The notes under the pieces were generated by a model, which was not told where the DNA came from, did no database searches, and saw nothing but the letters and a program-made list of their open reading frames with translations. Shown here piece after piece: positions 1 through 64,000 of a stretch of 64,000 nt of DNA. Position numbers and translations under genes: made by a program. The DNA comes from Patescibacteria group bacterium (GTDB taxonomy: Bacteria; Patescibacteriota; Patescibacteriia; Patescibacteriales; UBA12465). Positions within the stretch are counted from its first letter, which is position 1. The number at the start of each line of letters is the position of its first letter. The DNA lies in the NCBI GenBank assembly GCA_041658665.1, contig JBAZZR010000003.1:4125-68124 (forward strand), written 5' to 3'.

Positions 1-393
1 GGCGTAAAAGTCGGATATTACAGCCAAGATTTTTCTACTTTAAATTTCGAAGAAATAGTTTTTGATTCCTTAAAAAATATAGCAGACGGTTTAGACGAAC
101 CGGAAATACGTTCCATCGCCGCCGGTTTTCTAATCGCGGGCGATTTAATGGGGCATAAAATAGCTGATTTATCAGAGGGACAAAAAGGCTTGCTATCTTT
201 TGCTCACTTAGTCTTAAAACGACCGGGACTTCTAATTTTAGACGAACCGACCAACCATATTAATTTCCGCCATCTCCCGATTCTGGCTCAAGCCATTAAT
301 AATTACGCTGGAGCAATTATTATGGTTAGCCACATGCCGGAATTCGTGGAAAAAATCCGCTTTACCGAAGAGTTAGATTTAGGCAAGTTTTAA
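1..393 (+). CDS. ABC-F type ATPase, C-terminal fragment (5' end outside window)
   Basis: Frame 1 is open from nt 1 (GVKVGYYSQDF...) and runs into the listed 148..393 ORF. Signature-like LSEGQK, Walker B LLILDEPTNH and H-loop MVSH are present. No TM segment. Confidence 0.75.
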   Translation, partial: GVKVGYYSQDFSTLNFEEIVFDSLKNIADGLDEPEIRSIAAGFLIAGDLMGHKIADLSEGQKGLLSFAHLVLKRPGLLILDEPTNHINFRHLPILAQAINNYAGAIIMVSHMPEFVEKIRFTEELDLGKF

Positions 394-402
394 TTTTTTT
401 TT

Positions 403-1776
403 ATGACCAATCATCCGAAACTTACTCATTCGACAAATCATAATAACGCCCAAGAAGCCCCGCAAAAATTTTCTGATTTAGGTATCAGTGAATCAATTTT
501 AGAAATTTTAAAAAAACTTAATTTAGATATTCCCACCCCCATTCAGCGCAAAACCATTCCTATTGCTATCGCTGGTCAAGATTTAATTGGCGTCGCACAA
601 ACGGGAACCGGAAAGACTTTTGCTTTTGGCATTCCGATGCTCCAGCGTTTAGGCGCCACCAAGAAACAAGGATTAATTATTGCTCCGACTCGCGAGCTTG
701 CCTTACAAGTTGAAGAAAGTTTAAAAAAACTCGGCCAAGCTTTAGGGCTAAGAACGGCGCTTTTAATCGGCGGCGAAGCTTTAGACCGCCAACTTTTTTC
801 TCTTCGCAAAAGACCGCATATTATCGTCGCCACTCCCGGACGACTGATCGACCACCTTAAACGCCGAACTTTTAAATTAGATCAAATTAATACCCTAGTG
901 TTGGATGAGGCGGATATGATGCTGGACTTAGGTTTTGCCCCGCAAATTCAAGAAATTCTAAAACAGGCGCCGCCCGAGCGTCAAACTATGCTATTTTCGG
1001 CTACCATGCCAGCGGCAATCGTTAAAATCGCCGCTAATTACATGAAATTACCAGTCAGTATTGAGGTAGCGCCGTCAGGCACGACCGCTTCTCAAGTTGA
1101 TCAAGAAATATTCATTATTAAAGGTGAAGAACGTTTTGAGCATCTCCAGAAAGTTCTTAGCCATTACGCTGGCTCGGTTCTCGTCTTTGTTCGAACTAAG
1201 CACGGCGTTAAAGCTCTAACGCTTAAACTGTGCTCGCTGGGTCATAGAGCGGTAGAGATTCATTCCAACCTATCTTTAAGCCGTCGACGCGCCGCCTTGA
1301 ATGACTTTAAGTCTAAAAAAGAGCGTATTCTAGTAGCCACTGATGTGGCCGCGCGTGGCCTAGATATTAATGCGATTGAATTAGTAGTTAACTATAATTT
1401 ACCAGATAATTCTGAGGATTATGTTCATCGAATCGGCCGAACCGGACGAGCGGGACAAGTAGGCAAAGCGATTACCTTCGCGACCTCTAACGAACAAAAA
1501 GAAATTTACGCTATTGAAAAATTGATTAATAAAAATATTAAACGAACCGAATTTGTAAAATTTTCTAGAGAATCATCCCTCGCGCCAACCAACCAAAAAA
1601 ATAAAAAATCATTTAGAGGAAACCCAAGAGGAAACCGACGTCATAATTTCAGCGGTGCGAGTGCTCCTGCGACTGCGCCGACCGCCGACCGCCGTCAGCC
1701 TGGTTTTTCAGGAAGAACGGGGAAGTATAAACAGTCTTCGCCCCGAAAATTTTCCCGCCGAACTTTTTCTCGGTAA
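403..1776 (+). CDS. DEAD-box ATP-dependent RNA helicase with basic R/G/S-rich C-terminal tail
   Basis: Q-motif PTPIQ, Walker A AQTGTGKT, LDEADMML (DEAD), SAT, ARGLD and HRIGRTGR motifs, all in canonical order. Confidence 0.9.
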   Translation: MTNHPKLTHSTNHNNAQEAPQKFSDLGISESILEILKKLNLDIPTPIQRKTIPIAIAGQDLIGVAQTGTGKTFAFGIPMLQRLGATKKQGLIIAPTRELALQVEESLKKLGQALGLRTALLIGGEALDRQLFSLRKRPHIIVATPGRLIDHLKRRTFKLDQINTLVLDEADMMLDLGFAPQIQEILKQAPPERQTMLFSATMPAAIVKIAANYMKLPVSIEVAPSGTTASQVDQEIFIIKGEERFEHLQKVLSHYAGSVLVFVRTKHGVKALTLKLCSLGHRAVEIHSNLSLSRRRAALNDFKSKKERILVATDVAARGLDINAIELVVNYNLPDNSEDYVHRIGRTGRAGQVGKAITFATSNEQKEIYAIEKLINKNIKRTEFVKFSRESSLAPTNQKNKKSFRGNPRGNRRHNFSGASAPATAPTADRRQPGFSGRTGKYKQSSPRKFSRRTFSR

Positions 1777-2029
1777 CAATTCACTCTTGCGCCAAGCTTA
1801 ATTATATATTAAAATCAGTAAAGAAATAAGAGAATACTAGTTATTTTAAAAATCATCCTCAAAACCCTATCAAGGGATATTAGCAATTATTTTTTGAACT
1901 TAAGCTTACTTCGTTAATATCGATTTATTTTCGAAAAATAGTAGAGGAGACCCGGATGGATCTCCTCATTGGATTTAACTCATATTTAGTCCGTAACGAA
2001 TTAAATATCTTGGGGGTGATTTTTAAAAT
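1777..2029 (+). other. 253-nt gene-free leader upstream of the reverse transcriptase (possible structured RNA)
   Basis: No ORF in the track. There is a 7-bp hairpin (gaggaga 1944-1950 / tctcctc 1961-1967, 10-nt loop) and flanking complementary heptamers (ttcgtta 1910-1916 / taacgaa 1994-2000). A near-consensus SD gggggtga (2012-2019) lies 10 nt before the ATG at 2030. Confidence 0.3.
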
Positions 2030-3235
2030 ATGTTTAGTAGAATAATAAGTTATCAGAATATCGAGGCGGCTTATTTAGAAATAATTGAGCAATTCGCGGC
2101 CGACCGACGTAATTTTAGATATCACGGCCTAGATAATATTTTTTTGCACGATCTCGACCTAAAATCTCAAGCAATAATTAAAATTATTCAAACCGACCTC
2201 CAAAAAATTAAAGAAATTGAACCGGCTCTCGCCGTACAAATTCCTAAAAAAAATAAACCGGAGCAATATCGAGAAATTTTTATTTATAACCTTAAGGAGA
2301 GAATAAAGGCGCAAGCTATTTATCGCGTAATCTTACCAATCTTTGAAAATAATTTTTCTGACCGACTTTTTTCTTATCGTCCCGGGAAACCTCCTTATTT
2401 AGCGGCACAGAGCTTTTGTCGTCGCTACCGTCGGGAATTCTCCAAAGATCAGGCTCTCATAATAGATTTAAAAAACTACTCTGATCGGATAAATCGAACG
2501 CTGATGTTTCAGCAGCTGCAAAAAATTATTAGTGACCAAAAAGTTTTAGCGCTTCTCCGTTTATTTATTTTTAATAAAGTCTATCGCCAAGGAAAATACA
2601 CTGATCCCGCCCAGGGACTAGTGCAGGGCGTCCCTTTAATCGCTCTTCTCGCTAACTTATATTTAACGGACTTAGATTTTAAATATCAAACTAAGTCCGC
2701 TTTTTATGTACGGGTTGGCGATGATTTGGCTTTTTTAGATCCCGCTCTCGATAAACTCCAAAAAATACTAGCGACCCTCGCCAACGATTTAACGGCCCGG
2801 GGACTAGAACTTAACCAACAAAAATTATTTTTAGGCGCGGCTCGCGACCAATATTCTTTTTTAGGCTATAATTTCAAAGCCGGACTTATTAGTTTAGAGC
2901 CGGTATTTATTAAAAGGACGATCGCCGACTGGCAAAGAATTTTGACTTATAAAAACGCGCCGCCTGACGCCAAATTAAATTTACTAAGCCGAATAATGAG
3001 CAAGCCAGAAAATAATTTTAACCGACAATTTCAAAAAATAGTAAAAGACAAGTCCCAAATTAATAATTCGGCGCAAATTAAAAAAATATCGGAAAATTTC
3101 TTTGCCATTTTAACTAAGTTTATTTACAAACATTACTCGCCAAGAAATCGCCGGTTATTAGAAGAGAAATTAAAAAATATAAAAATAATGTCTTTATACA
3201 GTATATATAAAAAATTCCATTATGATCGAAATTAA
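2030..3235 (+). CDS. Free-standing reverse transcriptase (RT palm/fingers plus about 120-aa helical C-terminal region)
   Basis: RT motifs in order: IPKKNKPEQYREI (1-2), FSYRPGKPPYLA (3), LIIDLKNYSDRI (4), GLVQGVPLIALLANLYL (5), YVRVGDDLAF (motif C, VGDD at 2714-2725), GLELNQQK (6), FLGYNF (7). No maturase X, endonuclease, DGR SQ or retron VTG motif seen. Confidence 0.85.
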   Translation: MFSRIISYQNIEAAYLEIIEQFAADRRNFRYHGLDNIFLHDLDLKSQAIIKIIQTDLQKIKEIEPALAVQIPKKNKPEQYREIFIYNLKERIKAQAIYRVILPIFENNFSDRLFSYRPGKPPYLAAQSFCRRYRREFSKDQALIIDLKNYSDRINRTLMFQQLQKIISDQKVLALLRLFIFNKVYRQGKYTDPAQGLVQGVPLIALLANLYLTDLDFKYQTKSAFYVRVGDDLAFLDPALDKLQKILATLANDLTARGLELNQQKLFLGAARDQYSFLGYNFKAGLISLEPVFIKRTIADWQRILTYKNAPPDAKLNLLSRIMSKPENNFNRQFQKIVKDKSQINNSAQIKKISENFFAILTKFIYKHYSPRNRRLLEEKLKNIKIMSLYSIYKKFHYDRN

Positions 3236-4940
3236 GGAACAAGTGCGGCTGTTAAAAAAAATTAGAATCAATCGTCATAAACAAGCGACAACCGCCAACT
3301 CGGTCTTACAGTATAATTATTTACTAATGTTTTTTAAAAAACATCAACTAATTATACTAGGCACTATCCTCCTTTTACTAACCCAAGGGATTATTGAAAC
3401 ATCTCTAGTTTTTATTAGTAAAAACCAACTAACTTTTAGCAGCCCAAACATAACTAGTTCTTTTTTTTGGTGGTTATTTATCACTTTTTTCCTTATTTTT
3501 CTGGTTAATTCCTTTGTCGCCATTAGACAGGAAAAGACCGTAGTCGTTCTTTTTATTAATAGTCTTCGCCGACGAATTTTTAAAAATTATCTTGGTAAAT
3601 CATTAAACGGCATGAAAGCAGAGGCCCAAGCCGCTTTAATCGCTAAAATTTCCTACCACCTACCTCTAGTATCCCTAGGCATATCCAATTCATTATTTGG
3701 CTTTATTCGCTGGCTAATCTATTTAACTTCCGCCGTGGTCGTCGCTTCTTTCGCTGGTTTAAATATCTTAGTTATTTTAATAAGCTTTTTATTATTGTCG
3801 ATTATGATCGCCGTCCCCGCCTACTTTATCGCTCAACGCTATATTTCTCAAGAAGTTACTTTCTACTCTCAAATTATTAAATTAATTGATTTAAGCGCCT
3901 CGGAAAAATATTTTCTCAAAAGTTTTAATTTAGAAACAACCACCCTAAAAAAATTCGATCGCCTAGTAGATTTTGACTCTATTTTTCGAATTCGACGAGA
4001 TTTATGGATGAAAATGGGCTTTAAAATAGTCTTCGCTCTTCTTCTGATTATCTCTGTTTTAATTCATCTTTTTCAAAATAATATTACGGCCACTATTAAT
4101 TTAATAAGTCCGGAATTAAAATTTCTCTACGCCTTTCTTCTAATTTATTTATCGCGGGTCGCGACGGAAGCCCTCCGCATCGGTCTTTACTTTTTTCCTG
4201 GTCAATTAGGGTTATCCCTCACTATTACTCCCCAAGGAAAATATCTTCATCGGGCTAACCGCGTCGATATTAAAAAAGAGATTACTTTCTATAGCCGCAA
4301 AATTAAATTATTTAAAACCGGTCGTTATTATCGAAAATTAAGTTTTGACTTTTTAAGAGGCGGCCGCTATCTATTTTATGGTGCTAATCTTTCGGGCAAA
4401 ACCACCTTGGCTAAATTATTCTGGGGTAGCGAGGCTTACCAGTCTAAAGCACTAAAAATAAAAATAGACGGCCACCGTCTAAATTTTTCCGACTATCAGC
4501 GCTTATTTAATAGAGGCTATTTTTTCCAACCCAATTTTTATTCACAAAAAAGCTTGCTAGAATTAATTCTTGGTTTAGACCGAGAAGCCACTGATTTTTC
4601 AGAAATTGACCGCGCTTTAAAAATTATCGCCGCCTATCCATCGTTAGTAGAACTGGTCTCAACTGATAATAACTTTAGCTTAGCGGCCGATAAAATCTGG
4701 AACAACCCCGCAGCAGCCTTTGCCCTACATTCTTTACACTGTCTGGTCAACCGCCCCTCCCTCATTATTATTGATAATCTCTGGCTAGACCTAAATTATC
4801 CCGCTATCAATAAAATACTAAAAATCATCAGCCAAGAACTGCCCGAAGTAATTTTAATTATTTTCGCTAGCCAGGATATTAATCATTTAACTTATAACAA
4901 CCGCTATGACTTGGATAAAAATTTTGAGACAAAAGACTAA
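3222..4940 (+). CDS. ABC exporter-like membrane protein (6 predicted TM helices plus nucleotide-binding domain with degenerate catalytic motifs)
   Basis: Start overlaps the RT stop by 14 nt. Six hydrophobic helices lie in the N-terminal about 330 aa. Walker A GANLSGKT (4380-4403) is intact. The signature is replaced by FSLAA. Walker B reads LIIIDN (Asp 4773-4775, then Asn instead of the catalytic Glu). No H-loop His is seen in IIFASQD. Confidence 0.7.
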   Translation: MIEIKEQVRLLKKIRINRHKQATTANSVLQYNYLLMFFKKHQLIILGTILLLLTQGIIETSLVFISKNQLTFSSPNITSSFFWWLFITFFLIFLVNSFVAIRQEKTVVVLFINSLRRRIFKNYLGKSLNGMKAEAQAALIAKISYHLPLVSLGISNSLFGFIRWLIYLTSAVVVASFAGLNILVILISFLLLSIMIAVPAYFIAQRYISQEVTFYSQIIKLIDLSASEKYFLKSFNLETTTLKKFDRLVDFDSIFRIRRDLWMKMGFKIVFALLLIISVLIHLFQNNITATINLISPELKFLYAFLLIYLSRVATEALRIGLYFFPGQLGLSLTITPQGKYLHRANRVDIKKEITFYSRKIKLFKTGRYYRKLSFDFLRGGRYLFYGANLSGKTTLAKLFWGSEAYQSKALKIKIDGHRLNFSDYQRLFNRGYFFQPNFYSQKSLLELILGLDREATDFSEIDRALKIIAAYPSLVELVSTDNNFSLAADKIWNNPAAAFALHSLHCLVNRPSLIIIDNLWLDLNYPAINKILKIISQELPEVILIIFASQDINHLTYNNRYDLDKNFETKD

Positions 4941-6120
4941 AAAGGGGGATGGCCGTAATTGGCTAGCCCTACTTATTTTTTTCGGACTACCCCTAGTGTT
5001 ACTCATCGGCGGTTTATCTTTAGGCGTAAAATTCTTGCCTTTCTACCAAAAAGCAAAAAATATAATTTTAGAACCGGCCCAAATAATAGAAATTAGCGAA
5101 CCATTTTCTGGTAATTTATATTTTAATGATGAACTCGGCATAGATAACTTTTCCAGCCTAATTATTGCTAACCTCGATACCGCTAAATATAAAATTGAGC
5201 TAGCTATGTATTCCATGGATAGCGCGACTATTGCCGACGCTCTCTATCGCGCCGCCGATCGAGGCGTACTAATTAACTTAATTTTTAGTGATAAACACCA
5301 AGCAATAATTAATAAATTATTTAAAAATCCTCATCAAAATATTACAATTAATTTCCGTAGTTCTGATTTAGGATATATGCATCACAAATTTCTCTTAATT
5401 GATCGCCAGACAACCGCCCCTAAACTATTTTTTAGTTCTTATAATTTCACGAATATCCAAGGGAAATATGATCCTAGTTTTATTTTAGAGACTAGCCGGC
5501 CGGAGTTAGTGGATATTTTTGGACAAGAGTTTGGACGTTTAGCCGCAGGCCAACACGGCGAAGCAAAAAAAGCGACGACTAGTAATCCCTTCGCTGCTCT
5601 AATAAAGTACCCCGAGGGTTTTCTAGAAATTTGGTTCTCGCCGGGAACGGCTCAAAAAAACGTTAAACGCCGTATGTTAAATTTAATTAAAGACTCAAAA
5701 AGTAATATCAAAGTCATGATCTGGACTTTGACCGATAAAGAGATCGCCGCGGCCTTAGTCGCCGCCGCCCAAAAATTACCAGTTAATATTATTACTGATG
5801 ATTCTAATTGGTCGGTGGACAATTCTGTTTTTCCGATTTTAGCGGCGCAGAAAGAAAGACAAAATTTAAATAATCTAGAAATAATTACCGACAGTAAAAA
5901 TAGTGAAGGAATAAATAAACTATATACCGGCAATAGTCTTAATTCGTTCTTGCATCATCATCTGATGATTATTGATGACCAAACCGTGATTTTTGGCACT
6001 AATAATTGGAGCTACAACGGTTTTTCAAAAAACAATGAATCAATCATGATTTCTAATATAGCAAGCCTCACTAGCGCTTTTGAACAATCATACTCAACTA
6101 ACTATAATAAAAATAAATAA
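4906..6120 (+). CDS. Membrane-anchored phospholipase D (HKD) superfamily protein
   Basis: Start overlaps the upstream stop by 35 nt. A basic N-terminus is followed by one TM helix (WLALLIFFGLPLVLLIGGLSLGV). First motif is HHKFLLID (HxKxxxxD, 5380-5403) followed by SSYNFT. Second motif is HHHLMIID (HxHxxxxD, 5953-5976) followed by GTNNWS. Confidence 0.8.
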   Translation: MTWIKILRQKTKKGDGRNWLALLIFFGLPLVLLIGGLSLGVKFLPFYQKAKNIILEPAQIIEISEPFSGNLYFNDELGIDNFSSLIIANLDTAKYKIELAMYSMDSATIADALYRAADRGVLINLIFSDKHQAIINKLFKNPHQNITINFRSSDLGYMHHKFLLIDRQTTAPKLFFSSYNFTNIQGKYDPSFILETSRPELVDIFGQEFGRLAAGQHGEAKKATTSNPFAALIKYPEGFLEIWFSPGTAQKNVKRRMLNLIKDSKSNIKVMIWTLTDKEIAAALVAAAQKLPVNIITDDSNWSVDNSVFPILAAQKERQNLNNLEIITDSKNSEGINKLYTGNSLNSFLHHHLMIIDDQTVIFGTNNWSYNGFSKNNESIMISNIASLTSAFEQSYSTNYNKNK

Positions 6121-6270
6121 TTTGACTATTCTTATATCTTTAATTTGAAGAAAACAGCCTAAATACGCGTAATAATCAGGCCAGGATTAATAAAATCACC
6201 GATTAAACAGGAATAATTATAAATAAAATTTATTATTTATCTTATTTTTGTGCTATTATATTAAGATAAT

Positions 6271-7401
6271 ATGCCAAAATACCAATATATAATCGAAAAT
6301 AACGATACCCGTCCGGATCAGACTCTCATAATAACGCTTAAGCCCAAGACCAATAAAGATATCTTTAATTTTCAGCCCGGTCAATATGCGATGTTATCTT
6401 TTTATGACAAGGCCGGTAAATTTTTCATCAATCATCCTTTTTCTATCGCCAGTTCACCGACGCAAAAAAATTATTTAAAATTTGGCATAAAAATAATCGG
6501 CCAATTTACACAAAATTTAAAGAATCTCGCTCCTGGGAATAAGGTCGAAGTTTTAGGTCCTTTCGGTAATTTTATTTTTGATGAAACTAAATATCCCGTT
6601 GCCGTATTTATAGCAGGCGGGGTAGGAATAACGCCATTTATGAGCGCTATTAATTACGCGACTGATCGAAACTTGTCCAACCAAATATTCTTATTATATA
6701 GTAACCGGACTATTGCCGGCACTCTTTTTTATGAGGAGATTAAAAAATTAGCCGCTCAAAATCCTCATTTTCATCCTCAACTAAAAATTACTCAAGAACC
6801 AATTAATAATCTTAGTTATTGTGAAAACGGCTATATCACTAAAGAAACAATCACGAAAAATATTCAAGAGCTAGATCATAAAGATTTTTTCCTTTGCGGA
6901 CCGGGACAGTTTATGAAAACGATGGAAAAAAATTTAATTGAACTGGGTGTCCCTAACCACAAAATTCATCAAGAAGCTTTTAATGCTACTCCGAACCTAT
7001 CCCTACGAGAAAATGCTAAAAATATCTCCCTAGTTTACGGCCTGACAGTTGTCTTATTTATTTTTTTTCTAAACTTTATTCAACCCGCTAAAATTAGTTC
7101 GGCAAACGAGTCGGCTAAAATTTTCGAGCCAGCTCCAATTAATCTGATTAACAATGCCGTAAATAATCGGCGCAATGACATTATCAGCTCTAAAAAGTTA
7201 TTGCTTAGCACTATTAGCTCTCTCCTGACTAAAAATATAAATACCAATACTAAACCTACCGCTGGATCAGCGCCAATAACTCAGCCCGCTAAAACTAATC
7301 CCGCGCCCATTATTCAACCCGTTAAAATAGCGACACCAATTATTAAGACCCCGGCTCAAAATCGCGCTCCCGTCGTAACGCCAAGAACTAGGGTCTCTTA
7401 A
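6271..7401 (+). CDS. NOX/ferric-reductase-type FAD/NAD(P)H-binding dehydrogenase domain protein with C-terminal TM helix and P/T/A-rich tail
   Basis: FAD motif HPFSIASSP (from 6433), NAD(P)-binding GGVGITPF and FLCGPG motif. A hydrophobic helix (LVYGLTVVLFIFFLNFI) is followed by a proline/threonine/alanine-rich tail. Confidence 0.7.
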   Translation: MPKYQYIIENNDTRPDQTLIITLKPKTNKDIFNFQPGQYAMLSFYDKAGKFFINHPFSIASSPTQKNYLKFGIKIIGQFTQNLKNLAPGNKVEVLGPFGNFIFDETKYPVAVFIAGGVGITPFMSAINYATDRNLSNQIFLLYSNRTIAGTLFYEEIKKLAAQNPHFHPQLKITQEPINNLSYCENGYITKETITKNIQELDHKDFFLCGPGQFMKTMEKNLIELGVPNHKIHQEAFNATPNLSLRENAKNISLVYGLTVVLFIFFLNFIQPAKISSANESAKIFEPAPINLINNAVNNRRNDIISSKKLLLSTISSLLTKNINTNTKPTAGSAPITQPAKTNPAPIIQPVKIATPIIKTPAQNRAPVVTPRTRVS

Positions 7402-7414
7402 TTATTAAAATATT

Positions 7415-7801
7415 ATGAAAAAAATTAAAAAAATATCAACTTCATTATTACTAATTTTTTTATTCGCGCTGACGAGTCAGCCGATATTAGCTGAAGATGA
7501 TGACTATGACGATTACGAAGAAAATAATTACAGAGAAAATAATGACGATCGGCCAGAAGTAATTTCCGCCGTTGAGGAGACCTCGGCCCCGGTAACACCA
7601 CGAGTATCGACGATTGATGCCCCCGCCGCGACTGGCTTTCTGCCCACAGTAAACATTACTAATAGTTTAATTGATTCCGATCAAGACGGAATCATTGATA
7701 TTTTAGATACTCATCCCGGTGAGGACGACTTTGCCTTTAGGATTCAAGACGCTAATAAAAATGGCCTGATTGATGATTTAGAATATTTAATGAACAAATA
7801 A
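7415..7801 (+). CDS. Small secreted acidic protein with a pair of EF-hand/dockerin-like Ca-binding loops
   Basis: Signal peptide MKKIKKISTSLLLIFLFALTSQPILA, an acidic D/E/Y run, then two 12-residue loops (DSDQDGIIDILD and DANKNGLIDDLE) matching DxDxDGxIxxxD/E. Confidence 0.55.
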   Translation: MKKIKKISTSLLLIFLFALTSQPILAEDDDYDDYEENNYRENNDDRPEVISAVEETSAPVTPRVSTIDAPAATGFLPTVNITNSLIDSDQDGIIDILDTHPGEDDFAFRIQDANKNGLIDDLEYLMNK

Positions 7802-7807
7802 TCTAAT

Positions 7808-8749
7808 ATGCAGGCCTATAAAAAAATCCAGGCTCTGGGCACCGAAGTAGAATTTTATTTACAATCTGATTTAAAAATTGACTTAGAGCCAGATTTTTTA
7901 GAACTCAGCCTCTTAATTGATAAATTTGATCAACTATTTAACCGTTTTTCGGCGAGTAGCGAACTAAGTCGATTAAATAAAGCTACAAATAATTTCCAGG
8001 CTAACCCCGAATTAACTAAAATTCTACTAGTAGCCAAAGACTTTTATAATTTAACGGGCGGAATCTTTGACCCTACTATTTTACGAACTTTAGAAGAGCA
8101 GGGATATGACCGAAGCTTTGATTCTTTAGATTTAGGTGGTTCTAACGAACTAATAGAACGCCGACCAAAAACGATTGATTTTAAACAAATAATAATTAAC
8201 GCCGAGAACAATTTTATTACCAAGCCCCCCGAGCTTAAAATAGATTTAGGGGGAATCGGTAAAGGGTATATCGTTGATAAACTCGTTAAACATCTAAAGG
8301 ACAAAGGATATAAAAATTTTTGGATTTCGGCTGGCGGAGACATGTATCTCAGTGGTTTAACGGCCGACGGACAAACTTATCAAATCGGCGTTCAAAACCC
8401 CTTAAAAATCGCTAGCGATTTATTTAATATCGCAATGACGGCTCAAGAGCTGGCGGTCGCCACTTCAGGAATCGCGAAAAGACAATGGTCGGATAAACAC
8501 GGCCACCGCTTTAATCATTTAATTGATCCGCGAACCAGATCTTCGGTAAATAATGGTCTGCTCGCCGCGACGGTTATTTCTGATCAAGTAGTGAAGGCGG
8601 ATATTTATGCTAAAACAATCTTAATTTTAGGAGAAAAAGAGGGAATTAGTTTCATTGACCAGCAAGAAAATAGCGAAGCTCTCATTATCGATCGGAATTT
8701 AAAAGTTAGTTTGTCAAAAAATATGAATAAATATTTAACAAAAATCTAA
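7808..8749 (+). CDS. apbE: FAD:protein FMN transferase (ApbE family)
   Basis: ApbE-like motifs FDPT, DLGGIGKGY, ISAGGD, VATSGI and HLIDPRT. About 310 aa, typical of the family. Confidence 0.8.
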   Translation: MQAYKKIQALGTEVEFYLQSDLKIDLEPDFLELSLLIDKFDQLFNRFSASSELSRLNKATNNFQANPELTKILLVAKDFYNLTGGIFDPTILRTLEEQGYDRSFDSLDLGGSNELIERRPKTIDFKQIIINAENNFITKPPELKIDLGGIGKGYIVDKLVKHLKDKGYKNFWISAGGDMYLSGLTADGQTYQIGVQNPLKIASDLFNIAMTAQELAVATSGIAKRQWSDKHGHRFNHLIDPRTRSSVNNGLLAATVISDQVVKADIYAKTILILGEKEGISFIDQQENSEALIIDRNLKVSLSKNMNKYLTKI

Positions 8750-9588
8750 TGTTTAAAACTAATAAATTATTGATCGTGACGATCACCTTAATTTTCTTCA
8801 GTAATTTTTTCTTACCGGCGACTCTACTAGCGGAAAATGTCATTTATGCTACCTCGGCTAAAGACAGTGATTACGACGGCTTAACTGATCAGGGTGAAAT
8901 TCAAATTTATAAAACAAATCCACAAAATCCCGATTCTGATAGTGACTCCTATTTAGACGGCGCCGAAATTTTAGCCGGCACTAATCCTTTAGATCCAAAC
9001 AGCCCCCAAATAGTCTCCACCACCGATCTTAATTTAAGTAAGACTAGCGTTCCGGCGACTAGTCTTTGGCCTTGGTTCGTGGCGCGTGCTTCTGGTATAG
9101 TTAGCTACCTTCTCCTTTTTTTACTAATAGTTTCTGGTAGCGGCATAAAAACTTCATCATTATTTCGTTTAGTGAGTCCAACGACGGCTTGGTTAAATCA
9201 CCGCTATTTAGGAATCGCTTTGACATTTTCGACGTTGATTCATTTGGGCTCACTTTTGACTGATAATTTTTTAAAATTTACTGTTATTGATATCCTAGTC
9301 CCCTTCATTTCTAGTTTTAAACCTTTATATTTATCGCTAGGCATCATCGGTTTTTATCTGTTTTTAGCCATAATTATTTTCTCGATCTTTTATATGAATA
9401 AACTCCCTAAAATCTGGCGCGTGCTTCATTATTTAACCTATCCCGCCTTTATTATCCTCTTCATTCATGGCTATTTTATCGGTACCGACACAACGACAAA
9501 TTTAATGCAGTTAATCTATCTGACCACGGGGATTATAGTCGCCTTACAATTTTCTTATCGTCTATATTTTTCCTATAAACAACACTAA
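8749..9588 (+). CDS. Ferric-reductase-like (NOX/MsrQ superfamily) di-heme transmembrane domain protein with N-terminal extracellular thrombospondin-type-3-like Ca-binding repeats
   Basis: The ATG shares one nt with the apbE stop (taATG). Signal/anchor, then DSDYDGLTDQGE and NPDSDSDSYLDGAEILAGTNPLDPNS. TM helices carry His pairs spaced 14 residues (His codons at 9199 and 9241) and 13 residues (9427 and 9466). Confidence 0.7.
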   Translation: MFKTNKLLIVTITLIFFSNFFLPATLLAENVIYATSAKDSDYDGLTDQGEIQIYKTNPQNPDSDSDSYLDGAEILAGTNPLDPNSPQIVSTTDLNLSKTSVPATSLWPWFVARASGIVSYLLLFLLIVSGSGIKTSSLFRLVSPTTAWLNHRYLGIALTFSTLIHLGSLLTDNFLKFTVIDILVPFISSFKPLYLSLGIIGFYLFLAIIIFSIFYMNKLPKIWRVLHYLTYPAFIILFIHGYFIGTDTTTNLMQLIYLTTGIIVALQFSYRLYFSYKQH

Positions 9589-9614
9589 TCAAAGAATAAA
9601 AACGGCCGCTTAAT

Positions 9615-10832
9615 ATGAATAAAAAACTGATAATATTATTAACCGTTTTTATCGATGTGTTAGGAATCGGAATAATTATTCCTGTTTTACCTTTTTATGT
9701 TGAGTCTTTTGGGGCTTCGGCCTTTACAGTAACTTTATTATTTACCGTTTTTTCTTTTTTTGCTTTTTTCAGCGCTCCTTTTTTAGGAGCCTTGTCCGAC
9801 AAAATTGGTCGCCGCCCTGTTCTTATTATTAGTATTTTCAGCACCGCCTTAGGTTGGTTAATTTTTGCCGCCGCTCCCTCCATTATATGGCTCTTTATTG
9901 GGCGTATTGTTGACGGCGCCGCCGCCGGTAATTTTCCGATTGCCCAGAGCTATTTAATCGATATTGCTAAAGATGAAAAAGAAAAAACTAGTAATCTCGG
10001 ACTAATTGGCGCGATTTTCGGTGTCGGTCTTATTATTGGGCCGGCTCTGGGCGGTTTCTTAAGCTCCCTATTTTTAAGCCTACCATTTTGGATAGTCGGC
10101 GGACTCTCCCTTTTTAACGGCCTATTAGCTATTCTCAATTTACCCGAGACTAAAATTAATAAAAACAAAAATCAAACCCTAGAATTTAACCCATTCAAAC
10201 CTCTAATCAAGGCCTTAAACAATAAAGAATTACGCTCCGACTTTATCGCCTGGTTTTTAATGGGGTTCGCTTTGGCTAGCCAACAATCAGTTTTTTCTTT
10301 ATATTTGAGTGACAAATTCTTTTTAAGTTCTGTTATCGTCGGCCTCTTTATGACCGGTAGCGGCATTATCCTGATTTTCAATCAGGCTTTTGCTCTGAAG
10401 CAAATTTGGTTAAAATATTTTTCTGAAAAGGCCCTGGCGGTGGGTTTAATGCCAGTGATTGCTTTAGGATTTTTTCTAATGGGCTTACCATATATCCAAA
10501 TTTTTATTTTAGGTGTTCTATTTATTAGTTTAGCTCAATCTATTTTACGAGCAGTTATGACAAGTAGAGTAGCCGCCAAGGCGGGGGAGGGAAATCATGG
10601 AGCAATACTGGGCGTCATGAATTCGGTAATGTCGCTAGCTATGATTATCGGCCCCATCGCCGCTGGCTGGCTTTACGGCTGGGAAGAAAATTATCCCTTT
10701 TGGTTAAGCGCGCTGGCTAGCTTTATGGCTTTTTTAATATTAATTCGTAGCTATCGTCATCAGACGGAGAAAAACTTTGATTTAACTGATGAAGAACTAA
10801 TATTAGGAGAACAAAAAATTGAATTATCCTAA
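9615..10832 (+). CDS. MFS transporter (drug:H+ antiporter / TetA-like)
   Basis: About 12 hydrophobic helices and MFS motif A (GALSDKIGRRPVL) between TM2 and TM3. Confidence 0.8.
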   Translation: MNKKLIILLTVFIDVLGIGIIIPVLPFYVESFGASAFTVTLLFTVFSFFAFFSAPFLGALSDKIGRRPVLIISIFSTALGWLIFAAAPSIIWLFIGRIVDGAAAGNFPIAQSYLIDIAKDEKEKTSNLGLIGAIFGVGLIIGPALGGFLSSLFLSLPFWIVGGLSLFNGLLAILNLPETKINKNKNQTLEFNPFKPLIKALNNKELRSDFIAWFLMGFALASQQSVFSLYLSDKFFLSSVIVGLFMTGSGIILIFNQAFALKQIWLKYFSEKALAVGLMPVIALGFFLMGLPYIQIFILGVLFISLAQSILRAVMTSRVAAKAGEGNHGAILGVMNSVMSLAMIIGPIAAGWLYGWEENYPFWLSALASFMAFLILIRSYRHQTEKNFDLTDEELILGEQKIELS

Positions 10833-10855
10833 TATCTTGGTTATAATATCTGACT

Positions 10856-12691
10856 ATGGCTAAATTATTCAAATTACATTCCGAATTCCAACCGGCTGGT
10901 GATCAACCGACCGCGATTAAAAAGCTGCAAGCTGGCTTAAATAAAGGTCTAGCTTATCAGACTCTTTTAGGCGTCACCGGGAGCGGTAAGACTTTTACGG
11001 CCGCTAATTTGATTGCGGCAGGGAATAAACCGGTTCTAGTCATGGCGCCTAACAAAGCTTTAGCCGCTCAGCTTTATCGTGAATACAAAAATTTTTTCCC
11101 CGAGAACGCTGTTCATTATTTTGTTTCCTATTACGACTACTATCAACCGGAAGCTTATTTACCAATTACCGATACTTATATTGATAAGGAAGCGATGATC
11201 AATCAGGAAATCGATCGTTTACGTCATGGGGCGACTTCCGCTCTTGTTTCTCGGCGCGACGTGATTATTGTCGCTTCCGTTTCTTGTATTTACAATCTCG
11301 GCGTCCCCGCCACTTATTTAGAGGCTAAATTAGTTTTAGTGAAAGGGAAACCAATGGTGCGAGCGGATTTAATTAAGCAATTAATTAAAATACAATTTGC
11401 TAGAACGAGCGGAGAAATAAGTCGGGGTCAATTTCGAGTCCGCGGCGATGTTTTCGAAATCAGACCGATGTCGGAGAATATTATTTATCGCTTAGAATTG
11501 AATGGTCAAAATATTAGCGATTTATCAGTGCTTGATAATACGACTAAGAATATAATGGATAATTTAGAAGAAATAGTAATTTTCCCGCCCAAACATTTTG
11601 TTTCTACTAAGCCACAAATAGAGGCGGCCATTAAAAATATCCAAGGAGAGCTAAAGGATCGTTTAGCTTATTTTAAGAAAGAAGGATTATTATTAGAGGC
11701 GGAAAGGCTAGAAAGACGAACTCGGTATGATATGGAAATGCTCCGGAGCTTGGGTTACTGCCATGGCATCGAGAATTATTCCCGCCATTTAACTGGTAAA
11801 TTGGCCGGCGAAGCGCCTGATTCTTTATTAGCTTATTTCCCCTGGAAAGACGGCAAACCGGATTTTTTAACGATTATCGACGAATCGCATATCGCCGTAC
11901 CGCAAGTCAGAGGTATGTATAATGGTGACCAGGCGCGTAAGAAAATTTTAGCGCAGTATGGTTGGCGTCTGCCTTCGGCGCTTGATAATCGCCCCTTAAA
12001 GTTTAATGAATTTGAAGAAAGAATAGGCCAAGTAATATTTACTACGGCTACTCCTGGTGATTTTGAATTAAAGCATTCTAAAAATATTGCCGAACAGGTT
12101 ATTCGCCCGACCGGCTTAGTCGATCCAGAAGTAGAGGTTCGGCCGGTATTTAATAAAAAAGAAAATTATAGCCAAATTAACGATGTCATGAAGGAAATAT
12201 CTAAAATCGCCGCTCTAGGCGAACGAGCGATTATTAATACTTTAACCAAAAAGCAGGCCGAAGATTTAAATACTTATTTAAATAGCCAAGGTTTTAAGTC
12301 TAATTATCTCCATTCTGATATTAAGACTTTTGAACGGACTGATATTTTAAGACATTTTCGCGAAGGGAAGTTTGACGTTCTCATCGGCGTCAATCTTTTG
12401 CGCGAAGGGTTGGATCTGCCCGAAGTCACCTTAGTCGCAATATTAGACGCTGACCGGGAAGGTTTTTTGCGCAGTGAAACTTCGCTCATGCAGACGATGG
12501 GCCGAGCGGCGCGAAACGTGAAGGGAAAAATTATTTTGTACGCTGATAAAATTACCGGCTCAATGCGCCGCGCCATGAAAGAGGCGGATCGGCGACGCAA
12601 GAAACAATTAAGCTATAATAAGAAGTATAATATAACGCCGACTAATATTACTAAAAAAATAGAAGAATTTTTAGATGCAGCGGAGAAATAA
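10856..12691 (+). CDS. uvrB: Excinuclease ABC subunit B, lacking the C-terminal UVR domain
   Basis: GVTGSGKT Walker A, YYDYYQPEAY beta-hairpin region, DESH and helicase motifs through MQTMGRAARN. Ends shortly after NITPTNITKK with no coiled UVR segment. Confidence 0.9.
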   Translation: MAKLFKLHSEFQPAGDQPTAIKKLQAGLNKGLAYQTLLGVTGSGKTFTAANLIAAGNKPVLVMAPNKALAAQLYREYKNFFPENAVHYFVSYYDYYQPEAYLPITDTYIDKEAMINQEIDRLRHGATSALVSRRDVIIVASVSCIYNLGVPATYLEAKLVLVKGKPMVRADLIKQLIKIQFARTSGEISRGQFRVRGDVFEIRPMSENIIYRLELNGQNISDLSVLDNTTKNIMDNLEEIVIFPPKHFVSTKPQIEAAIKNIQGELKDRLAYFKKEGLLLEAERLERRTRYDMEMLRSLGYCHGIENYSRHLTGKLAGEAPDSLLAYFPWKDGKPDFLTIIDESHIAVPQVRGMYNGDQARKKILAQYGWRLPSALDNRPLKFNEFEERIGQVIFTTATPGDFELKHSKNIAEQVIRPTGLVDPEVEVRPVFNKKENYSQINDVMKEISKIAALGERAIINTLTKKQAEDLNTYLNSQGFKSNYLHSDIKTFERTDILRHFREGKFDVLIGVNLLREGLDLPEVTLVAILDADREGFLRSETSLMQTMGRAARNVKGKIILYADKITGSMRRAMKEADRRRKKQLSYNKKYNITPTNITKKIEEFLDAAEK

Positions 12692-12694
12692 TTT

Positions 12695-13279
12695 TTGTTT
12701 AATTATATGATTGAGTACGAAGCTACTTTCACTAATATTAATAAGGATGAAATAAGAAATCGTCTTAAACAAGTCGGTGCGACCCTGGTCAAACCAGAAT
12801 TTTTACAGAAGCGTTTAAACTTTACTTTGCCGGCTGGCCATGAAATTAAGGGCGGTTGGCTTAGGGTTAGAGATGAGGGCGATAAGATAAGCCTTAGTTT
12901 AAAAATAATTGATGGCGATAAAATAGAAGATCAAAGAGAAACTTGTTTATATATTAATAGTTTTGCCGAAGGCGTCGCTTTATTAAAATCTTTAGGCTGT
13001 CAGGAAAAAGCCTATCAGGAAAGTCGTCGAGAAATTTGGAGCCTTGATAAAGTTGAAATTACTATTGATGAATGGCCATATTTAGAGCCTTATGTAGAAA
13101 TTGAAGGGAATTCTGAAGAGGAAGTAAAAAAAGTTAGTGCTAAATTAGGCTTTGATTATGGACAGGCAGTATTTGGCTCCGTGGATATACAGTATAATAA
13201 AAAATATGGTTTAGATCGTGATAATATTAATACTATTGGTAAAGTTACTTTTGCTGGCCCCAATCCTTTTATTAAATAG
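12695..13279 (+). CDS. CYTH-domain protein (class IV adenylate cyclase / triphosphatase fold)
   Basis: N-terminal IEYEATF (variant of EXEXK) and a beta-rich domain with WLRVRDEGDK, SLKI and VEIEG patterns typical of CYTH. The track start is TTG at 12695; the alternative ATG is at 12707. Confidence 0.6.
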   Translation: MFNYMIEYEATFTNINKDEIRNRLKQVGATLVKPEFLQKRLNFTLPAGHEIKGGWLRVRDEGDKISLSLKIIDGDKIEDQRETCLYINSFAEGVALLKSLGCQEKAYQESRREIWSLDKVEITIDEWPYLEPYVEIEGNSEEEVKKVSAKLGFDYGQAVFGSVDIQYNKKYGLDRDNINTIGKVTFAGPNPFIK

Positions 13280-13299
13280 GTTAGTCTTGAAATAAAATC

Positions 13300-15807
13300 A
13301 TGTCCGAAAAAATGATCATCCGCGGAGCGCGGACGCACAATCTAAAAAATATAAATTTAGAAATACCGCATAATAAATTGACGGTTATTACCGGCGTATC
13401 AGGAAGCGGTAAATCGTCACTGGCTTTTGATACAATTTTCGCGGAAGGACAGAGACAGTATGTCGAATCGCTCTCGCCCTATATGCGCCAATTCTTGGGA
13501 CAGAAAAAACCGGCCGACGTCGATGAGATAATCGGTTTAGCTCCTTCTATTTCTATTGATCAAAAAGCTTTATCGCATAATCCTCGTTCCACGGTTGGGA
13601 CTTTAACCGATATCTACGATTATTTGCGCGTCCTTTACGCTCGGGTCGGCGAAGTCTATTGCCCGATCTGTAACACGAAGATCGAAAAACTGACGGTCGA
13701 AGAGATGGTTGATATTATTATTAATCGCGGCCATGACCTAAAACAAGAATATGTCGAGATTCTATCGCCCGTCGTCCGTGATCGTAAAGGCGAATACTAT
13801 CAACTCTTATATAACTATTTAGGGCTTGGCTATAGCGAAGCTAGAGTAGACGGTCAGCTTCATTCCCTTAGAGATCAAATAAAATTATCACCGAAACAAA
13901 AGCATGATATCGACATCGTAATCGATAAAATATTATTAAGCGATCAAACCCGTTTATTTGAAGCCGTAGAGAATTCTTTAGAATATAGTAAAGGATTAGT
14001 GGTCGCTAAATACAAGACTCAAGAATTTCTCTTATCGTCTAATTGGACTTGCCCGAACGACAATTTTGCTTTTCCTGAGGTCGAGCCGCGCCTCTTTTCT
14101 TTCAATTCGCCCCATGGTGCTTGCCCGGATTGCACTGGCTTAGGCCGAGTAGATTTTTTCAAAGATGAGAAATGTCCTAAATGTTTAGGCGAGCGTTTAC
14201 GGCCCGAAGCCTTGTCCGTCCGGATTAACCATAAAAATATTGCTGAGGTGTCAAAGTTGCCGATTAATCGAGCTCTGGATTTCTTTAATAAATATTATGA
14301 AAAGATGACTAAGCGCCAATTAGCGATCGCCGAAAACGTCGTGGTCCAAATTATCAGCCGTTTAGAATTCTTATTAAAAGTCGGTCTAAATTATATCTCT
14401 TTGGAAAGGGAAGCCCATACTTTATCGGGCGGCGAAGCGCAACGCATCCGCCTGTCATCACAAATTGGCTCCCATTTATCTAGAACTTTATATGTTTTAG
14501 ACGAACCGACTATTGGGCTGCACGAACGTGATACGGAGCGTTTAATTAATACTTTAAAAAAATTACGAGATAAAGGAAATACGGTTATTATTGTTGAACA
14601 TGATGAAAGGACAATATTAGAGTCGGATTATTTGGTTGATTTAGGACCACTAGCTGGCGTACATGGTGGTGAAATTGTGGCGATTGGAGAAACTAAGAAT
14701 TTATTGAATGATAAAAAAAGTAAAATCACTTTTAAAGAATCTCTGACTCTCCAATATCTCAATGGCGAGCGATCTATTGACTTGCCGGAGAAAAGACGAG
14801 AACAAAATCATGGCAGTTTAAAAATACGAGGGGCTTACGCTAATAATTTAAAAAATATAAATTTAGATATTCCTCTGGGTCGTCTAATTGGTATTAGTGG
14901 AGTTTCCGGTAGTGGTAAATCGTCGCTCTTATATGACGTAATATATAAAAATATTACACATATTAAAAACCGTCCGGGTAAAGCGAAGTTAGAAAATGTT
15001 AAGGAAATAAAAGGCGCTGAATATATTAATAAAGTCATTGTGATTGATCAGTCGCCTATCGGTCGAACGCCTCGCTCTAATCCCGCTACTTATACTGGCA
15101 TATTTACCCCGATTCGCGATTTTTTTGCCTCTCTGCCTGAGGCTCGGGAAAGAGGCTATTCTATCTCTCGTTTCTCCTTTAATCGCCCAGGCGGGCGTTG
15201 TGAGGCCTGTGAGGGGGCGGGAGCTAACTTAATTGAAATGCACTTCTTGCCGCCAGTTCTGGTCGAATGCGAGGTTTGTCGCGGCCGGCGTTTCAATCGC
15301 GAAACTCTACAAGTTAAATATAAGGGGAGGAATATTGCCGAAGTATTAGATATGACTATTGATGAAGCAATTATTTATTTTGACGGTAATTATTTAATTA
15401 CCGATAAACTTAAGGTTTTAGCTTCAGTCGGCCTGGGCTATATAAAAATAGGTCAAAGTGCCACGACTTTATCGGGCGGAGAAGCGCAGCGGGTAAAAAT
15501 TGCTAAAGAATTAACGCATACTCTAGGTAAAAGGACTTTATATCTTTTAGACGAACCAACCACTGGTTTGCATTATCATGATATAGATATGTTGCTGGGA
15601 GTCTTAAATAAACTAGTTGAAAAAGGAAATTCCGTTTTAGTTATTGAGCATAATATGCATATGCTCAAAGCCATGGACTATATTGTCGATCTTGGACCCG
15701 ATGGCGGCGAAGAAGGCGGGCGCCTAGTCGCCAGCGGCCAACCGGAAGATATTGTTCGGGAAACAAAGAGCGTGACGGGAAAATACTTAAAAGAATATTT
15801 AAAATAA
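13300..15807 (+). CDS. uvrA: Excinuclease ABC subunit A (short form, about 835 aa)
   Basis: Two ABC ATPase modules (GVSGSGKSS twice, LSGGEAQR twice, LDEPT twice) and zinc modules (CPICN, CPDC...CPKC, CEAC...CEVC). Confidence 0.92.
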
Positions 15808-15810
15808 TTT

Positions 15811-16704
15811 ATGAGCCTATCTATCATCTTAGCTTTCGGAGCGATGTTCGGTTGGGGGATAGCCGACTTTTTGATCCAAAGGACTATCCAGAAGGTCGGT
15901 TGGTTAGAGGCGATCTGGTGGATAAACATCGGCAGTTTTATTTTTCTATTGCCGTTTGTTTGGAAATCATTCTTTACTCTGAACGGTCCAAGCATCATCT
16001 TTTTAATTATTTTAGGAATCATCTCTATCGCCAGCGCGACCGCTCATTTTAAAGCTTTAGAAGCAGGCAAACTATCGGTCGTGGAGATCATCCTGTTTTT
16101 TGAACTTCCTTTGACGATACTATTAGGCATGGCTTTCCTGCATAATAGCTTGTCGTTGTATCAGGTGCTCCTCATCTTATGTCTATTCGTCGGCGTGGTT
16201 CTCATATCCTTAGACCTTAATAAAATCCAACGTCATCAATTTTGGTTTTTTTGGCAGCGAACTAAGATTTTTTTAGAAAGAGGAGTTTGGCTGGCAGTCA
16301 TTACCGCCGTCCTTTTAGCTTTAACTAATTTCTTTGTTGCTATTGGAGCTGTTAATATCGATCCTTTGTTGGCTATCTGGTTTCCTTGGACTCTCGGCGC
16401 TTTAGTTTGTCTGACCTATTTTATTTATAAAGGCAGATTGGGGAAAGTTTTACATGATGGCCGGCAGTATTGGCCGTTAATCCTAGCCATGGCTGTTATC
16501 GATATTATGGGTTGGCTATTCTTTTCCTTTTCTATATCTAAAGAAGGTGAGTTAGCCATTATTGCGGCCGTTTCCGAAGGTTATATCGTTATTGCGATGT
16601 TGCTCGGATTAAAATTCAATAAAGAAAAAATTCGCGGTTGGCAATATGTCGGAGCGGCTATCACTATTATTTGCAGCTTATTGATAGGCTTAAGCAATCA
16701 TTAA
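15811..16704 (+). CDS. EamA/DMT-family transporter
   Basis: Ten hydrophobic helices arranged as two 5-TM halves, about 297 aa, typical of drug/metabolite transporter family proteins. Confidence 0.65.
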   Translation: MSLSIILAFGAMFGWGIADFLIQRTIQKVGWLEAIWWINIGSFIFLLPFVWKSFFTLNGPSIIFLIILGIISIASATAHFKALEAGKLSVVEIILFFELPLTILLGMAFLHNSLSLYQVLLILCLFVGVVLISLDLNKIQRHQFWFFWQRTKIFLERGVWLAVITAVLLALTNFFVAIGAVNIDPLLAIWFPWTLGALVCLTYFIYKGRLGKVLHDGRQYWPLILAMAVIDIMGWLFFSFSISKEGELAIIAAVSEGYIVIAMLLGLKFNKEKIRGWQYVGAAITIICSLLIGLSNH

Positions 16705-16740
16705 ATATGAAATTATCTTTCGATTCTCAAGTGTACAGAT

Positions 16741-17946
16741 ATGGCTACAAGTTCAAAACTAAAAAATAAGTTAAAGATTATTCCCAAAAAATCAGGGGTT
16801 TATTTTTGGTTAGATAAGAATAAAAAAGTCTTATATGTCGGTCGAGCGACCAATCTCCATAACCGTTTAAGCCAGTATTTCCAGAAGAATATCAGCCCGC
16901 GGATCGCAGAAATGGTCGCCGCCGCGGTTGATTTGAGATATGAAGTAACCGAAACGCTACTCGAGGCTATCATCCTGGAAGCTAAGAACATCAAGAAATA
17001 TTGGCCAAAGTATAATATCGTCGATCGGGACGACCGCTCTTTCATATATGTCGTGATACCCAAGACAGATTACGCCAGACCGCTTATCGTCCGCGGTACT
17101 GATTTAAAAAAATTCGCGATCTCTGGCGCGGGTGCGAGCCGATCAGCTCAGTCGGCTAAAGTATTCGGACCCTATCAATCTTTTTATCTTTTACAGAATG
17201 CCTTGCGTCTGATCAGACGAATTTTTCCCTATGGCAATTGTCGACCGAATAGTGGACACGCCTGTTTTGATTACCAAATTGGCCTTTGTCCTGGAGCTTG
17301 TTTTGGCGCGGTGAGCGCCAGGGATTATAAAAAAAATATTAATAATATTATTCTGCTTTTGTCGGGAGAAAAGAAACGTTTAATAAAAAAGCTTATCAAA
17401 GATAATCCCGATAAAATTAAAGCCTTGCGTCATTTACAGGACGTTTCTCTATTAACTAAAGAAGAAAATCTAAGCGAAGAAAAAATCAGTCGCCTCGAGG
17501 GCTACGATATTTCTCATTTGCAAGGAAAAGAAACATATGGCTCAATGGTAGTATTTGAAAATGGAGAACCAATTAAACAGGAATACCGATTATTTAAAAT
17601 AAAAGAAGCGCCGGCGGGCGATGATGAAAGAGCTCTAGCCGAGGTTCTGCTTCGCCGTTTTAAACATCCGGAATGGGCTCTGCCTGACCTAATCATGATC
17701 GATGGCGGAACGCCACAGATTAGCTTCCTATCCAAGATATTATCAGCTAGCAATATTAGCGTGCCACTGGTCGGAATTTCCAAGTTTGGCGGAGACAGAT
17801 TGGTCTTCGCCGCCGGCAGCAATAAATCTCTGCGTGATTTAACGGAAAATATTAAGCCGACTTTACTTAAAGTTAGGGAAGAGGCTCATCGTTTCGCCAA
17901 TCGCGGCCGCAAGAAGGGTCTATCTATTAGGTTTAAAATGAGCTAA
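16741..17946 (+). CDS. uvrC: Excinuclease ABC subunit C, minimal form (GIY-YIG plus RNase H-like endonuclease domain)
   Basis: GIY-YIG (GVYFWLDKNKKVLYVGRATNLHNRLSQY), Cys cluster (CRPNSGHACFDYQIGLCPGAC) and endonuclease domain (GYDISHLQG ... IMIDGG). At 401 aa it ends before any helix-hairpin-helix pair. Confidence 0.85.
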   Translation: MATSSKLKNKLKIIPKKSGVYFWLDKNKKVLYVGRATNLHNRLSQYFQKNISPRIAEMVAAAVDLRYEVTETLLEAIILEAKNIKKYWPKYNIVDRDDRSFIYVVIPKTDYARPLIVRGTDLKKFAISGAGASRSAQSAKVFGPYQSFYLLQNALRLIRRIFPYGNCRPNSGHACFDYQIGLCPGACFGAVSARDYKKNINNIILLLSGEKKRLIKKLIKDNPDKIKALRHLQDVSLLTKEENLSEEKISRLEGYDISHLQGKETYGSMVVFENGEPIKQEYRLFKIKEAPAGDDERALAEVLLRRFKHPEWALPDLIMIDGGTPQISFLSKILSASNISVPLVGISKFGGDRLVFAAGSNKSLRDLTENIKPTLLKVREEAHRFANRGRKKGLSIRFKMS

Positions 17947-18019
17947 AATATAAGAGACCAAATACCCAGAGTTTACATCATTAAATATAAAAATTATTAA
18001 CTATTAATAATATAAATTT

Positions 18020-18754
18020 ATGAAAAAATCTTACATTTTTCTAAGTACCTTAGGAATTCTAGCCGTGGCCGCGATAGTTATTGTCGCTCTAGCCATGGCT
18101 AATAGAATTAACAACCAGGATCGTTTTTCTATTACCGGTTCAGGAACAGTTTATGCTAAAGCCGATATCGCTAATCTCGAAGTGGGGCTGCGAACGGGCG
18201 CCAAAAAAACAGCGGCCGAAGCAACCACCGATAGCAGCAATAAAATGAATGAAATAATCGGAGAATTGAAAAAATTAGATATTACTGAAAAAGATATTAA
18301 AACTACTAGTTATAACTTAAACCCGGTTTATAATTGGACCGATCAGGCCGGCCAACAACTAATTGGTTATGAAGTTGTGCAGAATCTGACTCTAAAAATC
18401 AGAGATTTAAGTAAAATCGGCGACGTAATCGCTCGAACCACAGAAAAAGGCGCTAACCAGATAGGTAATATTAATTTTACCATTGATGACGAATACGCCC
18501 TCAAAAATCAGGCGCGAGAATTAGCTATTCAAAAAGCTAAGGAAAAGGCCGAATTAATTGCCAAGCAATCGGGAATGAAGTTAGGAGAGATAAAGAGTGT
18601 TTACGAGAATTCCGAACCAATGATGCCGATTGCTTATTCTAACGCAAAAATGGATCTAAGAGCGGGATCAGGAGAAACGGTTGTCGCTCCTAATATTCAA
18701 ACCGGCCAAAACGAGATTAAAGTTGAAGTAACTTTAGTTTACGAAGTTAAATAA
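18020..18754 (+). CDS. SIMPL / DUF541 (BP26-like) envelope protein
   Basis: N-terminal anchor, then patterns typical of SIMPL-domain proteins (SGTVYAKADIANLEVGL, YNLNPVY, GYEVVQNLTLKIRD, ARELAIQKAKEKAE). Confidence 0.65.
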   Translation: MKKSYIFLSTLGILAVAAIVIVALAMANRINNQDRFSITGSGTVYAKADIANLEVGLRTGAKKTAAEATTDSSNKMNEIIGELKKLDITEKDIKTTSYNLNPVYNWTDQAGQQLIGYEVVQNLTLKIRDLSKIGDVIARTTEKGANQIGNINFTIDDEYALKNQARELAIQKAKEKAELIAKQSGMKLGEIKSVYENSEPMMPIAYSNAKMDLRAGSGETVVAPNIQTGQNEIKVEVTLVYEVK

Positions 18755-18771
18755 AATATTTATTTAAAAAA

Positions 18772-18797
18772 AGCGTTGTTTCAACAACGCTTTTTTT
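18772..18797. terminator. Rho-independent terminator between convergent genes (bidirectional)
   Basis: Stem agcgttg 18772-18778 / caacgct 18785-18791, T-run 18791-18797, with an A-run upstream serving the opposite strand. Confidence 0.8.
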
Positions 18798-18827
18798 AAA
18801 AAGAACAAATTTAAATTTAAAGAACTA

Positions 18828-19562
18828 TTAAGTCTCTCTTACTAAAAGCCGATTATTTGAACCTTCATGCTCATAGCGAGATTTTTTCATAAAACGATCC
18901 TGGAGATATTGTCTTAGTCCGCTTACTTCTTCGACTATTTGATCTACTCCATTTTTGAAAAAATCGTTTTTGTCATTAATACCGGAGCTAACACCAATAA
19001 ATTCTATCGGCCGTCCCGATCGACGAACTAGTTCTAAATCAAAATTAATGGTGTCCCCGAAATAAAATATTTCCCCTGCAAATGAATTTAACTTTTTTAT
19101 TTCGTTAAAAACTGAAGGGTGAGGCTTCACGTACTGGCAATTATCAGGCGTTACAACATAATGGAACATCTCTGTATTGAAACCTAAAGATTTATCCAAT
19201 AACTTTAAACGCTCAGCCCGCCTGCTAGTTATCAAACCAAGCGTATTACCAGCATAGGCTAAATCCCATAAAATTTGCAGTAGATCAAAATCCACCACGT
19301 AATTCATGGGCGACTCTGGGTCAATCTTTAAAAAATCCGGCGTCCGTTCTACCGCGCCGACTTTTTCGCAAACTAAACGAGCAATTTCTGCAAATGGGTG
19401 TCCCCAAATTTCTTTAAGAAAAGTCTCTTCAACAGCCGGTAAACCAATTTTATTTAACACTCCATTAACTTGTCGGAACCCTGGTCTGGTAGTATCTAAA
19501 ATCGTTCCGTCTAAATCAAATAAAAACATAGAAAAAACGCGTTCCAAAACTCTAGATTTCAT
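18828..19562 (-). CDS. HAD-superfamily hydrolase (phosphatase-like)
   Basis: DxD motif FLFDLDGTILDT, ITSR (motif II) and FGDTINFD (motif IV-like). A GGAGA SD lies 7 nt before the ATG at 19562; an internal ATG at 19529 is an alternative start. Confidence 0.7.
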   Translation of the reverse strand: MKSRVLERVFSMFLFDLDGTILDTTRPGFRQVNGVLNKIGLPAVEETFLKEIWGHPFAEIARLVCEKVGAVERTPDFLKIDPESPMNYVVDFDLLQILWDLAYAGNTLGLITSRRAERLKLLDKSLGFNTEMFHYVVTPDNCQYVKPHPSVFNEIKKLNSFAGEIFYFGDTINFDLELVRRSGRPIEFIGVSSGINDKNDFFKNGVDQIVEEVSGLRQYLQDRFMKKSRYEHEGSNNRLLVRET

Positions 19563-19645
19563 GGTCGTATCTCCAATTGTGAAAGAAAAATAATTTAATT
19601 GTTACTATTTAAACACAATTAATTTTCTACGTCAATATTTCTATC

Positions 19646-19673
19646 TTGACAAATAATTTAAATCTGCTAATAT
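19646..19673 (+). promoter_or_regulatory. Sigma70-type promoter for the rplJ-rplL operon
   Basis: TTGACA 19646-19651, 16-nt spacer, TAATAT 19668-19673. Confidence 0.6.
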
Positions 19674-19691
19674 ATCCACATAATCAAATTC

Positions 19692-19799
19692 CTACCACAG
19701 ACAGCCAGCCAAGCGCTTAGAGGCGCTTATAAGTCTTGCCGAGGTAAGAAATACTAAATTATAGTATTTTTACTAGTCTGTGCTACCACAGATTTTTTT
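19692..19799 (+). promoter_or_regulatory. Ribosomal protein L10-leader-like attenuator (multi-hairpin leader with terminator/antiterminator alternative)
   Basis: cacagac 19696-19702 pairs with gtctgtg 19776-19782, enclosing hairpins aagcgc/gcgctt (19711-19728) and atacta/tagtat (19751-19767). Alternatively, tctgtg 19777-19782 pairs with cacaga 19787-19792 followed by T7 (19793-19799). The 10-mer ctaccacaga occurs twice (19692, 19783). Confidence 0.55.
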
Positions 19800-19817
19800 A
19801 TTATCTAACCATCATAT

Positions 19818-20345
19818 ATGCCTAAAAATAAAATTCAAAAACAAGAAATTTTTCGTAATTTAAACGAAAAAATTAAAAAATCTAAATCAATGGTCTTCGC
19901 CGGATTTGATGCTTTAGGCGTCAAAGATAACGAAAATTTACGCGCTAAATTAAGAAAAGAAAATAGCGAATATTATGTCGCCAAGAAAACTCTAATGAAT
20001 TTAGCTTTTAAAGCCAATAAGCTAGATATCAATATTCGAGATTTCGACGGCAAGGTGGCGGCCATCTTTTCTTACGAGGATGAAATCGCCCCGGCCAAAG
20101 TTTTAGGAGAATTTCGCAAAGATAAAGATAAAGAAAATCGCGTTTTCTTTCTAGGCGGAATATTAGAAGGCAAATTATTATCAAAACAGGAAGTGGAAGC
20201 TTTATCTAAGTTGCCAAGTAAGACCGAGCTATATGCTAAATTAGTCGGTTCCCTGAATGCTCCAATTTCTGGCTTCGTTAACGTTCTAGCCGGTAATATC
20301 CGAAACCTAGTCAATGTTTTAAAAGCGATTGAAGAAAAAAAATAA
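19818..20345 (+). CDS. rplJ: 50S ribosomal protein L10
   Basis: Size, position upstream of L7/L12, and L10-like sequence (MVFAGFDALGVKDNENLRAKLRKENSEYYVAKKTL). Confidence 0.9.
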   Translation: MPKNKIQKQEIFRNLNEKIKKSKSMVFAGFDALGVKDNENLRAKLRKENSEYYVAKKTLMNLAFKANKLDINIRDFDGKVAAIFSYEDEIAPAKVLGEFRKDKDKENRVFFLGGILEGKLLSKQEVEALSKLPSKTELYAKLVGSLNAPISGFVNVLAGNIRNLVNVLKAIEEKK

Positions 20346-20418
20346 TAAATAATTAATATAAAAAATAATTAACTGGAAATTTGTTGCCTCCGGCTCAAAT
20401 TATCCACTAAATAAAAGT

Positions 20419-20811
20419 ATGGAAGAAAAAAATGTTGTCGTTCCGGCAAAATTTGAAAAATTAGTCGGCGAAATTGAAAAAATGAGCGTGCTAGATTTAG
20501 CGGAACTCGTTAAAATTTTAGAAGAAAAATTTGGCGTTAGCGCTTCAGCGCCGGCGATGATGATGGCTCCGGCAGCGGCCGCGGCGGCCGTTGAAGAAAA
20601 GGATAGTTTCGATGTCGAGATTACCGCTGGTGGCGCTAATAAAATCAACGTTATTAAAGCAGTTCGGGAATTAACCGAAATGGGCTTAAAAGAAGCTAAA
20701 GATTTAGTTGACGCCGCTCCGAAAGTTTTAAAAGAAGGCGTTAAGAAGGAGGAAGCCGAAAAAATGAAAAAGAGATTAGAAGAAGCGGGAGCTAAAGTAA
20801 CTCTTAAATAA
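20419..20811 (+). CDS. rplL: 50S ribosomal protein L7/L12
   Basis: N-terminal dimerisation helix, Ala-rich hinge ([17 protein letters not shown]) and C-terminal domain ([24 protein letters not shown] ... AGAKVTLK). Confidence 0.95.
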
Positions 20812-20855
20812 ATTACCAGTTTAAATAAACTCAAAAATTTAAATAAACTTAAAAA

Positions 20856-20877
20856 AACCGCTTTTAGCGGTTTTTTT
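20856..20877. terminator. Rho-independent terminator after rplL (bidirectional)
   Basis: aaccgc 20856-20861 / gcggtt 20867-20872, T-run to 20877, with an A-run upstream. Confidence 0.8.
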
Positions 20878-20902
20878 GATATGATGACTAACTTAACTTA
20901 AT

Positions 20903-23161
20903 TTATTTTAACTGAACTTTCCAAAGGGAACTACTCGCTAAAAAATAAACTGATTTAGTACTTTCATCCACTGTAAAATCCAGAGAACTATTTAAAGAGT
21001 CAAAGATATACTGGCTAGTTAAATGGCCATCACTCCGGGATAAAACTACTAAACGCTTACTAATGGGCTCAAAAATATAAATATAATTCTGGCCAGCTAA
21101 TATTTTTTGCGCTTGCGTCATAACCGGAGAAACGGGCAAAGATTTATAATCAGACTTCTGGCCCTTAAAAAATTTCATTACTTGACCACTGGCCTGTAAG
21201 ACATAAATATCGCCATCGACTAATAAATCGCTAGCTGTATTTAAATTAGTCGCTTCCTTGAGCCAAGCGCTTTTCGCGCCAAAGCTAGTAGCGCCTCGCG
21301 TATAGCGATAGATTTGGTTTTGACTAGCGCGCAAAGCATACAAATTACTATTAAAAATTCTGGCTTGCCCCAGACTAAGAGCCGGCTCCGGTTCATTAAC
21401 TATAATAGAGCTATTAGCTCTAGTTTTTATATTGAACTGGATAATTTTATTATCACTAGCATAATATAAATTATCTTTCTTATCAAAAGATAAAAACTGT
21501 AAACTGTTCACCCCGGTAATCTCTGTTTTAACATAAGAAGTCGATCCGGGCACGAAAGAATAAACAAGCCGATCGCTGCTCGCGAATATTTTCCCAGCGG
21601 CGAAGGTTATATTTTTTACCACAAAACTACTAAGATCATTTATTTTTACCGGCGGCTCCGCTTTAACTATCTTTTGAATTTTTTCTTGTTCAGTTTTTAA
21701 CTCGCCGCTTAAACGCTCATAAATAGCTTTCTGGGCTTTAGTTTCTTGGGGCAAAGTCGCTAGCAGGGCTTGAGTTTCTAGCAAAACCCGACTGGCGCCC
21801 TCTTCGTCATTATAAAGAAGATGCGTAGCAATACCATTATTCTTTTCTTCAATCTGACTAACTAGATTATCAAAATTTTCTTGAACTATGCGACGCTGAC
21901 GACTCCAATTAGTTAAAGATAAACTAATAACTAATACGAGGATAACTAGCCCTAAAGCCAAAAGTAAATATCGATTTTTTAAATTTAAACTGATTAGAGA
22001 ATTTTTTAAAGCACGGCCGAACTTTTGCCACGACTGTTTATTAAATATAATGTTAATAATTCTTAGTGTTTTCTTAAAACCAGCTAATAAAAAATTAGAT
22101 TCATGTTTAAAAAATATTTTTTCGGCTTTTAAGAAAGAGTCCGAACGAGCTAAATTAAGACTCTTAACTACTCCCAAATCTAGAGGGGCTTGAACATTTT
22201 TTTCCGATTGAACAGAATATTTTTTCTTAGACCGCTGCGGCTTAGTCAATTTAGTTCCTAGCCAATGTTTTAAATTTTTAATAATTTTAGAAAAACTAAT
22301 TAAGCCGGCTGGGGCGAGCATCTGTTCAGTTTTTTGCTCGGTATAATTTAGGGAAGAAATAGAACTATGCGCCGACGAATTCGAAGTATTGGCATACGTT
22401 TCTTCTCGAAATTCTGGTAGGGACAAGCCAACGGTATTTTTAATGATTAGACCTAAAAATGGGACATAATTATTAATCTTATTGAGAACATTTTTAATTT
22501 GTTCGGCGGCGGTCATCGGTGGCAACTTAGTAATAATATCAACTAATTCTTTACTGGAGAGATATTCGAGCAAGGCTTCGCTGCCAAATAGAAAATAAGA
22601 ACCGAGAGGAATTTCGCCACTAATCACGGAAGAAAATAATTTAGGTAATTGAATTCTATCAACTTGAGAGTCTTCGGAATTATTATCAGCGAACTCCGCC
22701 GCATTAGCTTCAACATTAATTAATTCATAATTTCCGCCGCGCTGATAGATTAAAACCGAACGGTTATGGCCAAAATTAGCAAAATGTAATTTGTCCTCAA
22801 AAACTACTCCTAAAGTAATGCTGGTCGCCGTGGGAGTCAGTTTAATTTTTTCTGCTAACAAAAACTCCGCCAAATCTTTATTAGTTCTAGTTAAAGCCGC
22901 TTCAAAAATATTTTCTATCTTTAAACCTTCGATCTTATCGCGAAATAAAATCTTTTCATCATTATAATAATTATGACCTAACGACGAAACTATAAAATCA
23001 AAGATTTTTTTTGTTTCTGTTTTTTTACCACCAATTTCGGCTAGAACAAAAATCTTACCAGCTAAATTTTCCTTTAAGGAGTCCGGCTGAGCGACAAAAA
23101 CATCGCTTAAACCAGCCGCTTTAGCGGAATTCAAAATAATCGACGCAATCTTATTATACAT
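20903..23161 (-). CDS. Large single-pass membrane protein: cytoplasmic PP2C/SpoIIE-like (degenerate) N-domain, TM helix, extracellular beta-rich C-domain
   Basis: N-domain patterns (LGVVFEDKLHFANFGHNRSVLIY and GSYFLFGSEALLEYL) resemble PP2C blocks but lack the metal-binding Asp residues. TM helix YLLLALGLVILVLVISLSL. The C-terminal about 250 aa has repeated beta-strand-like segments. The fold assignment is weak. Confidence 0.4.
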   Translation of the reverse strand: MYNKIASIILNSAKAAGLSDVFVAQPDSLKENLAGKIFVLAEIGGKKTETKKIFDFIVSSLGHNYYNDEKILFRDKIEGLKIENIFEAALTRTNKDLAEFLLAEKIKLTPTATSITLGVVFEDKLHFANFGHNRSVLIYQRGGNYELINVEANAAEFADNNSEDSQVDRIQLPKLFSSVISGEIPLGSYFLFGSEALLEYLSSKELVDIITKLPPMTAAEQIKNVLNKINNYVPFLGLIIKNTVGLSLPEFREETYANTSNSSAHSSISSLNYTEQKTEQMLAPAGLISFSKIIKNLKHWLGTKLTKPQRSKKKYSVQSEKNVQAPLDLGVVKSLNLARSDSFLKAEKIFFKHESNFLLAGFKKTLRIINIIFNKQSWQKFGRALKNSLISLNLKNRYLLLALGLVILVLVISLSLTNWSRQRRIVQENFDNLVSQIEEKNNGIATHLLYNDEEGASRVLLETQALLATLPQETKAQKAIYERLSGELKTEQEKIQKIVKAEPPVKINDLSSFVVKNITFAAGKIFASSDRLVYSFVPGSTSYVKTEITGVNSLQFLSFDKKDNLYYASDNKIIQFNIKTRANSSIIVNEPEPALSLGQARIFNSNLYALRASQNQIYRYTRGATSFGAKSAWLKEATNLNTASDLLVDGDIYVLQASGQVMKFFKGQKSDYKSLPVSPVMTQAQKILAGQNYIYIFEPISKRLVVLSRSDGHLTSQYIFDSLNSSLDFTVDESTKSVYFLASSSLWKVQLK

Positions 23162-23243
23162 AATCTAATAACAAATTTTGAACAAAATTTTAGTTTGACT
23201 GTTTTCTCTTAATATTATACTATAAACTTATAAATAAAGAAAT

Positions 23244-23840
23244 ATGCTAGAAGCTATTTTCGGCTCAGAAACTCGAGTAAAAATCATTAATTTTTTGTTA
23301 TTGTCAACAGAAAAAAAGTACCAATTAATGGCTCTCGTTAAGAATTTGAATCTGTCCGCCGCCCCTTTGCGACGCGAACTAGATAACCTGGTTAAATTCG
23401 GGTTAATTAAGGAAGAAAAAATAATTATTACCACCAATAAAAAAAATCAGCCAGCTGAACAAAAAAACTACAGCGCTAATACCGCTTTCATTCTGTATCC
23501 CGAAATCAAAACCCTCTTTGCGAAAGCGCAAATACTCTTCAGCCAAAAATTTATAAATAATCTGCAAAAAATCAGCCAGACTAAATTTTTAGCTTTAAGC
23601 GGAATATTTACTAATGACTCTGAAGCTAAAACCGATATTTTAATCGCCGGACATATTAAAAAATCTTCATTTTTAAAATTAATCCAGGGTTTAGAAAAGG
23701 AGCTCGGTCGGGAAATAAACTTCACTATTCTTAGCGAACAAGAATTCCGCTACCGAGAAACAGTAATGGATATATTTTTATATTCTATTTTAGAAGGTAA
23801 AACTCTTATCTTGCTGGATAATCTTCATAAAACAAAGTAA
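23244..23840 (+). CDS. Putative winged-helix DNA-binding protein with uncharacterised C-terminal domain
   Basis: N-terminus (FGSETRVKIINFLLL...LMALVKNLNLSAAPLRRELDNLVKFGLI) looks like an ArsR/MarR-type wHTH. The rest is unassigned. Confidence 0.4.
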   Translation: MLEAIFGSETRVKIINFLLLSTEKKYQLMALVKNLNLSAAPLRRELDNLVKFGLIKEEKIIITTNKKNQPAEQKNYSANTAFILYPEIKTLFAKAQILFSQKFINNLQKISQTKFLALSGIFTNDSEAKTDILIAGHIKKSSFLKLIQGLEKELGREINFTILSEQEFRYRETVMDIFLYSILEGKTLILLDNLHKTK

Positions 23841-23842
23841 CT

Positions 23843-25741
23843 ATGTCCCATTATTTCCCTAAAATATTGTCGGCGATAACCACTCTGCTTAAATATATTA
23901 TTTTGGCCGGAGCGGCCTTTATCCTGCTAATTTTAATCGCCCTAGGCAGCGCTTATCATAATCTTAAAAACGCGGCGGAAAACGGTTTTACTGGTCGAAA
24001 ATATTTAAGCGCCGCGGTTGACGCTGTACAAAGGCAGGATTGGCCAGCCGCCAAGAATCAGACGGCCGACGCCCGTGATTCTTTTATCTCGGCTCTTGAA
24101 AACTTAGAACAAACTAAGACTAACGTCGCCATCAAATATATTAGTCCTATTCGCCAGCAAATAAATGATTTAGAATATTTACTGAAAACGGCCGAAATAT
24201 TATCCCGCTCGCTGGCCAGAGTATTACCTCTCGCTCAGGAATTAGACGACCTCCGCTCGGGGACAGTGAGCGGAAATTTTAGTGACCTTCCGGAAAATGA
24301 CAAAAAAAAATTCTTACAACTTATCTATGAATCGGAACCTGAATTAAATGGCTTGCGGGCTAATTTAGAACTGGCGATTCTTAACCTCGATAAAATTCAT
24401 CGTCTTAGCCTCTTATGGCCGATTTACGCGGAGATAAGTGATATTAAACAAGAACTGCAAGTGGGCTCGCTACTGATGACTAAACTATCACCGATTGTTA
24501 AGCTACTACCAGCCTTAACTGGTTATCCGAGCGCTAGTCGATTTTTAATTGTTCTCCAAAATAATGATGAATTGCGTCCGACGGGAGGATTCATTGGCAC
24601 CTATGGCCTTATGGAAATAAAAAACGGCCAGCTGTTTTCTCTAAAAACAGACGATAGTTATCATTTGGATATGCCCGCGTCTCTTAGCGATAAATGGCAA
24701 ACCAAGGCCCCCGAAATATTAAAAAAATATTTAAAAGTAGAAAAATGGTATTTACGTGATGCTAATTGGTCGCCAGACTGGCCGAGCGCTGCCCAAAAAA
24801 TTCAAGAAATATACAACGGGGAAGCGACCGCTATTGGACAAGAGGCCTTATTATTCACGGGGATTATTGCCATTAATCCCGACTTAATCGCTGATTTACT
24901 AAAGTTAGTCGGACCGATAGAATTACGCGGCGCCAGTTACCGTTTTGATAATTTACAACAACTTTTACAATATAACGTAGAAGTCGCCTACAAAGAACAA
25001 AACATATCGGCCTGGGATCGTAAAGAAATTATTAATGAATTAATGACGGAAATAAAAAATCGTCTTTTCCGCTTAGAGTCGGCGCGCTGGAATCAACTCT
25101 TTAAAATATTGGACCATAATATAAACACCAAGAATATCCAAATTTATTTTAACGCCGCCACTTGGGAAACGCTCGCTCAAAATATCGGACTAAGCGGAGA
25201 AATAAAAAATCCCGCTAGTGATTATTTATTAGTAGTCGACGCTAATCTCGGCGCTTTTAAAAGCGACGCTGTCATGAAAAAAACCATAGAGTATAATGTT
25301 ACTGAAACTAACACCGGCCTTCAGACAAATCTCAAGTTAAATTATCGCCACGAGGGCGGCTTTGATTGGCGAACCACTCGCTACCGTAGCTATACAAGGA
25401 TATACGCCCCACTCGGCAGTCGCTTAATATCAATCGACGGCTTAGACTCGACTCAAGCTAATCTGAGCGTCGTTGATGATAAAAATTTAAACAAAACTGT
25501 TTTTGGTTTTTTCTGGACTATCGAACCAGGTAAATTTACAGAAATAAATATTAACTATAATTTGCCTAATCGACTTAAAACCGCCCTGAAAGAAAACGGC
25601 TACGAATTACTCGTGCAAAAACAATCCGGGCAAAGGCTAAAAACTTTTAAAGCTAGCTTTAAGTCGCAGACGGGGAAAAGGGAAGAATGGACCAGTCCTC
25701 TAGAATCTGACCAAAACTTCACGACCGCCACTCTTCGATAA
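23843..25741 (+). CDS. DUF4012-like membrane-anchored extracellular protein
   Basis: N-terminal TM helix and a central NNDELRPTGGFIGTYG block, which I recognise as the DUF4012 signature. Starts 3 nt after the upstream gene. Confidence 0.6.
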   Translation: MSHYFPKILSAITTLLKYIILAGAAFILLILIALGSAYHNLKNAAENGFTGRKYLSAAVDAVQRQDWPAAKNQTADARDSFISALENLEQTKTNVAIKYISPIRQQINDLEYLLKTAEILSRSLARVLPLAQELDDLRSGTVSGNFSDLPENDKKKFLQLIYESEPELNGLRANLELAILNLDKIHRLSLLWPIYAEISDIKQELQVGSLLMTKLSPIVKLLPALTGYPSASRFLIVLQNNDELRPTGGFIGTYGLMEIKNGQLFSLKTDDSYHLDMPASLSDKWQTKAPEILKKYLKVEKWYLRDANWSPDWPSAAQKIQEIYNGEATAIGQEALLFTGIIAINPDLIADLLKLVGPIELRGASYRFDNLQQLLQYNVEVAYKEQNISAWDRKEIINELMTEIKNRLFRLESARWNQLFKILDHNINTKNIQIYFNAATWETLAQNIGLSGEIKNPASDYLLVVDANLGAFKSDAVMKKTIEYNVTETNTGLQTNLKLNYRHEGGFDWRTTRYRSYTRIYAPLGSRLISIDGLDSTQANLSVVDDKNLNKTVFGFFWTIEPGKFTEININYNLPNRLKTALKENGYELLVQKQSGQRLKTFKASFKSQTGKREEWTSPLESDQNFTTATLR

Positions 25742-25773
25742 CTTTAATAAACTTAAACCGAAATCGACAACAA

Positions 25774-25800
25774 AAATCCCGCTATCAACCGGGATTTTTT
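25774..25800. terminator. Rho-independent terminator between convergent genes
   Basis: aaatcccg 25774-25781 / cgggattt 25790-25797, T-run to 25800. Confidence 0.8.
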
Positions 25801-25830
25801 ATTCAACAATTTTTACTTTTTTCTATTCTA

Positions 25831-27108
25831 TTATTTAATTATTTGAAAAGTGGTGCTATAGCTAAGTTTCGAATTCTCCGCCGTTACTTTAATATCAACG
25901 ACGCCGGGCGCTAAATCAGGAACAACTAACTTTTGACTAAAACGTCCCCGGTAATCAGCTCGCGCTTGGCTACTAGTACCGCTAAAATTTATTTTTAACT
26001 GTTCGTGCGGCAAATAACCACCCCCCGATAAAGTGATCATATTACTGGGCGCCCCAAAATTATGATCTAAATTCAAATATAAATTTTCTAAACTACTTAC
26101 TTCTTCTATCATTTCACTAACTTCAACCGCGGTTATTTTACGTAAATTTTCATCTAACACTAAAATATTTGAACCGTTGAATAAAACAACTTTATCGCCA
26201 TTTACATCAACCACCTTGAGCCCCATCGCCCAACCCGCCGGTCCGCCTAAACTAGTCGTCCAGCGATAAGTTACTTCTTTAAGATTAGTTTTATTTAATT
26301 TAACTAAACCGGCGCCGTTAGAAAAATAAATATAATTATTAACCCCCGAAGAGCTAATATCATAGCCGGGATAATCAGCATGTTTAAAACTGGCTACTAA
26401 ATCACCAGCTAAATCAAATTTTTTCGTATAATAATCGTCCACAATAAATAAATCACCATTATCATCCTGATAAGCCTGGCGATTACCAGGATTTTTTTTA
26501 TAATTTACCGGGATACTTAAAATATTGGTCCGTTGACTGCGATCAAAAACCAATAAATGATTGTCTTGAACATCTAAAATATTTTCTGAGTTATAAGCTC
26601 TGAGATTATAAGAAGAGACGCTGTCGCTAATTTCATAGGCATTAATAACCTGCAAATCCTTATTCCAAACTTTTACGCCCTTATTGCTAACCGTTACTAA
26701 ATCAGAGCCGAATTTATCAACTCGGCTATACCACTCCCAATAAGTATTCTTATCACTCTTAATTAAAGCTATCTGGTTGTCCTCGAACACTTCATATTTA
26801 TATAATGTGTATTCGCTGACCGCATAAACAAAAAGGCGCCCGGCCTCGACTGAAAATTTCAAATCATAAAACTTACCATAAGTTCCAAAACGTTCATTAA
26901 ACGGTTTAATCTTTAGGATCGGGCTCAAAGAGCGACCCTCTAACTTAAATAATTCTAAGCTATCGGAATTTGTCGATCCAATATAAAGACGACCATTAAA
27001 ATTAACAGCGTCTCCGGAATAATAAGATTTTATTTTACTTTGGCTAGCCGTAGCTAGAAAAAAGATTAGGACAAAACAAAATAAAAATAAGAAAGCAAAC
27101 TTTTTCAT
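25831..27108 (-). CDS. Secreted beta-propeller-like protein with C-terminal Ig-like domain
   Basis: I place the start at the ATG at 27108 (MKKFAFLFLFCFVLIFFLATA signal peptide). The track's 27186 start would run through the predicted promoter. Body has repeated beta-rich segments. The C-terminal about 90 aa (LSGGGYLPHEQLKINFSG ... VVDIKVTAEN) is Ig/TIG-like. Confidence 0.5.
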   Translation of the reverse strand: MKKFAFLFLFCFVLIFFLATASQSKIKSYYSGDAVNFNGRLYIGSTNSDSLELFKLEGRSLSPILKIKPFNERFGTYGKFYDLKFSVEAGRLFVYAVSEYTLYKYEVFEDNQIALIKSDKNTYWEWYSRVDKFGSDLVTVSNKGVKVWNKDLQVINAYEISDSVSSYNLRAYNSENILDVQDNHLLVFDRSQRTNILSIPVNYKKNPGNRQAYQDDNGDLFIVDDYYTKKFDLAGDLVASFKHADYPGYDISSSGVNNYIYFSNGAGLVKLNKTNLKEVTYRWTTSLGGPAGWAMGLKVVDVNGDKVVLFNGSNILVLDENLRKITAVEVSEMIEEVSSLENLYLNLDHNFGAPSNMITLSGGGYLPHEQLKINFSGTSSQARADYRGRFSQKLVVPDLAPGVVDIKVTAENSKLSYSTTFQIIK

Positions 27109-27195
27109 AAATAGACTAATATTAAACAGATTAAACTTACAGAAATGACTTCTTTCTATACTACATAATTTTATAAAAAATGTCAACGAAATGTA

Positions 27196-27224
27196 TTGAC
27201 AAAATAAAGTATTAATAGTAATAT
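27196..27224 (+). promoter_or_regulatory. Near-consensus sigma70 promoter for the 27283 gene
   Basis: TTGACA 27196-27201, 17-nt spacer, TAATAT 27219-27224. An inverted TTGACA at 27186-27181 can serve the divergent gene. Confidence 0.6.
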
Positions 27225-27282
27225 AAATTATTAAACAAAAAACAGTAAATTAACAAATTAACAAAAATAAAGAGGTAATATC

Positions 27283-28152
27283 GTGAAAGTACAAATGTTC
27301 ATTATGTTTTTGGTAATCATGCTATTAAACATGATACCACTCAAAGCCCAGAGTCCAACACAAGCTCAAATACTGGGCTTAAACAACAGCGATCTCCATG
27401 CGTCCATCTTCGCCGGGTATTTTACAGAAACCCGTCAAGATGGATTTTATGAGGGGGCACAGATCAGCTACAAACCCCTTAAATTAGGTGCTTGGGGCGG
27501 CGGAGTCTATTTTATGGGCTCTCATTCATCTTTTCAAAATTATACTCTCGACCGTTACAAAGGCCAAGAAAATAATATCGAACAGGGGATCCAGACATCC
27601 TACTGGAGAAATCTTAACCGATCCTGCGACTTATTCGTAGGTCTAAATATCGGCGGAAGGTATTCGGCCAGTAAAGGGGAATCTTGGGGTGGTAAATACC
27701 AAGGGAAACAAAAAAACATTTTGATAACGAGCAATCTTAACATCAATCTGCTCAGAATGTCCTCGATATTCCCACGTACTCAACTCCTCATTTCCGCTCA
27801 ACGAGGAGTTGAAGAGATGAACAACGCTACCTGGAATGGCGATACGCTCCGCTCTAGCCCTTGGATCAAAGATGGAATAGATTGGACTTTAAAAAGTTCA
27901 ATTATAGATTTCGACATAGTCGAAGGAATCTGCGGTTGCGGAGAGAGAAGCTCTTTCCTGATATCCCCTAAATTAATCCTAGGGGGAATATACGACGCCA
28001 GTTATCCGAGTGCCTACAAAGTTGGCGCGGAACTAGGATTTCATAAACGAAGTAAAGATGATTTTATATCACTTTATTTCGTGGCTAAGTTTAGACCATT
28101 TAGAGAAGCCCAGTTTACTATAGGTCTAAATATCGGCCTAAATAACTTTTAA
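27283..28152 (+). CDS. Secreted beta-rich protein, possible beta-barrel outer-membrane-type protein (GC-richer than neighbours)
   Basis: GTG start 8 nt after the aaagagg SD. Signal peptide (MKVQMFIMFLVIMLLNMIPLKAQ). Alternating hydrophobic/polar strands, a repeated GLNIG block, and a C-terminus (FTIGLNIGLNNF) ending in Phe. Confidence 0.45.
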   Translation: MKVQMFIMFLVIMLLNMIPLKAQSPTQAQILGLNNSDLHASIFAGYFTETRQDGFYEGAQISYKPLKLGAWGGGVYFMGSHSSFQNYTLDRYKGQENNIEQGIQTSYWRNLNRSCDLFVGLNIGGRYSASKGESWGGKYQGKQKNILITSNLNINLLRMSSIFPRTQLLISAQRGVEEMNNATWNGDTLRSSPWIKDGIDWTLKSSIIDFDIVEGICGCGERSSFLISPKLILGGIYDASYPSAYKVGAELGFHKRSKDDFISLYFVAKFRPFREAQFTIGLNIGLNNF

Positions 28153-28170
28153 ATCACAAACAAAACAAGA

Positions 28171-28198
28171 AAGCCCGGTGAACAAATCCGGGCTTTTT
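28171..28198. terminator. Rho-independent terminator
   Basis: aagcccgg 28171-28178 / ccgggctt 28188-28195, T-run to 28198. Confidence 0.8.
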
Positions 28199-28228
28199 CA
28201 TTTTCAAAAACCAATATTTCATTAATCC

Positions 28229-29617
28229 TTAAGATATCGCTTCTAATTTACCGTGCTGTTTAAGACTACCGGCGTCATTTTTATCTTGAGACTTAGGCAC
28301 TACTGACTGAACGGCGAAGAGCGCGCCGACTAAAGTCCAAAAATGCCATTCTAAAGCAGTATCACTTAAAATATTATCACCGAAACTCGCTAAATAAATA
28401 GAACAAGCCAAAGAAAACATAAAAATATTAATAATTTGAAGCCGCGCTCGTTTCTCGACTCGATAAAATTTTAAAAAACGAACAATTAAAACAAGTACTA
28501 AAAGGGCATAAAGACTTAAACTCACGAAACCACCTTCTAAGGCTAAGCGCATATAATCATTATGCGGTTGCGTAGCGCCTAAGCGGAAATCACGATTCCG
28601 AGCGATAACTTCCTCAGCTAAACCAACGCCATAACCGCTCACTGGATGTTCTTTGACATACGAAAAACCATCATAATACAAACGCCAACGCCAGGCGATA
28701 GAGCCGGAATTATCACCATTAAATATGGTATTAAATCGATCTTGAAAAGAAATAGAGCTAAGATATAAAAATAAAAAAACTAAAGCCGCAGCGACTAATA
28801 ACTTACGAAATTTAAATAATCCCACTAGTAAAATAATTAATAAAAGAGCCAGATAGGCGCCGCGCGTATAAGTAAAGGCGAGAATGAAAGAGAAAAAAAG
28901 CGCCAAAAAAAGATAGATATAAGCTTCCAGGCGGCTTTTTTTAACCGTCAAAAATACAAACATCGCTAGCGTAATCGATAATAAAAGATAAAAGGCTAAC
29001 ATGTTCGGATGAATCATTGTACCATAAAGACGATTAACCCCGTTTTCTGGCCAACCAGAATTCGTAAAAAACTGATATAAAGCAATAAGCGATGGGAAAA
29101 GCGCTGACCAAACAATCACCTTAATCAACTTAGTTAAATCATCATTAGTTTTTATAAGAGTCGCTCCCAAGGCTAAACTAAAAATAATACTAGCATAACG
29201 CGCCAACTCTTTAACTGACTCAGTAATATTAAAAGAATAAGTTAATGAATAAACCGACCAGGCGAAAAAAATTAGCCATAAAAATAATAACGGTTTCTCT
29301 TTAAGGTCCCGAAAATTATTAATTAAAACAATTAAAGCAAAGAGTGCCATAAAAGCACTGAACACGATATTAATATTTAACCCCTCTAAAGAAAAAAGAC
29401 CTTGGTTGGTTAACATGTCAATGGCTGGACGTAAAAACATAAATACCAAAAAGCCGCGTTGGTAATCCAATATACTAAGAGTAAATATAATTAATAAAAT
29501 AACGAAAAAAAATTTTGTTGAACTGTCGAAGGGAAGGAGTAAAATGATAAGAGCGCTGAGCAGGGCCAGAAAAACCAAAAAAGAAAAAAATAGCTTAGAC
29601 CTTAATCTATCAGCCAT
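28229..29617 (-). CDS. O-antigen ligase / polymerase-like (Wzy_C family) polytopic membrane protein
   Basis: More than 10 TM helices and a large loop carrying QPHNDYMRLALEGG, as in the O-antigen ligase family. Confidence 0.7.
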   Translation of the reverse strand: MADRLRSKLFFSFLVFLALLSALIILLLPFDSSTKFFFVILLIIFTLSILDYQRGFLVFMFLRPAIDMLTNQGLFSLEGLNINIVFSAFMALFALIVLINNFRDLKEKPLLFLWLIFFAWSVYSLTYSFNITESVKELARYASIIFSLALGATLIKTNDDLTKLIKVIVWSALFPSLIALYQFFTNSGWPENGVNRLYGTMIHPNMLAFYLLLSITLAMFVFLTVKKSRLEAYIYLFLALFFSFILAFTYTRGAYLALLLIILLVGLFKFRKLLVAAALVFLFLYLSSISFQDRFNTIFNGDNSGSIAWRWRLYYDGFSYVKEHPVSGYGVGLAEEVIARNRDFRLGATQPHNDYMRLALEGGFVSLSLYALLVLVLIVRFLKFYRVEKRARLQIINIFMFSLACSIYLASFGDNILSDTALEWHFWTLVGALFAVQSVVPKSQDKNDAGSLKQHGKLEAIS

Positions 29618-29679
29618 ATTATGGTATGATAATATATTATTGCTTAATTTTAACTTAATTTTCCCTAAAAAGTCAAAAT

Positions 29680-30918
29680 ATGAAAATACTTTTAGTTAAT
29701 AAATTCTATTATCATAGAGATGGGGTCAGCAACTATTTATTAGCTTTAGAAAAACAACTGACCGCCCTAGGCCACACCGTGCGAATATTTGCTATGGCTA
29801 ACCCAAAAAATTTGCCAAGTCCGGATAAAAAATATTTTGTTTCTTATCTCTCGTTTGATAAGCCCGGCTTAAAAAACACGGTCCGAGCGCTCAGTAGAAT
29901 TTTCTATAGTCGGGAAGCGAAAAAAAAATTTAGCGCGCTCCTAGACGACTTCCATCCCGACGTAATCCATATTCATAATATTTATCATCATATTTCTCCC
30001 TCAATTTTACCAGTCGCGACCGCGGCGCATATTCCGGTCGTTATGCATTTACACGACTATAAATTAATTTGTCCAAATTATAAATTATTTACTAAAGGTC
30101 AGGTTTGCGAAAAATGCCATGACGGCCATTACTATCACTGTTTTTTTAATAAATGTCTAAAAAATTCTTATTTAAAAAGTCTCGGGGGATCGTTAGAAAT
30201 GTATGCGCATCATAAACTTTGGCCAGTCTATAAACGCCATATTGAATTATTCATCGCGCCTAGTCAGTTCATGAAAAATATTTGTCAAAACTTTGGCTGG
30301 CCGGAAAATAAAATTATTCACCTCCCGAATTTTTATGACGACAAAGCTCATCAAGAAACAAAATCCGAAAAAAGAAAAAACGGCGACGAACCTTATTTCC
30401 TTTACTACGGCCGCTTAGCCGAAGAGAAGGGCGTAGCAGTTATTCTCAAAACTTTAAGCCAGGCGCCTGGCCGCTTAAAAATCGCCGGCGAGGGACCAGA
30501 AGCCGCAAAACTTAAAAATCTGAGCACTCAATTAAAATTAGAAAACCGAGTAGATTTCTTAGGCTTCCAGACTGGCGCCAATTTAGACAAACTCATAAGG
30601 GAAGCGACCGCTGTCATTGTCCCGTCTATCTGGTTAGAAAACATGCCCTTAAACGTCCTAGAAGCCCTAGCTAGACATAAAATTGTTATTGCCTCATCAA
30701 TAGGCGGTATTCCGGAGATAATCCAGAATGGTCGTAATGGGATATTATTTACGGCCGGATCGAGCGAAGAATTAGCCAAAATTATCAAAAATCTCGACAA
30801 CCTAAATTTAACTGAAATCGAGAAAATGGCCGGAGAAAGCGTAAAAGACTTCAATATTATCTCTCATACTCAAGAAATCCTTAAAATATACACTAAAGTT
30901 TTAAAAAATAAGATCTAG
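29680..30918 (+). CDS. Glycosyltransferase, GT4 family
   Basis: GT-B architecture with C-terminal GRLAEEKG and PSIWLENMPLNVLEALA (EX7E-type) motifs. Confidence 0.8.
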   Translation: MKILLVNKFYYHRDGVSNYLLALEKQLTALGHTVRIFAMANPKNLPSPDKKYFVSYLSFDKPGLKNTVRALSRIFYSREAKKKFSALLDDFHPDVIHIHNIYHHISPSILPVATAAHIPVVMHLHDYKLICPNYKLFTKGQVCEKCHDGHYYHCFFNKCLKNSYLKSLGGSLEMYAHHKLWPVYKRHIELFIAPSQFMKNICQNFGWPENKIIHLPNFYDDKAHQETKSEKRKNGDEPYFLYYGRLAEEKGVAVILKTLSQAPGRLKIAGEGPEAAKLKNLSTQLKLENRVDFLGFQTGANLDKLIREATAVIVPSIWLENMPLNVLEALARHKIVIASSIGGIPEIIQNGRNGILFTAGSSEELAKIIKNLDNLNLTEIEKMAGESVKDFNIISHTQEILKIYTKVLKNKI

Positions 30919-31029
30919 TCTTTATCAAACTCGTCTTAGTCGCTATTGACAATATTTTTATAATATATTAAGATAAGCTATTAATATATCATTTAAATAT
31001 CATCTAAAATCCTAAAAAAGAGCGAAAAT

Positions 31030-31848
31030 ATGGAAATAAACCATTTCTGGCATTTACTTAAAACAAGAAAATCAGTTATTTTATCAACTTGGCTTATTTT
31101 TATAATCCTTGGTTCTCTTATTACCTTTTTACAACCCCTAAAATATGAGGCTAAATCACGCTTACTAATCGTGCAAAACGTGGCCGGAATTGATCCTTAT
31201 ACTGTTTCCAAATCTAATCAATATCTTAGTAGCCTTTTCGCCCAAGTTGTCTATTCTAATTCCTTCTTTGATCTAGTCACAAATTCCAGTAATTTTGACA
31301 TTGACAGAAGCTATTTCCAAAGTACCTATAAGAAACAGATGGAGGTCTGGGAAAAAAGTATCGCGGCTAGCAGTCTAAACGATACCGGCATCATTGAAAT
31401 TTCTATTTATCACCCGAACCCTTATCAAGCCAAGGAACTGGCTCTAGCGGCTAATGACGTTCTAATTAACCAAGGCTTTAATTACCAAGGAGGCGGCGAT
31501 AATATTAAAGTTAAAATTATCGACCAACCACTAGTTTCTGACTACCCCGTAAAACCTAATATAATTTTTAATTTAATCGCTTTCTCTCTACTTGGTCTTA
31601 TCACTGGCGCCAGTTATTTATATTTTTTTCCTAATCAGGTTATTAAAATGATTAAAACAACGCCACTTATTATTAAGCCAGACTACCAACCGAAATCTCC
31701 TACTCTTGAAGCAGAAAACCGAACACCGGAACATCATCACTACGCTCATACTAATAACGTTACCAAGCCGTACTCAGCGTCTAATGGAATCAGAGTTCAA
31801 GCTGATCCTATCCGGGGAAGCATTAATAATGTATTACCTAAATTTTAA
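31030..31848 (+). CDS. Wzz-like polysaccharide chain-length determinant protein
   Basis: N-terminal TM followed by PLKYEAKSRLLI, a periplasmic-type domain and a second TM (FNLIAFSLLGLITGASYLYFF). Confidence 0.6.
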   Translation: MEINHFWHLLKTRKSVILSTWLIFIILGSLITFLQPLKYEAKSRLLIVQNVAGIDPYTVSKSNQYLSSLFAQVVYSNSFFDLVTNSSNFDIDRSYFQSTYKKQMEVWEKSIAASSLNDTGIIEISIYHPNPYQAKELALAANDVLINQGFNYQGGGDNIKVKIIDQPLVSDYPVKPNIIFNLIAFSLLGLITGASYLYFFPNQVIKMIKTTPLIIKPDYQPKSPTLEAENRTPEHHHYAHTNNVTKPYSASNGIRVQADPIRGSINNVLPKF

Positions 31849-31921
31849 TTATAGACTTCGATCCTCTCTCCGGCTCGAAGCTTGTGATTAAACAAGCAAT
31901 CGTTTAAAAAATGATTGAGGT

Positions 31922-31950
31922 TTGCACCTTAAAAATATTCAAATCATAAT
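31922..31950 (+). promoter_or_regulatory. Sigma70-type promoter for the 31969 gene
   Basis: TTGCAC 31922-31927, 17-nt spacer, CATAAT 31945-31950, then SD aaaggagg 31955-31962. Confidence 0.55.
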
Positions 31951-31968
31951 CCAAAAAGGAGGTCTATA

Positions 31969-32736
31969 ATGGACCAAGCAAAAAAAGAAAAGTGGCAACA
32001 CATAGGAGCAGGAGTCCTAATAATGGGACTTATAGTTCTTATTGCTGCCCTCGTAGTCCGTTACAATGGTTGTGACGGAACAACTGGGAAAAAAGTCGTT
32101 CAAACAGATACTGCTAAACAGACTGAATTGAACAAAAACACTGATAATGGAGGAAGTTCCTCCATAAGCCGATCCGAATTCGACGACTTAAGCGCTGAAG
32201 TTGCGGCGCTCAGAGATTGCTGCGAAGGCAAAACTGGACAAAAAGCAACGCTTAAACCAAAGTCTGCTCCTGCTCCCGCTCCTGCTCCCGCTCCCGCGCC
32301 CAAACCATCTCCCGCTCCCGCGCCCAAACCATCTCCCGCTCCCGCTCCCACACCGGCAGTAAACTATCAAAGCGTATTTGATGGATCTCATGGAGTAACT
32401 GTCGATGAGAAAGGGTATCTCATTTGGTGGATATTGGATTCGGAACTAAACGCCGGGGAAAGTCGCCCGACTATTCAACAGCCGGAACTTAACAGACAAG
32501 GGGGACCGAGATTCTCTCTAGAAGGGAATATGTGGATCTACAGATCCAAAATCCTCTATAGCGGAAACGGATTTGACCTCTGGTGTATTTACATTGGAAA
32601 CCATAGCGAATATGGCTTCCCAATGTTTGTCCCACATGAACTAGCTAAAGTGGAGAGGATTGATTCGGAGATGCGTCAACATAAGAATGACATTGGTTGG
32701 GAATACGTTTCCCCAATCAGATTCACGACGCGCTAA
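31969..32736 (+). CDS. Membrane-anchored protein with Pro/Ala-rich repetitive linker and unknown C-terminal domain (GC-richer than neighbours)
   Basis: TM helix (IGAGVLIMGLIVLIAALVV), linker (APAPAPAPAPAPKPSPAPAPKPSPAPAPTPA) and a 130-aa Trp/Tyr-rich C-domain in which I see no recognisable motif. Confidence 0.5.
   Translation: MDQAKKEKWQHIGAGVLIMGLIVLIAALVVRYNGCDGTTGKKVVQTDTAKQTELNKNTDNGGSSSISRSEFDDLSAEVAALRDCCEGKTGQKATLKPKSAPAPAPAPAPAPKPSPAPAPKPSPAPAPTPAVNYQSVFDGSHGVTVDEKGYLIWWILDSELNAGESRPTIQQPELNRQGGPRFSLEGNMWIYRSKILYSGNGFDLWCIYIGNHSEYGFPMFVPHELAKVERIDSEMRQHKNDIGWEYVSPIRFTTR
32287..32334 (+). repeat. Perfect 24-nt tandem duplication inside the Pro/Ala linker
   Basis: cccgctcccgcgcccaaaccatct occurs at 32287-32310 and again at 32311-32334, embedded in degenerate gctccc/gctcct hexamers from about 32263 to 32350. 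Confidence 0.9.
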
Positions 32737-32796
32737 GTCCTCCTCTCTTTCAAAAACTGTTTAACTATTCTTATTTCAAAAGATAGCTAAACAAAA

Positions 32797-32822
32797 GGGT
32801 CTGATTCACTCAGACCCTTTTT
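32797..32822. terminator. Rho-independent terminator (bidirectional)
   Basis: gggtctga 32797-32804 / tcagaccc 32810-32817, T-run to 32822, with an A-run upstream. Confidence 0.85.
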
Positions 32823-32850
32823 ATATACAAATTAATTTTTATTTAGCAGT

Positions 32851-33948
32851 CTATTTAATCTCTTGATATAATCCCAGAACTTTTTTAGCAATATCCAACC
32901 AGCTATATTCCTTTTTTACTCGTTCTAAAGAAGCGACTCCTAATTTAGCTAATTCCTGATTTGTTAACAGTTCCTTCATTTTAAGATATAAATCATTAAC
33001 ATCATTGGTTTTAAATAAACATCCCGTACCGCTAAGCGCCTCCTGATTAGCTTCAATATCACTAGCTAAACAGGCTAAGCCGTAAGACATGGCCTCTAAT
33101 AAGGCAATCGACAACCCCTCGCTTTCTGAAGCCTGAACAAAAGCATAAGCGTTAGAGTATAACTCCGCTAAAGTGCGCCCCGTCTGATTACCAGTAAAGA
33201 TTATTCTTTGATCATCGCCGGCTAGTTCATGAAGTTCGCGGACGTAATCGTTAGTATAGGCGCCATCGCCGACAATAACTAATTTTTTATCAGTTAATAA
33301 TTTCTTATAAGCCGTAATCAAATGATGAATCCCTTTATGACGGACCAAACGAGAAATCGAAACAAAATAATTACCTTCTTCTAAACCCCAACGACGAATT
33401 TCCTGAACCGGCATTCTTTCCTTAACAGTCGCTCCGTTCGGAATATAGACGGCCGATTTATGATAAGTATCAAAAGTATATTTTTTTAATTCTTGAGAAA
33501 TCGTCACCACTCGGTTAGCTAATAAACAACCAACTTTTTCTCCAAAATATAAGTACCAACGCGCTAAACGTCCCCATTTCTTATGTTGATAATCGCGACA
33601 ATGAAAAGTAAAAACAATCGGCGTTCTCGGCTTTAAAAGACGTGCTAACCAAATAAGGGAAGCCGGACCGACCGATTGAAAATTAATAATATCGACCGGA
33701 CGACGGATTAAATCTAGACAAGCTAAAAAAGTGTGAGAAATCGCTTCAAAATTTTTACCCGAAATATTCGGAAGGGGAATAATTTTGATATTCTTATATT
33801 CGGTTAAATCATGACTATAATTTTTACGAGAATAGACCAAAACTTCTTGACCCTGTTGGGCTAGATTTAAGGCTAAATTCTCAACATAGCGCTCTACGCC
33901 GCCTGTTTGAGCCGGTATTCCTTTTTGTCCAATAAAAACAATCTTCAT
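32851..33948 (-). CDS. Glycosyltransferase, GT4 family
   Basis: MKIVFIGQKGIPAQTGGVERYVENL N-terminus, C-terminal SRLVRHKG and ASESEGLSIALLEAMSYG (EX7E) motifs. Confidence 0.8.
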   Translation of the reverse strand: MKIVFIGQKGIPAQTGGVERYVENLALNLAQQGQEVLVYSRKNYSHDLTEYKNIKIIPLPNISGKNFEAISHTFLACLDLIRRPVDIINFQSVGPASLIWLARLLKPRTPIVFTFHCRDYQHKKWGRLARWYLYFGEKVGCLLANRVVTISQELKKYTFDTYHKSAVYIPNGATVKERMPVQEIRRWGLEEGNYFVSISRLVRHKGIHHLITAYKKLLTDKKLVIVGDGAYTNDYVRELHELAGDDQRIIFTGNQTGRTLAELYSNAYAFVQASESEGLSIALLEAMSYGLACLASDIEANQEALSGTGCLFKTNDVNDLYLKMKELLTNQELAKLGVASLERVKKEYSWLDIAKKVLGLYQEIK

Positions 33949-34066
33949 AAGAATATAACTATATCAATAATAACCCTTAATCATAGGATATATTAAAAAT
34001 TTTGTCAATAGAATAAAAATTATTTTAAAATTGGCTAAATTATTTAAATATAAATTAAAATTTTAC

Positions 34067-34124
34067 AAAAAAAGAGGCTCACCAGAGAACTTCAAGCTTA
34101 GTGCTTGAAATTCCTTGATGAGCC
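34067..34124 (-). terminator. Long imperfect hairpin terminator downstream of the lipoprotein gene
   Basis: Arms of about 22 nt (34076-34097 and 34102-34124) around a ttag loop. The C/T differences between the arms become G-U pairs only on the minus-strand transcript. The A-run 34067-34073 is a T-run on the minus strand. Confidence 0.6.
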
Positions 34125-34138
34125 AATAATCACTTATA

Positions 34139-35332
34139 CTAATTATACCTAACAACGGTAAACGTCCGTTGAGAGGTATTTTTTCCGGGAGGAGCGACAG
34201 AAATAATCTGCGCCTTTAGAACTAGATACTTCTTATCAAAGAATCCAGATTTTTCAATCGGAATTCCTAAATAATCGTCGGGAATACTTGAGTTGAGCCC
34301 TACTCGAAGCGATAAAATACCGTCGGGGACATCGGCGTAATTAATTGACGCGACTCCCCAATTCGGAGAACTTGTCACCGCTATTTCGGGGATGGGATTT
34401 AGAAATTTACCAGTCAAAAGATTTTGTCTTCTAATAAACGGGCTACCAACAAACTCTTTGCCGAGATTGACATAAATTAAAAGCTTATCAGTAAGGGGGG
34501 TAAAACGGATTACGGCAGTATCTCCCACATCGCCCAAATAACCGGGTAATGAGGATGTAGTAGTTGTGACGGTAGTGATAGTCCAATCGGAATTAACTTT
34601 GAACCCAATGTCAGTACCAACGCAATACTGACTGAAAAACTTAGCCCATTTTTTGACTCCATCAATGGAATCGATTTTTCCGATTCCCATATGATAGATC
34701 TTAGGAGTCACAATGAATTTGATCATTACATATGGAGCTACCCCGCTAGTATCCAAACTGGTCGAATCAGATGACCAGTATCTTTTTTTAGAGACAAAGG
34801 TCGCGTCCCAGCTATTCATATCGCCGGTGTAATAAATATTATTACCGGCATAAGCAGCTAACGGCTCTGTTCGAGCGAACATAGTCAGCTGAGCTGTGTT
34901 GTTTCCGAGCGGAACCAGAGGGCTAATCACAAGATCATAGCCACCGGAGAGTGTGAGTAATAGATTCACCGTTATGGAATGAACTTGCCCCGTACTTGCG
35001 GTACCAATAAGTTTAACAGTCGCTAGAGACCCAGGCGTACCATTAAATTCTTTGACAGCAATAGAATCAAGAACATGACTCGAGTCTGAGAATATCCATT
35101 CCCAGCTGCTCCATTTAATGGCTGGATCCAGGCCTACTGCTCGGAAAATGACTTTGGTATTTACCAAAATCACAACCGTATCTCCTGCTGCCAGCGTTTT
35201 ATTGCTGACGGAAATAGCGAGTTTTCCCAATATGACATCCGGATTACCCGAAGGTGGTTCAACCGGCATGTCATGACGACAACCGGCGAAAAAAACAAAT
35301 AACAAAACTAGTGAACCGATGAACTTTTTCAT
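34139..35332 (-). CDS. Lipoprotein of unknown function (GC-richer than neighbours)
   Basis: Signal peptide with lipobox FFAGC (MKKFIGSLVLLFVFFAGCRHD). Beta-rich, Thr/Ser-rich body. No catalytic motif recognised. Confidence 0.55.
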   Translation of the reverse strand: MKKFIGSLVLLFVFFAGCRHDMPVEPPSGNPDVILGKLAISVSNKTLAAGDTVVILVNTKVIFRAVGLDPAIKWSSWEWIFSDSSHVLDSIAVKEFNGTPGSLATVKLIGTASTGQVHSITVNLLLTLSGGYDLVISPLVPLGNNTAQLTMFARTEPLAAYAGNNIYYTGDMNSWDATFVSKKRYWSSDSTSLDTSGVAPYVMIKFIVTPKIYHMGIGKIDSIDGVKKWAKFFSQYCVGTDIGFKVNSDWTITTVTTTTSSLPGYLGDVGDTAVIRFTPLTDKLLIYVNLGKEFVGSPFIRRQNLLTGKFLNPIPEIAVTSSPNWGVASINYADVPDGILSLRVGLNSSIPDDYLGIPIEKSGFFDKKYLVLKAQIISVAPPGKNTSQRTFTVVRYN

Positions 35333-35450
35333 TTTAGAGCCTTTCTTTATGTGATATATTTTGAATTATTAACGAACTAAATAAATTACCCGTAAATACA
35401 GATATTCAACAGTATCATATTATTAATTTAATGTCAAATAAAAAAGAAAC

Positions 35451-35475
35451 AAAAAAGAGGCCGATAATCGGCCTC
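35451..35475 (-). terminator. Rho-independent terminator after the CorA-like gene
   Basis: gaggccg 35457-35463 / cggcctc 35469-35475. The A-run 35451-35456 is a T-run on the minus strand. Confidence 0.75.
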
Positions 35476-35512
35476 ACAGGAATAAACTAATAATAAAATA
35501 AACTTTAAAATT

Positions 35513-36475
35513 TTACAACCATTTTTTACTCTTAAAAAATCCTAACATACCTAAAGTTCCCGCTAACATAAGAGCAATAATTAGCCAAAATCCGTAAGGA
35601 TGATTAACTAAAGGCATAGCGGCCGTCCGCATACTGAAAATAGTGGCGACTAAAGTAAGAGGGAAAACTATGACCGAAAAAATAGTCAAGGTTTTCATGA
35701 TATCGGTCATACGATCATTTAAAAATGATTCATTAGTATTGTTAAGTACTTCCACCATTTCTTTTTGATTATCTAAAATTTCCCAAATTCGCTTAGAGTG
35801 ATCAACTAGGCCGGCATAATATTTTTGAATCGCTTTTTTCTCGACTAAACTACTTTCCATCTCGACCAGTTTTTGTAGAATATTTTTATGATTTTGAATA
35901 ATTTTTCGGATATTAACGATATTGCGCCGCAGAGTCAAAATCTGCCTAACCGCCTGGCTCTGTTGATCGGAAAAAATAAGATCTTCGATTTCGTTTATCC
36001 GAACGCTATTTTCGTCGAGCAGCTGATAACAGCCATCGATTAAATGTCCTAGAATTTCATACAAAAGAATCGCGGAGGACTCTAGGGAATAAGATAAAAG
36101 GGAATCGGGGCTCTTCTTACCTAAATTAAAAAAAGTAGATAAAACTTGCAAACTATTATTATTCACCGTAATCAAAAAACCGTGACCCACAAAAAAATCT
36201 ACCTCCGCCGCTACTATTTTATCGTTTTTAAAAAGGGGAAAATGTAAAACCAAACAAAGATAGTCTGAACCACGAAAAATCATGGGACGCTGAAAAGAAA
36301 CGGAGGCCGCGGCAACCTTCAAATGGACTAAATCAAACTTATAATTTTTACGGAGATAATCAATTTCATTCTTACCGGCATTAATAATATGAACCCATTT
36401 TAATAAGGCCGGAGTTTTAGGATTATCAATTTTTAATTCCTCAATCCGGTCGGTAATTTTTTTATAATTAGACAT
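35513..36475 (-). CDS. CorA-family divalent-cation channel-like protein with non-canonical pore motif
   Basis: CorA-like cytoplasmic domain and two C-terminal TM helices ending KSKKWL. The position of the YGMNF signature reads FSMRT. Confidence 0.65.
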   Translation of the reverse strand: MSNYKKITDRIEELKIDNPKTPALLKWVHIINAGKNEIDYLRKNYKFDLVHLKVAAASVSFQRPMIFRGSDYLCLVLHFPLFKNDKIVAAEVDFFVGHGFLITVNNNSLQVLSTFFNLGKKSPDSLLSYSLESSAILLYEILGHLIDGCYQLLDENSVRINEIEDLIFSDQQSQAVRQILTLRRNIVNIRKIIQNHKNILQKLVEMESSLVEKKAIQKYYAGLVDHSKRIWEILDNQKEMVEVLNNTNESFLNDRMTDIMKTLTIFSVIVFPLTLVATIFSMRTAAMPLVNHPYGFWLIIALMLAGTLGMLGFFKSKKWL

Positions 36476-36546
36476 AAAAATACCAAAAAATTAATTGACT
36501 AAAGTTAGCGCGTATAATAAAATCAAGATATGAATTATTATAACAT

Positions 36547-37728
36547 ATGGTCAATATTTTGGGAATAAACTTAAGCGATTTAAAGCGTTTCGAAATAGCC
36601 AAAAAAATTGAGGAATTTCTCGAACAAAAAGAACGGCATTATCTAGTCACTCCCAACCCCGAAATTATTCTGGCGTCTCATCAAGACGAGGAATTATTCT
36701 ATATTCTCAATAAAGCGGATCTCGCAATCGCCGATGGTTTTGGTTTAAAATTAGCCGGCCATTTTTACGGCGAAAATATTCCCCGCTTAACTGGAGCGGA
36801 TCTAACTTTAGATTTACTAGAACTAGCTAAAAATAGAGGCCTTAAAATAGCTATTTTAAATTGGCGAGCCGGCTTATCAAATAAAAAAATTTTAACGGCC
36901 GCTCTAACGAAAAAATATCCTGGCCTCTTAACATTAATCCTGGACTTAGATCGCACTCCGACTCTGCCGCCAGCCGCCATCACGGACTTAAATAATTTTG
37001 CGCCTCAAATACTCTTTGTTACTTTCGGCTCACCTTACCAAGAAAAAATTATCTATCATAACTTGGCGAAATTAACGACGATAAAATTAGCCCTCGGCGT
37101 CGGCGGCGCTTTTGATTTTATTAGCGGCCAAGCTAACCGCGCCCCTAAATTTTTAAGACAAGCCGGCTTAGAATGGTTATGGCGCCTCGCTGAGCAACCG
37201 CGCCGCTTAAAACGAATTTATAACGCCACCATCGTCTTTTTATATAAAATAATACGCGCGCGTTTTATCAACCAATTCTTATACCGATCAAATGTCGTCT
37301 GCTTCTTATATAAGAAAAAAAATAATATTTATCAAGTGGCGATTGTCCAAAGAGAAGATAATCATAACCATTGGCAATTACCCCAGGGTGGCCGAGACGG
37401 ACAAACCGTGGCGACCGCCGGCGCTCGGGAAATGGCGGAAGAATTAGGCACAAATAAATTTATCACTAAAGCTATTTTTGAAAATGTCAGTCGTTATAAT
37501 TTTTGGGGCGAGGGAAGCCGAAGAAGATATCAACGTAATTATAAAGGACAAAAACAGAGTCTTTATATAGCCGAATTTACTGGGCAAGACCGAGATATTA
37601 AAATAAACTTTTGGGATCATACCGCCTGGCGCTGGGTCGAAACCGATAAATTAATAGAGTCTGTCCACCCGCACCGGCAAGAATCGACTCGGATATTCTT
37701 AGATAAATTTAAATCATTAAACGCTTAA
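36547..37728 (+). CDS. Fusion protein: WecG/TagA/CpsF-family (GT26) glycosyltransferase plus C-terminal Nudix hydrolase domain
   Basis: N-terminal part has NPEIILAS, ADGFGL, FGSPYQEK, GVGGAFDFISGQANRAPKF and GLEWLWRLAEQPRRL. C-terminal part has WQLPQGGRDGQTVATAGAREMAEELG (Nudix box core REMAEELG). Confidence 0.75.
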   Translation: MVNILGINLSDLKRFEIAKKIEEFLEQKERHYLVTPNPEIILASHQDEELFYILNKADLAIADGFGLKLAGHFYGENIPRLTGADLTLDLLELAKNRGLKIAILNWRAGLSNKKILTAALTKKYPGLLTLILDLDRTPTLPPAAITDLNNFAPQILFVTFGSPYQEKIIYHNLAKLTTIKLALGVGGAFDFISGQANRAPKFLRQAGLEWLWRLAEQPRRLKRIYNATIVFLYKIIRARFINQFLYRSNVVCFLYKKKNNIYQVAIVQREDNHNHWQLPQGGRDGQTVATAGAREMAEELGTNKFITKAIFENVSRYNFWGEGSRRRYQRNYKGQKQSLYIAEFTGQDRDIKINFWDHTAWRWVETDKLIESVHPHRQESTRIFLDKFKSLNA

Positions 37729-37747
37729 AACTCTAAACTTTAAAAAT

Positions 37748-39202
37748 ATGTTTTTTACTAATAATAAAATCCGCTTACGCTTCGCGCCGTCGCCAACCGG
37801 TTTTTTACATATCGGTAATTTGCGTTCCGCTCTTTTTGGCTACCTCTTAGCTAAAAGTTGGGGCGGAAAATTTATCTTACGTCTGGAAGATACTGACCAA
37901 AAAAGAGAAGTGGCGGGAGCAGCCGCTAGTTTAATCGCTATTTTACAATGGATTGGCGTAAAATTTGACGAAGGTTATGGGACGGGCGGCCAGTACGGTC
38001 CATACGTCCAAAGCGAACGCTTGAATATTTATCATAAATTAATCGACCAACTCCTTAAAGAAAAAAAGGTCTATCGCTGTTTCTGTAGCGAAGAACGTTT
38101 AAAAGAAATGCGCGACCGCCAGATCGCTCAAAAACAGGCGCCCCGCTATGATCGTGCTTGTCGGGAGTTAAGTTCTGAAGAAGGGGAGCGTCGTATTAAA
38201 GCGGGAGAACAGTTCGTCATCCGCCAAAAAATGCCGCTTTCCGGCGAGGTTCTTGTCTTCGATGAACTGCGCGGTGAAATTAAATTTTCAGCGGCTGACT
38301 TAGACGACCACGTTTTAATAAAATCCGATGGCGTCCCGACTTATCAATTTGCTAACATCGTCGACGATCATTTAATGGCCATTTCTCACGTTACTCGAGG
38401 CGACGAGTGGTTACCATCATATCCTAAAAATATTTTATTATACGAAGCTTTCGGTTGGACGCCGCCGAAATTTATTCATCTCCCCCTCATCCTTAATAAA
38501 ACGGGCGGAAAACTTAGCAAACGACAAGGCGATGTTTTCGTAGAACAATATAAAGATAAAGGTTATTTGCCGGAAGCGATTATTAATTTCTGTGTGCTCC
38601 TCGGCTGGCATCCTAAAAGTGATAAAGAGCTTTGGTCGCTGTCAGAATTAAAAAAAGAATTTTCGCTGGCTGGCCTCGGCGCCAGTCCCGCCGTTTTCGA
38701 CGCGGAAAAATTAGATTATTATAATGGTTATTATTTGCGCCAAAAATCTTTACCAGAATTAAGCGCTTTATGTCGACCCTATCTAGAAAACGCTGGGCGA
38801 GCGATTACTAACGAGAAACAACTCGAAAAATTTGTCAGCCTCGCCCAGGATCGTTTAAAAAAATTAAACGAGATTGTCGAATTGACTGATTTTTTGTACT
38901 CTTTGCCGTCTTACGAGCCACAATTATTATCTTGGAAAACCCAGACTCTCGAAACGGCGCGCGCTAATTTACAAGAAATAAAAAGGGAACTAGAAAAAAT
39001 AGCGGCGTCTGACTGGCGAAAAGAAAACTTAGAAAAAATTATTCTCACCTGGATAAAAGACGGGAATCGAAAAAATGGCGATTATCTGTGGCCGCTTCGA
39101 GTCGCTTTAACCGGACTAAAAAATAGCCCCGGCCCATTTGAAGTAGCGGACGCTCTAGGCAAACTTGAATCAATAAATAGATTAAACCGTTGTTTTATCT
39201 AA
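37748..39202 (+). CDS. gltX: Glutamyl-tRNA synthetase
   Basis: RFAPSPTGFLHIGN (HIGH), KLSKRQ (KMSKS) and a class I Glu/Gln-RS core. Confidence 0.92.
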   Translation: MFFTNNKIRLRFAPSPTGFLHIGNLRSALFGYLLAKSWGGKFILRLEDTDQKREVAGAAASLIAILQWIGVKFDEGYGTGGQYGPYVQSERLNIYHKLIDQLLKEKKVYRCFCSEERLKEMRDRQIAQKQAPRYDRACRELSSEEGERRIKAGEQFVIRQKMPLSGEVLVFDELRGEIKFSAADLDDHVLIKSDGVPTYQFANIVDDHLMAISHVTRGDEWLPSYPKNILLYEAFGWTPPKFIHLPLILNKTGGKLSKRQGDVFVEQYKDKGYLPEAIINFCVLLGWHPKSDKELWSLSELKKEFSLAGLGASPAVFDAEKLDYYNGYYLRQKSLPELSALCRPYLENAGRAITNEKQLEKFVSLAQDRLKKLNEIVELTDFLYSLPSYEPQLLSWKTQTLETARANLQEIKRELEKIAASDWRKENLEKIILTWIKDGNRKNGDYLWPLRVALTGLKNSPGPFEVADALGKLESINRLNRCFI

Positions 39203-39232
39203 ACTATATTCGTTTTATTTAAGCTATATTCT

Positions 39233-40222
39233 ATGTTATCGCAACTTTTAAACCATAAATATTTAAATCATCAATATCTAAAAAAATATTTATTCATTTT
39301 CCTAATTTTTGGTCTTGGACTCATAACCGGATTAATTTTCCTGCCGCCCAAAAAAATAAACACAGACTCTGATAGCAATCGTCAGTTAGGCTTCCGCCTT
39401 ATCAGCCCGCTTCTAGAATGCAACGAAAGCGCCAGTAATAATCAAGCATCAGCCCTAGAAAACGAGCTACAAGATCTAATTAATAAACGGATTAGCCGGG
39501 GAGAAATTAAAAATGCTTCTTTATACTACCGCGACCTTAACAACGGCCCCTGGATAAATATAAACGGCGACCAAAAATTTTCGCCCTCCAGCTTACTAAA
39601 AGTTCCAATTTTAATAGCCTATTTAAAAATCGCCGAAAGCGATCCGAGCATTTTTAATAAAAAAATAACCATTAACCAAACAGACAATATATCGGACATC
39701 AGCCAAAATATTATTCCTTTAAAACAGGTCCAAATCGGCAACGAATATACTGTGAACGAATTACTGGAATATATGATTGAGTATTCTGATAACATCGCCG
39801 CTAATAGCTTAATTCAAAATTGCCCCACCGCAATTTTAGATAATGTCTATGCTGATTTAAATTTAGCTAATCCTCTTAGCGGTAATAGTGAAAATTTCAT
39901 GACGGTTAAAACCTATTCTTTATTTTTTAGAATTTTATATAACGCTTCATATTTAAATCGGGAAATGTCAGAAAAGGCCTTAACTCTGCTGACCAGAACT
40001 AATTACTATAGCGGTCTAGTCGCGGGAGTGCCCCTCAACGTGCCCCTTGCCCATAAATTTGGGGAAAGAGGCTTGCCGGAAGGAAAACAACTTCATGATT
40101 GTGGAATAATCTATAAAACCAGCCGTCATTATTTACTTTGTATTATGACTAGAGGCGATGATTTTAATCTGATGAAAAATGTCATTAAAGATCTTTCTAA
40201 GATAATCTATGAAAAACAATAA
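39233..40222 (+). CDS. Membrane-anchored class A beta-lactamase-fold serine hydrolase
   Basis: TM anchor, SLLK (SxxK), YSDNIAAN (SDN) and HKFGE in the KTG position. Confidence 0.6.
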   Translation: MLSQLLNHKYLNHQYLKKYLFIFLIFGLGLITGLIFLPPKKINTDSDSNRQLGFRLISPLLECNESASNNQASALENELQDLINKRISRGEIKNASLYYRDLNNGPWININGDQKFSPSSLLKVPILIAYLKIAESDPSIFNKKITINQTDNISDISQNIIPLKQVQIGNEYTVNELLEYMIEYSDNIAANSLIQNCPTAILDNVYADLNLANPLSGNSENFMTVKTYSLFFRILYNASYLNREMSEKALTLLTRTNYYSGLVAGVPLNVPLAHKFGERGLPEGKQLHDCGIIYKTSRHYLLCIMTRGDDFNLMKNVIKDLSKIIYEKQ

Positions 40223-40269
40223 TTTACAAAAATTACAAAATATGTTATACTGTAATAAATTGTAAGAAC

Positions 40270-41499
40270 ATGATTAAAAAATTAGCTAAAATAAGTCTCT
40301 TGTTAATACTTCTATCAGCAATATTTTATATAGCGCCTCTAGTTTATAGCGCCTATAACAGTCCGGACAAAGAAATTGACGATTTAAATATTAAAATTCA
40401 AAATCAAAAAAAACAATTAGAAATAATTCGTTCCAAACAACGCGCTTATCAAGAACAGATTAACTTAAAAAAACAAGACCGTCTTAATTTAAGTAACCAA
40501 TTATCAATAATAGAAGACCGGCTAGCTCAGGCTAATTTAGATATTGATAGCGTTAACTTAGAAATAGACAAACTTGGCCTCGAAATAAAAAAAATCGAGA
40601 TTGACAGTAGTAATACCGATAAAAAAATCGAAGACCAAAAACAACACATTGGTAATTTATTACAATCAATGTATAAGCAAGATCAAGTATCCTCACTGGA
40701 GATGTTACTACTCAATAATTCACTATCAGATTTTTTAAACCAAATAAAATATCTAGAAGAAACAAATCAAGAAATTGGTAATAGCGTCGCTACGCTCAGA
40801 AATAATAAAAAAGAACTAGACCAAAACAAACTCAGCCTTGATCAAAAAAATCAGGAGTTTTTGGAATTAAAAAAACAATTAGAAGACAAACAGGATAATT
40901 TAAGTTATGAACAAAAAAATAAAAATTACTTATTAGAAGAAACTCGCTCTTCGGAACAAGAATATCAAAATCTCTTACAACGAGCGAAAAGGGAACAACA
41001 ACAAGCGGAAACCGATATCGCTAATGCCGAACAGCTCATCCGACAAAAGATGTCGGAAAAAGAAAGAAACCGTTTAAATAACGGGAACAATACGATTGCT
41101 TGGCCCGTACCGGTTAATACTATTGTCGCCCGCTTCCATGATCCGGATTATCCCTATCGCCGACTTATCGGCGAACATTCCGCCGTTGATATTCGAGCTA
41201 AACAGGGAACAGCGATTAGCGCCGCGGCGGATGGGTATGTAGCTAAAGTAAAATTCGATGGCAGCAGCCGATACGCTTATATTATGCTTATTCATGGGGA
41301 TGGTTTAGCGACCGTTTACGGACACGTTTCCGCCGCTTATGTTATCGCCGATCAATATGTCACGCGGGGTCAAATAATCGGCCGAACGGGCGGCATGCCG
41401 GGTGGGGCTGGTTCCGGACCATTTACTACTGGTCCTCATCTTCATTTTGAAGTGCGTTTAAATGGTCTGCCCGTCAATCCGGAATCTTATCTGCCATAA
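40270..41499 (+). CDS. M23 family peptidoglycan metallo-endopeptidase with long N-terminal coiled coil (EnvC-like)
   Basis: Signal/anchor, about 250 aa of heptad-rich Q/E/K sequence, then HSAVDIRA, YGH and GPHLHFEVRLNG. Confidence 0.85.
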   Translation: MIKKLAKISLLLILLSAIFYIAPLVYSAYNSPDKEIDDLNIKIQNQKKQLEIIRSKQRAYQEQINLKKQDRLNLSNQLSIIEDRLAQANLDIDSVNLEIDKLGLEIKKIEIDSSNTDKKIEDQKQHIGNLLQSMYKQDQVSSLEMLLLNNSLSDFLNQIKYLEETNQEIGNSVATLRNNKKELDQNKLSLDQKNQEFLELKKQLEDKQDNLSYEQKNKNYLLEETRSSEQEYQNLLQRAKREQQQAETDIANAEQLIRQKMSEKERNRLNNGNNTIAWPVPVNTIVARFHDPDYPYRRLIGEHSAVDIRAKQGTAISAAADGYVAKVKFDGSSRYAYIMLIHGDGLATVYGHVSAAYVIADQYVTRGQIIGRTGGMPGGAGSGPFTTGPHLHFEVRLNGLPVNPESYLP

Positions 41500-41525
41500 A
41501 CATATCTACTATAACTAAAAAAAAT

Positions 41526-41552
41526 AACCCAGTAAATTTTACTGGGTTTTTT
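41526..41552. terminator. Rho-independent terminator between convergent genes (bidirectional)
   Basis: aacccagtaaa 41526-41536 / tttactgggtt 41538-41548, T-run to 41552, with an A-run 41517-41524 for the minus strand. Confidence 0.8.
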
Positions 41553-41570
41553 CAAAAAATGTAATTATGG

Positions 41571-41966
41571 TTACGTCGGCCAAACGTTAGTTTTGATGAA
41601 GGTTTTGATTTTTTCCACTAATTTAGAGATCAAATTATCGGTTGGCTTCGTAAAATAATCCGTCGCCCCAGCTGTCAGGCACTCCTCTTTTGACGCCAAA
41701 GTCGACAGAGCAACAATCGGCATATTTTCGTATAGCTCTCTAATTTTACTGACATTTTTCAGGTCGCTATCAAGGCGAAGTGCCGCTATACTAACAATCA
41801 AAAGATCGGGTTTGTTTTCCTCTAGTAATTTAAACACTTGCGTTGGTAAACTACTATCACTGGTAATATCAACTAAAGGAGAGAGAAAATGTCCTAACAG
41901 TATAGATAGAACAACTCGACTATTTTCATAGTCGTCAATGATTAATATTTTTAATTGTTGATCCAT
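41571..41966 (-). CDS. Stand-alone response-regulator receiver domain with Ser at the phospho-acceptor position
   Basis: ILIIDDYE acidic pair, ALST (Thr/Ser position) and YFTKP (Lys) are present. The PDLLIVS block has Ser where CheY has Asp57. Confidence 0.65.
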   Translation of the reverse strand: MDQQLKILIIDDYENSRVVLSILLGHFLSPLVDITSDSSLPTQVFKLLEENKPDLLIVSIAALRLDSDLKNVSKIRELYENMPIVALSTLASKEECLTAGATDYFTKPTDNLISKLVEKIKTFIKTNVWPT

Positions 41967-42104
41967 TTTTGAACTCCTTCTATTTTGAATTTATAATTTG
42001 TTAAAGAATAGTTTATCTTACCTAATTTAATCAATTATGTCAACAGTTAAAATTTTCATTTTTTTATATTAACAAGGCTATGAATTAGGGAGGGATATCA
42101 ATAT

Positions 42105-43061
42105 TTAAAACTTCCGTCCCTCGTGAACCTTGCGATGAATATCTCTTAATTGTTTATTAGTCACATGCGTATAAATCTGAGTCGTCGCAATATTGCTATG
42201 ACCTAAAAATTCTTGGACCGTCCTTAAGTCGACGCCTTGATTAAGCAAATCAGTCGCAAAAGAATGTCTTAAAGTATGCGGCGTGGCCATAACCGGTAGA
42301 CCACTTATTTTAACATATTTTTTAACGATATCTTCCACGCTTTTAACCGTTAAACGACGAGATTTATCGCCTTTTTGAGCTCCGCGCCGGTAATTAATAA
42401 AGAGGGCCTCGTCCAAGTCCTTCCTTTCTTTAAGATAGGCTCTTAAAGCCTCAACCGCTCGACCAGAAAAATAAACCGTCCTAATTTTACTGCCCTTACC
42501 AACCACCGCGGTCTCAATATCCTTTGTTTCGTCCTTAATCCTCAACTGATCGCAATCTAAGGCCACTAGTTCAGCGACCCGCAGACCGGTAGAAAATAGC
42601 GTCTCTAGTAAAGCGCGATCCCGTAAACCAATAATCGAAGCGGCGCTCGGCGAAGATAAGAGACGCGATAACTGTTCTAGTTTTAAAAATTTTATTTCTT
42701 TATCGGCTTTATCTTTAGCTAGCTTTACTTTAGAAGGCGGCAGGGAATTGATATCTTTTTCGACAAAAAACTCTAATAAAGAACGCAAAGCGATTAAATA
42801 ATAATTTTGGGTAGTTTTTTTTAAGGTTTTTCTGGTCTTAGGGTCTGAATGTCTAGATAAGTATACTTTATATTGCCAAATATGTTCCGGCGTCAGGGAA
42901 GCGGGTTCTAGGGCCTCTAACTTAGTTTCTTTAAGCCAGCCAAAGAACTTTCGCAAGAAGCGGGTATAATTTTCCTGAGTCTTAGAAGATAAGCCTTTTT
43001 CCACCTCACAATAATCAAGAAAGTCAATTAAATATTTAATGATGGCTTTATTCTGATTCAT
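42105..43061 (-). CDS. Tyrosine recombinase, XerC/XerD type
   Basis: SAM-like N-domain. Catalytic residues in GLRVAEL (Arg), HTLRHSFAT (HxxR) and LGHSNIATTQIYTH (His, Tyr). Confidence 0.85.
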   Translation of the reverse strand: MNQNKAIIKYLIDFLDYCEVEKGLSSKTQENYTRFLRKFFGWLKETKLEALEPASLTPEHIWQYKVYLSRHSDPKTRKTLKKTTQNYYLIALRSLLEFFVEKDINSLPPSKVKLAKDKADKEIKFLKLEQLSRLLSSPSAASIIGLRDRALLETLFSTGLRVAELVALDCDQLRIKDETKDIETAVVGKGSKIRTVYFSGRAVEALRAYLKERKDLDEALFINYRRGAQKGDKSRRLTVKSVEDIVKKYVKISGLPVMATPHTLRHSFATDLLNQGVDLRTVQEFLGHSNIATTQIYTHVTNKQLRDIHRKVHEGRKF

Positions 43062-43219
43062 AAATTAATTATAGCATGATTACCGAGAGAAAACAGCGGG
43101 GGATTAAGAAAAAACATCACTATTTACTAGGCTTTAGACCCAACAATACTTCGCATAATGTATATTAATACACGTATATAGAGAACCAAAACAAAGGCGT
43201 CATAGACGCCAGAGTTCCG

Positions 43220-43360
43220 CTAACTTATAATTAGTCCCATTAAATGAACTTCCGGCTGGAACATTAAGACTATTTTTATGATGAGCAGAAAAAATCCAAC
43301 TGTCGCTAGACAAAAAACGAATACCGCTAAACCAAATAAAAATTTAAAAAATCCTTCCAT
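43220..43360 (-). CDS. Possible 46-aa hydrophobic micro-protein (not in ORF track)
   Basis: My translation of the minus strand gives MEGFFKFLFGLAVFVFCLATVGFFLLIIKIVLMFQPEVHLMGLIIS, with the ATG at 43360 and the stop at 43220-43222. It lies in the 305-nt gap between the FtsQ-like and Xer genes, in the same orientation. Confidence 0.25.
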   Translation of the reverse strand: MEGFFKFLFGLAVFVFCLATVGFFLLIIKIVLMFQPEVHLMGLIIS

Positions 43361-43366
43361 ATAGTT

Positions 43367-44239
43367 TTATTTAAAATCCGGATTAATATAGATCCGGTCG
43401 CCATAGCGAAGATCAATATAATTCGTCTTACTAAAATTATCCTTTATTTTTTCTTTTTTGACAAGCGCCAAATAATTGACTTGATTTTCCGCCGATCCTT
43501 TAACATTAAAATAAACTGTCGGACCCTTAACTATTTTTAACTTAACCGTATTGAATTCTTGATCGATAATAAATTTTTCTATCGGCAAATCCGGCTTCAG
43601 CTTGATTAAGCTATCTAATTTAAAAATAAAACTTAAATATTCGGCTGACAGGGCTAGTTTATTGCGTTCATCGATTAAACTCCGGGCGCTACGATTTTCT
43701 AAAATAAAATATTTTTTCTTCGTCTCTTCGCTAACCGCTTGCTCTTTAATAATATAGGCGTCCGGGGAAGCATAAAAAAAGGCACTTCCCTCTTGAAAAA
43801 TAAAAGCGTACGGCCTTTCACTGATAATTAAGCGCAAAGTATGCGGTAATTTTCTTTCGACTTTTACTCCGGCAAAATTATAATTAGCCATTATTTTACT
43901 GGTCAAATCAGCTTGATTAAATAAAAAAATATTAGCTTCTTTAAAAAAAAGATACCGGGGCTGTAAAGTTTGCTTCCAAACAATATTCTCTAATTCCTGG
44001 CTAGGCACGAGCGAAAGACCCTCCACGGTCAAACGCTGTATCGCCCAAAGCGGCGCAGCGCCAAAAAACCAAATCAAAATAGAAAACAATATTACTAAGC
44101 CCCCTAAAATAACCGGCCAAAAACTAGTCCAGGATCTAGCTCCTTGACGCTGTTTAAAAAAGGGATTACTGAGGTTCTTACGCTGATAATCTTTTTTAAT
44201 TTTTTTATAATGATTGTTGAATAAATTTTTCGCCAGCAT
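43367..44239 (-). CDS. ftsQ: Cell-division protein FtsQ/DivIB-like (TM plus POTRA)
   Basis: Basic N-terminus, TM helix (FWPVILGGLVILFSILIWFF) and POTRA-like IQRLTVEGLSLVPSQELENIV ... KLPHTLRLIISERPYAF. Confidence 0.65.
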   Translation of the reverse strand: MLAKNLFNNHYKKIKKDYQRKNLSNPFFKQRQGARSWTSFWPVILGGLVILFSILIWFFGAAPLWAIQRLTVEGLSLVPSQELENIVWKQTLQPRYLFFKEANIFLFNQADLTSKIMANYNFAGVKVERKLPHTLRLIISERPYAFIFQEGSAFFYASPDAYIIKEQAVSEETKKKYFILENRSARSLIDERNKLALSAEYLSFIFKLDSLIKLKPDLPIEKFIIDQEFNTVKLKIVKGPTVYFNVKGSAENQVNYLALVKKEKIKDNFSKTNYIDLRYGDRIYINPDFK

Positions 44240-44243
44240 TTCA

Positions 44244-45296
44244 TTATTGATTTAACACGCGCCCTTGTCCAACGTTAAAACGATCATCTTCAAGATCGGT
44301 CGACAAGTATTTTAAGCGGCCGCTTAGTTCAACTTTAGTTAAAGAGTCCAGGGCATAATACTGCGCATTGTTAAGTAGGGGAAGAATCCGACCTACTTGA
44401 GAGACGTTAGGCGTTAATTTAATTTCAAAACCAGCTCGATAACTCAAATCACTTCCCTTCTTTAAATCTTTAATTTTCCAGATTATCTGTCGGGAGGAAG
44501 TATTATAGTTAAATTCTCCGGCTAAAAGTGAACGACCATTCGCTAATTCTATTCCTAATGGTAAATTAGCACTAAACACAACATTTTTAAAATCATAGTT
44601 GCCGTCCGCTTCCCAAAATACCCAGTAAGAAGTCGGGATACCGACAATCGGTGGCACTGGTCCAATCCCCAACTGATCACCCTGAGGACTAGTATAATAA
44701 GCTAAGTTTTTAGCTAAAAATTCTGCGACAATTGTTAAATCAGGCAAGTTATCAGTTTGTTTAAACAACTGCTCTCGAAATGAATACTCACTTTGCGCCT
44801 GCCAATTAATCAGCCGATCGACGGCCTGACCCGCAAAATGAATAATAATTTGCGCCTCAACGCTTTCTCCTGCCTCTAAACGAGCTAGGGTTATGGAGCG
44901 CTCATGTAAAATAACCGCCCCGTCAGGAGCTGCGAGCTCCAGACGATTGATAGTAATATTTTTAGCAAGCGGAATCAAATTAATCGTCGCTTCCTTAATA
45001 ACGGCTGTACCTTTATTGCGAAAATTAATCTTCAAAAGCACCCCGTCTTTAATACTAATACTAGAACTGGCTACGGTAAAATCGAGTTCTAACGGCGGTT
45101 TGCTTAAATCAACGACCACCGGTTGATAATTGGGATTAGTCGTTAAATTAGGATGATAGAAAAAAAGAACAATCAAACTAAGCGCTAAGAGAAAAACTAG
45201 TAAGGTCAAGGAGAGGTCTAAAACAAAGTGCCAACGGTTATGGAGATAGAACCTCTCAAATCGACTGCGAAAATAATGATGAATATTTTTAAACAT
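44244..45296 (-). CDS. Membrane-anchored hypothetical protein with beta-sandwich-like extracellular region
   Basis: N-terminal TM (FVLDLSLTLLVFLLALSLIVLFF). The remainder is beta-rich with no recognisable catalytic motif. Stop lies 4 nt before the ftsQ-like start. Confidence 0.4.
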   Translation of the reverse strand: MFKNIHHYFRSRFERFYLHNRWHFVLDLSLTLLVFLLALSLIVLFFYHPNLTTNPNYQPVVVDLSKPPLELDFTVASSSISIKDGVLLKINFRNKGTAVIKEATINLIPLAKNITINRLELAAPDGAVILHERSITLARLEAGESVEAQIIIHFAGQAVDRLINWQAQSEYSFREQLFKQTDNLPDLTIVAEFLAKNLAYYTSPQGDQLGIGPVPPIVGIPTSYWVFWEADGNYDFKNVVFSANLPLGIELANGRSLLAGEFNYNTSSRQIIWKIKDLKKGSDLSYRAGFEIKLTPNVSQVGRILPLLNNAQYYALDSLTKVELSGRLKYLSTDLEDDRFNVGQGRVLNQ

Positions 45297-45332
45297 ATAA
45301 TTGTTAGAAATTGAAAAATATTTTTTTCAATT

Positions 45333-47351
45333 TCAATAAAAATTCTTTAAACCAACTAAAATTTCCGCCTGGCCGTCATTATTTATATCGCTGGCCGAAA
45401 CCCTAATTCCCCCATGAAATTTTTGGTCATAAGCAAAGAAATTTCTTAAATTTTTTCCCCGCGCAGAAAAAATCCTAATTTGCGGCCCGCCGGCGCTCGC
45501 CGGCCCGGTCACAATTTCTAAAGCGCCATCACCATCTATATCACCCAACGCGACATTAACCCCACCGCGCATATTTTTATCATAAGCCAAAAAGCTAGTC
45601 TTCAGTTTACCTTGAAGGGAAAATGTTTTAACCACTGGTTCATCTCCCTGCCCTGGCCCGGTCACAATTTCTAAAGCGCCATCACCGTCTATATCACCCA
45701 GCGCGACATTAACCCCGCCGCGCCTATTTTTATCATAAGCGAAAAAACTAGACTCTAGTTTACCACCAGCCGAAAAAAGTTGAACTTGCGGCCCGCCGCC
45801 TAAACCGGCCCCAACGGCTATTTTCTCCAAAGCATTATCCTTAAGACTAGCAGCAAAACTTAAAGATTTTTTATAAGCCACACCGTAAGGCTTTAAATTC
45901 ATCATCTGCCGACCATTGCTAAATAAACTAAGTTGGCCAAGAGAGGCACCTAAACTAAAATTTGACTCCCCCTCGAAATTAGAAACAAACACTTCTGACG
46001 ACCCCGGGAACATACTAAGGTAAGAAAAAAACCCATTGCTAACCGTCTCTCCCTGCCCATTAAAAACCCGAAAAAAATAACCATTAGTAAAGGACGCCTG
46101 ATTGATCACGACACTAGCTTTTTTTAATAAAACTACCGCATCCCGCGATTCTAGTTGAATATAATTTATTTTCTGACCGTTATTAAATAAACTGTCCTGT
46201 TGGCCATTAATTTTTTCAAATTCTTCCCTTTGAAAAACATAAGTTTTCTTTTGAGAAGTAGAGTTAACTAGAGCAATGCCATTTTTAAAATCACGACGCC
46301 ATAAGCCGGCCTGTAACTTCGTGGCGGAATTATCTAACAAATTATAAAGAGCGGATTGAGCGGCCCCTAAATTAACTTCGTATTCGTCATACCACCAAGT
46401 CTGTCCGTGATTAGTGACATCATAATCATAGCTATAGAAACCATCGCCTAAAAGCGTACTGACGAGCCCATAACGGAAATGCCGAAAATTATTCTGATTT
46501 TTATCATAAACATTAATAATTGGCAGCTGCGGATTTAAATTTAAACGAGATAATTCCAAATAAGTTTCCATTGAACCGGCCCAAGTTCCGCCGTTCTCCC
46601 AAGGCGCGGGAAAATTCTCCAACATCATGCCATTAAGTAAAGGCTGAAAACCCTCATAAATCTGACCATTACCGACAATAACGAAATCTTGGCCAGCGAG
46701 CGCTCTAGTCTTAGCTAACATCTTTTTAAAACCGGCGGCCCAAAGCCGATCGACTTCGCTAGAGCTTTCGGGAACGCCGTCATTATTAAGATCTAAGGAC
46801 TGAGGACTAACCCAGCTAACGCTGTTCCAAGTATTATCATAGAACACTCCGTCCCACAGGCCAGAAGACTTTAGCCTAGCCACGATAAATTCTGGTAAAT
46901 AATCGATAAATCTTTGTCCTGTTTCATCGACGGGAGCGCCATCAGACAAATTAAACATCGAGGTATTCGGCCAGTTTGATATTTTATTGCCGCTCATGTC
47001 GCGCAGCCACCAAGCGCTACTTATCCCCTTATTAAACTCTTGTCTTAAATAAGCCTGATTATAATAATCAACTTTATCTAATATTTCCTGAGACGTAATA
47101 TAAACTAAAATAATAATTTTCGGATTCAACTCTCTAATTCTTAAAATCTTATCTCGACTAGTTTCTTGAGTCTCCATGTCTAAGACTAATAAATTCCATT
47201 TAGCTAATTTCGGAACCTCCTCGTCACTAATTTCCCATTTCAAAAAATAATTAGCTAAACGGGGAAAATTGGCCGGCAAAACCGCCGCCTGTAAGGCCAG
47301 CGGAGAAAAAATAGCCAAAACAACAATTAAGCCGAACAGCTTTTTCAACAT
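45333..47351 (-). CDS. Secreted protein: TIM-barrel glycoside-hydrolase-like (GHL15-type) N-domain plus C-terminal FG-GAP/VCBS repeats
   Basis: I place the start at the ATG at 47351 (MLKKLFGLIVVLAIFSPLALQA signal peptide). The track start at 47390 overlaps the 3' end of the serS coding region. N-domain has LAKWNLLVLDME ... NPKIIILVYI patterns. C-terminus has GDIDGDGALEIVTGP twice and SDINNDGQAEILVG. Confidence 0.55.
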   Translation of the reverse strand: MLKKLFGLIVVLAIFSPLALQAAVLPANFPRLANYFLKWEISDEEVPKLAKWNLLVLDMETQETSRDKILRIRELNPKIIILVYITSQEILDKVDYYNQAYLRQEFNKGISSAWWLRDMSGNKISNWPNTSMFNLSDGAPVDETGQRFIDYLPEFIVARLKSSGLWDGVFYDNTWNSVSWVSPQSLDLNNDGVPESSSEVDRLWAAGFKKMLAKTRALAGQDFVIVGNGQIYEGFQPLLNGMMLENFPAPWENGGTWAGSMETYLELSRLNLNPQLPIINVYDKNQNNFRHFRYGLVSTLLGDGFYSYDYDVTNHGQTWWYDEYEVNLGAAQSALYNLLDNSATKLQAGLWRRDFKNGIALVNSTSQKKTYVFQREEFEKINGQQDSLFNNGQKINYIQLESRDAVVLLKKASVVINQASFTNGYFFRVFNGQGETVSNGFFSYLSMFPGSSEVFVSNFEGESNFSLGASLGQLSLFSNGRQMMNLKPYGVAYKKSLSFAASLKDNALEKIAVGAGLGGGPQVQLFSAGGKLESSFFAYDKNRRGGVNVALGDIDGDGALEIVTGPGQGDEPVVKTFSLQGKLKTSFLAYDKNMRGGVNVALGDIDGDGALEIVTGPASAGGPQIRIFSARGKNLRNFFAYDQKFHGGIRVSASDINNDGQAEILVGLKNFY
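45502..45740 (-). repeat. Near-identical 86-nt direct repeat pair (period 153 nt) encoding adjacent FG-GAP repeats
   Basis: 45502-45587 versus 45655-45740 differ at 4 of 86 positions by my alignment (a/g at three sites, a/c at one). Confidence 0.85.
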
Positions 47352-47361
47352 AAATAAACGT

Positions 47362-48615
47362 CTACTTAGGCTTAATAATCTTAAGACCACGCGGTAAATA
47401 TTGACGTAAGACTTTAGGAATTATTACCGAACCATCCGCCTGTTGATTTTGTTCTAAAATTGCCGGCAGAAGTCGGCTAGTGGCTAGCCCCGAAGCATTA
47501 AGCGTATGAACAAATTCATTTTTAGCCGTGGCTAAATTCTTATAACGTATCTGACCGCGCCGCGCTTGGTAATCTAAAGCATTGGAAATACTACTGACTT
47601 CTTTATAAATACCCATACTAGGAATAAAGACCTCGAGGTCATAAGTCTTAGCCATGGCGGCGCTACAATCGCCAGCGGCTAGCTTAGATACTTGAAAATG
47701 TAAACCCAGGCCAGCGACTAACTGTTTAGCATTATTAACTAATTCAGCAAACATTTCCCAAGATTTTTCCGGATGAGAGAAAATAAACATTTCTATTTTA
47801 TTAAATTGGTGCCCGCGAATCATCCCCCGCTCTTCCTGACGATAACTGCCGGCCTCGCGTCGAAAACATGGCGAATAAGCAAAATATTTCAAAGGTAATT
47901 CGGCTAAATTTAAAATCTCTTCCCGATGATAATTACCGAGCATCATCTCGCTCGTTGCGTTCAAACATAAATTATCTTGAGTCCAAAATAAATCATCACG
48001 AAATTTCGGCAGGTGTCCGGAAGTATAAGCCGACTTTTCGGTCAGGAGAAACGGCGGTATTAAAAATTGATAATTATTTTTAACGTGAAAATCAATAAAA
48101 TAAGATAACAAGGCCCACTCCAAAAGAGCCCCTAAACCTTTATAGCACCAAAAACCCGTGCCGGACATTTTAACCGCCCGATCGTAATCAATTAATCCTA
48201 GAGAAGTCGCTAGTTCAACGTGATCTTTAAGGAGAAAATTAAATTTAGGCTCTTTACCGAAAGTAGAAATTACTTCATTATTTTCCTTACCGCCAGACAA
48301 AACATCCGGCGCCGGAATATTAGGCAACTCAATCAGGCGCTCGTGCAAATCCGTCTCTAAGTCAGCTAACGACTTCTCTTCCCTTTTTATTTTTTCGCCA
48401 AGAGATTTCATCCGCTCAATGATATCAGGAGTCGGTTTAGTTTTAGAATACCGGTTACGCTCGGCTTTAGACTCTTCTAGAGACTTAATCAAAACCCGTC
48501 GCTCATCGTCAAGACTAATAATTTTTTCTAAATCTAATTTCTCCGGCAACATCCTCTTTAACAAAGCCGCCTTTACTTCTACTAAATTTTCCCTAATTAA
48601 TTTAATATCCAACAT
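47362..48615 (-). CDS. serS: Seryl-tRNA synthetase
   Basis: N-terminal coiled-coil arm (MLDIKLIRENLVEV) and class II motifs (FRREAGS..., RGHQFNKIE, TLNASGLATSRLL). Confidence 0.92.
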   Translation of the reverse strand: MLDIKLIRENLVEVKAALLKRMLPEKLDLEKIISLDDERRVLIKSLEESKAERNRYSKTKPTPDIIERMKSLGEKIKREEKSLADLETDLHERLIELPNIPAPDVLSGGKENNEVISTFGKEPKFNFLLKDHVELATSLGLIDYDRAVKMSGTGFWCYKGLGALLEWALLSYFIDFHVKNNYQFLIPPFLLTEKSAYTSGHLPKFRDDLFWTQDNLCLNATSEMMLGNYHREEILNLAELPLKYFAYSPCFRREAGSYRQEERGMIRGHQFNKIEMFIFSHPEKSWEMFAELVNNAKQLVAGLGLHFQVSKLAAGDCSAAMAKTYDLEVFIPSMGIYKEVSSISNALDYQARRGQIRYKNLATAKNEFVHTLNASGLATSRLLPAILEQNQQADGSVIIPKVLRQYLPRGLKIIKPK

Positions 48616-48639
48616 AAAATATTAGGCTTTAAAAATAAA

Positions 48640-50346
48640 TTAATTAATTATTTCCCCGCCGAAAGTCTTTAAAAGATCACCCAGTAAAGCCCCCGGTAAA
48701 CTATTATGCGATTCCGGAATAATCGAACTAGTCTTAGCTGTCTGGTCGGAGGGCGTCTGTTTATTAGAGACGGCCGTTAGGCTAACTCGATTAGCAATTT
48801 CCGACTCACCAGTCTCACGCTTAATTTCTAAATTCTCATCAATTAGCGAATGAAAACTTAAATGAGCCTGAAAAGTTTCCGCTAAAGCCTCCTCTACCAT
48901 TTTTTTAATACTAGGATCATTAATCCGATCTTGATGAAATTTATATTTAAACACTAAACCTAAACTACTATCGCTTATTTCACCCGGCTCACAATTTTGC
49001 ATGATAAAAGATAGAGAATGATTATACTTTTTAATCTTCAGTAAAAATTCCGGCCACTTGGCTCTCACGGCGCTCGCCGCTAAACTATTCATTTTCGCTA
49101 AAACCGGCTGATTATCAGATCGCATTTCCTCGCCAGGTTTCTTCCCTAATGCCGCTTGAGAACTACTAGAAGATTGGGGGCTGCTGGAAGATCGAAAATC
49201 GCGACCGGACGAAAAGTCGGCCGAACCGCCATCAGATTTTAGCGGTTTAGCCGGACTAAGACATAACTCTACTATAGCTATCTCTAGCGGCAGCTGCGGA
49301 ATGGCCGCCGCCCGATTATCTAAAGAAATATCTAGAAAACGACGAGTAAAAATTAAAATCTGATCCCAACTCAAATAAGAGGCCACTAAACGTAAACGTT
49401 TTTCCAAGCTTTCTCCTAAATCCAAACCTAAACTATCAATTAATTCCGGGTTTAACTTCTCTAACATTATTTTTCTTAAGAGGCTCACGATCTCGCCCCC
49501 TAATATTTTCATGTTCACGCCATTATCCACTAAATTATTAACTAGAGCTAATCCTTTAGCGGCATCTTTATGACCGAGAAAATCTATCAAACTCAAAGCA
49601 TCATTACTATTATAATTAGGCACGACTAATTCGGCCTGTTCACTAGTTATTTTTTTACCGCCCAAAGAAAATATTTGGCCTAGCAGGCTCTCCGCATCTC
49701 TCAAATGACCGCCCGAACGACGGGCGACTGACTCTAAAATTTCGGGAGCAATATCAATTTTCTCCTGAGCGGCAATATAGGATAATTTCTTAACCACGTC
49801 TTTAACGCTTATTCGTTTAAAATCAAAACGCTCGCAACGAGAAATAACGGTACTGGGGACCCGCTGGATCTCCGTAGTACACAGAATAAAAATAACATAA
49901 ACAGGTGGCTCTTCGATTATTTTTAAAAGAGCGTTAAAAGCGGAGATCGATAACATATGAACTTCGTCGATGATAAAGACTTTAAATTTCGCTTGGGCCG
50001 GCGCTAAACGAGAAAAAGCAATGATATTCTCCCGGACATTATCGACTCCGGTATTACTGGCAGCGTCTATTTCTACCACATCTAAATTTTTACCGGCGGT
50101 AATTCCTCGACAATTATCACATTCGTTACAAGGATCAAAATCCTCTGATTTTCTCTGCGTACAATTCAAAGCTTTGGCCAAAACCCGCGCTAAAGTAGTT
50201 TTGCCCACCGCTCGTGGTCCGCAAAATAAAAAAGTCTGCGCTAAACGATTAGCGACAATTTCGTTCTGTAAGGTTATTTTGATATGATTCTGACCCAGTA
50301 TTTCCGAAAACTTTTGGGGGCGATAATCACGATATAAAGTAGACAT
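48640..50346 (-). CDS. dnaX: DNA polymerase III subunit gamma/tau
   Basis: YRPQKFSEILGQ, GPRAVGKTT Walker A, Zn module CTQRK...CNECDNC, IIDEVHMLS, SRC sensor motif, and a Ser-rich low-complexity linker. Confidence 0.9.
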   Translation of the reverse strand: MSTLYRDYRPQKFSEILGQNHIKITLQNEIVANRLAQTFLFCGPRAVGKTTLARVLAKALNCTQRKSEDFDPCNECDNCRGITAGKNLDVVEIDAASNTGVDNVRENIIAFSRLAPAQAKFKVFIIDEVHMLSISAFNALLKIIEEPPVYVIFILCTTEIQRVPSTVISRCERFDFKRISVKDVVKKLSYIAAQEKIDIAPEILESVARRSGGHLRDAESLLGQIFSLGGKKITSEQAELVVPNYNSNDALSLIDFLGHKDAAKGLALVNNLVDNGVNMKILGGEIVSLLRKIMLEKLNPELIDSLGLDLGESLEKRLRLVASYLSWDQILIFTRRFLDISLDNRAAAIPQLPLEIAIVELCLSPAKPLKSDGGSADFSSGRDFRSSSSPQSSSSSQAALGKKPGEEMRSDNQPVLAKMNSLAASAVRAKWPEFLLKIKKYNHSLSFIMQNCEPGEISDSSLGLVFKYKFHQDRINDPSIKKMVEEALAETFQAHLSFHSLIDENLEIKRETGESEIANRVSLTAVSNKQTPSDQTAKTSSIIPESHNSLPGALLGDLLKTFGGEIIN

Positions 50347-50375
50347 AATATAAATTAAAAATCAAAAAATAAAAA

Positions 50376-52847
50376 TTAATGCCCGGAACGACGGCTAATA
50401 TCGGCCTCGACTAAACGAACATTCTGACCATATTTCAAACGACTCAAAGCTCTGATTTGATCGGCAATACCAGCTTGTTTGAGCCCAAGTATCGGCCAAG
50501 TGGTCTTTAAAGAGAAAGGCCTAGTCGCGCTATTATCCACTAATAATTTAAGATAAGCCGTCCCTTTGTCGATATTTATTAAATCATACTCATTAAAAAC
50601 CGGAGAAAATTCTTTCACTAAAAATTCAGCGTCCTCCGTGCCAATTTTAAAACTAATCATGGTCCCCACGTTACCAAATACCGCGTCTTTAATTTCCGTA
50701 TTATTATTTTTACTGAGCTGTCCGATATATTGATGAGCAATAATTAAATTCAAAGCATATTTTCGGGCTTCCGATAAAATCTGGCAAATAGAATTAGTAG
50801 TAAAATTTTGAAATTCATCAATATATAAATAAAAATCTTTTCTCGCCTCGCTCGGCATATCCGTCCGCGATAAGGCGGCCATTAAAATCTTGCCCACCAG
50901 AATCATACCCAGAAGATAGGCGTTCATTTCTCCGACTAAGCCTTTAGGCAAATCAATTAATAAAATTTTCTGCTTATCCATTATCTCCCTTAAATTAAAA
51001 GCACTTTTCTGTTGACCAATAATGGGACGCATCATGTCATTAGAAATAAACGACGTAAGTTTCGAAGTGATGTAGGGGACGATATTAGCTAAAGCGGCTT
51101 CCCCGCCGGCCTTTTCCGCTTCTTTGCGCCAAAAGTCAACTACCGTTTGATTCTGACAGCGACTAAGTTTCAAGCGTCTAAATTCTTCATCGGCTAATAC
51201 TTTAGGAATTTCCATTAAAGTCGAACCACTAGCTGGGTCATCCATGACTAGAAGCATGGCGTTTCTCATATACTGTTCAAACATTGGTCCACCAGTAGCC
51301 TTTAAATCATATAATTTATCAAAAATGCCAATCATCTCATTAATCACAAAACTTTTTTGCTCTGGATACTTCTCATCATATTCTAATAAATTAAGGGCTA
51401 GAGGGCGCTCCAAATCGCCGGGCGAAAAAATTATAACGTCCTCCGCGCGCTCCGGCGGAATACGATCTAAAATATCAGTAATGAGATCGCCGTGCGGGTC
51501 AAGAACACAAACCCCTTCACCGTTTTGAATATCCTGAATAGCCATATTCGCCAACAAAACAGATTTGCCGGTACCAGACTTACCAATTATATAAGTATGG
51601 CGACGTCGATCAACTCGTTTCATTCTAATCTCCCGCACGACCCCTCGATAAATATTTTCACCCAAGCTTATCCCTTCGCTAGGCACAGAGGCCGGCGCAG
51701 GCGCAATTTTCGCCGTTAGCCAATCAATATTAGGCGTTTCCATGTCTCTTAAGGGGAAATGGAAAACACTGGCGAGTTCCTCGCTATTAAATAAGAAGGC
51801 GATATTTTCACGAAAATAACGGTAGATGAAATCTTTAATGATTCTCTCGGGTTTATTTTTATTCAACCGCGTAAACACATTACCATAACTAAAATTATTA
51901 TATTCAGTAAATACGCTAGAAATATTTTCCAAATAAATATTAGCCTGTTCTTTAGTTTTAGCGCAGGCGATCAAGCGGATATTAACATCCAAACCCGCTT
52001 TCATATTTTTTTCCTCAATTGACTTTAGCATCTCTTCTTCAACGGGCGATAATTTTTTAACAACTTGATGGCTGGTATCCCGCTCTTTTTCTTTTTTGGT
52101 CTTAGGGAACAAATCGTTGAGTAACATGCTTACCCCCCCTAATAAACTAGTAGTCCGTAAACCCTCGGCCACCGAATTTTTCTGTTGAATTTTAGCGACT
52201 ACTCGTCTGACCCGGCCGTGCCAAGCGCCGTTAGCGCTACGAACGACATACTGAATAGCGACACTTTCATCCTTCTCTAATTTTGACAAAGTATTAATCA
52301 AAGAATTCAGAGGATCCACTTCCATTTTTTGGTAAGTTTTAATCGGAAAAACTAAACTCTTGCTGGTTTTTAAAATCCCCGCTGCTACTTGTCCTTGTAA
52401 ACTGAAAGAATTATAATCCTCGACTTCTTCAATCACCGCTTCAGAATAATGCGCGTGAATTTGTTGCTCTAAATAACGCGCCCCGGCCGCCGGAGTCACC
52501 ACATAAAAAGAGATGCGGTTATGATGAGCGACAATTTCAAAAGAAAACTGATCGCTACGACCGAAAAACCAAAAATTTAAACCTCTTTGCGCCCTTAAGC
52601 CGCCAATCGCCGCAAAAACTGTCTCTCCCTTAGCAATTTCTTCTTTCAAACGCTCATTACTTTCTTCTCTTTTTTCGTCGCCGACTCTCTCTTTCGGTAG
52701 ACGCACTAAAAATACTTGATGAGGAAAATAGCGCCGGCCAGAAAATAAGGAACGAATTAACAAAAAAATAGCTAAACAGAAAAATACTAGAAAAATGCTA
52801 GCTAATAAATAAACAACTAAACTATTTAGGTCTATAAAAAATTCCAT
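50376..52847 (-). CDS. Membrane-anchored VirD4/TraD/TrwB-like (FtsK/HerA superfamily) P-loop ATPase with large uncharacterised N-terminal domain
   Basis: N-terminal TM (VVYLLASIFLVFFCLAIFLLI), about 380 aa unassigned, then Walker A IIGKSGTGKS, VLDPHGDL, Walker B LYIDEFQNF and IIAHQY, as in coupling-protein-type ATPases. Confidence 0.6.
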   Translation of the reverse strand: MEFFIDLNSLVVYLLASIFLVFFCLAIFLLIRSLFSGRRYFPHQVFLVRLPKERVGDEKREESNERLKEEIAKGETVFAAIGGLRAQRGLNFWFFGRSDQFSFEIVAHHNRISFYVVTPAAGARYLEQQIHAHYSEAVIEEVEDYNSFSLQGQVAAGILKTSKSLVFPIKTYQKMEVDPLNSLINTLSKLEKDESVAIQYVVRSANGAWHGRVRRVVAKIQQKNSVAEGLRTTSLLGGVSMLLNDLFPKTKKEKERDTSHQVVKKLSPVEEEMLKSIEEKNMKAGLDVNIRLIACAKTKEQANIYLENISSVFTEYNNFSYGNVFTRLNKNKPERIIKDFIYRYFRENIAFLFNSEELASVFHFPLRDMETPNIDWLTAKIAPAPASVPSEGISLGENIYRGVVREIRMKRVDRRRHTYIIGKSGTGKSVLLANMAIQDIQNGEGVCVLDPHGDLITDILDRIPPERAEDVIIFSPGDLERPLALNLLEYDEKYPEQKSFVINEMIGIFDKLYDLKATGGPMFEQYMRNAMLLVMDDPASGSTLMEIPKVLADEEFRRLKLSRCQNQTVVDFWRKEAEKAGGEAALANIVPYITSKLTSFISNDMMRPIIGQQKSAFNLREIMDKQKILLIDLPKGLVGEMNAYLLGMILVGKILMAALSRTDMPSEARKDFYLYIDEFQNFTTNSICQILSEARKYALNLIIAHQYIGQLSKNNNTEIKDAVFGNVGTMISFKIGTEDAEFLVKEFSPVFNEYDLINIDKGTAYLKLLVDNSATRPFSLKTTWPILGLKQAGIADQIRALSRLKYGQNVRLVEADISRRSGH

Positions 52848-52874
52848 AAAAACCGCCGTCTAAACGAGCTTATA

Positions 52875-53354
52875 TTAAAATCTATTTTTTATCTTTATAA
52901 TCTTGTCCGCTTTAATCTTAGTTTCTTGCTCTAAAAAAAATTTATTAATACCCGGGAGCATTTTTAACCAATCTCTAATTAGGCCGATTATCTTATTAAT
53001 CTTGACTTTGGTTTGACTTAAAAGGACGTTAATCTTAGACACGGTTTCCTCCCCTTTTTTCTTAAAAGCCGCCTGCTCTAAGGGATTCATCTTTAAAAAT
53101 ATCTCATTTAGTCCCTCCTCTAATATAAGGTCAATGGCCGCCGCCCTCTGACTTTCTAAGGAATTTAGCTTTGAACTAACGGCCGCAACCGGTGACGCGA
53201 AAACTTTAGAAGCCGTCAAAGGCTCTTGTGGTTTTTCTGTTTTTTTCGCCGCTTGTTCAATTTTAGTCTCAGGACTAGTAATTTGTTCAGCCTGGCTAGC
53301 TGGCGCTTCGGGCGGACTTAATAGCGTTTGCTCAATAATTTTTTCACCAGCCAT
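52875..53354 (-). CDS. Hypothetical soluble protein (disordered N-terminus, helical C-terminus)
   Basis: ORF only, with no motif recognised. Co-oriented with, and 27 nt upstream of, the VirD4-like gene. Confidence 0.35.
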   Translation of the reverse strand: MAGEKIIEQTLLSPPEAPASQAEQITSPETKIEQAAKKTEKPQEPLTASKVFASPVAAVSSKLNSLESQRAAAIDLILEEGLNEIFLKMNPLEQAAFKKKGEETVSKINVLLSQTKVKINKIIGLIRDWLKMLPGINKFFLEQETKIKADKIIKIKNRF

Positions 53355-53369
53355 ATAGGTTCAAATAAA

Positions 53370-53546
53370 TTATTTCTTAATACTAATTGCTTCGACGGGA
53401 CAGGATTCTGATGCCTTAAGCGCATTATCATTTTCTTGAGAGTTCACTACTTCGGCCTTACCGTTTAAATTCATCTGAAAAATTTCCGGACAAAGACTAG
53501 CGCACATTCCACACCCGATGCATTTATTTTGATCTACTTTTACCAT
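53370..53546 (-). CDS. Small ferredoxin (58 aa, not in ORF track)
   Basis: My translation of the minus strand gives MVKVDQNKCIGCGMCASLCPEIFQMNLNGKAEVVNSQENDNALKASESCPVEAISIKK. It carries CxxCxxC...CP plus a distal CP, the pattern of single-cluster Fe-S ferredoxins. Confidence 0.7.
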   Translation of the reverse strand: MVKVDQNKCIGCGMCASLCPEIFQMNLNGKAEVVNSQENDNALKASESCPVEAISIKK

Positions 53547-53631
53547 AAAATTAAATTAAGACTAGCTAAGATATAATTAGCTAATATTTTTAAAAATTTT
53601 TAATAATAATTTCACTATTTTTGCTGTTTTT

Positions 53632-53640
53632 ATTATAACA
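53632..53640 (-). promoter_or_regulatory. Extended -10 element (TGTTATAAT) for the ferredoxin-led minus-strand gene run
   Basis: Reverse complement of attataaca at 53632-53640. No clear -35 element. Confidence 0.35.
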
Positions 53641-53667
53641 TATCTTATAAAAATTGAAACAATCCAT

Positions 53668-53696
53668 TTGACAATCATCTCGCCTTTTGTTATACT
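53668..53696 (+). promoter_or_regulatory. Near-consensus sigma70 promoter for rpmA
   Basis: TTGACA 53668-53673, 17-nt spacer, TATACT 53691-53696. Confidence 0.6.
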
Positions 53697-53772
53697 AAAT
53701 TAGAATAAAATAATTAGCATAATAATAACACGCTATCGATATGTTACGTGTTATTTGTTATTAGAAACTTCT

Positions 53773-54081
53773 ATGGCACACAAGAAAGCCGCCGGTTCAA
53801 CCTCATTAGGCCGCGAATCAGAAAGTAAACGACTAGGCGTTAAGCTAACTGATGGCGAGCGAGCTAAGACTGGCGCCATTATTATTAGACAACGGGGCAC
53901 TAAATATCATCCTGGCCTCAATGTAAAAAAAGGCAAAGATGACACTTTATTCGCTTTAAAACCAGGAATCGTTAAATTTTCTACTAAAAAATTAAAAAAA
54001 TACGATAATTCTTTAAAGATCTGCAAGGTAGTCAGTGTTATCGGAGCTAAGTTAGAAGAAAAAACAACGGTCACCAAATAA
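53773..54081 (+). CDS. rpmA: 50S ribosomal protein L27
   Basis: [24 protein letters not shown] ... [13 protein letters not shown] is the L27 signature. I prefer the ATG at 53773 over the track's TTG at 53755. Confidence 0.9.
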
Positions 54082-54106
54082 ACAAACACTATATTTAACT
54101 TAAACT

Positions 54107-54141
54107 AAAATAACCCTTATAAAGGGTTATTTTAGTTTTTT
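54107..54141 (+). terminator. Rho-independent terminator after rpmA
   Basis: 12-bp stem aaaataaccctt 54107-54118 / aagggttatttt 54122-54133, then T-run 54136-54141. Confidence 0.8.
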
Positions 54142-54218
54142 GATTTAACGGTCAAAAATATTCAATAGTCGGTTTAATACCCAAAAATAGTTGATGAATT
54201 AATCATTATATTTAAATT

Positions 54219-55025
54219 TTATTCTATTGAATCACGAATAAAGTATAAAATACCTCGCTCATAATCAAATAAATCTTGTCTGAAGTTAAGGACGAATCCT
54301 TGCGCGGTCAACAAATTAATAATATATTGACCATTAAACTGGTCATCTAGCCGGTGATATTCTAAAATTATTGATTTTATTTTATTTAATTGTTTAAAAT
54401 TAGATAAAATTTCGTACTCCGTCCCTTCACAATCCATTTTTAACAAATCAATATTTTCTAAATTCTCGCCTCTAAGAAAAGTATCTAAATCAATACTAGC
54501 AACCGCCTCGCCGGCGTTCCCTAAATTATAAGCATTACTGTTAAGACCGGCCGTTTTCAAATATGCCGACCCGGATTTACCGGCCAGCGCCATTTTAATG
54601 GCTTTAACGTTTTGCAAACCATTCAAATTTATATTATCAACCAGTATATTATAATTAGACTGAGCCGGCTCAAAACAATAAACTCTCGAACTCGGGAGCT
54701 TATTTTTAAGATAAAGGGTAAAACTACCAATATGAGCGCCAATATCGATAATGACGGCCTGAGGATTAAGGGCGGGAGCAATAATCTTAAAGGGATATTC
54801 TTGGCCACTTAAAATTGTAACGACCTCATGTGCGTCCACCGTATTGCTACGGACTTTAATTTTTAAGCCAGAATATAATTTCAAAATAAGATAAGGCCCG
54901 GAACTGAGCTGTAAATAGTCTAAACCAGCGGAAACAAAATTCCTAACCGTTATTAAAGTCAGTAGAATTTTATTAATCAAGCGCCATAAGTGGCTATGAG
55001 CTCTCCAAGCATAAATATTCAACAT
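54219..55025 (-). CDS. FkbM-family SAM-dependent methyltransferase
   Basis: VIIDIGAHIGSFTLY (motif I), CFEP, and MDCEGTEYEIL, typical of FkbM-type methyltransferases. Confidence 0.7.
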   Translation of the reverse strand: MLNIYAWRAHSHLWRLINKILLTLITVRNFVSAGLDYLQLSSGPYLILKLYSGLKIKVRSNTVDAHEVVTILSGQEYPFKIIAPALNPQAVIIDIGAHIGSFTLYLKNKLPSSRVYCFEPAQSNYNILVDNINLNGLQNVKAIKMALAGKSGSAYLKTAGLNSNAYNLGNAGEAVASIDLDTFLRGENLENIDLLKMDCEGTEYEILSNFKQLNKIKSIILEYHRLDDQFNGQYIINLLTAQGFVLNFRQDLFDYERGILYFIRDSIE

Positions 55026-55027
55026 AT

Positions 55028-56710
55028 TTATTTACCGGCTTTTTTGCAAACTTTAATAAATTCCACAAAAAGAGGATGAGGCGCCAAGGGCCGAGAAATA
55101 TATTCTGGATGAAATTGAACGCCCACAAAAAAAGGATGATCGCTTATTTCAATTGCCTCGACGATCTGACCATCCGGCGAAGTCCCAGCGACAGTCAAAC
55201 CTAATTTTTCAAACATCTCCCGATAATCATTGTTGAATTCGTAACGATGCCGATGACGCTCAGAAATTATTTTTTTATCAGTAAAGCGAGAATAAGCTCT
55301 AGCGACATGGGTTTCGGCCACTAACTGACAGGGCCAAGCCCCTAAACGAATCGTCCCCCCATAACCCTTTTCTTTAATTAATTGCTCCTGCCCCGGCATG
55401 ATATGAATGACCGGATTTTTAGTTTTATTATCAACTTCCGCCGAGTTAGCATCAGAAAGCGCGGCGACATGGCGAGCAAATTCAATAACGGCCATCTGCA
55501 TCCCGTAACATAAACCAAAATAAGGGACTTTATGAGTTCGACAATACTCGATAGTTTTTATCTTCCCTTCGGCGCCCCGTTTCCCCCAACCTTGGGGAAC
55601 AATAATCCCATCTAAGCCGCGCAAACTTTCTTCCCCCTTCTCTTCGATATCTTCCGCACTCAACCAATTAATATTCGCGTGGCACCGATTTTCGGCGGCC
55701 GCATGTTTAATCGCCTCAATAACGGAAATATAGGAATCCCCTAAAGAAAAATTACCGCTCGCAAAATACTTACCGACAATACCAATATTAACCAGCGGCG
55801 ATTTTATCTTAGAGGCCGCCACCATTTTTTTCCAATCCTTATTATTACTCCGCCGTCGGAGCGGTAAATTAAATTTTTCCAAAATTCGTTCGCTCAATTT
55901 ATCTTTCTCAAAATTCAAAGGGATATCATAAATCGAATCAACGTCGGGAGCGGCAATAACCGCTTCAACCGCTACATTACAATTAATCGAAAGTTTTTCT
56001 CGCCGCGCCATATCAATCGGTTGTTCGCTGCGCGCAATTAGAAAATCGGGCTGAATACCGGCCCCCTGCAAATTACGGACAGCGTGCTGAGTCGGTTTAG
56101 TTTTCATTTCCCCAATCTTATTAGGAATAGGCAAATAAGAGACAATAACAAATAAGACGTCCTTCGGGTGATATAATTTCATCACTCGAGCGGCCTCTAA
56201 AAATAATAAATTTTCATATTCGCCAACCGTACCGCCGATTTCAATAATCATGATTTCCGCCTTAGTCTTTTCGACGGCCTTATCTATTCGCTCCCTTATT
56301 TCCTGAGGAATATGAGGAACAACTTGAACGCACTTTCCTTTATACTCTAAATTACGTTCTCGGCTAATGACCGTCTGATAAACTCGGCCGGTAGTCATAT
56401 AATTCTCCCGATAAATATTCTTATTCAGGAATCTTTCATAATTACCAATATCTTGATCGGTTTCATCGCCGTCTTCCGTTACGAAAACCTCGCCGTGTTC
56501 AATGGGATTCATGGTTCCGGCATCCACATTAATATAAGGATCCATTTTAATCGAGCTCACGTTATAACCGCGGGCTTGAAGAATTTGGCCGATTGAGGCA
56601 GTGGTAACTCCTTTACCAACCCCGGACATCACACCGCCGACCACAAAAATATATTTGACAGTGGCTCCTTTTTCCTTCCCCGCCGGAGCGGACTCTTTTT
56701 TTCCTGACAT
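55028..56710 (-). CDS. pyrG: CTP synthase
   Basis: KYIFVVGGVMSGVGKG, DPYINVDAGTM, GATase GLCYGMQ, HRHRYEFN and QFHPE. Confidence 0.95.
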   Translation of the reverse strand: MSGKKESAPAGKEKGATVKYIFVVGGVMSGVGKGVTTASIGQILQARGYNVSSIKMDPYINVDAGTMNPIEHGEVFVTEDGDETDQDIGNYERFLNKNIYRENYMTTGRVYQTVISRERNLEYKGKCVQVVPHIPQEIRERIDKAVEKTKAEIMIIEIGGTVGEYENLLFLEAARVMKLYHPKDVLFVIVSYLPIPNKIGEMKTKPTQHAVRNLQGAGIQPDFLIARSEQPIDMARREKLSINCNVAVEAVIAAPDVDSIYDIPLNFEKDKLSERILEKFNLPLRRRSNNKDWKKMVAASKIKSPLVNIGIVGKYFASGNFSLGDSYISVIEAIKHAAAENRCHANINWLSAEDIEEKGEESLRGLDGIIVPQGWGKRGAEGKIKTIEYCRTHKVPYFGLCYGMQMAVIEFARHVAALSDANSAEVDNKTKNPVIHIMPGQEQLIKEKGYGGTIRLGAWPCQLVAETHVARAYSRFTDKKIISERHRHRYEFNNDYREMFEKLGLTVAGTSPDGQIVEAIEISDHPFFVGVQFHPEYISRPLAPHPLFVEFIKVCKKAGK

Positions 56711-56713
56711 AAT

Positions 56714-57985
56714 TTATTTAGTTTTAATTTTATTGACCTTGGTATTTACCTTTGGTTTTAGTAATTCTAAGGCTTTATTAAACTGCGGATCTAAATTTTT
56801 ATCAAGATCAGTCGTACTTAATTTAACTTCAATATTCGGTTTTATTCCTTTTTCATGGATAAAATCTCCCGCCGGCGTTAGCCATTTCGCGATGGTCACC
56901 TTCAAAGACGCCCCGCCGGTCAACTCTCGAATATTTTGAACCGAACCTTTTCCGAAGCTAGTTTCTCCAACAATAGTCGCTTTCTTATAATCCCGCAGGG
57001 CACCCGCTAAAATTTCCGAGGCCGAAGCGCTCCCACCATTAATTAAAACAATCGTCGGAAAATCTTTAAGACGAGGATGGCCGCTAGCCTGGTATTCATT
57101 CTTATGATTGTCGCTGAATTGTTCAACCACTACGGGACCAAACTCAACCCACTCACTGGCCATCGCGACCGCCGTTTCTAGATACCCCCCCGGATTATTA
57201 CGTAAATCTAGAATAATTCCCTTCGGATTTTTAAGGAGAGCCAGGCTCACTGCCTCATTAAATAAAGCTTCCGTATCATCATTAAAATTACTGACCCTAA
57301 TTACGAGAATGCCATCGGAGCGTAATTCAGTCTTGACGCTTTTTACAATAATAATAGAGCGAGTAATCGTTATATCGCGAGGCTTATCTTTACCGCGAAT
57401 AATAGTCAAGACGACTTTAGTATTTTTTGGCCCACGAATTTTTTTAACAACTTCATCAACCGTCAAGCCTAAAGTCGACTTCGCATCAACGGCATATATT
57501 TTATCGCCGGAACGTAAACCCGCTTTCTGAGCCGGCGTCCCGTCTAAAGGCGCAATCACTGTAATCACATCACCGCGCATACCGACTTCCGCTCCAATTC
57601 CTTCGAACGTTCCCGCTAAATCGTCAGCGAACTCTTTCGCTTCTTTAGGATCCATAAAAACCGTATAAGGATCACCGGCCGATTGGGCCATCCCCTTTAA
57701 AGAACCGTAAAATAAAGCTTGATCGGTCACTTTACTCTTATCAACAAAATTACTTTTTAAATTATCCCAAACCTCCCAATATAAATTAAAATCTAAAACA
57801 CTAGAAGCCGTGCTCGTCGCATTATTTTCGGCCTCCGGAGAATAGGCGAGCGATCGCTCAGCCCTCATAAAACGCCCGCCCTTATTTTGCCCCAAATAAA
57901 ATCCGCCACCAAAAATAGCGCCCAAAAAAATGAGGACAAAAACACTTAAACTTATTTTTCTTAAAATATCCTTATTAATAGTCAT
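56714..57985 (-). CDS. Carboxy-terminal processing protease (S41, PDZ-containing)
   Basis: TM anchor, PDZ (AGLRSGDKIYAVD), LDLRNNPGG, GGSASASEILAGAL and SFGKGSVQ. Confidence 0.88.
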   Translation of the reverse strand: MTINKDILRKISLSVFVLIFLGAIFGGGFYLGQNKGGRFMRAERSLAYSPEAENNATSTASSVLDFNLYWEVWDNLKSNFVDKSKVTDQALFYGSLKGMAQSAGDPYTVFMDPKEAKEFADDLAGTFEGIGAEVGMRGDVITVIAPLDGTPAQKAGLRSGDKIYAVDAKSTLGLTVDEVVKKIRGPKNTKVVLTIIRGKDKPRDITITRSIIIVKSVKTELRSDGILVIRVSNFNDDTEALFNEAVSLALLKNPKGIILDLRNNPGGYLETAVAMASEWVEFGPVVVEQFSDNHKNEYQASGHPRLKDFPTIVLINGGSASASEILAGALRDYKKATIVGETSFGKGSVQNIRELTGGASLKVTIAKWLTPAGDFIHEKGIKPNIEVKLSTTDLDKNLDPQFNKALELLKPKVNTKVNKIKTK

Positions 57986-58035
57986 AATTAAAAAATAAAA
58001 TATTTAACTAGTTTAAACTCGCCAACCGCTAGTAG

Positions 58036-58644
58036 TTATTTTCTTAAAATAAGAGGTGCGGCCGGATTACGTAAATCAATTAAACGAGACGGTTTTTTTC
58101 GCCGACATTTTCCGGCGTCAACCACCAAATCGAAATCGCGTTTAACGGTCGGAAAATGTGCATAAAGTTCTTTTAAATCGGCAATCGGCGCCACGCGGCT
58201 AATGTTCAGGCTGGTTGAGACGAGCGGCGTGCCAACTCTATTCAGTATTTTAATCAAAAATTTACTTTTAGGCAAACGCAAGGCTAACCCGTCAGAACCG
58301 CCGGTTAATTCTGGCGGTAGCTGTCGGCGATGATAGAGAATAACGGTCGTCGCCCGCACTCCTGAACGCCAATATAATTTAAGCAGCTGCTCTTGCCGGC
58401 GGGAAACAAAAACATATTTTTTCAACATGGCTAAACTACTAACTAAAACGGCCGACGCGGTTTTCGGATCGCGTTTTTTTAAACGATAAATATGTTTAAT
58501 TGCCGCCTGATTGCTCGCCAGACAGCTAAAGCCATAAATAGTGTCAGTCGGCAAAACGACAATTTTGCCCAGCTTTAAATAACCGGCAACTAAATTTATA
58601 ATTGCCGGCCGCTCCTCAGAAGGATTAATCGCTAAATACATCAT
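58036..58644 (-). CDS. tsaC: L-threonylcarbamoyladenylate synthase (TsaC/YrdC/Sua5 family)
   Basis: VVLPTDTIYGFSC, LALRLP, PLVSTSLN and PSRLIDL motifs of the YrdC domain. Confidence 0.8.
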   Translation of the reverse strand: MMYLAINPSEERPAIINLVAGYLKLGKIVVLPTDTIYGFSCLASNQAAIKHIYRLKKRDPKTASAVLVSSLAMLKKYVFVSRRQEQLLKLYWRSGVRATTVILYHRRQLPPELTGGSDGLALRLPKSKFLIKILNRVGTPLVSTSLNISRVAPIADLKELYAHFPTVKRDFDLVVDAGKCRRKKPSRLIDLRNPAAPLILRK

Positions 58645-58648
58645 GGCT

Positions 58649-59164
58649 TTAAATAATAGATTTAAGAGCTTTCAGCGCTTCGGGCAAAACCGGTAAAATT
58701 ATATTAACAATTTTTAAGAGAAAGGGGGCAATAACCGAGCTAAGCAATTGATCGCCTAAATAATCGCTAATTAATGAATAACGAGAAACCACGTAGATTA
58801 TCAAGCCGAGAAATAAAGATCCTTCCAGGAACCCGAGTAAGCCGCCCAAAATATTATTAATATAACGGCTCCCTGGTATAACAGCAATAAAATTAAACAG
58901 TTTTTCAATTAAAATAAATAAGAGATTAGCTAAACGAGTCGTTAAAACAAATAGAATAATAAAAGATAAGATTCGTCCGATATTAGCGCTGACATTAACG
59001 AAGCGGTGCCCCCAAGTATAAAAGGCTAGATAAAAATGACTGGCTAAATAAGCCCCGAGAATTAGAGCAACCACGTTCCCTAAAATTTTAATCAGCCCCT
59101 TAGATAGTCCATTAAAAATAAAGGCAGCGAGAATGACCAGCAAACTGATGTCAAAAATAGACAT
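58649..59164 (-). CDS. CvpA-family membrane protein
   Basis: Four TM helices and N-terminal DISLLVILAAFIFNGLSKGLIK, typical of the CvpA/colicin V production family. Confidence 0.65.
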   Translation of the reverse strand: MSIFDISLLVILAAFIFNGLSKGLIKILGNVVALILGAYLASHFYLAFYTWGHRFVNVSANIGRILSFIILFVLTTRLANLLFILIEKLFNFIAVIPGSRYINNILGGLLGFLEGSLFLGLIIYVVSRYSLISDYLGDQLLSSVIAPFLLKIVNIILPVLPEALKALKSII

Positions 59165-59176
59165 ATATTTAGATAA

Positions 59177-60619
59177 TTATAAACGAGGAAATAGGCTTTC
59201 CCCTTTTTTTATTTGCGTTTGGCTAAACTGTTCTTGAATTTGAGCGGCGGAAACAGGTAAAAATGGCTCTAATAAATAAGCTAAATTAAGAATAGTTTGT
59301 GCTAAGGGGATAAGGATGGCGGACTGAGCGACTTTATCCACGATTTTCCAAGGCGCTGTGCGAGTAAGAATTTCGTCACTAACTTTTAATTTTTCTCGAA
59401 TTAAGTTTAAACCTTCGTTAAAACGATATTCCGACATCTTTTGCTCAAAATTAGAAACTAATTCTTGACTATCAGGGTTTTTTAAATCAACTTTTAAACT
59501 AGTAACAATATTATTCTTTTCCAATAAATTAGAAACACGCGCCACTAAATTTCCCAAACCATTAGCCAAATCGGCGTTATAACGTTCCCGAAACTTATCC
59601 GTCGAGTAATCGCCGTCCTCAAAAGGCGGTATTTCTGATAATAAATAATAACGTACGGCGTCACTACCGTATTCGTCCGCTAAAGCATAAGGATCGACGG
59701 TATTACCTAGGCTTTTACTAATCTTCTGACCGTTGACAGTCAAAAACCCGAAAACTAAAACTTGAGTAGAATGAGGTAATCCGGCTGATAAAAGCATCGC
59801 CTGCCACATCGCGGCCTGCGGCCGTAAATTATCTTTACCGCAAACCTGCAAACCCGGCCAATATTTTTCAAAATTTTTTAAATCCTGCGGCCAGCCAAGA
59901 GTCGAAACATAATTAACTAAAGCATCGAACCAGACATACATCACTTGGCTATCATCGCCCGGCACCGCGACGCCGTGCGGCATTTTTTCTTTGACCCGAG
60001 AAATACTAAAATCCTGCAAACCACCGGCCACAAAAGCACGAATTTCCTTCAAACGACCAGCCGGCAGAACAAAGTTTGGTCGCTCATCATATAATTTTAA
60101 TAGTTGATTTTGATATTTAGAAAATCGAAAAAAGTAATTCTCCTCTTCAATAATTTCTAGTTCCCGATTAGGATGGAGCGGGCAATGATCATCTACTAAT
60201 TCGGAGTCGGTTTTTTCCAGTTCACAACCGACACAATATTTAAGCTTATATTCTTTCTTATAAATATCGCCCTGCGCGGCGCAACGACGCCAGAATTCTT
60301 GCGCGGCAGCTTGATGACTCGCTTCAGTCGTACGAATAAATTTATCATAGGATAAATTTAGTTTTTCTTTTAATGGTAGAAATTTAGCGGAATACAAATC
60401 ACAATATTCCTGAACCGCTAAACCAAGCTCCTGGGCCTTTTGATAAATTTTCCAACCATGTTCATCCGTGCCAGTATTAAAAAAGACGTCTTTCCCCCGT
60501 TGGCGCTCATAGCGGGCGACAACATCGGCTTTAATAATTTCCGCCGCAAAACCAATATGCGGCTCGGAATTAATATAGGGTAAAGTAGTGGTAATATAGA
60601 AAGTCTGGTTCTCTCTCAT
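59177..60619 (-). CDS. metG: Methionyl-tRNA synthetase (short form without C-terminal tRNA-binding appendix)
   Basis: TTLPYINSEPHIGF (HIGH region), CVGCE...CPLH zinc knuckle, KISKSLGN (KMSKS). Confidence 0.9.
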   Translation of the reverse strand: MRENQTFYITTTLPYINSEPHIGFAAEIIKADVVARYERQRGKDVFFNTGTDEHGWKIYQKAQELGLAVQEYCDLYSAKFLPLKEKLNLSYDKFIRTTEASHQAAAQEFWRRCAAQGDIYKKEYKLKYCVGCELEKTDSELVDDHCPLHPNRELEIIEEENYFFRFSKYQNQLLKLYDERPNFVLPAGRLKEIRAFVAGGLQDFSISRVKEKMPHGVAVPGDDSQVMYVWFDALVNYVSTLGWPQDLKNFEKYWPGLQVCGKDNLRPQAAMWQAMLLSAGLPHSTQVLVFGFLTVNGQKISKSLGNTVDPYALADEYGSDAVRYYLLSEIPPFEDGDYSTDKFRERYNADLANGLGNLVARVSNLLEKNNIVTSLKVDLKNPDSQELVSNFEQKMSEYRFNEGLNLIREKLKVSDEILTRTAPWKIVDKVAQSAILIPLAQTILNLAYLLEPFLPVSAAQIQEQFSQTQIKKGESLFPRL

Positions 60620-60634
60620 AACTATTTATTAAAT

Positions 60635-61342
60635 TTATTTTTTAAGTAAAACGACGAATTCTCCTTTTAAATTATGAGGATCTTTTTTTAATTCGGCTAA
60701 AACTTCACTAGGACTCCCCTCATAAAAACTTTCGTGTAGTTTAGTTAGCTCCCGCGCCACGCCAACTAGTAACGGGGATTTCATCTCTTCGCTCATCTTT
60801 GCTAATTCCTCTAGGAGTTTGACGATGCGGTGTTTTGATTCATAAACTATCGCCGGATAAAGGCTTTTAAAAATTTCTTTAAGCAGCGTCTGTCTGCCCT
60901 TTTTATGAGGTAAAAATCCTAAAAATAAGAAACGATCAAAACCAGCCCCGGTAATCGAAACCGCCGCCGTCAGCGCCGCCACCCCGGGGATGCTTTCAAT
61001 TAGAACCTGACTGCCCAAAGCGGCGCGCACTATTGAAACCAACTTACCGCCGGGATCAGAAATCCCCGGCGTACCGGCGTCAGTCGTCAGCGCTAAATTT
61101 TTCCCCGCTTTTAAAAGGGCAATAATTTTATCGACTTTTAAATCTCCCGAATGCTGATGATAAGAAATAGTCGTCGTTTTTATTTGATAATGGTCTAAAA
61201 GTTTTTTAGTCACCCGCGTATCTTCGCATAAAATAAAATCCGACTCCTTTAAAACCCGTAAAGCCCGTAAAGTAATATCCTCTAAGTTGCCAATTGGCGT
61301 AGCCACTATTCTTAAAGTACTTATAGTAGTCCTCATAATCAT
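60635..61342 (-). CDS. rsmI: 16S rRNA (cytidine1402-2'-O)-methyltransferase
   Basis: VATPIGNLEDITLRA, CEDTR, AGTPGISDPG and ESKHR motifs of RsmI-type tetrapyrrole-methylase-fold enzymes. Confidence 0.85.
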   Translation of the reverse strand: MIMRTTISTLRIVATPIGNLEDITLRALRVLKESDFILCEDTRVTKKLLDHYQIKTTTISYHQHSGDLKVDKIIALLKAGKNLALTTDAGTPGISDPGGKLVSIVRAALGSQVLIESIPGVAALTAAVSITGAGFDRFLFLGFLPHKKGRQTLLKEIFKSLYPAIVYESKHRIVKLLEELAKMSEEMKSPLLVGVARELTKLHESFYEGSPSEVLAELKKDPHNLKGEFVVLLKK

Positions 61343-61357
61343 TTAGTGATACAATTA

Positions 61358-63244
61358 TTAACCCAGATTTTCTCGGCGCTCCCGGGCATATTTCGTCCAG
61401 TCTTCAGCAATTTCTACCAGCACCTTGAAAGGCGTTTCGATAATAAAATCAAATAAAAATATAAAGATATTAATTTTGGAAAAATTACTCGACAGCCAGC
61501 GCCCGGCTAAAATAATCGGCATGTAAAATAAATCCAATAAAAAAGTAATAATATTTTCTTTGCGTTCAACGACCGTGAGTTCTTTTATACCTTTCGTGGT
61601 CATAATACTAAAGAAACTAACAAATGCTAAGAAGAATAAGAAAATAGTAATACTCACCCAGTTGAAATGAATTAGAGCCAGCAACCGAATAATAAAATAA
61701 ACGGACACACAAAAAGCCGCCATATAAATTAAATTGAATAAACCATCTTTTAACCAGTTACGTAGAGCGGGACGACGTAAAATAATCGGCTGTTTACGCT
61801 CCTCGCCAACCAAAGCGATCTCCTTAATACCGCTGATAATTTTTTCCGTATTGTCAGTCTTAGGAACACGAATAAGCATGACAATTAAAAATAATAAAAC
61901 AGCCGGAAAACAGACATTAATTACTAAAGATAAGATATTGAGGGGTTCACCGAATAATTTAATGGCCGGCACTTCTATTAAAAAAACAAAAATAGATTTA
62001 GTTAAGAAAATATAGATGATACTACGAATCGCCGCCCGCCATAATCTCTGTTTAGCCCGGTGATACTTCTTCTGGCAAATTTTAGTAATCGCCGCCGTAA
62101 AACTTTTTTGGCCTTTCTCTAGCTCACTATAAAACTTAACGGGATCATCGTTAATTGTTTCCACTAAAATAAAGGAATAAAGGGCATAACGTTTAACGAT
62201 TTTGTCGAGTTGTTTAACTAGAGGATGATGTAATTGGGTATTAATCGTCTCTTTTAACGTCACGATATTCTTGGCCAGCTGGTGAATTTTTTCCGTATCC
62301 GCGACGCTCGCTGGCGCCTGTTCGCTAAGCTCTAGCCATTCGCTGTTGTAATATTTAAATAAGACGAAACTGAGCATGTCTTCATCAAATTTCAAAAAAT
62401 TACGGGCAATACTCAAATAAATCTGGATTTCTAAATCTTCGCCATATGGCAAATCACTAGGTAATTTTATATTCTTCGATAAAAAAACAAACAAATTATT
62501 AACGATAGTCTGTTTGACTTTATTGGGCGTTAAATTTTCTTCAATTTCACAAGCGGCCAAATTCAGAAGCCAGCGGACTAGCTGATTCTTGCTATTGATT
62601 AAATCCTTAGCCTTATTAATATCCGTCTTCAAGCTTAACTCGGCGTTAATCTGAGCAGCCACCTGATTCTTTAGACTAATATACTTATCGAGCATCCGGC
62701 CTAACTCAAAAATCTTCTCCTCCGGGATCTGATTATTATCTAAATAACTACCCCGAATGAGTTCAATTAGTAAATGCTCAGCAATCTTAGCAGTATCATT
62801 TCCCATCACCACGCCTTCAATGACCACCTGACGGTGAAGAATCCGAGCAATCGCGTTTTTACGTAGTAAATGTTCTTCATCATAATCGACCGCATTCCTT
62901 ACTTTCTCATAAAAAAAGGACAGCCGGGAAATTAAAGTTGAAACCTTAATCACCGCGACATTATCATCCTGATTATATTTCTTAGAAATTTCACTATAAA
63001 TAATCTGCAACAACTTCTTAGTATCATCATTTATCTCCAGGGGCTGGCTAATTTCAATTTTTCTGCTTAAATTTGGGCTAACCATAAATAAATTTATAAA
63101 AAAATAGCAAATACCAATATCTAAAATAAAGCTTAATTCCATTTTATCTTGTTTATCTTTAAAAAGCAATAAATATACGACTAAAAACCGGATTCTGAGG
63201 ACCAGTCGGATAAAATTCAAAATGATCTTAACAATACTTGACAT
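61358..63244 (-). CDS. Large hypothetical protein: about 380-aa cytoplasmic helical domain plus about 6 C-terminal TM helices
   Basis: ORF plus hydrophobicity pattern only. The start is uncertain (internal ATGs at MELSF and MVSPN). Confidence 0.35.
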   Translation of the reverse strand: MSSIVKIILNFIRLVLRIRFLVVYLLLFKDKQDKMELSFILDIGICYFFINLFMVSPNLSRKIEISQPLEINDDTKKLLQIIYSEISKKYNQDDNVAVIKVSTLISRLSFFYEKVRNAVDYDEEHLLRKNAIARILHRQVVIEGVVMGNDTAKIAEHLLIELIRGSYLDNNQIPEEKIFELGRMLDKYISLKNQVAAQINAELSLKTDINKAKDLINSKNQLVRWLLNLAACEIEENLTPNKVKQTIVNNLFVFLSKNIKLPSDLPYGEDLEIQIYLSIARNFLKFDEDMLSFVLFKYYNSEWLELSEQAPASVADTEKIHQLAKNIVTLKETINTQLHHPLVKQLDKIVKRYALYSFILVETINDDPVKFYSELEKGQKSFTAAITKICQKKYHRAKQRLWRAAIRSIIYIFLTKSIFVFLIEVPAIKLFGEPLNILSLVINVCFPAVLLFLIVMLIRVPKTDNTEKIISGIKEIALVGEERKQPIILRRPALRNWLKDGLFNLIYMAAFCVSVYFIIRLLALIHFNWVSITIFLFFLAFVSFFSIMTTKGIKELTVVERKENIITFLLDLFYMPIILAGRWLSSNFSKINIFIFLFDFIIETPFKVLVEIAEDWTKYARERRENLG

Positions 63245-63314
63245 GCCGATAAATATTCTGTATCATTTTATTAGATAAAAAATGGCCTTTAGGGCTATTT
63301 TTAAATAAAATAAT

Positions 63315-63500
63315 ATGAACAAAATAGTAAGCTATATCCAAGAATCAATCGCGGAAATGAAAAAAGTTACCTGGCCGACTAAAAAAGAAACCTATAACTA
63401 TACTCTACTCGTTATCGGCATCAGCCTGGGCGCCGCTATTTTCCTAGGCATTTTAGATTACCTTTTTACTTACGGCTTGCAATTTATTATCAATAAATAA
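63315..63500 (+). CDS. secE: Preprotein translocase subunit SecE
   Basis: 61 aa, KKVTWPTKKET followed by a single TM helix, directly upstream of nusG. Confidence 0.85.
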   Translation: MNKIVSYIQESIAEMKKVTWPTKKETYNYTLLVIGISLGAAIFLGILDYLFTYGLQFIINK

Positions 63501-63586
63501 TTTCGTTCTTAAATTTATTAACCAGCGAGTCAGCGAGATGAAAATTTATTTTCATTTCCGAGCGAGAGCTAGTTAATATCAACGCT

Positions 63587-64000
63587 ATGGCCAAACAACT
63601 TTTAAACCAAGGTCGCCGCTGGTACGTTATCCACACTTACTCCGGCTATGAGGAAAACGTCACGCAAAATTTAAAACAAAGGGTCGAGTCTCTCGACATG
63701 GAGGACAAAATTTTTAATATTCTAATTCCCACGGAAAAGAAAATAAAAATTAAAAATGGGAAACGTAAAGTAGTCGAGGAAAAAATCTTTCCGGGCTACA
63801 TTTTAGTCGAGATGGAAGTGACCGACGAATCCTGGTATATCGTCCGCAATACTCCTAACGTCACGGGCTTTATCGGCACGGGCACCATTCCGACTCCTAT
63901 TAGTGAAATCGAAATCAAGTCTCTTCAGAAACGGATGGGCGTCGAGGATCCTAAATTTCAAATCGACGTGGCGGTTGGCACGCCGGTTCATATTAACGAA
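63587..64000 (+). CDS. nusG: Transcription termination/antitermination factor NusG (3' end outside window)
   Basis: My translation from the ATG at 63587 gives MAKQLLNQGRRWYVIHTYSGYEENV ... FPGYILVEMEV ... VRNTPNVTGFIG (NGN domain), with the KOW region beginning at the window edge. In frame to nt 64000. Confidence 0.9.
   Translation, partial: MAKQLLNQGRRWYVIHTYSGYEENVTQNLKQRVESLDMEDKIFNILIPTEKKIKIKNGKRKVVEEKIFPGYILVEMEVTDESWYIVRNTPNVTGFIGTGTIPTPISEIEIKSLQKRMGVEDPKFQIDVAVGTPVHINE

What the first reader, a model, noticed from the sequence alone, without database searches (positions are those of the whole stretch)
1777..6120. Translationally coupled cassette: free-standing reverse transcriptase + degenerate ABC-exporter-like protein + membrane-anchored PLD enzyme
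SEEN:
- Three + strand ORFs are chained by overlaps. The RT stop at 3235 overlaps the next start at 3222 by 14 nt. That ORF's stop at 4940 overlaps the next start at 4906 by 35 nt.
- Neither downstream start has its own SD. The first ORF has a near-consensus SD (gggggtga 2012-2019) after a 253-nt gene-free leader.
- ORF1 carries RT motifs 1-7 and an extra helical tail of about 120 aa. It has no maturase or endonuclease domain. There is no room for intron RNA downstream because the next gene overlaps. It lacks the DGR-type SQ motif and the retron VTG motif.
- ORF2 is a 6-TM ABC-exporter fold that keeps only Walker A.
- ORF3 is an N-terminally anchored two-HKD PLD-family protein.

ESTABLISHED: Free-standing RTs in operons with ATPase, transmembrane or nuclease/PLD-fold partners are the architecture of defence-associated RTs (retron effector modules, DRT and UG/Abi classes). 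PLD-fold proteins recur as nuclease or phospholipase effectors.

INFERENCE: The trio is a candidate RT-driven, membrane-associated module (anti-phage/abortive infection, or envelope or extracellular nucleic-acid processing). I cannot match this composition to a described type.

CAVEAT: The basic N-terminus of ORF3 predicts the PLD domain faces outward. That fits a secreted nuclease or lipid enzyme better than a cytoplasmic effector.
Basis: partly seen in the sequence, partly recalled or inferred. Interest (0 to 1): 0.85.

Follow-up and report, generated by a model that had tools for sequence, protein, structure and literature searches.

The report
ncRNA–RT–pseudo-ABC–PLD module of Patescibacteria
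A small group of ultra-small (CPR/Patescibacteria) bacteria carries an apparently undescribed four-part cassette (a structured RNA, a reverse transcriptase, a disabled ABC-exporter-like membrane protein and a membrane-anchored PLD nuclease-like enzyme predicted to face outward); it looks like a new RNA-templated reverse-transcriptase system acting at the cell envelope.

Summary
The three overlapping + strand ORFs are real, at the stated coordinates. They form an obligate module. In 43 of 45 species-level genomes that encode the ABC-like protein, RT, ABC-like and PLD are colinear; the two exceptions are contig ends. This holds down to 26-35% identity and in unrelated neighbourhoods.

The main new finding is that the "gene-free leader" is a fourth component. 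It is a ~190-nt structured ncRNA (window 1840-2029) with a 19-bp closing helix, a pseudoknot and a hypervariable hairpin region. Covariation is strong: 53 of 55 pairs carry compensatory changes. The ncRNA is found only in RT-positive genomes, is tandemly duplicated in five loci, and has no Rfam match.

- **RT:** a full-length group-II-intron-like enzyme (fingers, palm, thumb) with no intron RNA around it.
- **ORF2:** a type IV ABC-exporter fold with a pseudo-NBD.
- **ORF3:** a tandem Nuc/Zucchini-type PLD whose second motif is HxH.

The family is rare, patchy and seen only in Patescibacteria. It is absent from viral contigs and does not sit in defence islands.

Best reading (inferred, not shown): an ncRNA-templated RT module coupled to a membrane effector pair, acting in defence or envelope nucleic-acid processing. 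I found no description of it in the searched literature.

The parts
1840..2029 (+). Structured ncRNA of ~190 nt. P1 closing helix 1844-1862 / 2010-2028 (the 3' arm holds GGGGGTGA). P2 1865-1867 / 1874-1876. Pseudoknot 1877-1882 (ATATTA) with the P5 loop 1915-1920 (TAATAT). P4 1886-1898 / 1930-1942. Variable hairpin P6 1944-1967. Conserved single strand 1968-1981. P7 hairpin 1982-2008.
   Evidence: MFE -60.1 kcal/mol, z -3.96. Models R1 and R2 score 176 and 165 bits here. On 37 sequences 91.6% of cells pair against 36-45% in slid controls, and 53 of 55 pairs show double changes. The pseudoknot was not in the model, yet 98% of its cells pair and 5 of 6 pairs covary. One copy in the genome. No Rfam family.
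2030..3235 (+). Group-II-intron-like (G2L-type) reverse transcriptase, 401 aa. Active-site box is R-V-G-D-D (residues 228-232). D146 and Y150 correspond to the first catalytic Asp and the steric gate.
   Evidence: RVT_1 2e-17. TIGR04416 group_II_RT_mat 2.5e-36, but 125 bits against a cutoff of 300, and only profile positions 17-269 of 353. PDB GsI-IIC RT 3e-20. AF2 pLDDT 92.5. Foldseek full-length match to GsI-IIC RT, TM 0.75. Catalytic residues invariant in 49 homologues.
3222..4940 (+). Type IV ABC-exporter-fold half-transporter with a pseudo-NBD, 572 aa (6 TM helices plus a degenerate nucleotide-binding domain).
   Evidence: ABC_tran 1e-4, 23.2 bits, below the cutoff of 25. AF2 pLDDT 90.1. 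Foldseek MsbA, TM287/288, TAP, PglK, McjD and HlyB, TM up to 0.72 at 12-15% identity. Catalytic Glu in 2 of 52, no signature motif, no H-loop His. The most conserved residues are in the TMD: K142, Y145, H146, D252, R256, R259, G321, G330.
4906..6120 (+). N-terminally membrane-anchored tandem PLD (Nuc/Zucchini-type) phosphodiesterase, 404 aa. Motif 1 is HHKFLLID...SSYN and motif 2 is HHHLMIID...GTNN. The catalytic part is predicted to be extracytoplasmic.
   Evidence: PLDc_2 2.1e-33 in two stretches. NucT models to 8e-20 and DrmC 2.8e-19. Profile against PDB: NucT 2.4e-15, Zucchini/MitoPLD 5e-15, Nuc 1.4e-11. H159, K161, D166, H350, H352 and D357 are invariant. Topology follows the positive-inside rule (inference).

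Best explanation
Window 1840-6120 is one accessory four-part module with an RNA part and a membrane part.

Shown:
- The four parts always occur together, in this order, with overlapping coding genes.
- The ncRNA has a conserved scaffold (closing helix, pseudoknot, 3' hairpin) around a hypervariable hairpin region.
- The RT keeps all polymerase residues and a dNTP-selecting steric-gate Tyr.
- The ABC-like protein has lost ATPase catalytic motifs but keeps a strongly conserved transmembrane domain.
- The PLD belongs to the nuclease branch of its superfamily.

Inferred mechanism:
1. The RT binds the ncRNA scaffold and forms an RNP, as retron, DRT2 and DRT9 RTs do with their RNAs and group II RTs with their introns.
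2. It copies part of the RNA into cDNA. The variable hairpin region is the best candidate template.
3. In the window's subgroup, folding of P1 also buries the ribosome-binding site, so RNA folding or RT binding would limit RT translation.
4. The RNP or its cDNA acts on the cytoplasmic pseudo-NBD and basic vestibule of the ABC-like dimer.
5. That dimer works with the PLD phosphodiesterase, whose catalytic domain is predicted to sit on the outer face of the membrane. It could gate or activate the PLD, or hand it a substrate.

The net function is most likely conflict-related: anti-phage or abortive infection, or destruction of incoming nucleic acid at the envelope.
For: - **Obligate synteny:** 8 of 8 genus loci and 43 of 45 loci found through the ABC-like protein are colinear. 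The two exceptions are cut by contig ends.
- **ncRNA structure:**. One search gives 53 of 55 pairs with compensatory changes, and the pseudoknot covaries although it was not in the model.
- **ncRNA and RT co-occur:** the ncRNA is in 7 of 61 relatives, all RT-positive, and in 0 of 52 RT-negative genomes.
- **Stand-alone RNA features:** tandem ncRNA copies share the scaffold but differ in the variable hairpins (L027, L030, L037, L040, L045). Some loci have a terminator-like hairpin plus T-run between ncRNA and RT. In L029 the ncRNA lies 2 kb from the RT.
- **RT competence and kinship:**
- **Pseudo-ABC:**
- **PLD nuclease kinship:**
- **Accessory character:** 8 of 36 genus genomes carry it. At least three genomes hold two divergent copies: G008, plus the record pairs behind L025/L042 and L040/L046. 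It was in 0 of 400 in a phylum-wide draw. The closest relative has a nonsense codon in its ABC-like gene.
- **Precedent:** ncRNA plus RT plus membrane effector is a described pattern (UG17/DRT10 with SLATT proteins; retrons with transmembrane effectors; PMC9226505, PMC7736814).
Against: - No expression, cDNA or phenotype data exist for this system.
- Flanking genes are mostly housekeeping or envelope genes. There is no defence island and no integrase.
- An outward-facing nuclease-type PLD is an odd effector for a cytoplasmic RNP.
- A pseudo-NBD cannot drive classical transport.
- Several extra neighbours (the ~195-aa anchored protein, cupredoxin-like proteins, pilin-like genes) point to an envelope function rather than classical abortive infection.
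- Which RNA segment, if any, is the template is unknown.
Confidence: 0.5

Rival explanations
1. The RNA is only a cis-acting 5' leader. It would be an autoregulatory RT-binding site or riboswitch-like element that sequesters the ribosome-binding site, as the Ll.LtrB group II intron RT does at DIVa. The RT would then work on other templates: cellular or foreign RNA, or template-independent or protein-primed synthesis.
For: In the window's subgroup the 3' arm of P1 contains GGGGGTGA 10 nt before the ATG, and the RNA ends 0-3 nt before the start codon. The RT is group-II-like. That family's autoregulation at the ORF start is established knowledge, recalled here and not tested.
Against: Tandem ncRNA copies exist, and the upstream copy is not attached to an RT ORF (L027, L030, L037, L040, L045). 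In L029 two genes lie between the ncRNA and the RT. In group B loci a terminator-like hairpin or 8-70 nt separates P1 from the ATG, and P1 there carries no SD-like run at a useful distance. A hypervariable insert inside a conserved scaffold is not expected for a simple regulatory leader.
Confidence: 0.2
2. The module is a housekeeping-like envelope nucleic-acid pathway rather than immunity. It could process DNA or RNA at the cell surface for uptake or nucleotide scavenging (with type IV pili), or export an RT product through the ABC-like protein to be trimmed by the outward PLD nuclease.
For: The PLD is predicted to be outside. Its closest solved relative is NucT, which to my recollection supports natural transformation (not checked here). 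Group B loci add further anchored, predicted extracytoplasmic proteins. Pilin-like genes lie next to 7 of 44 loci, and in L029 between the ncRNA and the RT. Their density is about tenfold that of the own genome, a rough comparison. The loci are not in defence islands.
Against: The module is present in only about a fifth of genus genomes and was not found in 400 other genomes of the phylum. It is pseudogenised in the nearest relative. It occurs in divergent double copies. These are traits of accessory, conflict-driven genes. The NBD lacks catalytic residues for active transport. I know of no nucleic-acid-transporting type IV ABC exporter.
Confidence: 0.2
3. The locus is a decayed group II intron or another mobile retroelement, with the ABC-like and PLD genes as passengers or chance neighbours.
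For: The RT is closest to group II intron RTs by sequence and fold.
Against: No group II intron RNA family is found in the window. The next gene overlaps the RT stop, leaving no room for domains V-VI. The upstream RNA is ~190 nt and matched no group II intron RNA family in Rfam. The same three proteins co-occur in 43 of 45 loci at 26-94% identity. The genome has a single copy. No flanking integrase or transposase appeared among the most frequent neighbour families.
Confidence: 0.03

Closest known systems
Group II intron RTs and group-II-like (G2L) free-standing RTs (e.g. GsI-IIC RT, G2L4)
   Same: Best sequence and fold matches: TIGR04416 2.5e-36, PDB GsI-IIC 3e-20, Foldseek full-length TM 0.75. 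The N-terminal extension, fingers, palm, thumb and C-terminal helices are arranged alike. There is no RNase H or endonuclease domain. The RT stands free without intron RNA, which is how G2L is defined in PMC8632793.
   Different: It scores far below the group II equivalog cutoff (125 against 300 bits). The YADD box is replaced by VGDD. It matches solved G2L4 only weakly (4e-6). It always comes with its own ncRNA, an ABC-like protein and a PLD, an association that is not mentioned in the two RT surveys read (PMC8632793, PMC9226505).
Retrons (msr-msd ncRNA + RT + effector)
   Same: A structured ncRNA lies immediately upstream of the RT. It is closed by a long helix formed by its two ends (like a1/a2) and carries a variable hairpin region. 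Effector genes follow in the same operon. Some retrons use membrane effectors.
   Different: The RT is not of the retron clade (Ec86 3e-3; LGY instead of VTG). The conserved junction after the 5' arm is AAAAC, with no conserved branching G. There is a pseudoknot. The effectors are of other families.
DRT systems with ncRNA (DRT2, DRT9, DRT10/UG17 + SLATT)
   Same: A domesticated RT plus a dedicated ncRNA, and in DRT10 a membrane protein partner. DRT9 and DRT2 RTs appear among the fold matches. The best UG profile is UG26 at 2.4e-32.
   Different: UG profiles match only the RT core (46-289 of 398 for UG26) and score below a generic RT model in the same library (131.8 bits). The RT C-terminus aligns with the group II RT rather than with the UG26 profile. 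Partner proteins differ. The system is not in defence islands. It is seen only in Patescibacteria.
Type IV ABC exporters (MsbA, TM287/288, TAP, PglK, McjD, HlyB)
   Same: Whole-chain fold match (TM up to 0.72): a six-helix TMD with long intracellular extensions plus an NBD.
   Different: 12-15% identity. The catalytic Glu, the LSGGQ signature, the Q-loop Gln and the H-loop His are lost. The Walker A Lys is kept in only 37 of 52 relatives. Conservation is concentrated in the TMD.
Nuc / NucT / Zucchini (MitoPLD) and DISARM DrmC PLD nucleases
   Same: Both halves match single-HKD nuclease-type PLD domains. Zucchini, like this protein, is held on a membrane by an N-terminal helix.
   Different: Two domains are fused in one chain instead of forming a homodimer. 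The second motif is HxH, not HxK. The domain is predicted to be extracytoplasmic. No DISARM partners (DrmA, DrmB, DrmD, DrmMI) were matched among the five genes of the window scanned with PADLOC.

Membership tests
Group II intron (mobile retroelement) | RT of the group II intron type | tested here: inconclusive
   This is the closest family by sequence and fold. The score is 125.6 bits against an equivalog cutoff of 300, and only the RT core of the profile is matched.
Group II intron (mobile retroelement) | Ribozyme domains I-VI flanking the ORF | tested here: not met
   Rfam 15 gives no Intron_gpII or group-II-D1D4 hit in the window at gathering, nor at E<=10 in 1700-2100. The ABC-like gene overlaps the RT stop.
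G2L (group-II-like free-standing RTs, broad sense) | RT nearest to group II RTs but lacking intron RNA | tested here: met
   Placement in a named G2L clade was not tested, because no G2L profiles are on hand. Solved G2L4 matches at only 4e-6.
Retron | RT of the retron clade (VTG in motif 7, retron-specific region) | tested here: not met
   Motif 7 is F-L-G-Y. Retron Ec86 RT matches at 3e-3, against 3e-20 for a group II RT.
Retron | ncRNA next to the RT, closed by terminal inverted repeats, with a conserved branching G | tested here: inconclusive
   The closing helix and adjacency are present. The conserved junction after the 5' arm is AAAAC, with no conserved G.
Retron | Production of branched msDNA | not testable with these tools
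   No RNA runs or raw reads are available.
UG/Abi DRT (nearest: UG26) | Full-length match to a UG group profile and its typical partners | tested here: not met
   UG26 matches at 2.4e-32 but only over profile positions 46-289 of 398, scoring below a generic RT model. The UG26 partner reported in PMC9226505 is a Vsr-like endonuclease, not an ABC-like protein or a PLD.
DGR | RT with SQ in motif 4, plus template and variable repeats | tested here: not met
   Motif 4 is L-V-Q-G-V-P. Template and variable repeats were not searched for.
ABC transporter (functional ATPase) | Walker A, Walker B with catalytic Glu, LSGGQ signature, H-loop | tested here: not met
   The window protein has Walker A (GANLSGKT) and the Walker B Asp, followed by Asn. 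In 52 relatives Glu occurs in 2. There is no signature motif and no H-loop His. ABC_tran scores 23.2 bits, below the cutoff of 25.
ABC transporter type IV exporter fold | 6-TM domain-swapped TMD plus NBD architecture | tested here: met
   AF2 pLDDT 90.1. Foldseek MsbA and TM287/288, TM 0.68-0.72 over about 555-570 columns. Domain swapping in a dimer was not modelled.
PLD superfamily (HKD) | Two HxK(x)4D(x)6G(S/T)xN motifs | tested here: inconclusive
   Motif 1 is intact and invariant. Motif 2 has His in place of Lys in all 9 homologues (HxH(x)4D...GTxN). PLDc_2 matches at 2.1e-33 in two stretches.
DISARM | DrmC together with DrmA, DrmB and a methylase or DrmD | tested here: not met
   Only DrmC-like PLD similarity was found. 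The DEAD-box neighbour is a CshA/DbpA-type RNA helicase. No other Drm proteins were matched among the five genes of the window scanned with PADLOC.

The most novel reading that the evidence does not exclude
This would be a reverse-transcriptase system whose output acts outside the cytoplasm. The RT copies the variable cassette of its ncRNA into cDNA. The pseudo-ABC exporter passes the cDNA, or a signal from it, across the membrane. The outward-facing PLD nuclease, with the extra anchored proteins or pili of some loci, then uses or processes it at the cell surface. That would make it an RT-driven envelope or extracellular nucleic-acid pathway specific to episymbiotic CPR bacteria.
Probability: 0.15. 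Interest if true: 0.95.

Novelty: new variant of a known kind. Interest (0 to 1): 0.8.

Why it matters
Domesticated reverse transcriptases with dedicated ncRNAs (retrons, DRT2, DRT9, DRT10) have recently revealed unexpected biochemistry and useful tools. This module adds several things:

- a new, well-defined RNA family, pseudoknotted and carrying an exchangeable variable cassette;
- a compact group-II-like RT;
- an effector pair not described with RTs in the surveys read: a catalytically dead ABC exporter fold and a PLD nuclease predicted to face outward.

It occurs in Patescibacteria, where few defence or nucleic-acid-handling systems have been characterised. It gives a concrete, testable case of a pseudo-ABC protein recruited as a signalling or gating partner. 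The conserved scaffold with a variable insert also suggests a programmable template RNA.

Tried and rejected
- **Complex prediction of RT with the ABC-like protein:** no verdict. Nothing can be drawn from it.
- **The look-up of sequencing runs:** no RNA holder is listed. Only Logan contigs are held (one landfill metagenome that may be the source, plus small shares in groundwater runs). I therefore did not use read laying, and expression and cDNA could not be examined.
- **Rfam at gathering and at E<=10:** only chance-level hits for the leader.
- **Literature searches and two RT surveys:** no description of an RT, ABC-like and PLD association or of this ncRNA. This is absence in the searched library, not proof of novelty.
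- **Empty-site comparison:** abandoned. The GTDB genus is so divergent (the FNR-like neighbour is at 34-39% identity) that synteny is lost. Only G003 and L025 keep the DEAD-box helicase upstream.
- **tRNA adjacency as an integration signal:** a tRNA lies within 800 nt upstream of the ncRNA in only 4 loci, so I rejected it as a general feature.
- **Viral contigs:** no relative of the ABC-like protein.
- **PADLOC and Pfam on 98 flanking proteins:** no enrichment of defence families. One RT-associated MBL-like neighbour and 2-3 Fic proteins were seen.
- **Weak R1 hits at window 18762-18803 and 54104-54139 (E 0.085 and 0.41):** AT-rich noise, not recovered by R2.
- **Minus-strand model hits at the same places:** these come from the near-palindromic helices and score far lower.
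Full report
**Observation**

The window holds three + strand ORFs at 2030-3235, 3222-4940 and 4906-6120. They overlap by 14 and 35 nt. The sequence just before the two internal ATGs has no purine-rich SD-like run. GGGGGTGA lies at 2012-2019. Upstream is a CshA/DbpA-type DEAD-box RNA helicase (403-1776). Downstream are an FNR-like reductase, ApbE, a ferric-reductase-like membrane protein, an MFS transporter and UvrB. The genome is about 1.03 Mb in 6 contigs. Named relatives of the RT are Patescibacteria (Falkowbacteria, Magasanikbacteria).

**The trio is an obligate module**

- Full-length relatives of the RT occur in 8 of 36 genomes of the same GTDB genus, twice in one of them.
- In all eight fetched loci the ABC-like and PLD genes follow in the same order, again as overlapping ORFs.
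- I then searched 185,579 species genomes with the ABC-like protein, the least common part. This gave 45 loci, and every record whose title names a lineage names Patescibacteria or a CPR group, apart from catch-all labels.
- The RT lies upstream and the PLD downstream in 43 of them. The two exceptions end at a contig edge. Identities fall to 26-35%.
- The flanks differ from locus to locus. Only G003 and L025 share the helicase neighbour.
- An exhaustive profile search of 1.8 billion representatives found about 90-106 clusters of this ABC-like family, then a sharp drop to ordinary ABC exporters.
- The module is rare. It was found in none of 400 other genomes drawn across the phylum, although only the three best candidates per genome were scored. 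It was also absent from IMG/VR viral contigs.

**The leader is a structured ncRNA**

- The region upstream of the RT is more conserved than expected from proteins that are 68% identical, and it shows visibly compensatory hairpins. It folds well below shuffled controls (z -3.96).
- Upstream regions of 40 loci share one architecture across both RT subgroups.
- I built a covariance model from eight close sequences with a structure I specified. It found the element in front of the RT in distant loci. A second model, built from 17 hits, found it in about 36 loci.
- On 37 sequences, 91.6% of cells pair, against 36-45% when partners are slid. Of 55 pairs, 53 show double changes. The nested alignment is fitted to the model, so that count leans towards the structure.
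- The pseudoknot was not part of the model. It joins the strand after P2 to the loop of hairpin P5 and is a cleaner test: 98% of cells pair, 5 of 6 pairs covary (for example A-U 17 against G-C 17), and slid controls on the 17-sequence alignment give 17-56%.
- In the window the RNA spans 1840-2029.
- Between the conserved P4 helix and a conserved single strand lies a region of one to three hairpins. It varies from 13 to 128 nt with no sequence conservation.
- Five loci carry two tandem copies with near-identical scaffolds but different variable hairpins.
- Several group B loci have a GC-rich hairpin and a T-run between the RNA and the RT start.
- In L029 two pilin-like genes separate the RNA from the RT.
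- Among 61 relatives the RNA is found in 7 genomes, all RT-positive and each time directly upstream of the RT. It is found in none of the 52 RT-negative genomes. The eighth RT-positive genome has only 115 nt of contig upstream.
- The own genome has one copy. Rfam 15 has no matching family.

**The proteins**

*RT.*
- The catalytic Asp residues, R-x-G-D-D, K265 and L-G-Y are invariant. A Tyr at the steric-gate position is nearly so.
- By sequence it is nearest to group II intron RTs: TIGR04416 at 2.5e-36 but far below cutoff, and PDB GsI-IIC at 3e-20. Retron and DRT2/3 matches are much weaker.
- PADLOC UG profiles match only the core.
- The AF2 model (pLDDT 92.5) aligns over its whole length with the GsI-IIC RT. 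G2L4, DRT9 and DGR RTs follow. The C-terminal helices therefore most likely correspond to the thumb/X region rather than an unrelated tail.
- No group II intron RNA is present. That makes it a G2L-type RT in the broad sense of PMC8632793.

*ABC-like protein.*
- It models confidently (pLDDT 90.1) as a type IV exporter half-transporter. MsbA, TM287/288, TAP, PglK, McjD and HlyB match at TM up to 0.72.
- Across 52 relatives the NBD has lost the catalytic Glu (2 of 52), the signature motif and the H-loop His. It keeps the Walker A Lys in only 37.
- The invariant residues lie in the membrane domain and its cytoplasmic extensions: K142-Y145-H146, D252/R256/R259, G321/G330.

*PLD.*
- It is made of two Nuc-type domains. 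Its best relatives are NucT, Zucchini/MitoPLD and Nuc.
- Motif 1 is intact. Motif 2 is HxH in all homologues.
- Every homologue has a strongly basic N-terminus before one long hydrophobic segment. By the positive-inside rule this places the catalytic part outside the cytoplasm (an inference).

**Context**

- Ninety-eight flanking proteins from 39 loci fall into heterogeneous housekeeping and envelope families. Defence families are not enriched, and no integrases appear among the frequent families.
- Fifteen group B loci encode a further conserved ~195-aa protein. It is N-terminally anchored, has two internal repeats and has no Pfam family. It lies downstream of the PLD in 13 loci and upstream of the ncRNA in 2. 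A cupredoxin-like protein follows it in 7 of these loci; the eighth member of that cluster, in L057, has no ~195-aa neighbour.
- Pilin-like genes are near 7 of 44 loci.
- The nearest relative (94% identity) has a CAA-to-TAG change inside its ABC-like gene.

**Interpretation**

Two points are established. This is a four-part, vertically and patchily inherited accessory module, and its RNA part is under selection for structure.

The rest is inferred by analogy with retrons, DRT2/9/10 and group II RNPs:
- The RT binds the scaffold and copies part of the RNA, most plausibly the variable cassette.
- The RNP or its product acts on a membrane complex of the pseudo-ABC dimer and the PLD.

The patchy distribution, the divergent double copies in ~1-Mb genomes, the pseudogenisation and the variable cassette favour a conflict-type role.

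Other features keep a non-immune envelope nucleic-acid role open. These are the predicted outward PLD, the extra anchored partners, the pilin neighbours and the lack of a defence-island context. I give the templated-RT-plus-membrane-effector model about 0.5. Within it, I cannot separate defence from envelope processing with the data available.

**Comparison and novelty**

The module behaves like the ncRNA-RT-effector systems but fails the membership tests for retrons, UG/DRT groups, DGRs, group II introns and DISARM. The RT qualifies only as G2L in the broad sense. Neither the ncRNA nor the RT, ABC-like and PLD association appears in Rfam 15, PADLOC 2.0, NCBIfam 20 or the papers searched. I rate it a new variant of a known kind.

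Noticed in passing
L013:4804-4884 (G003 orthologue; equals window 3600-3680): The closest relative (94% identity) has CAA changed to TAG in frame inside the ABC-like gene, at the position of window 3627-3629. This splits it into 135-aa and 426-aa ORFs. It is either a pseudogene or a sequencing error.
   Followed up: partly
L027:4312-4500 and 4615-4796; L030:4433-4611 and 4613-4807; L037:4401-4581 and 4594-4791; L040:921-1191 and 1227-1510; L045:4108-4375 and 4412-4704: Tandem ncRNA copies share the scaffold but differ in their variable hairpins. In L027 the first copy is followed by ATG-TTT-CGC-TAG (a remnant of the RT start) and a terminator-like hairpin, and it begins just after a tRNA-Tyr gene.
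   Followed up: partly
L041:8878-9462, L045:8958-9539, L039:3260-3850, L042:3913-4500 and 11 more (alignment A11): Group B loci carry an extra conserved ~195-aa protein with no Pfam family. It has an N-terminal anchor, two internal repeats (NNDYxTW...NF...Y.LL..G) and a C-terminal YSSSR. It lies downstream of the PLD in 13 loci and upstream of the ncRNA in 2. A cupredoxin-like protein follows it in 7 of these loci. It is absent next to the window's cassette.
   Followed up: partly
L029:1602-4797; L031:3552-4622; L021:2472-3773: Type IV pilin-like genes (N_methyl motif) flank the module. In L029 two of three near-identical pilin genes sit between the ncRNA and the RT. Pilin-like ORFs are near 7 of 44 loci, roughly ten times the density in the window's genome, a rough comparison.
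   Followed up: partly
L041, L043, L044, L062, L047, L052 (the 37-68 nt between the ncRNA and the RT ATG): A GC-rich hairpin followed by a T-run lies directly between the ncRNA 3' end and the RT start codon. It suggests the ncRNA can end as a separate transcript with read-through into the RT.
   Followed up: no
window 2714-2725 (RT residues 229-232): The RT active-site box reads V-G-D-D instead of the usual Y/F-x-D-D. G-D-D is invariant in 49 homologues. There is also a weak sub-threshold Pfam hit to Bunya_RdRp at residues 49-112.
   Followed up: no
L037:3452-4315 (- strand); L021:6647-7513 (- strand): A metallo-beta-lactamase-fold gene lies divergently upstream of one subgroup's cassette. In the same neighbour scan one flanking protein matched PADLOC's 'RT-associated MBL' model (4e-21), most likely this gene.
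   Followed up: no
window 6271-10832: Directly downstream of the cassette lies a cluster of an FNR-like flavin reductase, a 128-aa protein with no family, an ApbE flavin transferase, a ferric-reductase-like membrane protein with a TSP3 repeat, and an MFS transporter. This may be a membrane redox module, and it seems unrelated to the finding.
   Followed up: no
L021:12080-17212: No genes are listed in the gene table for the 5 kb downstream of the PLD in this JGI contig. I did not inspect the region.
   Followed up: no

What the first reader, a model, noticed from the sequence alone, without database searches (positions are those of the whole stretch)
6271..9588. Split NOX/ferric-reductase-type transmembrane electron-transfer module with ApbE flavin transferase
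SEEN: Four co-oriented, tightly packed genes; the last two share a nucleotide at 8749.
- (i) A dehydrogenase with HPFSIASSP, GGVGITPF and FLCGPG motifs, plus its own TM helix and a Pro-rich tail.
- (ii) A small secreted Ca-binding protein.
- (iii) ApbE.
- (iv) A polytopic protein with two His pairs on separate helices, spaced 14 residues (codons 9199/9241) and 13 residues (9427/9466).

ESTABLISHED: HPF[ST] plus GGxGxTPF plus CGP are the FAD/NADPH motifs of the NOX/FRE dehydrogenase domain. The 14/13 bis-His spacing matches the heme-b ligands of the ferric-reductase domain (gp91phox H101/H115 and H209/H222). ApbE flavinylates extracytosolic redox proteins and has been found linked to MsrQ-like and other membrane electron-transfer modules.

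INFERENCE: This is a NAD(P)H-to-outside electron conduit built from separate polypeptides instead of the fused NOX architecture. It sits in a genome that otherwise looks metabolically reduced.

NOT SEEN: No canonical [ST]GA[ST] flavinylation site appears in the neighbouring proteins, so the ApbE substrate is unidentified.
Basis: partly seen in the sequence, partly recalled or inferred. Interest (0 to 1): 0.6.

Follow-up and report, generated by a model that had tools for sequence, protein, structure and literature searches.

The report
Split NOX-like electron conduit with ApbE
A four-gene operon in an ultra-small (Patescibacteria/CPR) bacterium encodes a two-piece relative of NADPH oxidase plus a flavin-attaching enzyme, and comparison with about 80 related loci points to a previously undescribed candidate flavin-attachment site at the very end of a membrane-anchored tail.

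Summary
Four co-oriented genes lie at 6271-9588:
- an FNR/NOX-type dehydrogenase (DH) with its own TM helix and tail;
- a small secreted acidic protein with DxDxDG loops;
- an ApbE;
- a di-heme-type ferric-reductase-domain (FRD) protein.

- The four His are invariant and align with the heme ligands of SpNOX and NOX2.
- The closest solved relative of the DH is the SpNOX DH domain.
- One CPR locus (L021) has FRD and DH fused.

The kind is known: ApbE-associated "MsrQ-like" systems (Méheust 2021) and two-component NOX-like MsrQ+Fre.

New points:
1. The core conserved across CPR, Chloroflexota and Bacillota is not the DH. It is ApbE + FRD + an acidic exported protein + a single-TM "tail" protein, which here is fused to the DH.
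2. In nearly all of 82 loci the tail ends in [S/T]-x-x-S (here PRTRVS-COOH). This has the same hydroxyl spacing as the canonical [S/T]GA[S/T] flavinylation motif, and some lineages carry SGGS or SGVT.
3. All ApbEs of this clade lack a signal peptide.
4. No FMN_bind domain is present.

My best reading is that the tail carries the flavin. This is an untested inference with an unresolved topology problem.

The parts
6271..7005 (+). Dehydrogenase (DH) domain, residues 1-245: FNR/NOX-type FAD- and NAD(P)H-binding module (HPFSIASSP at 55, GGVGITPF at 116, FLCGPG at 207).
   Evidence: Pfam FAD_binding_8, FAD_binding_6 and NAD_binding_1 pass their cut-offs. The best PDB match is the SpNOX DH domain 8qq1 at 4e-18. 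The model has pLDDT about 97. Foldseek gives TM-score 0.86 to the SpNOX DH.
7024..7080 (+). Single TM helix of the DH protein (residues 252-270, ISLVYGLTVVLFIFFLNFI) with a conserved juxtamembrane motif (P.L.[LF]R.N....LVYG). It is the proposed analogue of NOX TM1.
   Evidence: Hydropathy analysis places the helix here. A TM helix at about 250-260 is present in 112 of 114 full-length homologues. G257 is invariant in 12 paired sequences. pLDDT is 71-83. The TM1 analogy is inference.
7138..7233 (+). Predicted conserved helix following the TM helix (residues 290-321, consensus INxxVxxRRNxIIxSKxxLL). It is predicted to lie outside the membrane.
   Evidence: The fusion model gives a helix at 290-321 with pLDDT about 80. 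The consensus comes from alignment A4.
7234..7380 (+). Disordered low-complexity linker of the tail (residues 322-370).
   Evidence: pLDDT is 36-45. Tails of 112 homologues have a median length of 93.5 aa and contain 39.5% T+S+P.
7381..7398 (+). C-terminal motif P-R-T-R-V-S-COOH (residues 371-376). It is the candidate non-canonical ApbE flavinylation site ([S/T]-x-x-S).
   Evidence: P371, T373 and S376 are invariant and R372 nearly so in 12 sequences. 83 of 114 homologues end in T..S. 74 of 82 loci have a TM protein ending T..S(G...) next to ApbE, against 0.2% of background ORFs. The other 8 loci end in SGGS, TRGS, TGSSR, TQAS or SRAS, or have no clear tail. Flavinylation itself is inferred.
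7415..7801 (+). Small secreted acidic protein. It has a signal peptide (7415-7492), an acidic run EDDDYDDYEENNYRENNDD (7493-7549) and two DxDxDG-type Ca-loop motifs (DSDQDGIID at 7673-7699, DANKNGLIDDLE at 7748-7783).
   Evidence: ORF. Homologues are present in 11 of 21 CPR loci. The conserved module is shown. It is fused to the N-terminus of the FRD protein in P0055 and P0056. No Pfam family passes its cut-off.
7808..8749 (+). ApbE-family FAD:protein FMN transferase without signal peptide or lipobox. The catalytic His236 is at 8513-8515.
   Evidence: Pfam ApbE scores 203.8 bits. The best PDB match is V. cholerae ApbE 6nxi at 4e-27, with the His aligned to His257. None of the 119 closest homologues has an N-terminal hydrophobic segment.
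8749..8832 (+). Signal peptide of the FRD protein (residues 1-28, cleavage site LLA|EN).
   Evidence: AxA-type cleavage sites are present in all 12 homologues inspected. Some orthologues lack this segment entirely.
8863..8967 (+). Two bacterial TSP3-type Asp-rich repeats (DSDYDGLTDQGE, DSDSDSYLDGAE) on the extracytoplasmic N-terminus of the FRD protein.
   Evidence: Pfam TSP3_bac scores 31.3 bits. The repeats match the B domain of a biofilm-associated protein.
9067..9582 (+). Ferric-reductase-type membrane domain with five TM helices (residues 107-135, 144-170, 192-214, 220-244, 251-278), corresponding to NOX TM2-TM6. The bis-His pairs are H151 (9199) / H165 (9241) and H227 (9427) / H240 (9466).
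   Evidence: Pfam Ferric_reduct scores 40 bits. The four His are invariant. The model has pLDDT 86. The top folds are NOX-family members. The His residues align with the SpNOX and NOX2 heme ligands.

Best explanation
The operon encodes a membrane electron-transfer module of the NOX/MsrQ (ferric-reductase-domain) kind, built from separate polypeptides.

Proposed path:
1. The cytoplasmic DH takes electrons from NAD(P)H onto FAD.
2. Its C-terminal TM helix docks it to the five-helix FRD protein. That protein corresponds to NOX TM2-TM6, so the DH helix would stand in for TM1.
3. Electrons cross the membrane through two b-type hemes held by H151/H227 (inner) and H165/H240 (outer).
4. On the outside they are handed to an acceptor. 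The conserved acidic, Ca/metal-binding partner proteins suggest a metal ion such as Fe(III).

The unit conserved across three phyla is ApbE + FRD + acidic exported protein + a single-TM protein with a long disordered tail. The DH is an optional module, fused either to that tail protein (as here) or to the FRD.

Most likely role of ApbE: it attaches FMN to the conserved [S/T]-x-x-S motif at the end of the tail (here T373/S376 of PRTRVS). The tail would then replace the FMN_bind domain of classical MsrQ-like systems and act as a tethered flavin between the outer heme and the acceptor.

Shown:
- domain identities;
- invariant His residues and their alignment to the NOX ligands;
- synteny;
- natural fusions;
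- conservation of the motif;
- absence of a signal peptide on ApbE.

Inferred:
- heme and flavin binding;
- direction of electron flow;
- the TM1 analogy;
- flavinylation of the tail;
- the acceptor.
For: - Domains: Pfam assignments.
- Heme ligands: the four His are invariant and align to the SpNOX and NOX2 ligands.
- Fold: NOX-family folds are the best structural matches.
- DH: closest to the SpNOX DH domain.
- Natural fusions:
  - FRD::DH in L021;
  - acidic protein::FRD in P0055 and P0056.
- Synteny: ApbE lies immediately upstream of FRD in about 80 loci from CPR, Chloroflexota and Bacillota. The Saccharibacteria loci agree.
- Tail protein:
  - a TM+tail protein sits next to ApbE in 74 of 82 loci, against 0.2% of background ORFs;
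  - most of the other 8 loci have variants ending in SGGS, TRGS, TGSSR, TQAS or SRAS;
  - 112 of 114 DH homologues have TM+tail and 83 of 114 end in T..S; other classes carry SGVT or SGIT.
- ApbE: the catalytic His is conserved.
- No alternative substrate: no FMN_bind domain or canonical motif occurs in these loci.
- Precedents in the literature:
  - flavinylation motifs on an unstructured C-terminal extension (FMN_red; PMC11334425);
  - ApbE-linked MsrQ-like systems with NAD-binding domains (PMC8238504);
  - orphan apbE genes whose substrates remain unknown.
Against: - The tail motif lacks the G-A core and the upstream Asp of the canonical D-x-x-[S/T]-G-A-[S/T] motif (PMC12052999).
- ApbE has no signal peptide, whereas the tail is predicted to be extracytoplasmic. 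The enzyme and its proposed site are therefore on opposite sides of the membrane unless modification precedes export.
- CPR bacteria are not known to make heme or flavins (my own knowledge, not tested here).
- DH-FRD docking and the TM1 analogy could not be tested:
  - the model output gives no coordinates;
  - Foldseek cannot handle the permuted domain order.
- PDB sequence and fold matches of the FRD are weak in absolute terms (E 3.7e-4 to 0.5).
Confidence: 0.55

Rival explanations
1. The module is a split NOX/MsrQ-like conduit as above, but the C-terminal [S/T]-x-x-S motif is not a flavinylation site. It could instead be a sorting, processing, glycosylation or partner-binding signal, for example a basic peptide that binds the acidic partner protein. 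The cytoplasmic ApbE would then serve another role. It might flavinylate a protein encoded elsewhere, or handle flavin as an FAD pyrophosphatase or FMN supplier for the DH, as reported for Treponema Ftp.
For: - ApbE is cytoplasmic and the tail is predicted to be outside.
- The motif lacks the canonical G-A core.
- A similar 'TPRVS' sequence occurs inside the small secreted protein, which hints at a compositional or recognition motif rather than a modification site.
Against: - ApbE is translationally coupled to FRD and adjacent to the tail protein in about 80 loci of three phyla, including loci without a DH.
- No other conserved Ser/Thr motif or FMN_bind domain exists in the clusters.
- Lineage variants SGGS, SGVT and TRGS approach the canonical motif.
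- The only established ApbE activity in bacterial gene clusters of this kind is FMN transfer (PMC12052999, PMC8238504).
Confidence: 0.3
2. The system is a bacterial NADPH oxidase in the strict sense. Like SpNOX, it would reduce O2 to superoxide or H2O2 at the outer heme, for oxygen scavenging or for attacking a host cell. ApbE, the tail and the acidic protein would be accessory.
For: - SpNOX is the closest solved relative of both the DH domain and the TM domain.
- The fused form exists in CPR (L021).
Against: - SpNOX-type enzymes need neither ApbE nor extra subunits.
- The conserved core here lacks the DH in many loci.
- Conserved acidic or His-rich exported partners point to a bound cation rather than O2.
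Confidence: 0.1
3. The FRD protein is an MsrQ orthologue that feeds a periplasmic or extracellular repair reductase (MsrP-type), with the DH acting like E. coli Fre.
For: - Some sources name family members 'methionine sulfoxide reductase heme-binding subunit' or 'YedYZ heme-binding subunit'.
- The two-component Fre+MsrQ precedent is cited in PMC8238504.
Against: - No MsrP or molybdoenzyme gene occurs in the window cluster or in the loci inspected.
- No NCBIfam family hit for the FRD membrane domain at E ≤ 0.1.
Confidence: 0.05

Closest known systems
ApbE-associated 'MsrQ-like' transmembrane electron-transfer systems (Méheust, Huang, Rivera-Lugo, Banfield & Light, eLife 2021; PMC8238504)
   Same: - A Ferric_reduct (PF01794) di-heme membrane protein is encoded next to apbE.
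- An NAD-binding (PF00175) module supplies cytosolic electrons.
- The proposed flow is NAD(P)H to the outside.
- A link to iron assimilation has been suggested.
   Different: - The published systems carry an FMN_bind-domain substrate, and their operational definition requires a signal peptide or lipobox on a flavinylation component.
- They are mostly actinobacterial, and the NAD-binding domain is usually fused C-terminally to the MsrQ-like protein.
- Here there is no FMN_bind domain and ApbE has no signal peptide.
- Here the DH is a separate protein with its own TM helix and tail.
- Here a TM+tail protein ending in [S/T]-x-x-S and an acidic exported protein are conserved.
- That study reported flavinylation components as strikingly under-represented in CPR.
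SpNOX, the Streptococcus pneumoniae NADPH oxidase (PDB 8qq7, 8qt6; DH domain 8qq1/8qq5)
   Same: - It is the best solved relative of both the DH (4e-18, 27-28% identity) and the membrane domain (3.7e-4, His pairs aligned).
- It shares the FAD/NAD(P)H motifs.
   Different: - SpNOX is one polypeptide (six TM helices then the DH) and needs no ApbE or partner.
- Here the DH precedes a single TM helix on one protein, and five TM helices lie on another, which amounts to a permuted and split order.
E. coli MsrQ + Fre, the two-component NOX-like system (Juillan-Binard et al. 2017, as cited in PMC8238504)
   Same: A separate flavin reductase and FRD-type cytochrome b together form a NOX-like chain.
   Different: - Fre is soluble and unlinked, and MsrQ serves MsrP.
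- That system has no ApbE, no TM anchor on the reductase and no tail motif.
FMN_red proteins flavinylated on an unstructured C-terminal extension (Huang et al., mSystems 2024; PMC11334425)
   Same: The flavinylation site lies on a disordered C-terminal extension rather than inside a folded FMN_bind domain.
   Different: - Those extensions carry canonical-like motifs and fold back onto a flavin-binding domain.
- Here the motif is non-canonical, sits at or near the extreme C-terminus of a membrane-anchored tail of about 50-150 aa, and has no evident flavin-binding domain.
Listeria-type extracellular electron transfer (FmnB/PplA; Light et al. 2018, as summarised in PMC8238504)
   Same: A monoderm system in which an ApbE-type enzyme makes a surface flavoprotein that passes electrons to outside acceptors.
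   Different: - The membrane step uses Ndh2, quinone and EetAB rather than an FRD cytochrome.
- FmnB is an exported lipoprotein.
- PplA has FMN_bind domains.

Membership tests
Ferric-reductase-domain (NOX/FRE/STEAP/MsrQ) superfamily | Significant match to the Ferric_reduct membrane-domain profile (PF01794). | tested here: met
   The match scores 40.0 bits against a cut-off of 28, covering residues 116-237 and profile positions 2-120 of 121.
Ferric-reductase-domain (NOX/FRE/STEAP/MsrQ) superfamily | Two His pairs on two non-adjacent helices, 13-14 residues apart, aligned with the heme ligands (NOX2 H101/H115, H209/H222). | tested here: met
   H151/H165 and H227/H240 are invariant. They align to the SpNOX His pairs at E=3.7e-4. 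They also align to NOX2 H101/H115 and H209-210/H222, in a weak alignment with a one-residue ambiguity.
Ferric-reductase-domain (NOX/FRE/STEAP/MsrQ) superfamily | Six-helix membrane core on one polypeptide. | tested here: not met
   The mature protein has five predicted TM helices after a cleavable signal peptide, and they align to NOX TM2-TM6. A sixth helix may be supplied by the DH/tail protein, but that is inference.
Ferric-reductase-domain (NOX/FRE/STEAP/MsrQ) superfamily | Binds two b-type hemes. | not testable with these tools
   This needs spectroscopy of the expressed protein.
NOX/FRE-type dehydrogenase domain | FAD_binding_8 match plus the HPF[ST], GGxGxTPF and CGP motifs. | tested here: met
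   FAD_binding_8 scores 38.8 bits against a cut-off of 22. The motifs are at residues 55, 116 and 207.
NOX/FRE-type dehydrogenase domain | NAD_binding_6 (ferric-reductase-type NAD domain). | tested here: not met
   NAD_binding_6 scores 15.3 bits, below its 22.2 cut-off. The generic NAD_binding_1 scores 51.5 bits. This combination is the same as in bacterial MsrQ-like fusions (PF00175).
NOX/FRE-type dehydrogenase domain | Covalently fused to the C-terminus of the FRD membrane domain. | tested here: not met
   The two are separate genes in the window. They are fused in the related CPR locus L021.
ApbE (FAD:protein FMN transferase) | ApbE-fold profile match with the catalytic His (V. cholerae His257). 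| tested here: met
   PF02424 scores 203.8 bits. The match to 6nxi is 4e-27. The His of 'NHLIDP' aligns with His257, at the position replaced by Gly in the aligned sequence of entry 6nxj.
ApbE (FAD:protein FMN transferase) | N-terminal signal peptide or lipobox, typical of characterised extracytosolic ApbEs. | tested here: not met
   The first beta-strand starts at residue 9. None of the 119 closest homologues has an N-terminal hydrophobic segment. Cytosolic ApbEs are known, for example in Klebsiella (PMC12052999).
ApbE (FAD:protein FMN transferase) | A substrate with the motif D-x-x-[S/T]-G-A-[S/T] encoded nearby. | tested here: not met
   The motif is absent from the four proteins. The only match in the window lies in a T4SS coupling ATPase. 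A conserved non-canonical [S/T]-x-x-S C-terminal motif is present instead.
MsrQ-like flavinylation-associated system (Méheust 2021 operational definition) | A PF01794 gene within five genes of apbE. | tested here: met
   The two genes are adjacent and overlap by one base.
MsrQ-like flavinylation-associated system (Méheust 2021 operational definition) | A signal peptide or lipidation site on ApbE, FMN_bind, DUF2271 or DUF3570 in the cluster, and typically an FMN_bind gene. | tested here: not met
   ApbE has no signal peptide. No FMN_bind, DUF2271 or DUF3570 gene occurs in the cluster. The definition is quoted.
MsrPQ methionine-sulfoxide repair system | An MsrP (molybdopterin oxidoreductase) partner gene. 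| tested here: not met
   No such gene is found among the window neighbours or in the related loci inspected.

The most novel reading that the evidence does not exclude
The C-terminal Ser/Thr of a membrane-anchored, intrinsically disordered tail is FMN-ylated by a dedicated signal-peptide-less ApbE clade. This would probably happen in the cytoplasm, on the last residues to be exported. The result would be a 'flavin on a tether' that shuttles electrons from the outer heme of a five-helix NOX-type cytochrome to an acceptor held by an acidic metal-binding partner. That would be a new class of ApbE substrate: a short terminal peptide with no flavin-binding fold and a non-canonical [S/T]-x-x-S motif. 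It would also be the first widespread flavin-based extracytosolic electron-transfer system in CPR bacteria, shared with Chloroflexota and some Bacillota.
Probability: 0.3. Interest if true: 0.85.

Novelty: new variant of a known kind. Interest (0 to 1): 0.64.

Why it matters
- **CPR physiology.** CPR/Patescibacteria are thought to have almost no membrane redox chemistry. The main survey of protein flavinylation found its components strikingly under-represented in them, after discarding ApbEs without signal peptides (PMC8238504). This cluster shows that many CPR lineages, along with Chloroflexota and a few Bacillota, keep a compact NAD(P)H-to-outside heme conduit tied to an ApbE.
- **ApbE substrates.** If the conserved C-terminal motif is the ApbE target, the known substrate range would widen from folded domains to a minimal terminal peptide. 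It could also account for part of the 'orphan' apbE genes.
- **Applications.** Such a motif would offer a very short natural flavin-tagging sequence.
- **Testability.** The hypothesis can be tested directly with the co-expression assay already used for DUF2271 and DUF3570.
- **Biology of the organism.** The function, whether iron reduction and uptake, oxygen handling or interaction with a host cell, bears on how ultra-small symbionts obtain metals or dispose of reducing equivalents.

Tried and rejected
1. **Searches that were too weak or failed**
   - A single-sequence PDB search with the FRD protein matched only the TSP3 repeats. A TM-only profile drawn from three phyla was needed.
   - The search for related loci with the broad alignment A1 failed for lack of a conserved stretch. 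The narrower alignment A2 worked.
2. **Tests of DH-FRD docking and the TM1 analogy**
   - A block alignment was accepted, but the tool returns no coordinates. Foldseek aligned only the DH domain because the domain order is permuted. The test was therefore uninformative.
   - The block alignment was also partly mis-registered in the tails.
3. **Libraries not available**
4. **Alternative flavinylation sites considered and set aside**
   - The FRD cytoplasmic loop 'SGSGIKTS' is not conserved in A1.
   - The near-invariant Thr of the 'IGTD' loop after H240 is extracytoplasmic and is not preceded by G-A. It remains a minor possibility.
   - The only D..[ST]G[AS][ST] match in the window belongs to a T4SS coupling ATPase.
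5. **Other leads**
   - The Tn-seq tables of the cultivated Saccharibacterium Southlakia epibionticum contain no ApbE. Its 'ferric reductase-like' gene is a 229-aa DH next to NrdG and is not this system.
   - The promoter and terminator scan gave no more sites than shuffled sequence.
   - Literature searches found no paper that links ApbE with CPR or describes a C-terminal tail substrate. The library is incomplete, so this is not proof of absence.

Full report
**1. What is in the window**

Four co-oriented ORFs occupy 6271-7401, 7415-7801, 7808-8749 and 8749-9588. The gaps between them are 13 nt and 6 nt, followed by a one-base overlap in which TAATG shares the A at 8749.

Pfam assigns the following:
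- To the first ORF: FAD_binding_8 (38.8 bits), FAD_binding_6 (33.9) and NAD_binding_1 (51.5). NAD_binding_6 is sub-threshold.
- To the second ORF: nothing above threshold.
- To the third ORF: ApbE (203.8 bits).
- To the fourth ORF: Ferric_reduct (40.0 bits, cut-off 28) plus bacterial TSP3 repeats.

The organism is a Patescibacteria (CPR) MAG, and NCBI names for the identical proteins say so. Neighbouring genes are an MFS transporter and UvrB downstream, and a PLD-like protein and a degenerate ABC-like protein upstream.

**2. Is it a NOX/FRD-type module?**

*FRD protein.*
- It has five His. Four of them (151, 165, 227, 240) are invariant in 27 CPR homologues and in a 14-sequence TM-only alignment spanning CPR, Chloroflexota and Bacillota.
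- A profile of that alignment finds SpNOX (8qq7/8qt6) at E=3.7e-4, with both His pairs on the SpNOX His pairs.
- In the weaker NOX2 alignment (E about 0.75) they fall on H101/H115 and H209-210/H222.
- The AlphaFold model (pLDDT 86) shows a signal-peptide helix, an extracytoplasmic Asp-rich region and five long helices.
- Its best PDB folds are DUOX1, the NOX5 TM domain, SpNOX, STEAP2, NOX2 and cytochrome b561. E-values are modest (0.05-0.6) but probabilities are about 1.
- The first helix aligns to the region before NOX TM3, so the mature protein corresponds to TM2-TM6.
- The N-terminal hydrophobic segment has an AxA cleavage site in all 12 homologues inspected. It is absent altogether in several orthologues.

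*DH.*
- Its best solved relatives are the SpNOX DH domain (about 4e-18), then NqrF and flavohemoglobin.
- Structurally it matches the whole FNR family. The highest sequence identity (27-28%) and a TM-score of 0.86 are to the SpNOX DH.

In the Wolfebacteria locus L021, FRD and DH are one 422-aa protein in the canonical order.

**3. What is conserved elsewhere**

*Synteny.*
- Contexts of distant FRD homologues and a scan of one genome per species (80 loci) show ApbE immediately upstream of the FRD gene in almost every case.
- This holds for CPR (L001-L021), many Chloroflexota, Rummeliibacillus, Cohnella and another Bacillota MAG.
- Three Saccharibacteria loci found through the DH agree.

*The DH is not universal.* Several CPR loci and all non-CPR loci lack it nearby. 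What is always there is a small protein with one TM helix and a low-complexity tail. In the window and most CPR loci this element is the C-terminal third of the DH protein.
- 112 of 114 full-length DH homologues have a TM helix at about 250-260, followed by a tail of 48-149 aa (median 93.5; 39.5% T+S+P).
- The juxtamembrane sequence and a following helix (residues 290-321, pLDDT about 80) are conserved too.

*The acidic exported protein is also recurrent.*
- In CPR it has a signal peptide, a poly-Asp/Glu run and two DxDxDG loops joined by 'HPGEDD'.
- In P0055 and P0056 it is fused to the FRD N-terminus.
- In Chloroflexota it is a TM protein ending in runs such as GGESEGAEGGD or DHEEHDDDHGEHEDDD.
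- In Rummeliibacillus it has a His/Asp/Glu-rich stretch on a Cu_amine_oxidN1 domain.

**4. The C-terminal motif**

The tail ends in a conserved motif. Lineage variants are:

| Lineage | Tail ending |
|---|---|
| Window | PRTRVS-COOH |
| Other CPR | PRTTVS, PRTRTS, PRTSVS, PRTILS, QTRMS, STKVS, KTKTS |
| Saccharibacteria | YQAPVTSVS |
| A Saccharimonadales group | TSQSGVTTCx, TSASGVTTCx, C[HQ]TTPSGRCI |
| Limnocylindria-type Chloroflexota | VVTRQSGAKP, KTTQSGKVVP |
| Bacillota | QTRRS, QTRTRRS, QTRTGRS |
| Anaerolineae/Caldilineae | SGGS, TRGS, TGSSR, TQAS, SRAS |

The common denominator is [S/T]-x-x-S at the C-terminus or followed by G plus up to five residues.
- 74 of 82 loci have a TM protein ending T..S(G.{1,5})? 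just upstream of ApbE, against 9 of 4349 (0.2%) other ORFs in the same loci.
- Seven of the eight 'misses' have the gene order ApbE-acidic-tail-FRD and carry the variants just listed. L084 has no clear tail.
- In 12 close homologues P371, T373 and S376 are invariant.

The canonical ApbE site is D-x-x-[S/T]-G-A-[S/T], with FMN on the last residue (PMC12052999). The tail motif keeps the two hydroxyl positions at the same spacing. Some lineages (SGGS, SGVT, SGIT) come close to the canonical core. No canonical motif or FMN_bind domain occurs in the window cluster or in the related loci examined. Flavinylation motifs on unstructured C-terminal extensions have a precedent in FMN_red proteins (PMC11334425). 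The 2021 survey states that orphan apbE genes with unknown substrates remain.

**5. The ApbE**
- It is a regular ApbE by profile and aligns with V. cholerae ApbE, including catalytic His257.
- It has no signal peptide. The first strand begins at residue 9, and none of the 119 closest homologues has an N-terminal hydrophobic segment.
- Cytosolic ApbEs are known, for example for the Klebsiella fumarate reductase (PMC12052999).
- The 2021 survey removed ApbE and FMN_bind genes without signal peptides and then found flavinylation strikingly under-represented in CPR. This explains why the present cluster type is not described there.

**6. Proposed mechanism**

*Shown:*
- the parts list;
- the invariant heme-ligand-type His residues;
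- the natural fusions (FRD::DH and acidic::FRD);
- the tight synteny.

*Inferred path:*
1. NAD(P)H reduces FAD on the DH.
2. The DH's TM helix, oriented N-in to C-out like NOX TM1, packs against the five-helix FRD to complete a six-helix NOX-like bundle.
3. Electrons pass from the inner heme (H151/H227) to the outer heme (H165/H240).
4. Outside, an FMN attached by ApbE to the tail's terminal Ser/Thr takes them to an acceptor.
5. The acidic/His-rich partners and the TSP3 repeats suggest a bound metal cation, in line with the iron-assimilation link proposed for MsrQ-like clusters.

*Main difficulty:* topology. The enzyme is cytoplasmic and the motif is predicted to be outside. Having the motif on the last residues to be translocated would allow modification before export. 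This is speculation.

Rival readings are listed separately with probabilities:
- the motif is a sorting or binding signal and ApbE acts elsewhere;
- the system is a true O2-reducing NOX;
- the FRD is an MsrQ that serves MsrP.

**7. Comparison and novelty**

The kind is known:
- ApbE-associated MsrQ-like systems (PMC8238504);
- bacterial NOX (SpNOX);
- two-component Fre+MsrQ.

The window is a member of the FRD superfamily and of the ApbE family by the tests that could be run. It fails the operational definition of the published MsrQ-like flavinylation systems, because it has no FMN_bind domain and no signal peptide on ApbE. It also fails the single-polypeptide six-TM + DH definition of NOX.

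I rate it a new variant of a known kind. Its features are:
- a split and permuted architecture;
- a conserved TM+tail subunit with a candidate non-canonical flavinylation site;
- a signal-peptide-less ApbE clade;
- a conserved acidic partner;
- wide occurrence in CPR.

No paper in the searchable library links ApbE with CPR or describes such a tail.

**8. Verdict**
- Observation: confirmed.
- Interest: 0.64.
- Most novel reading: a tethered flavin on a terminal peptide made by a cytoplasmic ApbE, with probability about 0.3 and high interest if true.

Noticed in passing
P0055, P0056 (FRD homologues, about 404 aa): In these two proteins the small acidic DxDxDG protein is fused to the N-terminus of the FRD protein. 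This natural fusion ties the small secreted protein functionally to the FRD.
   Followed up: partly
L008 5848-6351, L009 5394-5867, L010 4258-4728, L015 5526-6023, L016 5528-6034, L021 6260-6781: A conserved secreted protein of about 160 aa lies directly downstream of the FRD gene in 6 of 21 CPR loci. It carries the motif FFG..NKT...L.IENECP.EPLEIY and a second Cys, and has no Pfam family. It is absent from the window and may be a further partner or terminal component.
   Followed up: partly
L024 2679-3317; L042 2384-3076; L033 3038-3445; L025 4135-4587; L027 3187-3825: In Chloroflexota and Bacillota, the exported proteins of the same cluster end in or contain extreme His/Asp/Glu runs. Examples are DHEEHDDDHGEHEDDD, EEHEEEHEEEHEE and HDEKEHDHDEKEHDDDEEE on a Cu_amine_oxidN1 domain. 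These look like metal-binding sequences.
   Followed up: partly
P0137-P0187 subset (Saccharimonadales DH homologues): A subgroup of tails ends in T[ST][QA]SG[VI]TTCx or C[HQ]TTPSGRCI. These endings contain a near-canonical S-G-V-T and one or two Cys residues close to the C-terminus. The role of the Cys residues is unknown.
   Followed up: no
window 7595-7609: The small secreted protein contains an internal 'TPRVS' that resembles the DH C-terminal 'TPRTRVS'. I did not check whether this recurs in orthologues.
   Followed up: no
window 50376-52847 (- strand): This 823-aa protein is a type IV secretion coupling protein (TrwB/TraG/VirD4-like). It holds the only D..SGST match in the window, which is almost certainly a chance match.
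   Followed up: yes
window 3222-4940 and 4906-6120: The upstream genes overlap by 35 nt. One is a 572-aa membrane protein with a sub-threshold ABC_tran match (23.2 bits against 25). The other is a secreted or anchored two-domain PLD-like protein. Their relation to the redox operon is unknown, and they are not conserved next to it in other loci.
   Followed up: no
window 9615-10832: An MFS transporter gene starts 26 nt after the FRD stop. It is kept in the close relative L007 but not in more distant loci. It could belong to the same transcript in this lineage.
   Followed up: no
window 7672-7694: A terminator-like hairpin (8 bp stem followed by a T-run) lies inside the small-protein gene, over the DSDQDG codons. 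The number of such sites in the region is not above shuffled expectation, so it is probably chance.
   Followed up: no
L014 (title 'uncultured Gammaproteobacteria'), P0016/P0097/P0223 ('candidate division KSB1'): Some records that carry typical CPR-type clusters, with 43-57% identity to the window proteins, are labelled with non-CPR taxa. These are probably binning or labelling errors in the MAGs.
   Followed up: no
L001 1595-3064: An IS66-family transposase lies about 2 kb upstream of the cluster in the Moranbacteria-like locus, which lacks a DH next to the cluster.
   Followed up: no

What the first reader, a model, noticed from the sequence alone, without database searches (positions are those of the whole stretch)
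27187..35512. Three GC-richer, self-contained monocistronic surface-protein genes interleaved in an AT-rich glycan locus
SEEN: The genes at 27283-28152, 31969-32736 and 34139-35332 each have their own good SD and their own strong hairpin terminator (28171-28198, 32797-32822, 34067-34124). Two also have near-consensus promoters (27196-27224, 31922-31950).

Hand counts of single 60-nt lines:
- Inside these genes: 30/60 G+C (27361-27420), 28/60 (32401-32460), 33/60 (34861-34920) and 28/60 (34501-34560).
- In the adjacent glycosyltransferase/ligase genes: 18/60 (29701-29760), 22/60 (33301-33360) and 23/60 (28501-28560).

All three encode exported or anchored proteins without recognisable enzymatic motifs: a signal peptide plus beta-rich protein, a TM-anchored PA-linker protein, and a lipoprotein.

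INFERENCE: These are horizontally acquired or otherwise atypically evolving surface proteins inserted as independent units between envelope-biosynthesis genes. In an episymbiotic lifestyle they would be candidates for host or phage interaction.
Basis: partly seen in the sequence, partly recalled or inferred. Interest (0 to 1): 0.55.

Follow-up and report, generated by a model that had tools for sequence, protein, structure and literature searches.

The report
Conserved envelope protein trio in Patescibacteria
The three GC-richer genes are not imported DNA but an old, fast-evolving set of three surface proteins kept together in one group of tiny Patescibacteria. One of them is confidently predicted to fold like an outer-membrane barrel, which is odd in bacteria thought to have no outer membrane.

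Summary
**Observation.** The description is accurate. All seven hand counts, the three ORFs, the ribosome-binding sites and the three hairpin terminators are there. The three genes rank 1st, 5th and 8th of 50 ORFs for GC, and 1st, 2nd and 6th for length-corrected tetranucleotide deviation.

**Horizontal transfer is refuted.**
- Back-translating the three proteins with the window's own codon usage reproduces their GC.
- GC3, given amino-acid content, is normal.
- There are no tRNAs, mobility genes or flanking repeats.
- All three genes lie in the same Wzz–GT4–CorA glycan locus in ten Patescibacteria lineages (one named Falkowbacteria).
- In six of those lineages (one cut at a contig end) they are contiguous: Wzz→g1→g2, with g3 convergent. 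The window lineage has scattered them by local rearrangement.

**"Atypically evolving" is supported.** The trio keeps 23–37% identity where neighbours keep 41–79%. Against the closest relative, dN/dS is 0.05–0.21.

**What they are.**
- g1 is a signal-peptide protein. AlphaFold (pLDDT 90) models it as a 12-stranded outer-membrane-type β-barrel, closest to autotransporter β-domains.
- g2 is a membrane-anchored protein with a coiled coil, a spacer and a new C-terminal domain.
- g3 is a lipoprotein with a PKD domain.
- None of the three families is in Pfam or NCBIfam.

**Why it is interesting.** An OMP-type barrel conserved in a phylum regarded as having one membrane is the unexpected part.

The parts
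27196..27224 (+). Sigma-70-like promoter match upstream of g1 (TTGACA-17-TAATAT)
   Evidence: scores it 10/12. The block is identical in relative L001. This is a consensus match only, and such matches are common in this AT-rich region.
27283..28152 (+). g1: 289-aa secreted protein predicted to be a 12-stranded outer-membrane-type beta-barrel. It has a GTG start and an AGAGG ribosome-binding site 7 nt upstream.
   Evidence: About 55 family representatives were found in 1.84 billion clusters. AlphaFold2 with a 52-sequence alignment gave pLDDT 90.2 and pTM 0.81. Foldseek's best matches are autotransporter beta-domains, E down to 8e-8, TM up to 0.51. The strands show dyad hydrophobicity and aromatic girdles across the family. 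Three of 52 members give weak Pfam Autotransporter hits. dN/dS is 0.05.
28171..28198 (.). Bidirectional intrinsic terminator shared by g1 (+) and Wzy_C (-)
   Evidence: -16.9 kcal/mol, z -4.6. There is a T-run on both strands. It is conserved in L001.
31030..31848 (+). Wzz-like chain-length-determinant protein. It is the gene immediately upstream of g1->g2 in the commonest arrangement among relatives, and upstream of g2 here.
   Evidence: Pfam Wzz 4e-5 and GNVR 7e-4, both just below Pfam's own cut-offs. The order Wzz->g1->g2 is seen in L015, L016, L017, L019 and L006.
31921..31950 (+). Weak promoter-like match upstream of g2. A GGAGG ribosome-binding site lies at 31958-31962.
   Evidence: scores it 9/12. 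The sequence is shown. Co-transcription with Wzz is not excluded.
31969..32736 (+). g2: 255-aa bitopic membrane protein. It has an N-terminal anchor (about residues 12-30), a coiled coil ending in a conserved C..GKK motif, a Pro/Ala spacer (residues about 97-131, 12-nt DNA repeats at 32261-32357), and a roughly 120-aa C-terminal domain of a new family.
   Evidence: The family alignment is. About 22 representatives were found. The L006 homologue matches at E 9e-18 with the same architecture. Pfam, NCBIfam and PDB give only low-complexity or coiled-coil matches. The repeats are. dN/dS is 0.21.
32797..32822 (.). Bidirectional intrinsic terminator shared by g2 (+) and GT4b (-)
   Evidence: -17.3 kcal/mol, z -7.1. 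An A-run and a T-run flank the stem. It is conserved in L001.
34067..34124 (-). Long intrinsic terminator of g3, the strongest hairpin terminator in the window
   Evidence: -32.6 kcal/mol, z -7.9 (ranking). It is conserved in L001, with a few substitutions inside the hairpin whose effect on pairing was not checked.
34139..35332 (-). g3: 397-aa lipoprotein with an N-terminal PKD (Ig-like) domain and a roughly 270-aa C-terminal region of unknown fold
   Evidence: The lipobox Cys18 is invariant, with consensus [FLM][TFI][GAS]C in 33 members. The family profile matches collagenase PKD domains at E 3e-7. Ten of 33 members hit Pfam PKD_4 and five hit PKD. About 30 representatives were found. dN/dS is 0.10.
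35409..35437 (-). Candidate g3 promoter between the CorA terminator and g3 (TTGACA-17-TGATACTGT)
   Evidence: Read directly. The -35 is perfect, but the -10 matches only 3/6, with a TG extension, so the scanner did not list it. The block is conserved in L001. Tentative.
35457..35475 (-). CorA terminator, which makes g3 a separate transcription unit
   Evidence: -14.6 kcal/mol, z -4.9.
25831..27186 (-). 451-aa signal-peptide protein with no Pfam family. It is another conserved member of the same locus but is AT-rich (GC 0.344).
   Evidence: Homologues are found in seven of the ten compared loci (34-96% identity; L008 and L009 also have one). It shows that 'surface protein' does not by itself mean GC-rich here.

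Best explanation
The three genes are native, vertically inherited parts of one clade-specific cell-envelope gene set in a group of Patescibacteria that includes Falkowbacteria.

**Shown**
- Each belongs to an unannotated protein family.
- Whenever one of the three families is found, the other two lie within about 8 kb.
- They always sit in the same surface-glycan locus (DUF4012, Wzy_C, two or three GT4 glycosyltransferases, Wzz, CorA, WecG-NUDIX).
- The commonest order is Wzz->g1->g2, 13-69 nt apart, with g3 convergent next door.
- The window's lineage has moved g1 and flipped the g3/GT4b pair, so each gene now sits at a strand switch with its own, or a shared bidirectional, terminator.
- Their GC excess comes from their amino-acid composition: rich in Gly/Ser/Thr/Ala/Pro and poor in Lys/Ile, as in beta-rich extracytoplasmic proteins, plus a Pro-Ala spacer. 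It does not come from foreign codon usage.
- They diverge roughly twice as fast as their neighbours, yet are under purifying selection.

**Predicted from sequence and structure**
- g1 is exported by a Sec signal peptide and folds into a 12-stranded transmembrane-type beta-barrel with a hydrophobic belt.
- g2 is anchored N-in in the cytoplasmic membrane. It probably pairs through a coiled coil and holds a conserved C-terminal domain at the end of a long extended spacer.
- g3 is lipid-anchored and carries a PKD domain.

**Inferred, not shown**
- The three act together as an envelope-spanning assembly tied to the glycan made by the neighbouring genes.
- In this picture g2 reaches outward from the membrane, the g1 barrel sits in an outer hydrophobic layer, and g3 is a lipid-anchored partner. 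They would anchor, export or display the surface polymer.
For: **Families and co-occurrence**
- Families found. Alignments.
- Synteny and co-occurrence in ten lineages (window, L001/2, L012-14, L015, L016, L017, L006, L018, L019, L020).
- Identity table, trio 23-37% against neighbours 41-79%.
- dN/dS 0.05, 0.21 and 0.10.

**Composition**
- Explained by the protein sequence. The same GC2 pattern is seen in L012.
- No tRNA or flanking repeats.

**Folds and domains**
- g1 fold: with independent support.
- g3 lipobox and PKD domain.
- g2 architecture.

**Transcription units**
- Terminators.
Against: - No physical or functional link among the three proteins was tested. Co-localisation could reflect only a shared locus for surface components.
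- The barrel is a prediction. No outer membrane or BAM machinery is known in this phylum (PMC12102498; bioRxiv 10.1101/2021.05.31.446380), so where a barrel would sit is unexplained.
- Three Patescibacteria loci found through GT4b alone (L005, L008, L009) show no significant trio member. The set is therefore not universal, or it diverges beyond recognition.
- g1's GC3 is slightly high (z 1.8; whole-gene GC z 2.55 against back-translation), although other native genes reach the same values.
Confidence: 0.6

Rival explanations
1. The three genes are horizontally acquired cassettes, each inserted with its own promoter and terminator between native envelope genes.
For: - GC is higher than in the neighbours.
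- The three genes rank 1st, 2nd and 6th of 50 for tetranucleotide deviation.
- The word-index homology search found almost nothing.
- L005, L008 and L009 lack recognisable copies.
Against: - Codon usage is native once amino-acid content is accounted for.
- The locus is the same in ten lineages whose neighbouring genes share as little as about 40-55% identity.
- The trio is contiguous in six lineages.
- There are no mobility genes, tRNAs or repeats at the borders.
- Two of the 'own' terminators are ordinary bidirectional terminators at convergent junctions.
- All eight sampled loci of family members are this same locus type.
Confidence: 0.04
2. The three are native but functionally unrelated surface proteins, for example adhesins or host-contact proteins. 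They merely share a chromosomal neighbourhood where envelope genes accumulate. There is no complex and no link to the glycan.
For: - In the window each is a separate transcription unit.
- Order and orientation vary among lineages.
- Divergence is fast, as expected for exposed proteins.
- PKD domains and long spacers are common in adhesins.
Against: - Co-occurrence is strict: all three are present in 10 of 10 lineages that have any one.
- g1->g2 spacing is tight, 13-69 nt, in five lineages.
- The neighbourhood is retained despite repeated rearrangement, which suggests selection for linkage.
Confidence: 0.22
3. The g1 barrel is not part of the bacterium's own envelope. It is secreted and inserted into the outer membrane of a Gram-negative host cell as a channel or anchor point for the epibiont, and g2 and g3 form the attachment on the symbiont side.
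For: - The fold is an OMP-type barrel with a lipid-facing belt.
- The phylum is regarded as lacking an outer membrane (PMC12102498).
- The clade's lifestyle is thought to be episymbiotic (PMC7906910, title and abstract).
- Fast divergence fits a host-interaction interface.
Against: - No secretion or delivery system is linked to the locus.
- Single-chain barrels normally need BAM on the same side as their periplasmic delivery.
- The gene sits beside Wzz in a glycan operon rather than with effectors.
- No host is known for these lineages.
Confidence: 0.1
4. Artefact. The contig is chimeric, or belongs to a two-membrane organism mislabelled as Patescibacteria, so an outer-membrane barrel would be unremarkable.
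For: - Some GT4b-related contigs carry 'uncultured Gammaproteobacteria' labels (L007, L010, L011).
- L007 has a PKD protein that matches the g3 profile.
Against: - The same gene order was recovered in independent assemblies from NCBI, ENA, JGI and Logan.
- The NCBI records that carry an organism name call it Patescibacteria or Falkowbacteria.
- Housekeeping genes (UvrABC, SerRS, GluRS, L10, DnaX, CTP synthase) share the contig and the composition.
- No outer-membrane biogenesis gene is seen in 64 kb.
Confidence: 0.04

Closest known systems
12-stranded outer-membrane beta-barrels of type Va autotransporters (NalP, Hbp, EspP, BrkA, AIDA-I translocator domains)
   Same: - Best structural matches of the g1 model (Foldseek E 8e-8 to 4e-6, TM 0.45-0.51).
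- Similar size, about 265 residues of barrel.
- Sec signal peptide.
- Alternating hydrophobic and polar strands with aromatic girdles.
- The window protein ends in Phe.
- A few family members give weak Pfam Autotransporter hits.
   Different: - No passenger domain and no alpha-helical linker in the same chain.
- The window protein has no sequence-level match.
- It is encoded in a phylum regarded as single-membraned and without BAM.
- In relatives it is followed by a separate anchor-spacer-domain protein rather than fused to one.
TonB / TolA type envelope-spanning proteins
   Same: - g2 has an N-terminal membrane anchor, a long Pro-rich spacer (KP/AP repeats, like TonB) and a small C-terminal globular domain.
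- In relatives its gene directly follows a beta-barrel gene.
   Different: - No TonB_C or TolA match; the NCBIfam TonB hit covers only the Pro-rich stretch.
- No ExbBD or TolQR genes in the locus.
- The spacer composition is not conserved: it is Thr/Lys/Gln-rich in other members.
- There is an extra coiled coil with a conserved Cys.
- g1 has no plug domain or TonB box.
Wzx/Wzy-dependent polysaccharide pathways in which a Wzz-type co-polymerase works with an outer-membrane beta-barrel porin (PgaA/Wzp-like; recalled from my own knowledge of Myxococcus Wzp work, not checked here)
   Same: - A Wzz-like gene lies immediately upstream of the barrel gene in five lineages.
- The locus encodes Wzy_C, GT4 and WecG enzymes.
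- PgaA, AlgE and PelBC appear among the Foldseek hits.
   Different: - Those porins have 16-18 strands and match poorly (TM 0.19-0.29).
- No OPX/Wza protein is present.
- The Wzz-like protein lacks a kinase.
- The organism is thought to have no outer membrane to cross.
PKD-domain surface lipoproteins
   Same: g3 has a lipobox with an invariant Cys, followed by a PKD domain.
   Different: - The roughly 270-residue C-terminal region matches nothing.
- The window protein itself is too diverged to hit Pfam PKD.

Membership tests
Horizontally acquired genomic island | Synonymous codon usage or GC3 foreign to the host genome | tested here: not met
   GC3 given amino-acid content has z = 1.8, 0.08 and 0.33, against a window spread of sd 1.3. 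Back-translation with native codon usage reproduces the GC.
Horizontally acquired genomic island | Absent from the same position in related genomes | tested here: not met
   Present in the same locus in ten lineages. Not recognisable in L005, L008 or L009.
Horizontally acquired genomic island | Borders marked by tRNA genes, direct repeats or mobility genes | tested here: not met
   No tRNA in 64 kb. Only AT-rich chance repeats. The neighbours are glycan and CorA genes.
Outer-membrane beta-barrel protein (OMP), autotransporter-barrel-like | Cleavable Sec signal peptide | tested here: met
   The pattern is read from the sequences. All full-length members start MKK... followed by a hydrophobic stretch and then A/G-Q; Gln is in that column in 88%. 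No signal-peptide predictor was available.
Outer-membrane beta-barrel protein (OMP), autotransporter-barrel-like | Even number of long antiparallel strands closing into a barrel | tested here: met
   The AlphaFold2 model has pLDDT 90.2 and pTM 0.81, and I group its DSSP strand elements into 12 strands. Foldseek probability is 1.00 to 12-stranded barrels over 265-316 columns. It remains a prediction, and the coordinates were not inspected.
Outer-membrane beta-barrel protein (OMP), autotransporter-barrel-like | Alternating lipid-facing hydrophobic residues and aromatic girdles | tested here: met
   Family-mean hydropathy alternates along the strands. Aromatic columns of 0.8-1.0 frequency occur in and at the ends of strands, read as girdles.
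Outer-membrane beta-barrel protein (OMP), autotransporter-barrel-like | C-terminal beta-signal ending in an aromatic residue | tested here: inconclusive
   The window protein ends ...GLNIGLNNF. Other members end in F, L, or a short basic tail after the last strand.
Outer-membrane beta-barrel protein (OMP), autotransporter-barrel-like | Sequence membership in Pfam Autotransporter, OMP_b-brl or related families | tested here: not met
   No hit for the window protein even at E 10. Only 3 of 52 members hit Autotransporter, and one each PagL and OMP_b-brl, at weak E-values of 5e-4 to 5e-3. No PDB sequence hit.
Outer-membrane beta-barrel protein (OMP), autotransporter-barrel-like | Resides in an outer membrane and is assembled by BAM | not testable with these tools
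   Only 64 kb of the genome is visible, and no BamA-like gene is in it. The only POTRA hit is an FtsQ-type one. The literature treats the phylum as lacking an outer membrane (PMC12102498).
Bacterial lipoprotein | Signal peptide ending in a lipobox with an invariant Cys | tested here: met
   Cys18 is invariant in 33 sequences. Position -1 is G/A/S, and positions -3 and -2 are mostly hydrophobic or Thr/Ser.
PKD domain | Match to PKD profiles | tested here: met
   At family level, the profile matches collagenase PKD at E 3e-7, and 10 of 33 members hit PKD_4. The window protein alone gives no Pfam hit.
TonB / TolA | N-terminal membrane anchor plus extended Pro-rich spacer | tested here: met
   The spacer is Pro/Ala-rich here, but its composition varies in the family.
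TonB / TolA | TonB_C or TolA C-terminal domain | tested here: not met
   No Pfam, NCBIfam or PDB match to the C-terminal domain.
TonB / TolA | Partner proton-channel genes (ExbBD / TolQR) | tested here: not met
   None among the 40 window ORFs scanned or in the related loci.
Polysaccharide export porin with PCP/OPX partners | 16-18-stranded porin plus an OPX (Wza-like) protein next to the PCP | tested here: not met
   I count 12 strands. TM to PgaA, AlgE and PelB is 0.19-0.29. No Poly_export family is in the locus. Adjacency to Wzz is met.

The most novel reading that the evidence does not exclude
A clade of Patescibacteria (Falkowbacteria and relatives) has a real membrane-embedded, OMP-type beta-barrel. 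It would work with a cytoplasmic-membrane-anchored spacer protein and a PKD lipoprotein.

That would mean one of two things. Either these supposedly single-membrane bacteria have an unrecognised outer lipid layer served by a minimal, BAM-independent barrel system. Or they plant a barrel in their host's outer membrane as part of the attachment or feeding interface.
Probability: 0.25. Interest if true: 0.85.

Novelty: new variant of a known kind. Interest (0 to 1): 0.55.

Why it matters
As written (foreign GC-rich islands), the finding is explained away. This is a useful caution: in AT-rich, streamlined genomes, exported beta-rich proteins and Pro/Ala spacers can mimic compositional islands.

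What remains is more interesting.
- There are three undescribed protein families, always found together.
- They sit in the main surface-glycan locus of a Patescibacteria clade.
- One of them has the fold that defines outer membranes.

The envelope of these uncultured episymbionts is almost unknown and is assumed to have one membrane. A conserved OMP-type barrel, next to a TonB-like spanning protein and a lipoprotein, gives a concrete target to test. The question is whether some of these bacteria have an outer hydrophobic layer, or how they couple to host membranes.

Tried and rejected
- **Word-index homology search, one per protein.** It found only self and near-identical relatives, and wrongly suggested orphans. 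A full HMMER scan with a concatenated query then found about 100 relatives.
- **Pfam, NCBIfam and PHROGs on the single proteins.** Nothing beyond low-complexity hits to the PA spacer.
- **Single-sequence AlphaFold of g1.** pLDDT 31.6, useless.
- **PDB profile searches for g1 and for the g2 C-terminal domain.** No meaningful hit.
- **The search for related loci.** The metagenome scan through GT4b returned only distant glycosyltransferases.
- **Homology of the look-alike genes in L005** (308-aa beta-rich protein, 227-aa anchor/coiled-coil/Pro-linker protein, lipoproteins). Not demonstrated: hhalign probability 4-13%. They are the top sub-threshold hits of the g1 and g2 profiles among loci that lack a confirmed copy.
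- **A hydrolase role for g1, like PagL, PagP or OMPLA.** Set aside, because no conserved His is present among the invariant residues.
- **A lipobox in g2.** Considered because of a Cys a few residues after the anchor, but the preceding residues do not fit.

Full report
**1. The observation**

All seven 60-nt hand counts are exact. They say little on their own, because 21.6% of all 60-nt lines in the window reach 28 G+C.

Whole-gene statistics are more telling.

| Measure | g1 | g2 | g3 | Background |
|---|---|---|---|---|
| GC | 0.417 | 0.474 | 0.427 | mean 0.385, sd 0.031 over about 50 ORFs |
| GC rank of 50 | 8 | 1 | 5 | |
| Tetranucleotide distance, length-corrected z | 1.31 | 3.74 (highest) | 2.42 (second) | |

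g1 and g2 also have the two lowest TETRA correlations with the window. The genes are compositionally unusual.

The three hairpins are strong (-16.9, -17.3 and -32.6 kcal/mol; z -4.6, -7.1, -7.9) and are conserved in a relative. Two qualifications apply.
- The g1 and g2 hairpins carry A- and T-runs on both sides, so they serve the convergent Wzy_C and GT4b genes as well.
- Every convergent junction in the window has such a terminator, and CorA has its own.

The promoter matches (10/12 and 9/12) are of a kind found 59 times in 11.5 kb, against 35.5 expected.

**2. Is the composition foreign? No.**

- The GC excess sits in codon positions 1 and 2 (GC2 0.386, 0.465 and 0.422, against about 0.33 typically).
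- Given each protein's amino acids and the codon usage of the rest of the window, expected GC3 matches observed (z 1.8, 0.08, 0.33; window spread sd 1.3).
- Simulated back-translations give GC 0.396, 0.472 and 0.418, against 0.419, 0.476 and 0.427 observed. They also reproduce most of the tetranucleotide distance.
- The remaining excess in g2 comes from its 12-nt Pro-Ala repeats.
- Native genes such as the DUF4012 gene deviate as much as g1.
- There are no tRNAs in the window and no meaningful repeats at the gene borders.

**3. Relatives**

The window is from a Patescibacteria MAG (source name).

*Closest relatives.* Two closely related assemblies (L001, L002) are fully collinear, with all three genes in place. 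Identities are 93% (g1), 80% (g2) and 88% (g3), against 88-99% for the neighbours. dN/dS is 0.05, 0.21 and 0.10, so all three are real genes under purifying selection.

*Finding the families.* The capped word-index search made the proteins look like orphans. A full HMMER scan of 1.84 billion cluster representatives, with the three mature proteins concatenated, found about 55, 22 and 30 representatives of three families of constant length.

*Where the members sit.* Seven representatives from across the g1 and g2 families, including the weakest g1 hit, were looked up, and their eight loci all lie in the same kind of locus. Local HMMs confirmed that all three families are present in every one of these loci, and in a Falkowbacteria contig found independently through the GT4b glycosyltransferase.

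*Gene order.*
- In L015, L016, L017 and L006 the order is Wzz->g1->g2 then g3 (L020, cut at its 5' end, shows g1->g2 then g3).
- g1->g2 gaps are 13-69 nt, with g3 next, convergent in L015-L017 and L020 but on the same strand as GT4b in L006. GT4b and CorA follow g3 in L015, L017 and L020; in L006 they precede it, and L016 ends at g3.
- In L019 GT4b sits between g2 and g3.
- In L012 g1 is already where the window has it, and g2 and g3 are adjacent.
- In L018 the order is g2, GT4b, g1, g3.

The window's 'interleaved' layout is therefore one outcome of repeated small rearrangements inside a conserved neighbourhood. It is not three insertions.

*Rates.* Across these lineages the trio keeps 23-37% identity where neighbours keep 41-79%.

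*Exceptions.* Three Patescibacteria loci reached through GT4b alone (L005, L008, L009) have no significant member. L005 has, in the corresponding place, a 308-aa signal-peptide beta-rich protein followed 22 nt later by a 227-aa anchor/coiled-coil/poly-Pro protein, plus several lipoproteins. These are the best sub-threshold hits of the g1 and g2 profiles among loci without a confirmed copy (E 0.015 and 0.078), but homology is not shown.

**4. What the proteins are**

*g1.*
- With a 52-sequence alignment, AlphaFold2 gives pLDDT 90.2 and pTM 0.81. All five models score within 0.6 pLDDT of each other. The chain is all-beta; I group its DSSP strand elements into 12 long antiparallel strands after the signal peptide.
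- Foldseek's best PDB matches are the 12-stranded translocator barrels of autotransporters: Hbp, AIDA-I, BrkA, NalP and EspP (E 8e-8 to 4e-6, TM up to 0.51). OpcA, porins, PgaA, AlgE and the BamA barrel follow. The viral library gives the same answer.
- Three lines of evidence are independent of the model:
  - Three of 52 members give weak Pfam Autotransporter hits, and one each PagL and OMP_b-brl.
  - Family-mean hydropathy alternates residue by residue along the strands, with highly aromatic columns that I read as girdles.
  - The window protein ends in Phe.
- Conserved Arg165, Gln167, Lys230, Asp259/260, Glu250 and Lys204 suggest a functional barrel interior. No conserved His is present, which argues against a PagL/OMPLA-type hydrolase.
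- In 88% of members, Gln sits at the conserved position at the end of the signal peptide, the likely first residue after cleavage.

*g2.*
- A positively charged N-terminus and one hydrophobic helix form an N-in anchor.
- A segment follows that gives only coiled-coil-type Pfam noise and ends in a conserved C..GKK motif.
- Next comes a low-complexity spacer whose composition varies: Pro/Ala here, Thr/Lys/Gln elsewhere.
- The last ~120 residues form a C-terminal domain with conserved G..G.T, W..YIG and PHE motifs. It matches nothing known.

*g3.*
- A classical lipoprotein signal with an invariant Cys.
- A PKD domain: profile against collagenase PKD at E 3e-7, and 10 of 33 members hit PKD_4.
- About 270 residues of unknown fold.

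**5. How it most likely works**

*Shown.* The set is native, co-inherited, exported or anchored, fast-diverging and tied to a surface-glycan locus.

*Inferred.* The three proteins form, or serve, one envelope structure. g2 reaches outward from the cytoplasmic membrane on a rigid spacer. g1 sits in some outer hydrophobic layer. g3 is a lipid-anchored partner. Together they would anchor, export or display the polymer made by Wzy_C, the GT4 enzymes, Wzz and WecG.

The position of g1 directly after Wzz recalls co-polymerase/porin pairs. The g2 architecture recalls TonB or TolA. Neither family membership holds (see the membership table).

The Ser/Thr-bearing Ala/Pro spacer next to a Wzy_C-family enzyme also raises the possibility that g2 is O-glycosylated. 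This is a lead from general knowledge of PglL-type enzymes and was not tested.

**6. The puzzle**

The papers I could read treat Patescibacteria as single-membraned:
- grouped in a monoderm clade with Chloroflexi (bioRxiv 10.1101/2021.05.31.446380);
- the rare described CPR organisms have a monoderm cell-wall architecture (PMC8871954).

Three searches of the held library found no paper on OMP-type barrels in this phylum. This is not proof that none exists.

The 40 window ORFs that were scanned encode ordinary housekeeping genes and no outer-membrane biogenesis gene. So the barrel either marks an unrecognised outer layer, or is delivered to a host membrane, or has a non-membrane role despite its hydrophobic belt. 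I cannot decide among these with the tools at hand.

**7. Verdict**

| Question | Verdict |
|---|---|
| The observation | Correct |
| The HGT interpretation | Wrong |
| The 'atypically evolving surface proteins' alternative | Right |
| Novelty | A new variant of known kinds (OMP-type barrel, spanning anchor, PKD lipoprotein) in an unexpected phylum, as a previously undescribed three-gene set |

Noticed in passing
window 2030-6120 (+): Three overlapping or adjacent genes: a reverse transcriptase (RVT_1, 2e-17), a 572-aa protein with a weak ABC-type ATPase hit, and a PLD-like nuclease-family protein (PLDc_2, 2e-33). The layout resembles defence-associated reverse-transcriptase systems.
   Followed up: no
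window 30943-30987 and 33967-34011: A 45-nt inverted repeat, 73% complementary. It places nearly the same promoter-like sequence (CTATTGACAA...) in front of the Wzz gene (+) and the GT4b gene (-). The GT4b copy is the best promoter match in the region at 11/12. Possibly shared regulation.
   Followed up: no
window 25831-27186 (-): A 451-aa signal-peptide protein with no Pfam family. It is conserved in the same locus in most relatives (34-96% identity) but is AT-rich (GC 0.344). Exported proteins of this genome are therefore not uniformly GC-rich.
   Followed up: partly
window 20903-23840: A 752-aa protein (-) and a 198-aa protein (+) have no Pfam match. Both are conserved next to the DUF4012 gene in L012 at 51% and 58% identity.
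   Followed up: no
L005 11409-19129: A Patescibacteria relative with a similar CorA-GT4b context lacks recognisable g1-g3. Instead it has a 308-aa beta-rich signal-peptide protein, a 227-aa anchor/coiled-coil/poly-Pro protein 22 nt downstream, and three lipoproteins. This is either extreme divergence or replacement by an analogous set.
   Followed up: partly
g1 family alignment A5 (window 27283-28152, residue 23): 88% of members have Gln at the conserved position at the end of the signal peptide (...A/G-Q), the likely first residue after cleavage. From memory, this pattern is associated with Bacteroidota exported proteins. Whether other exported proteins of this clade follow it was not checked.
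   Followed up: no
window 32261-32357: The g2 Pro/Ala spacer is encoded by seven copies of a 12-nt repeat unit. The orthologue in L001 differs most in this stretch and by one residue in length, which suggests length change by slippage.
   Followed up: no
L007 8807-10048: A contig labelled 'uncultured Gammaproteobacteria' carries a GT4b homologue (52% identity). Directly after it is an ORF matching the g3 profile at E 7e-11, perhaps only through the PKD domain. The taxonomic label of this MAG may deserve a check.
   Followed up: no
window 36547-37728 (+): A WecG/TagA-type glycosyltransferase is fused to a NUDIX hydrolase domain, according to precomputed Pfam hits on its orthologues (this window ORF was not scanned). 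The fusion is conserved next to CorA in at least seven related loci.
   Followed up: no
window 53354-54219: An 864-nt stretch between genes has the lowest GC in the window (0.29 in the 53501-54500 bin). Its only ORF is a 108-aa one.
   Followed up: no
window 50376-52847 (-): An 823-aa protein gives weak hits to type IV secretion coupling-protein domains (TrwB, TraG-D_C). It lies among housekeeping genes.
   Followed up: no
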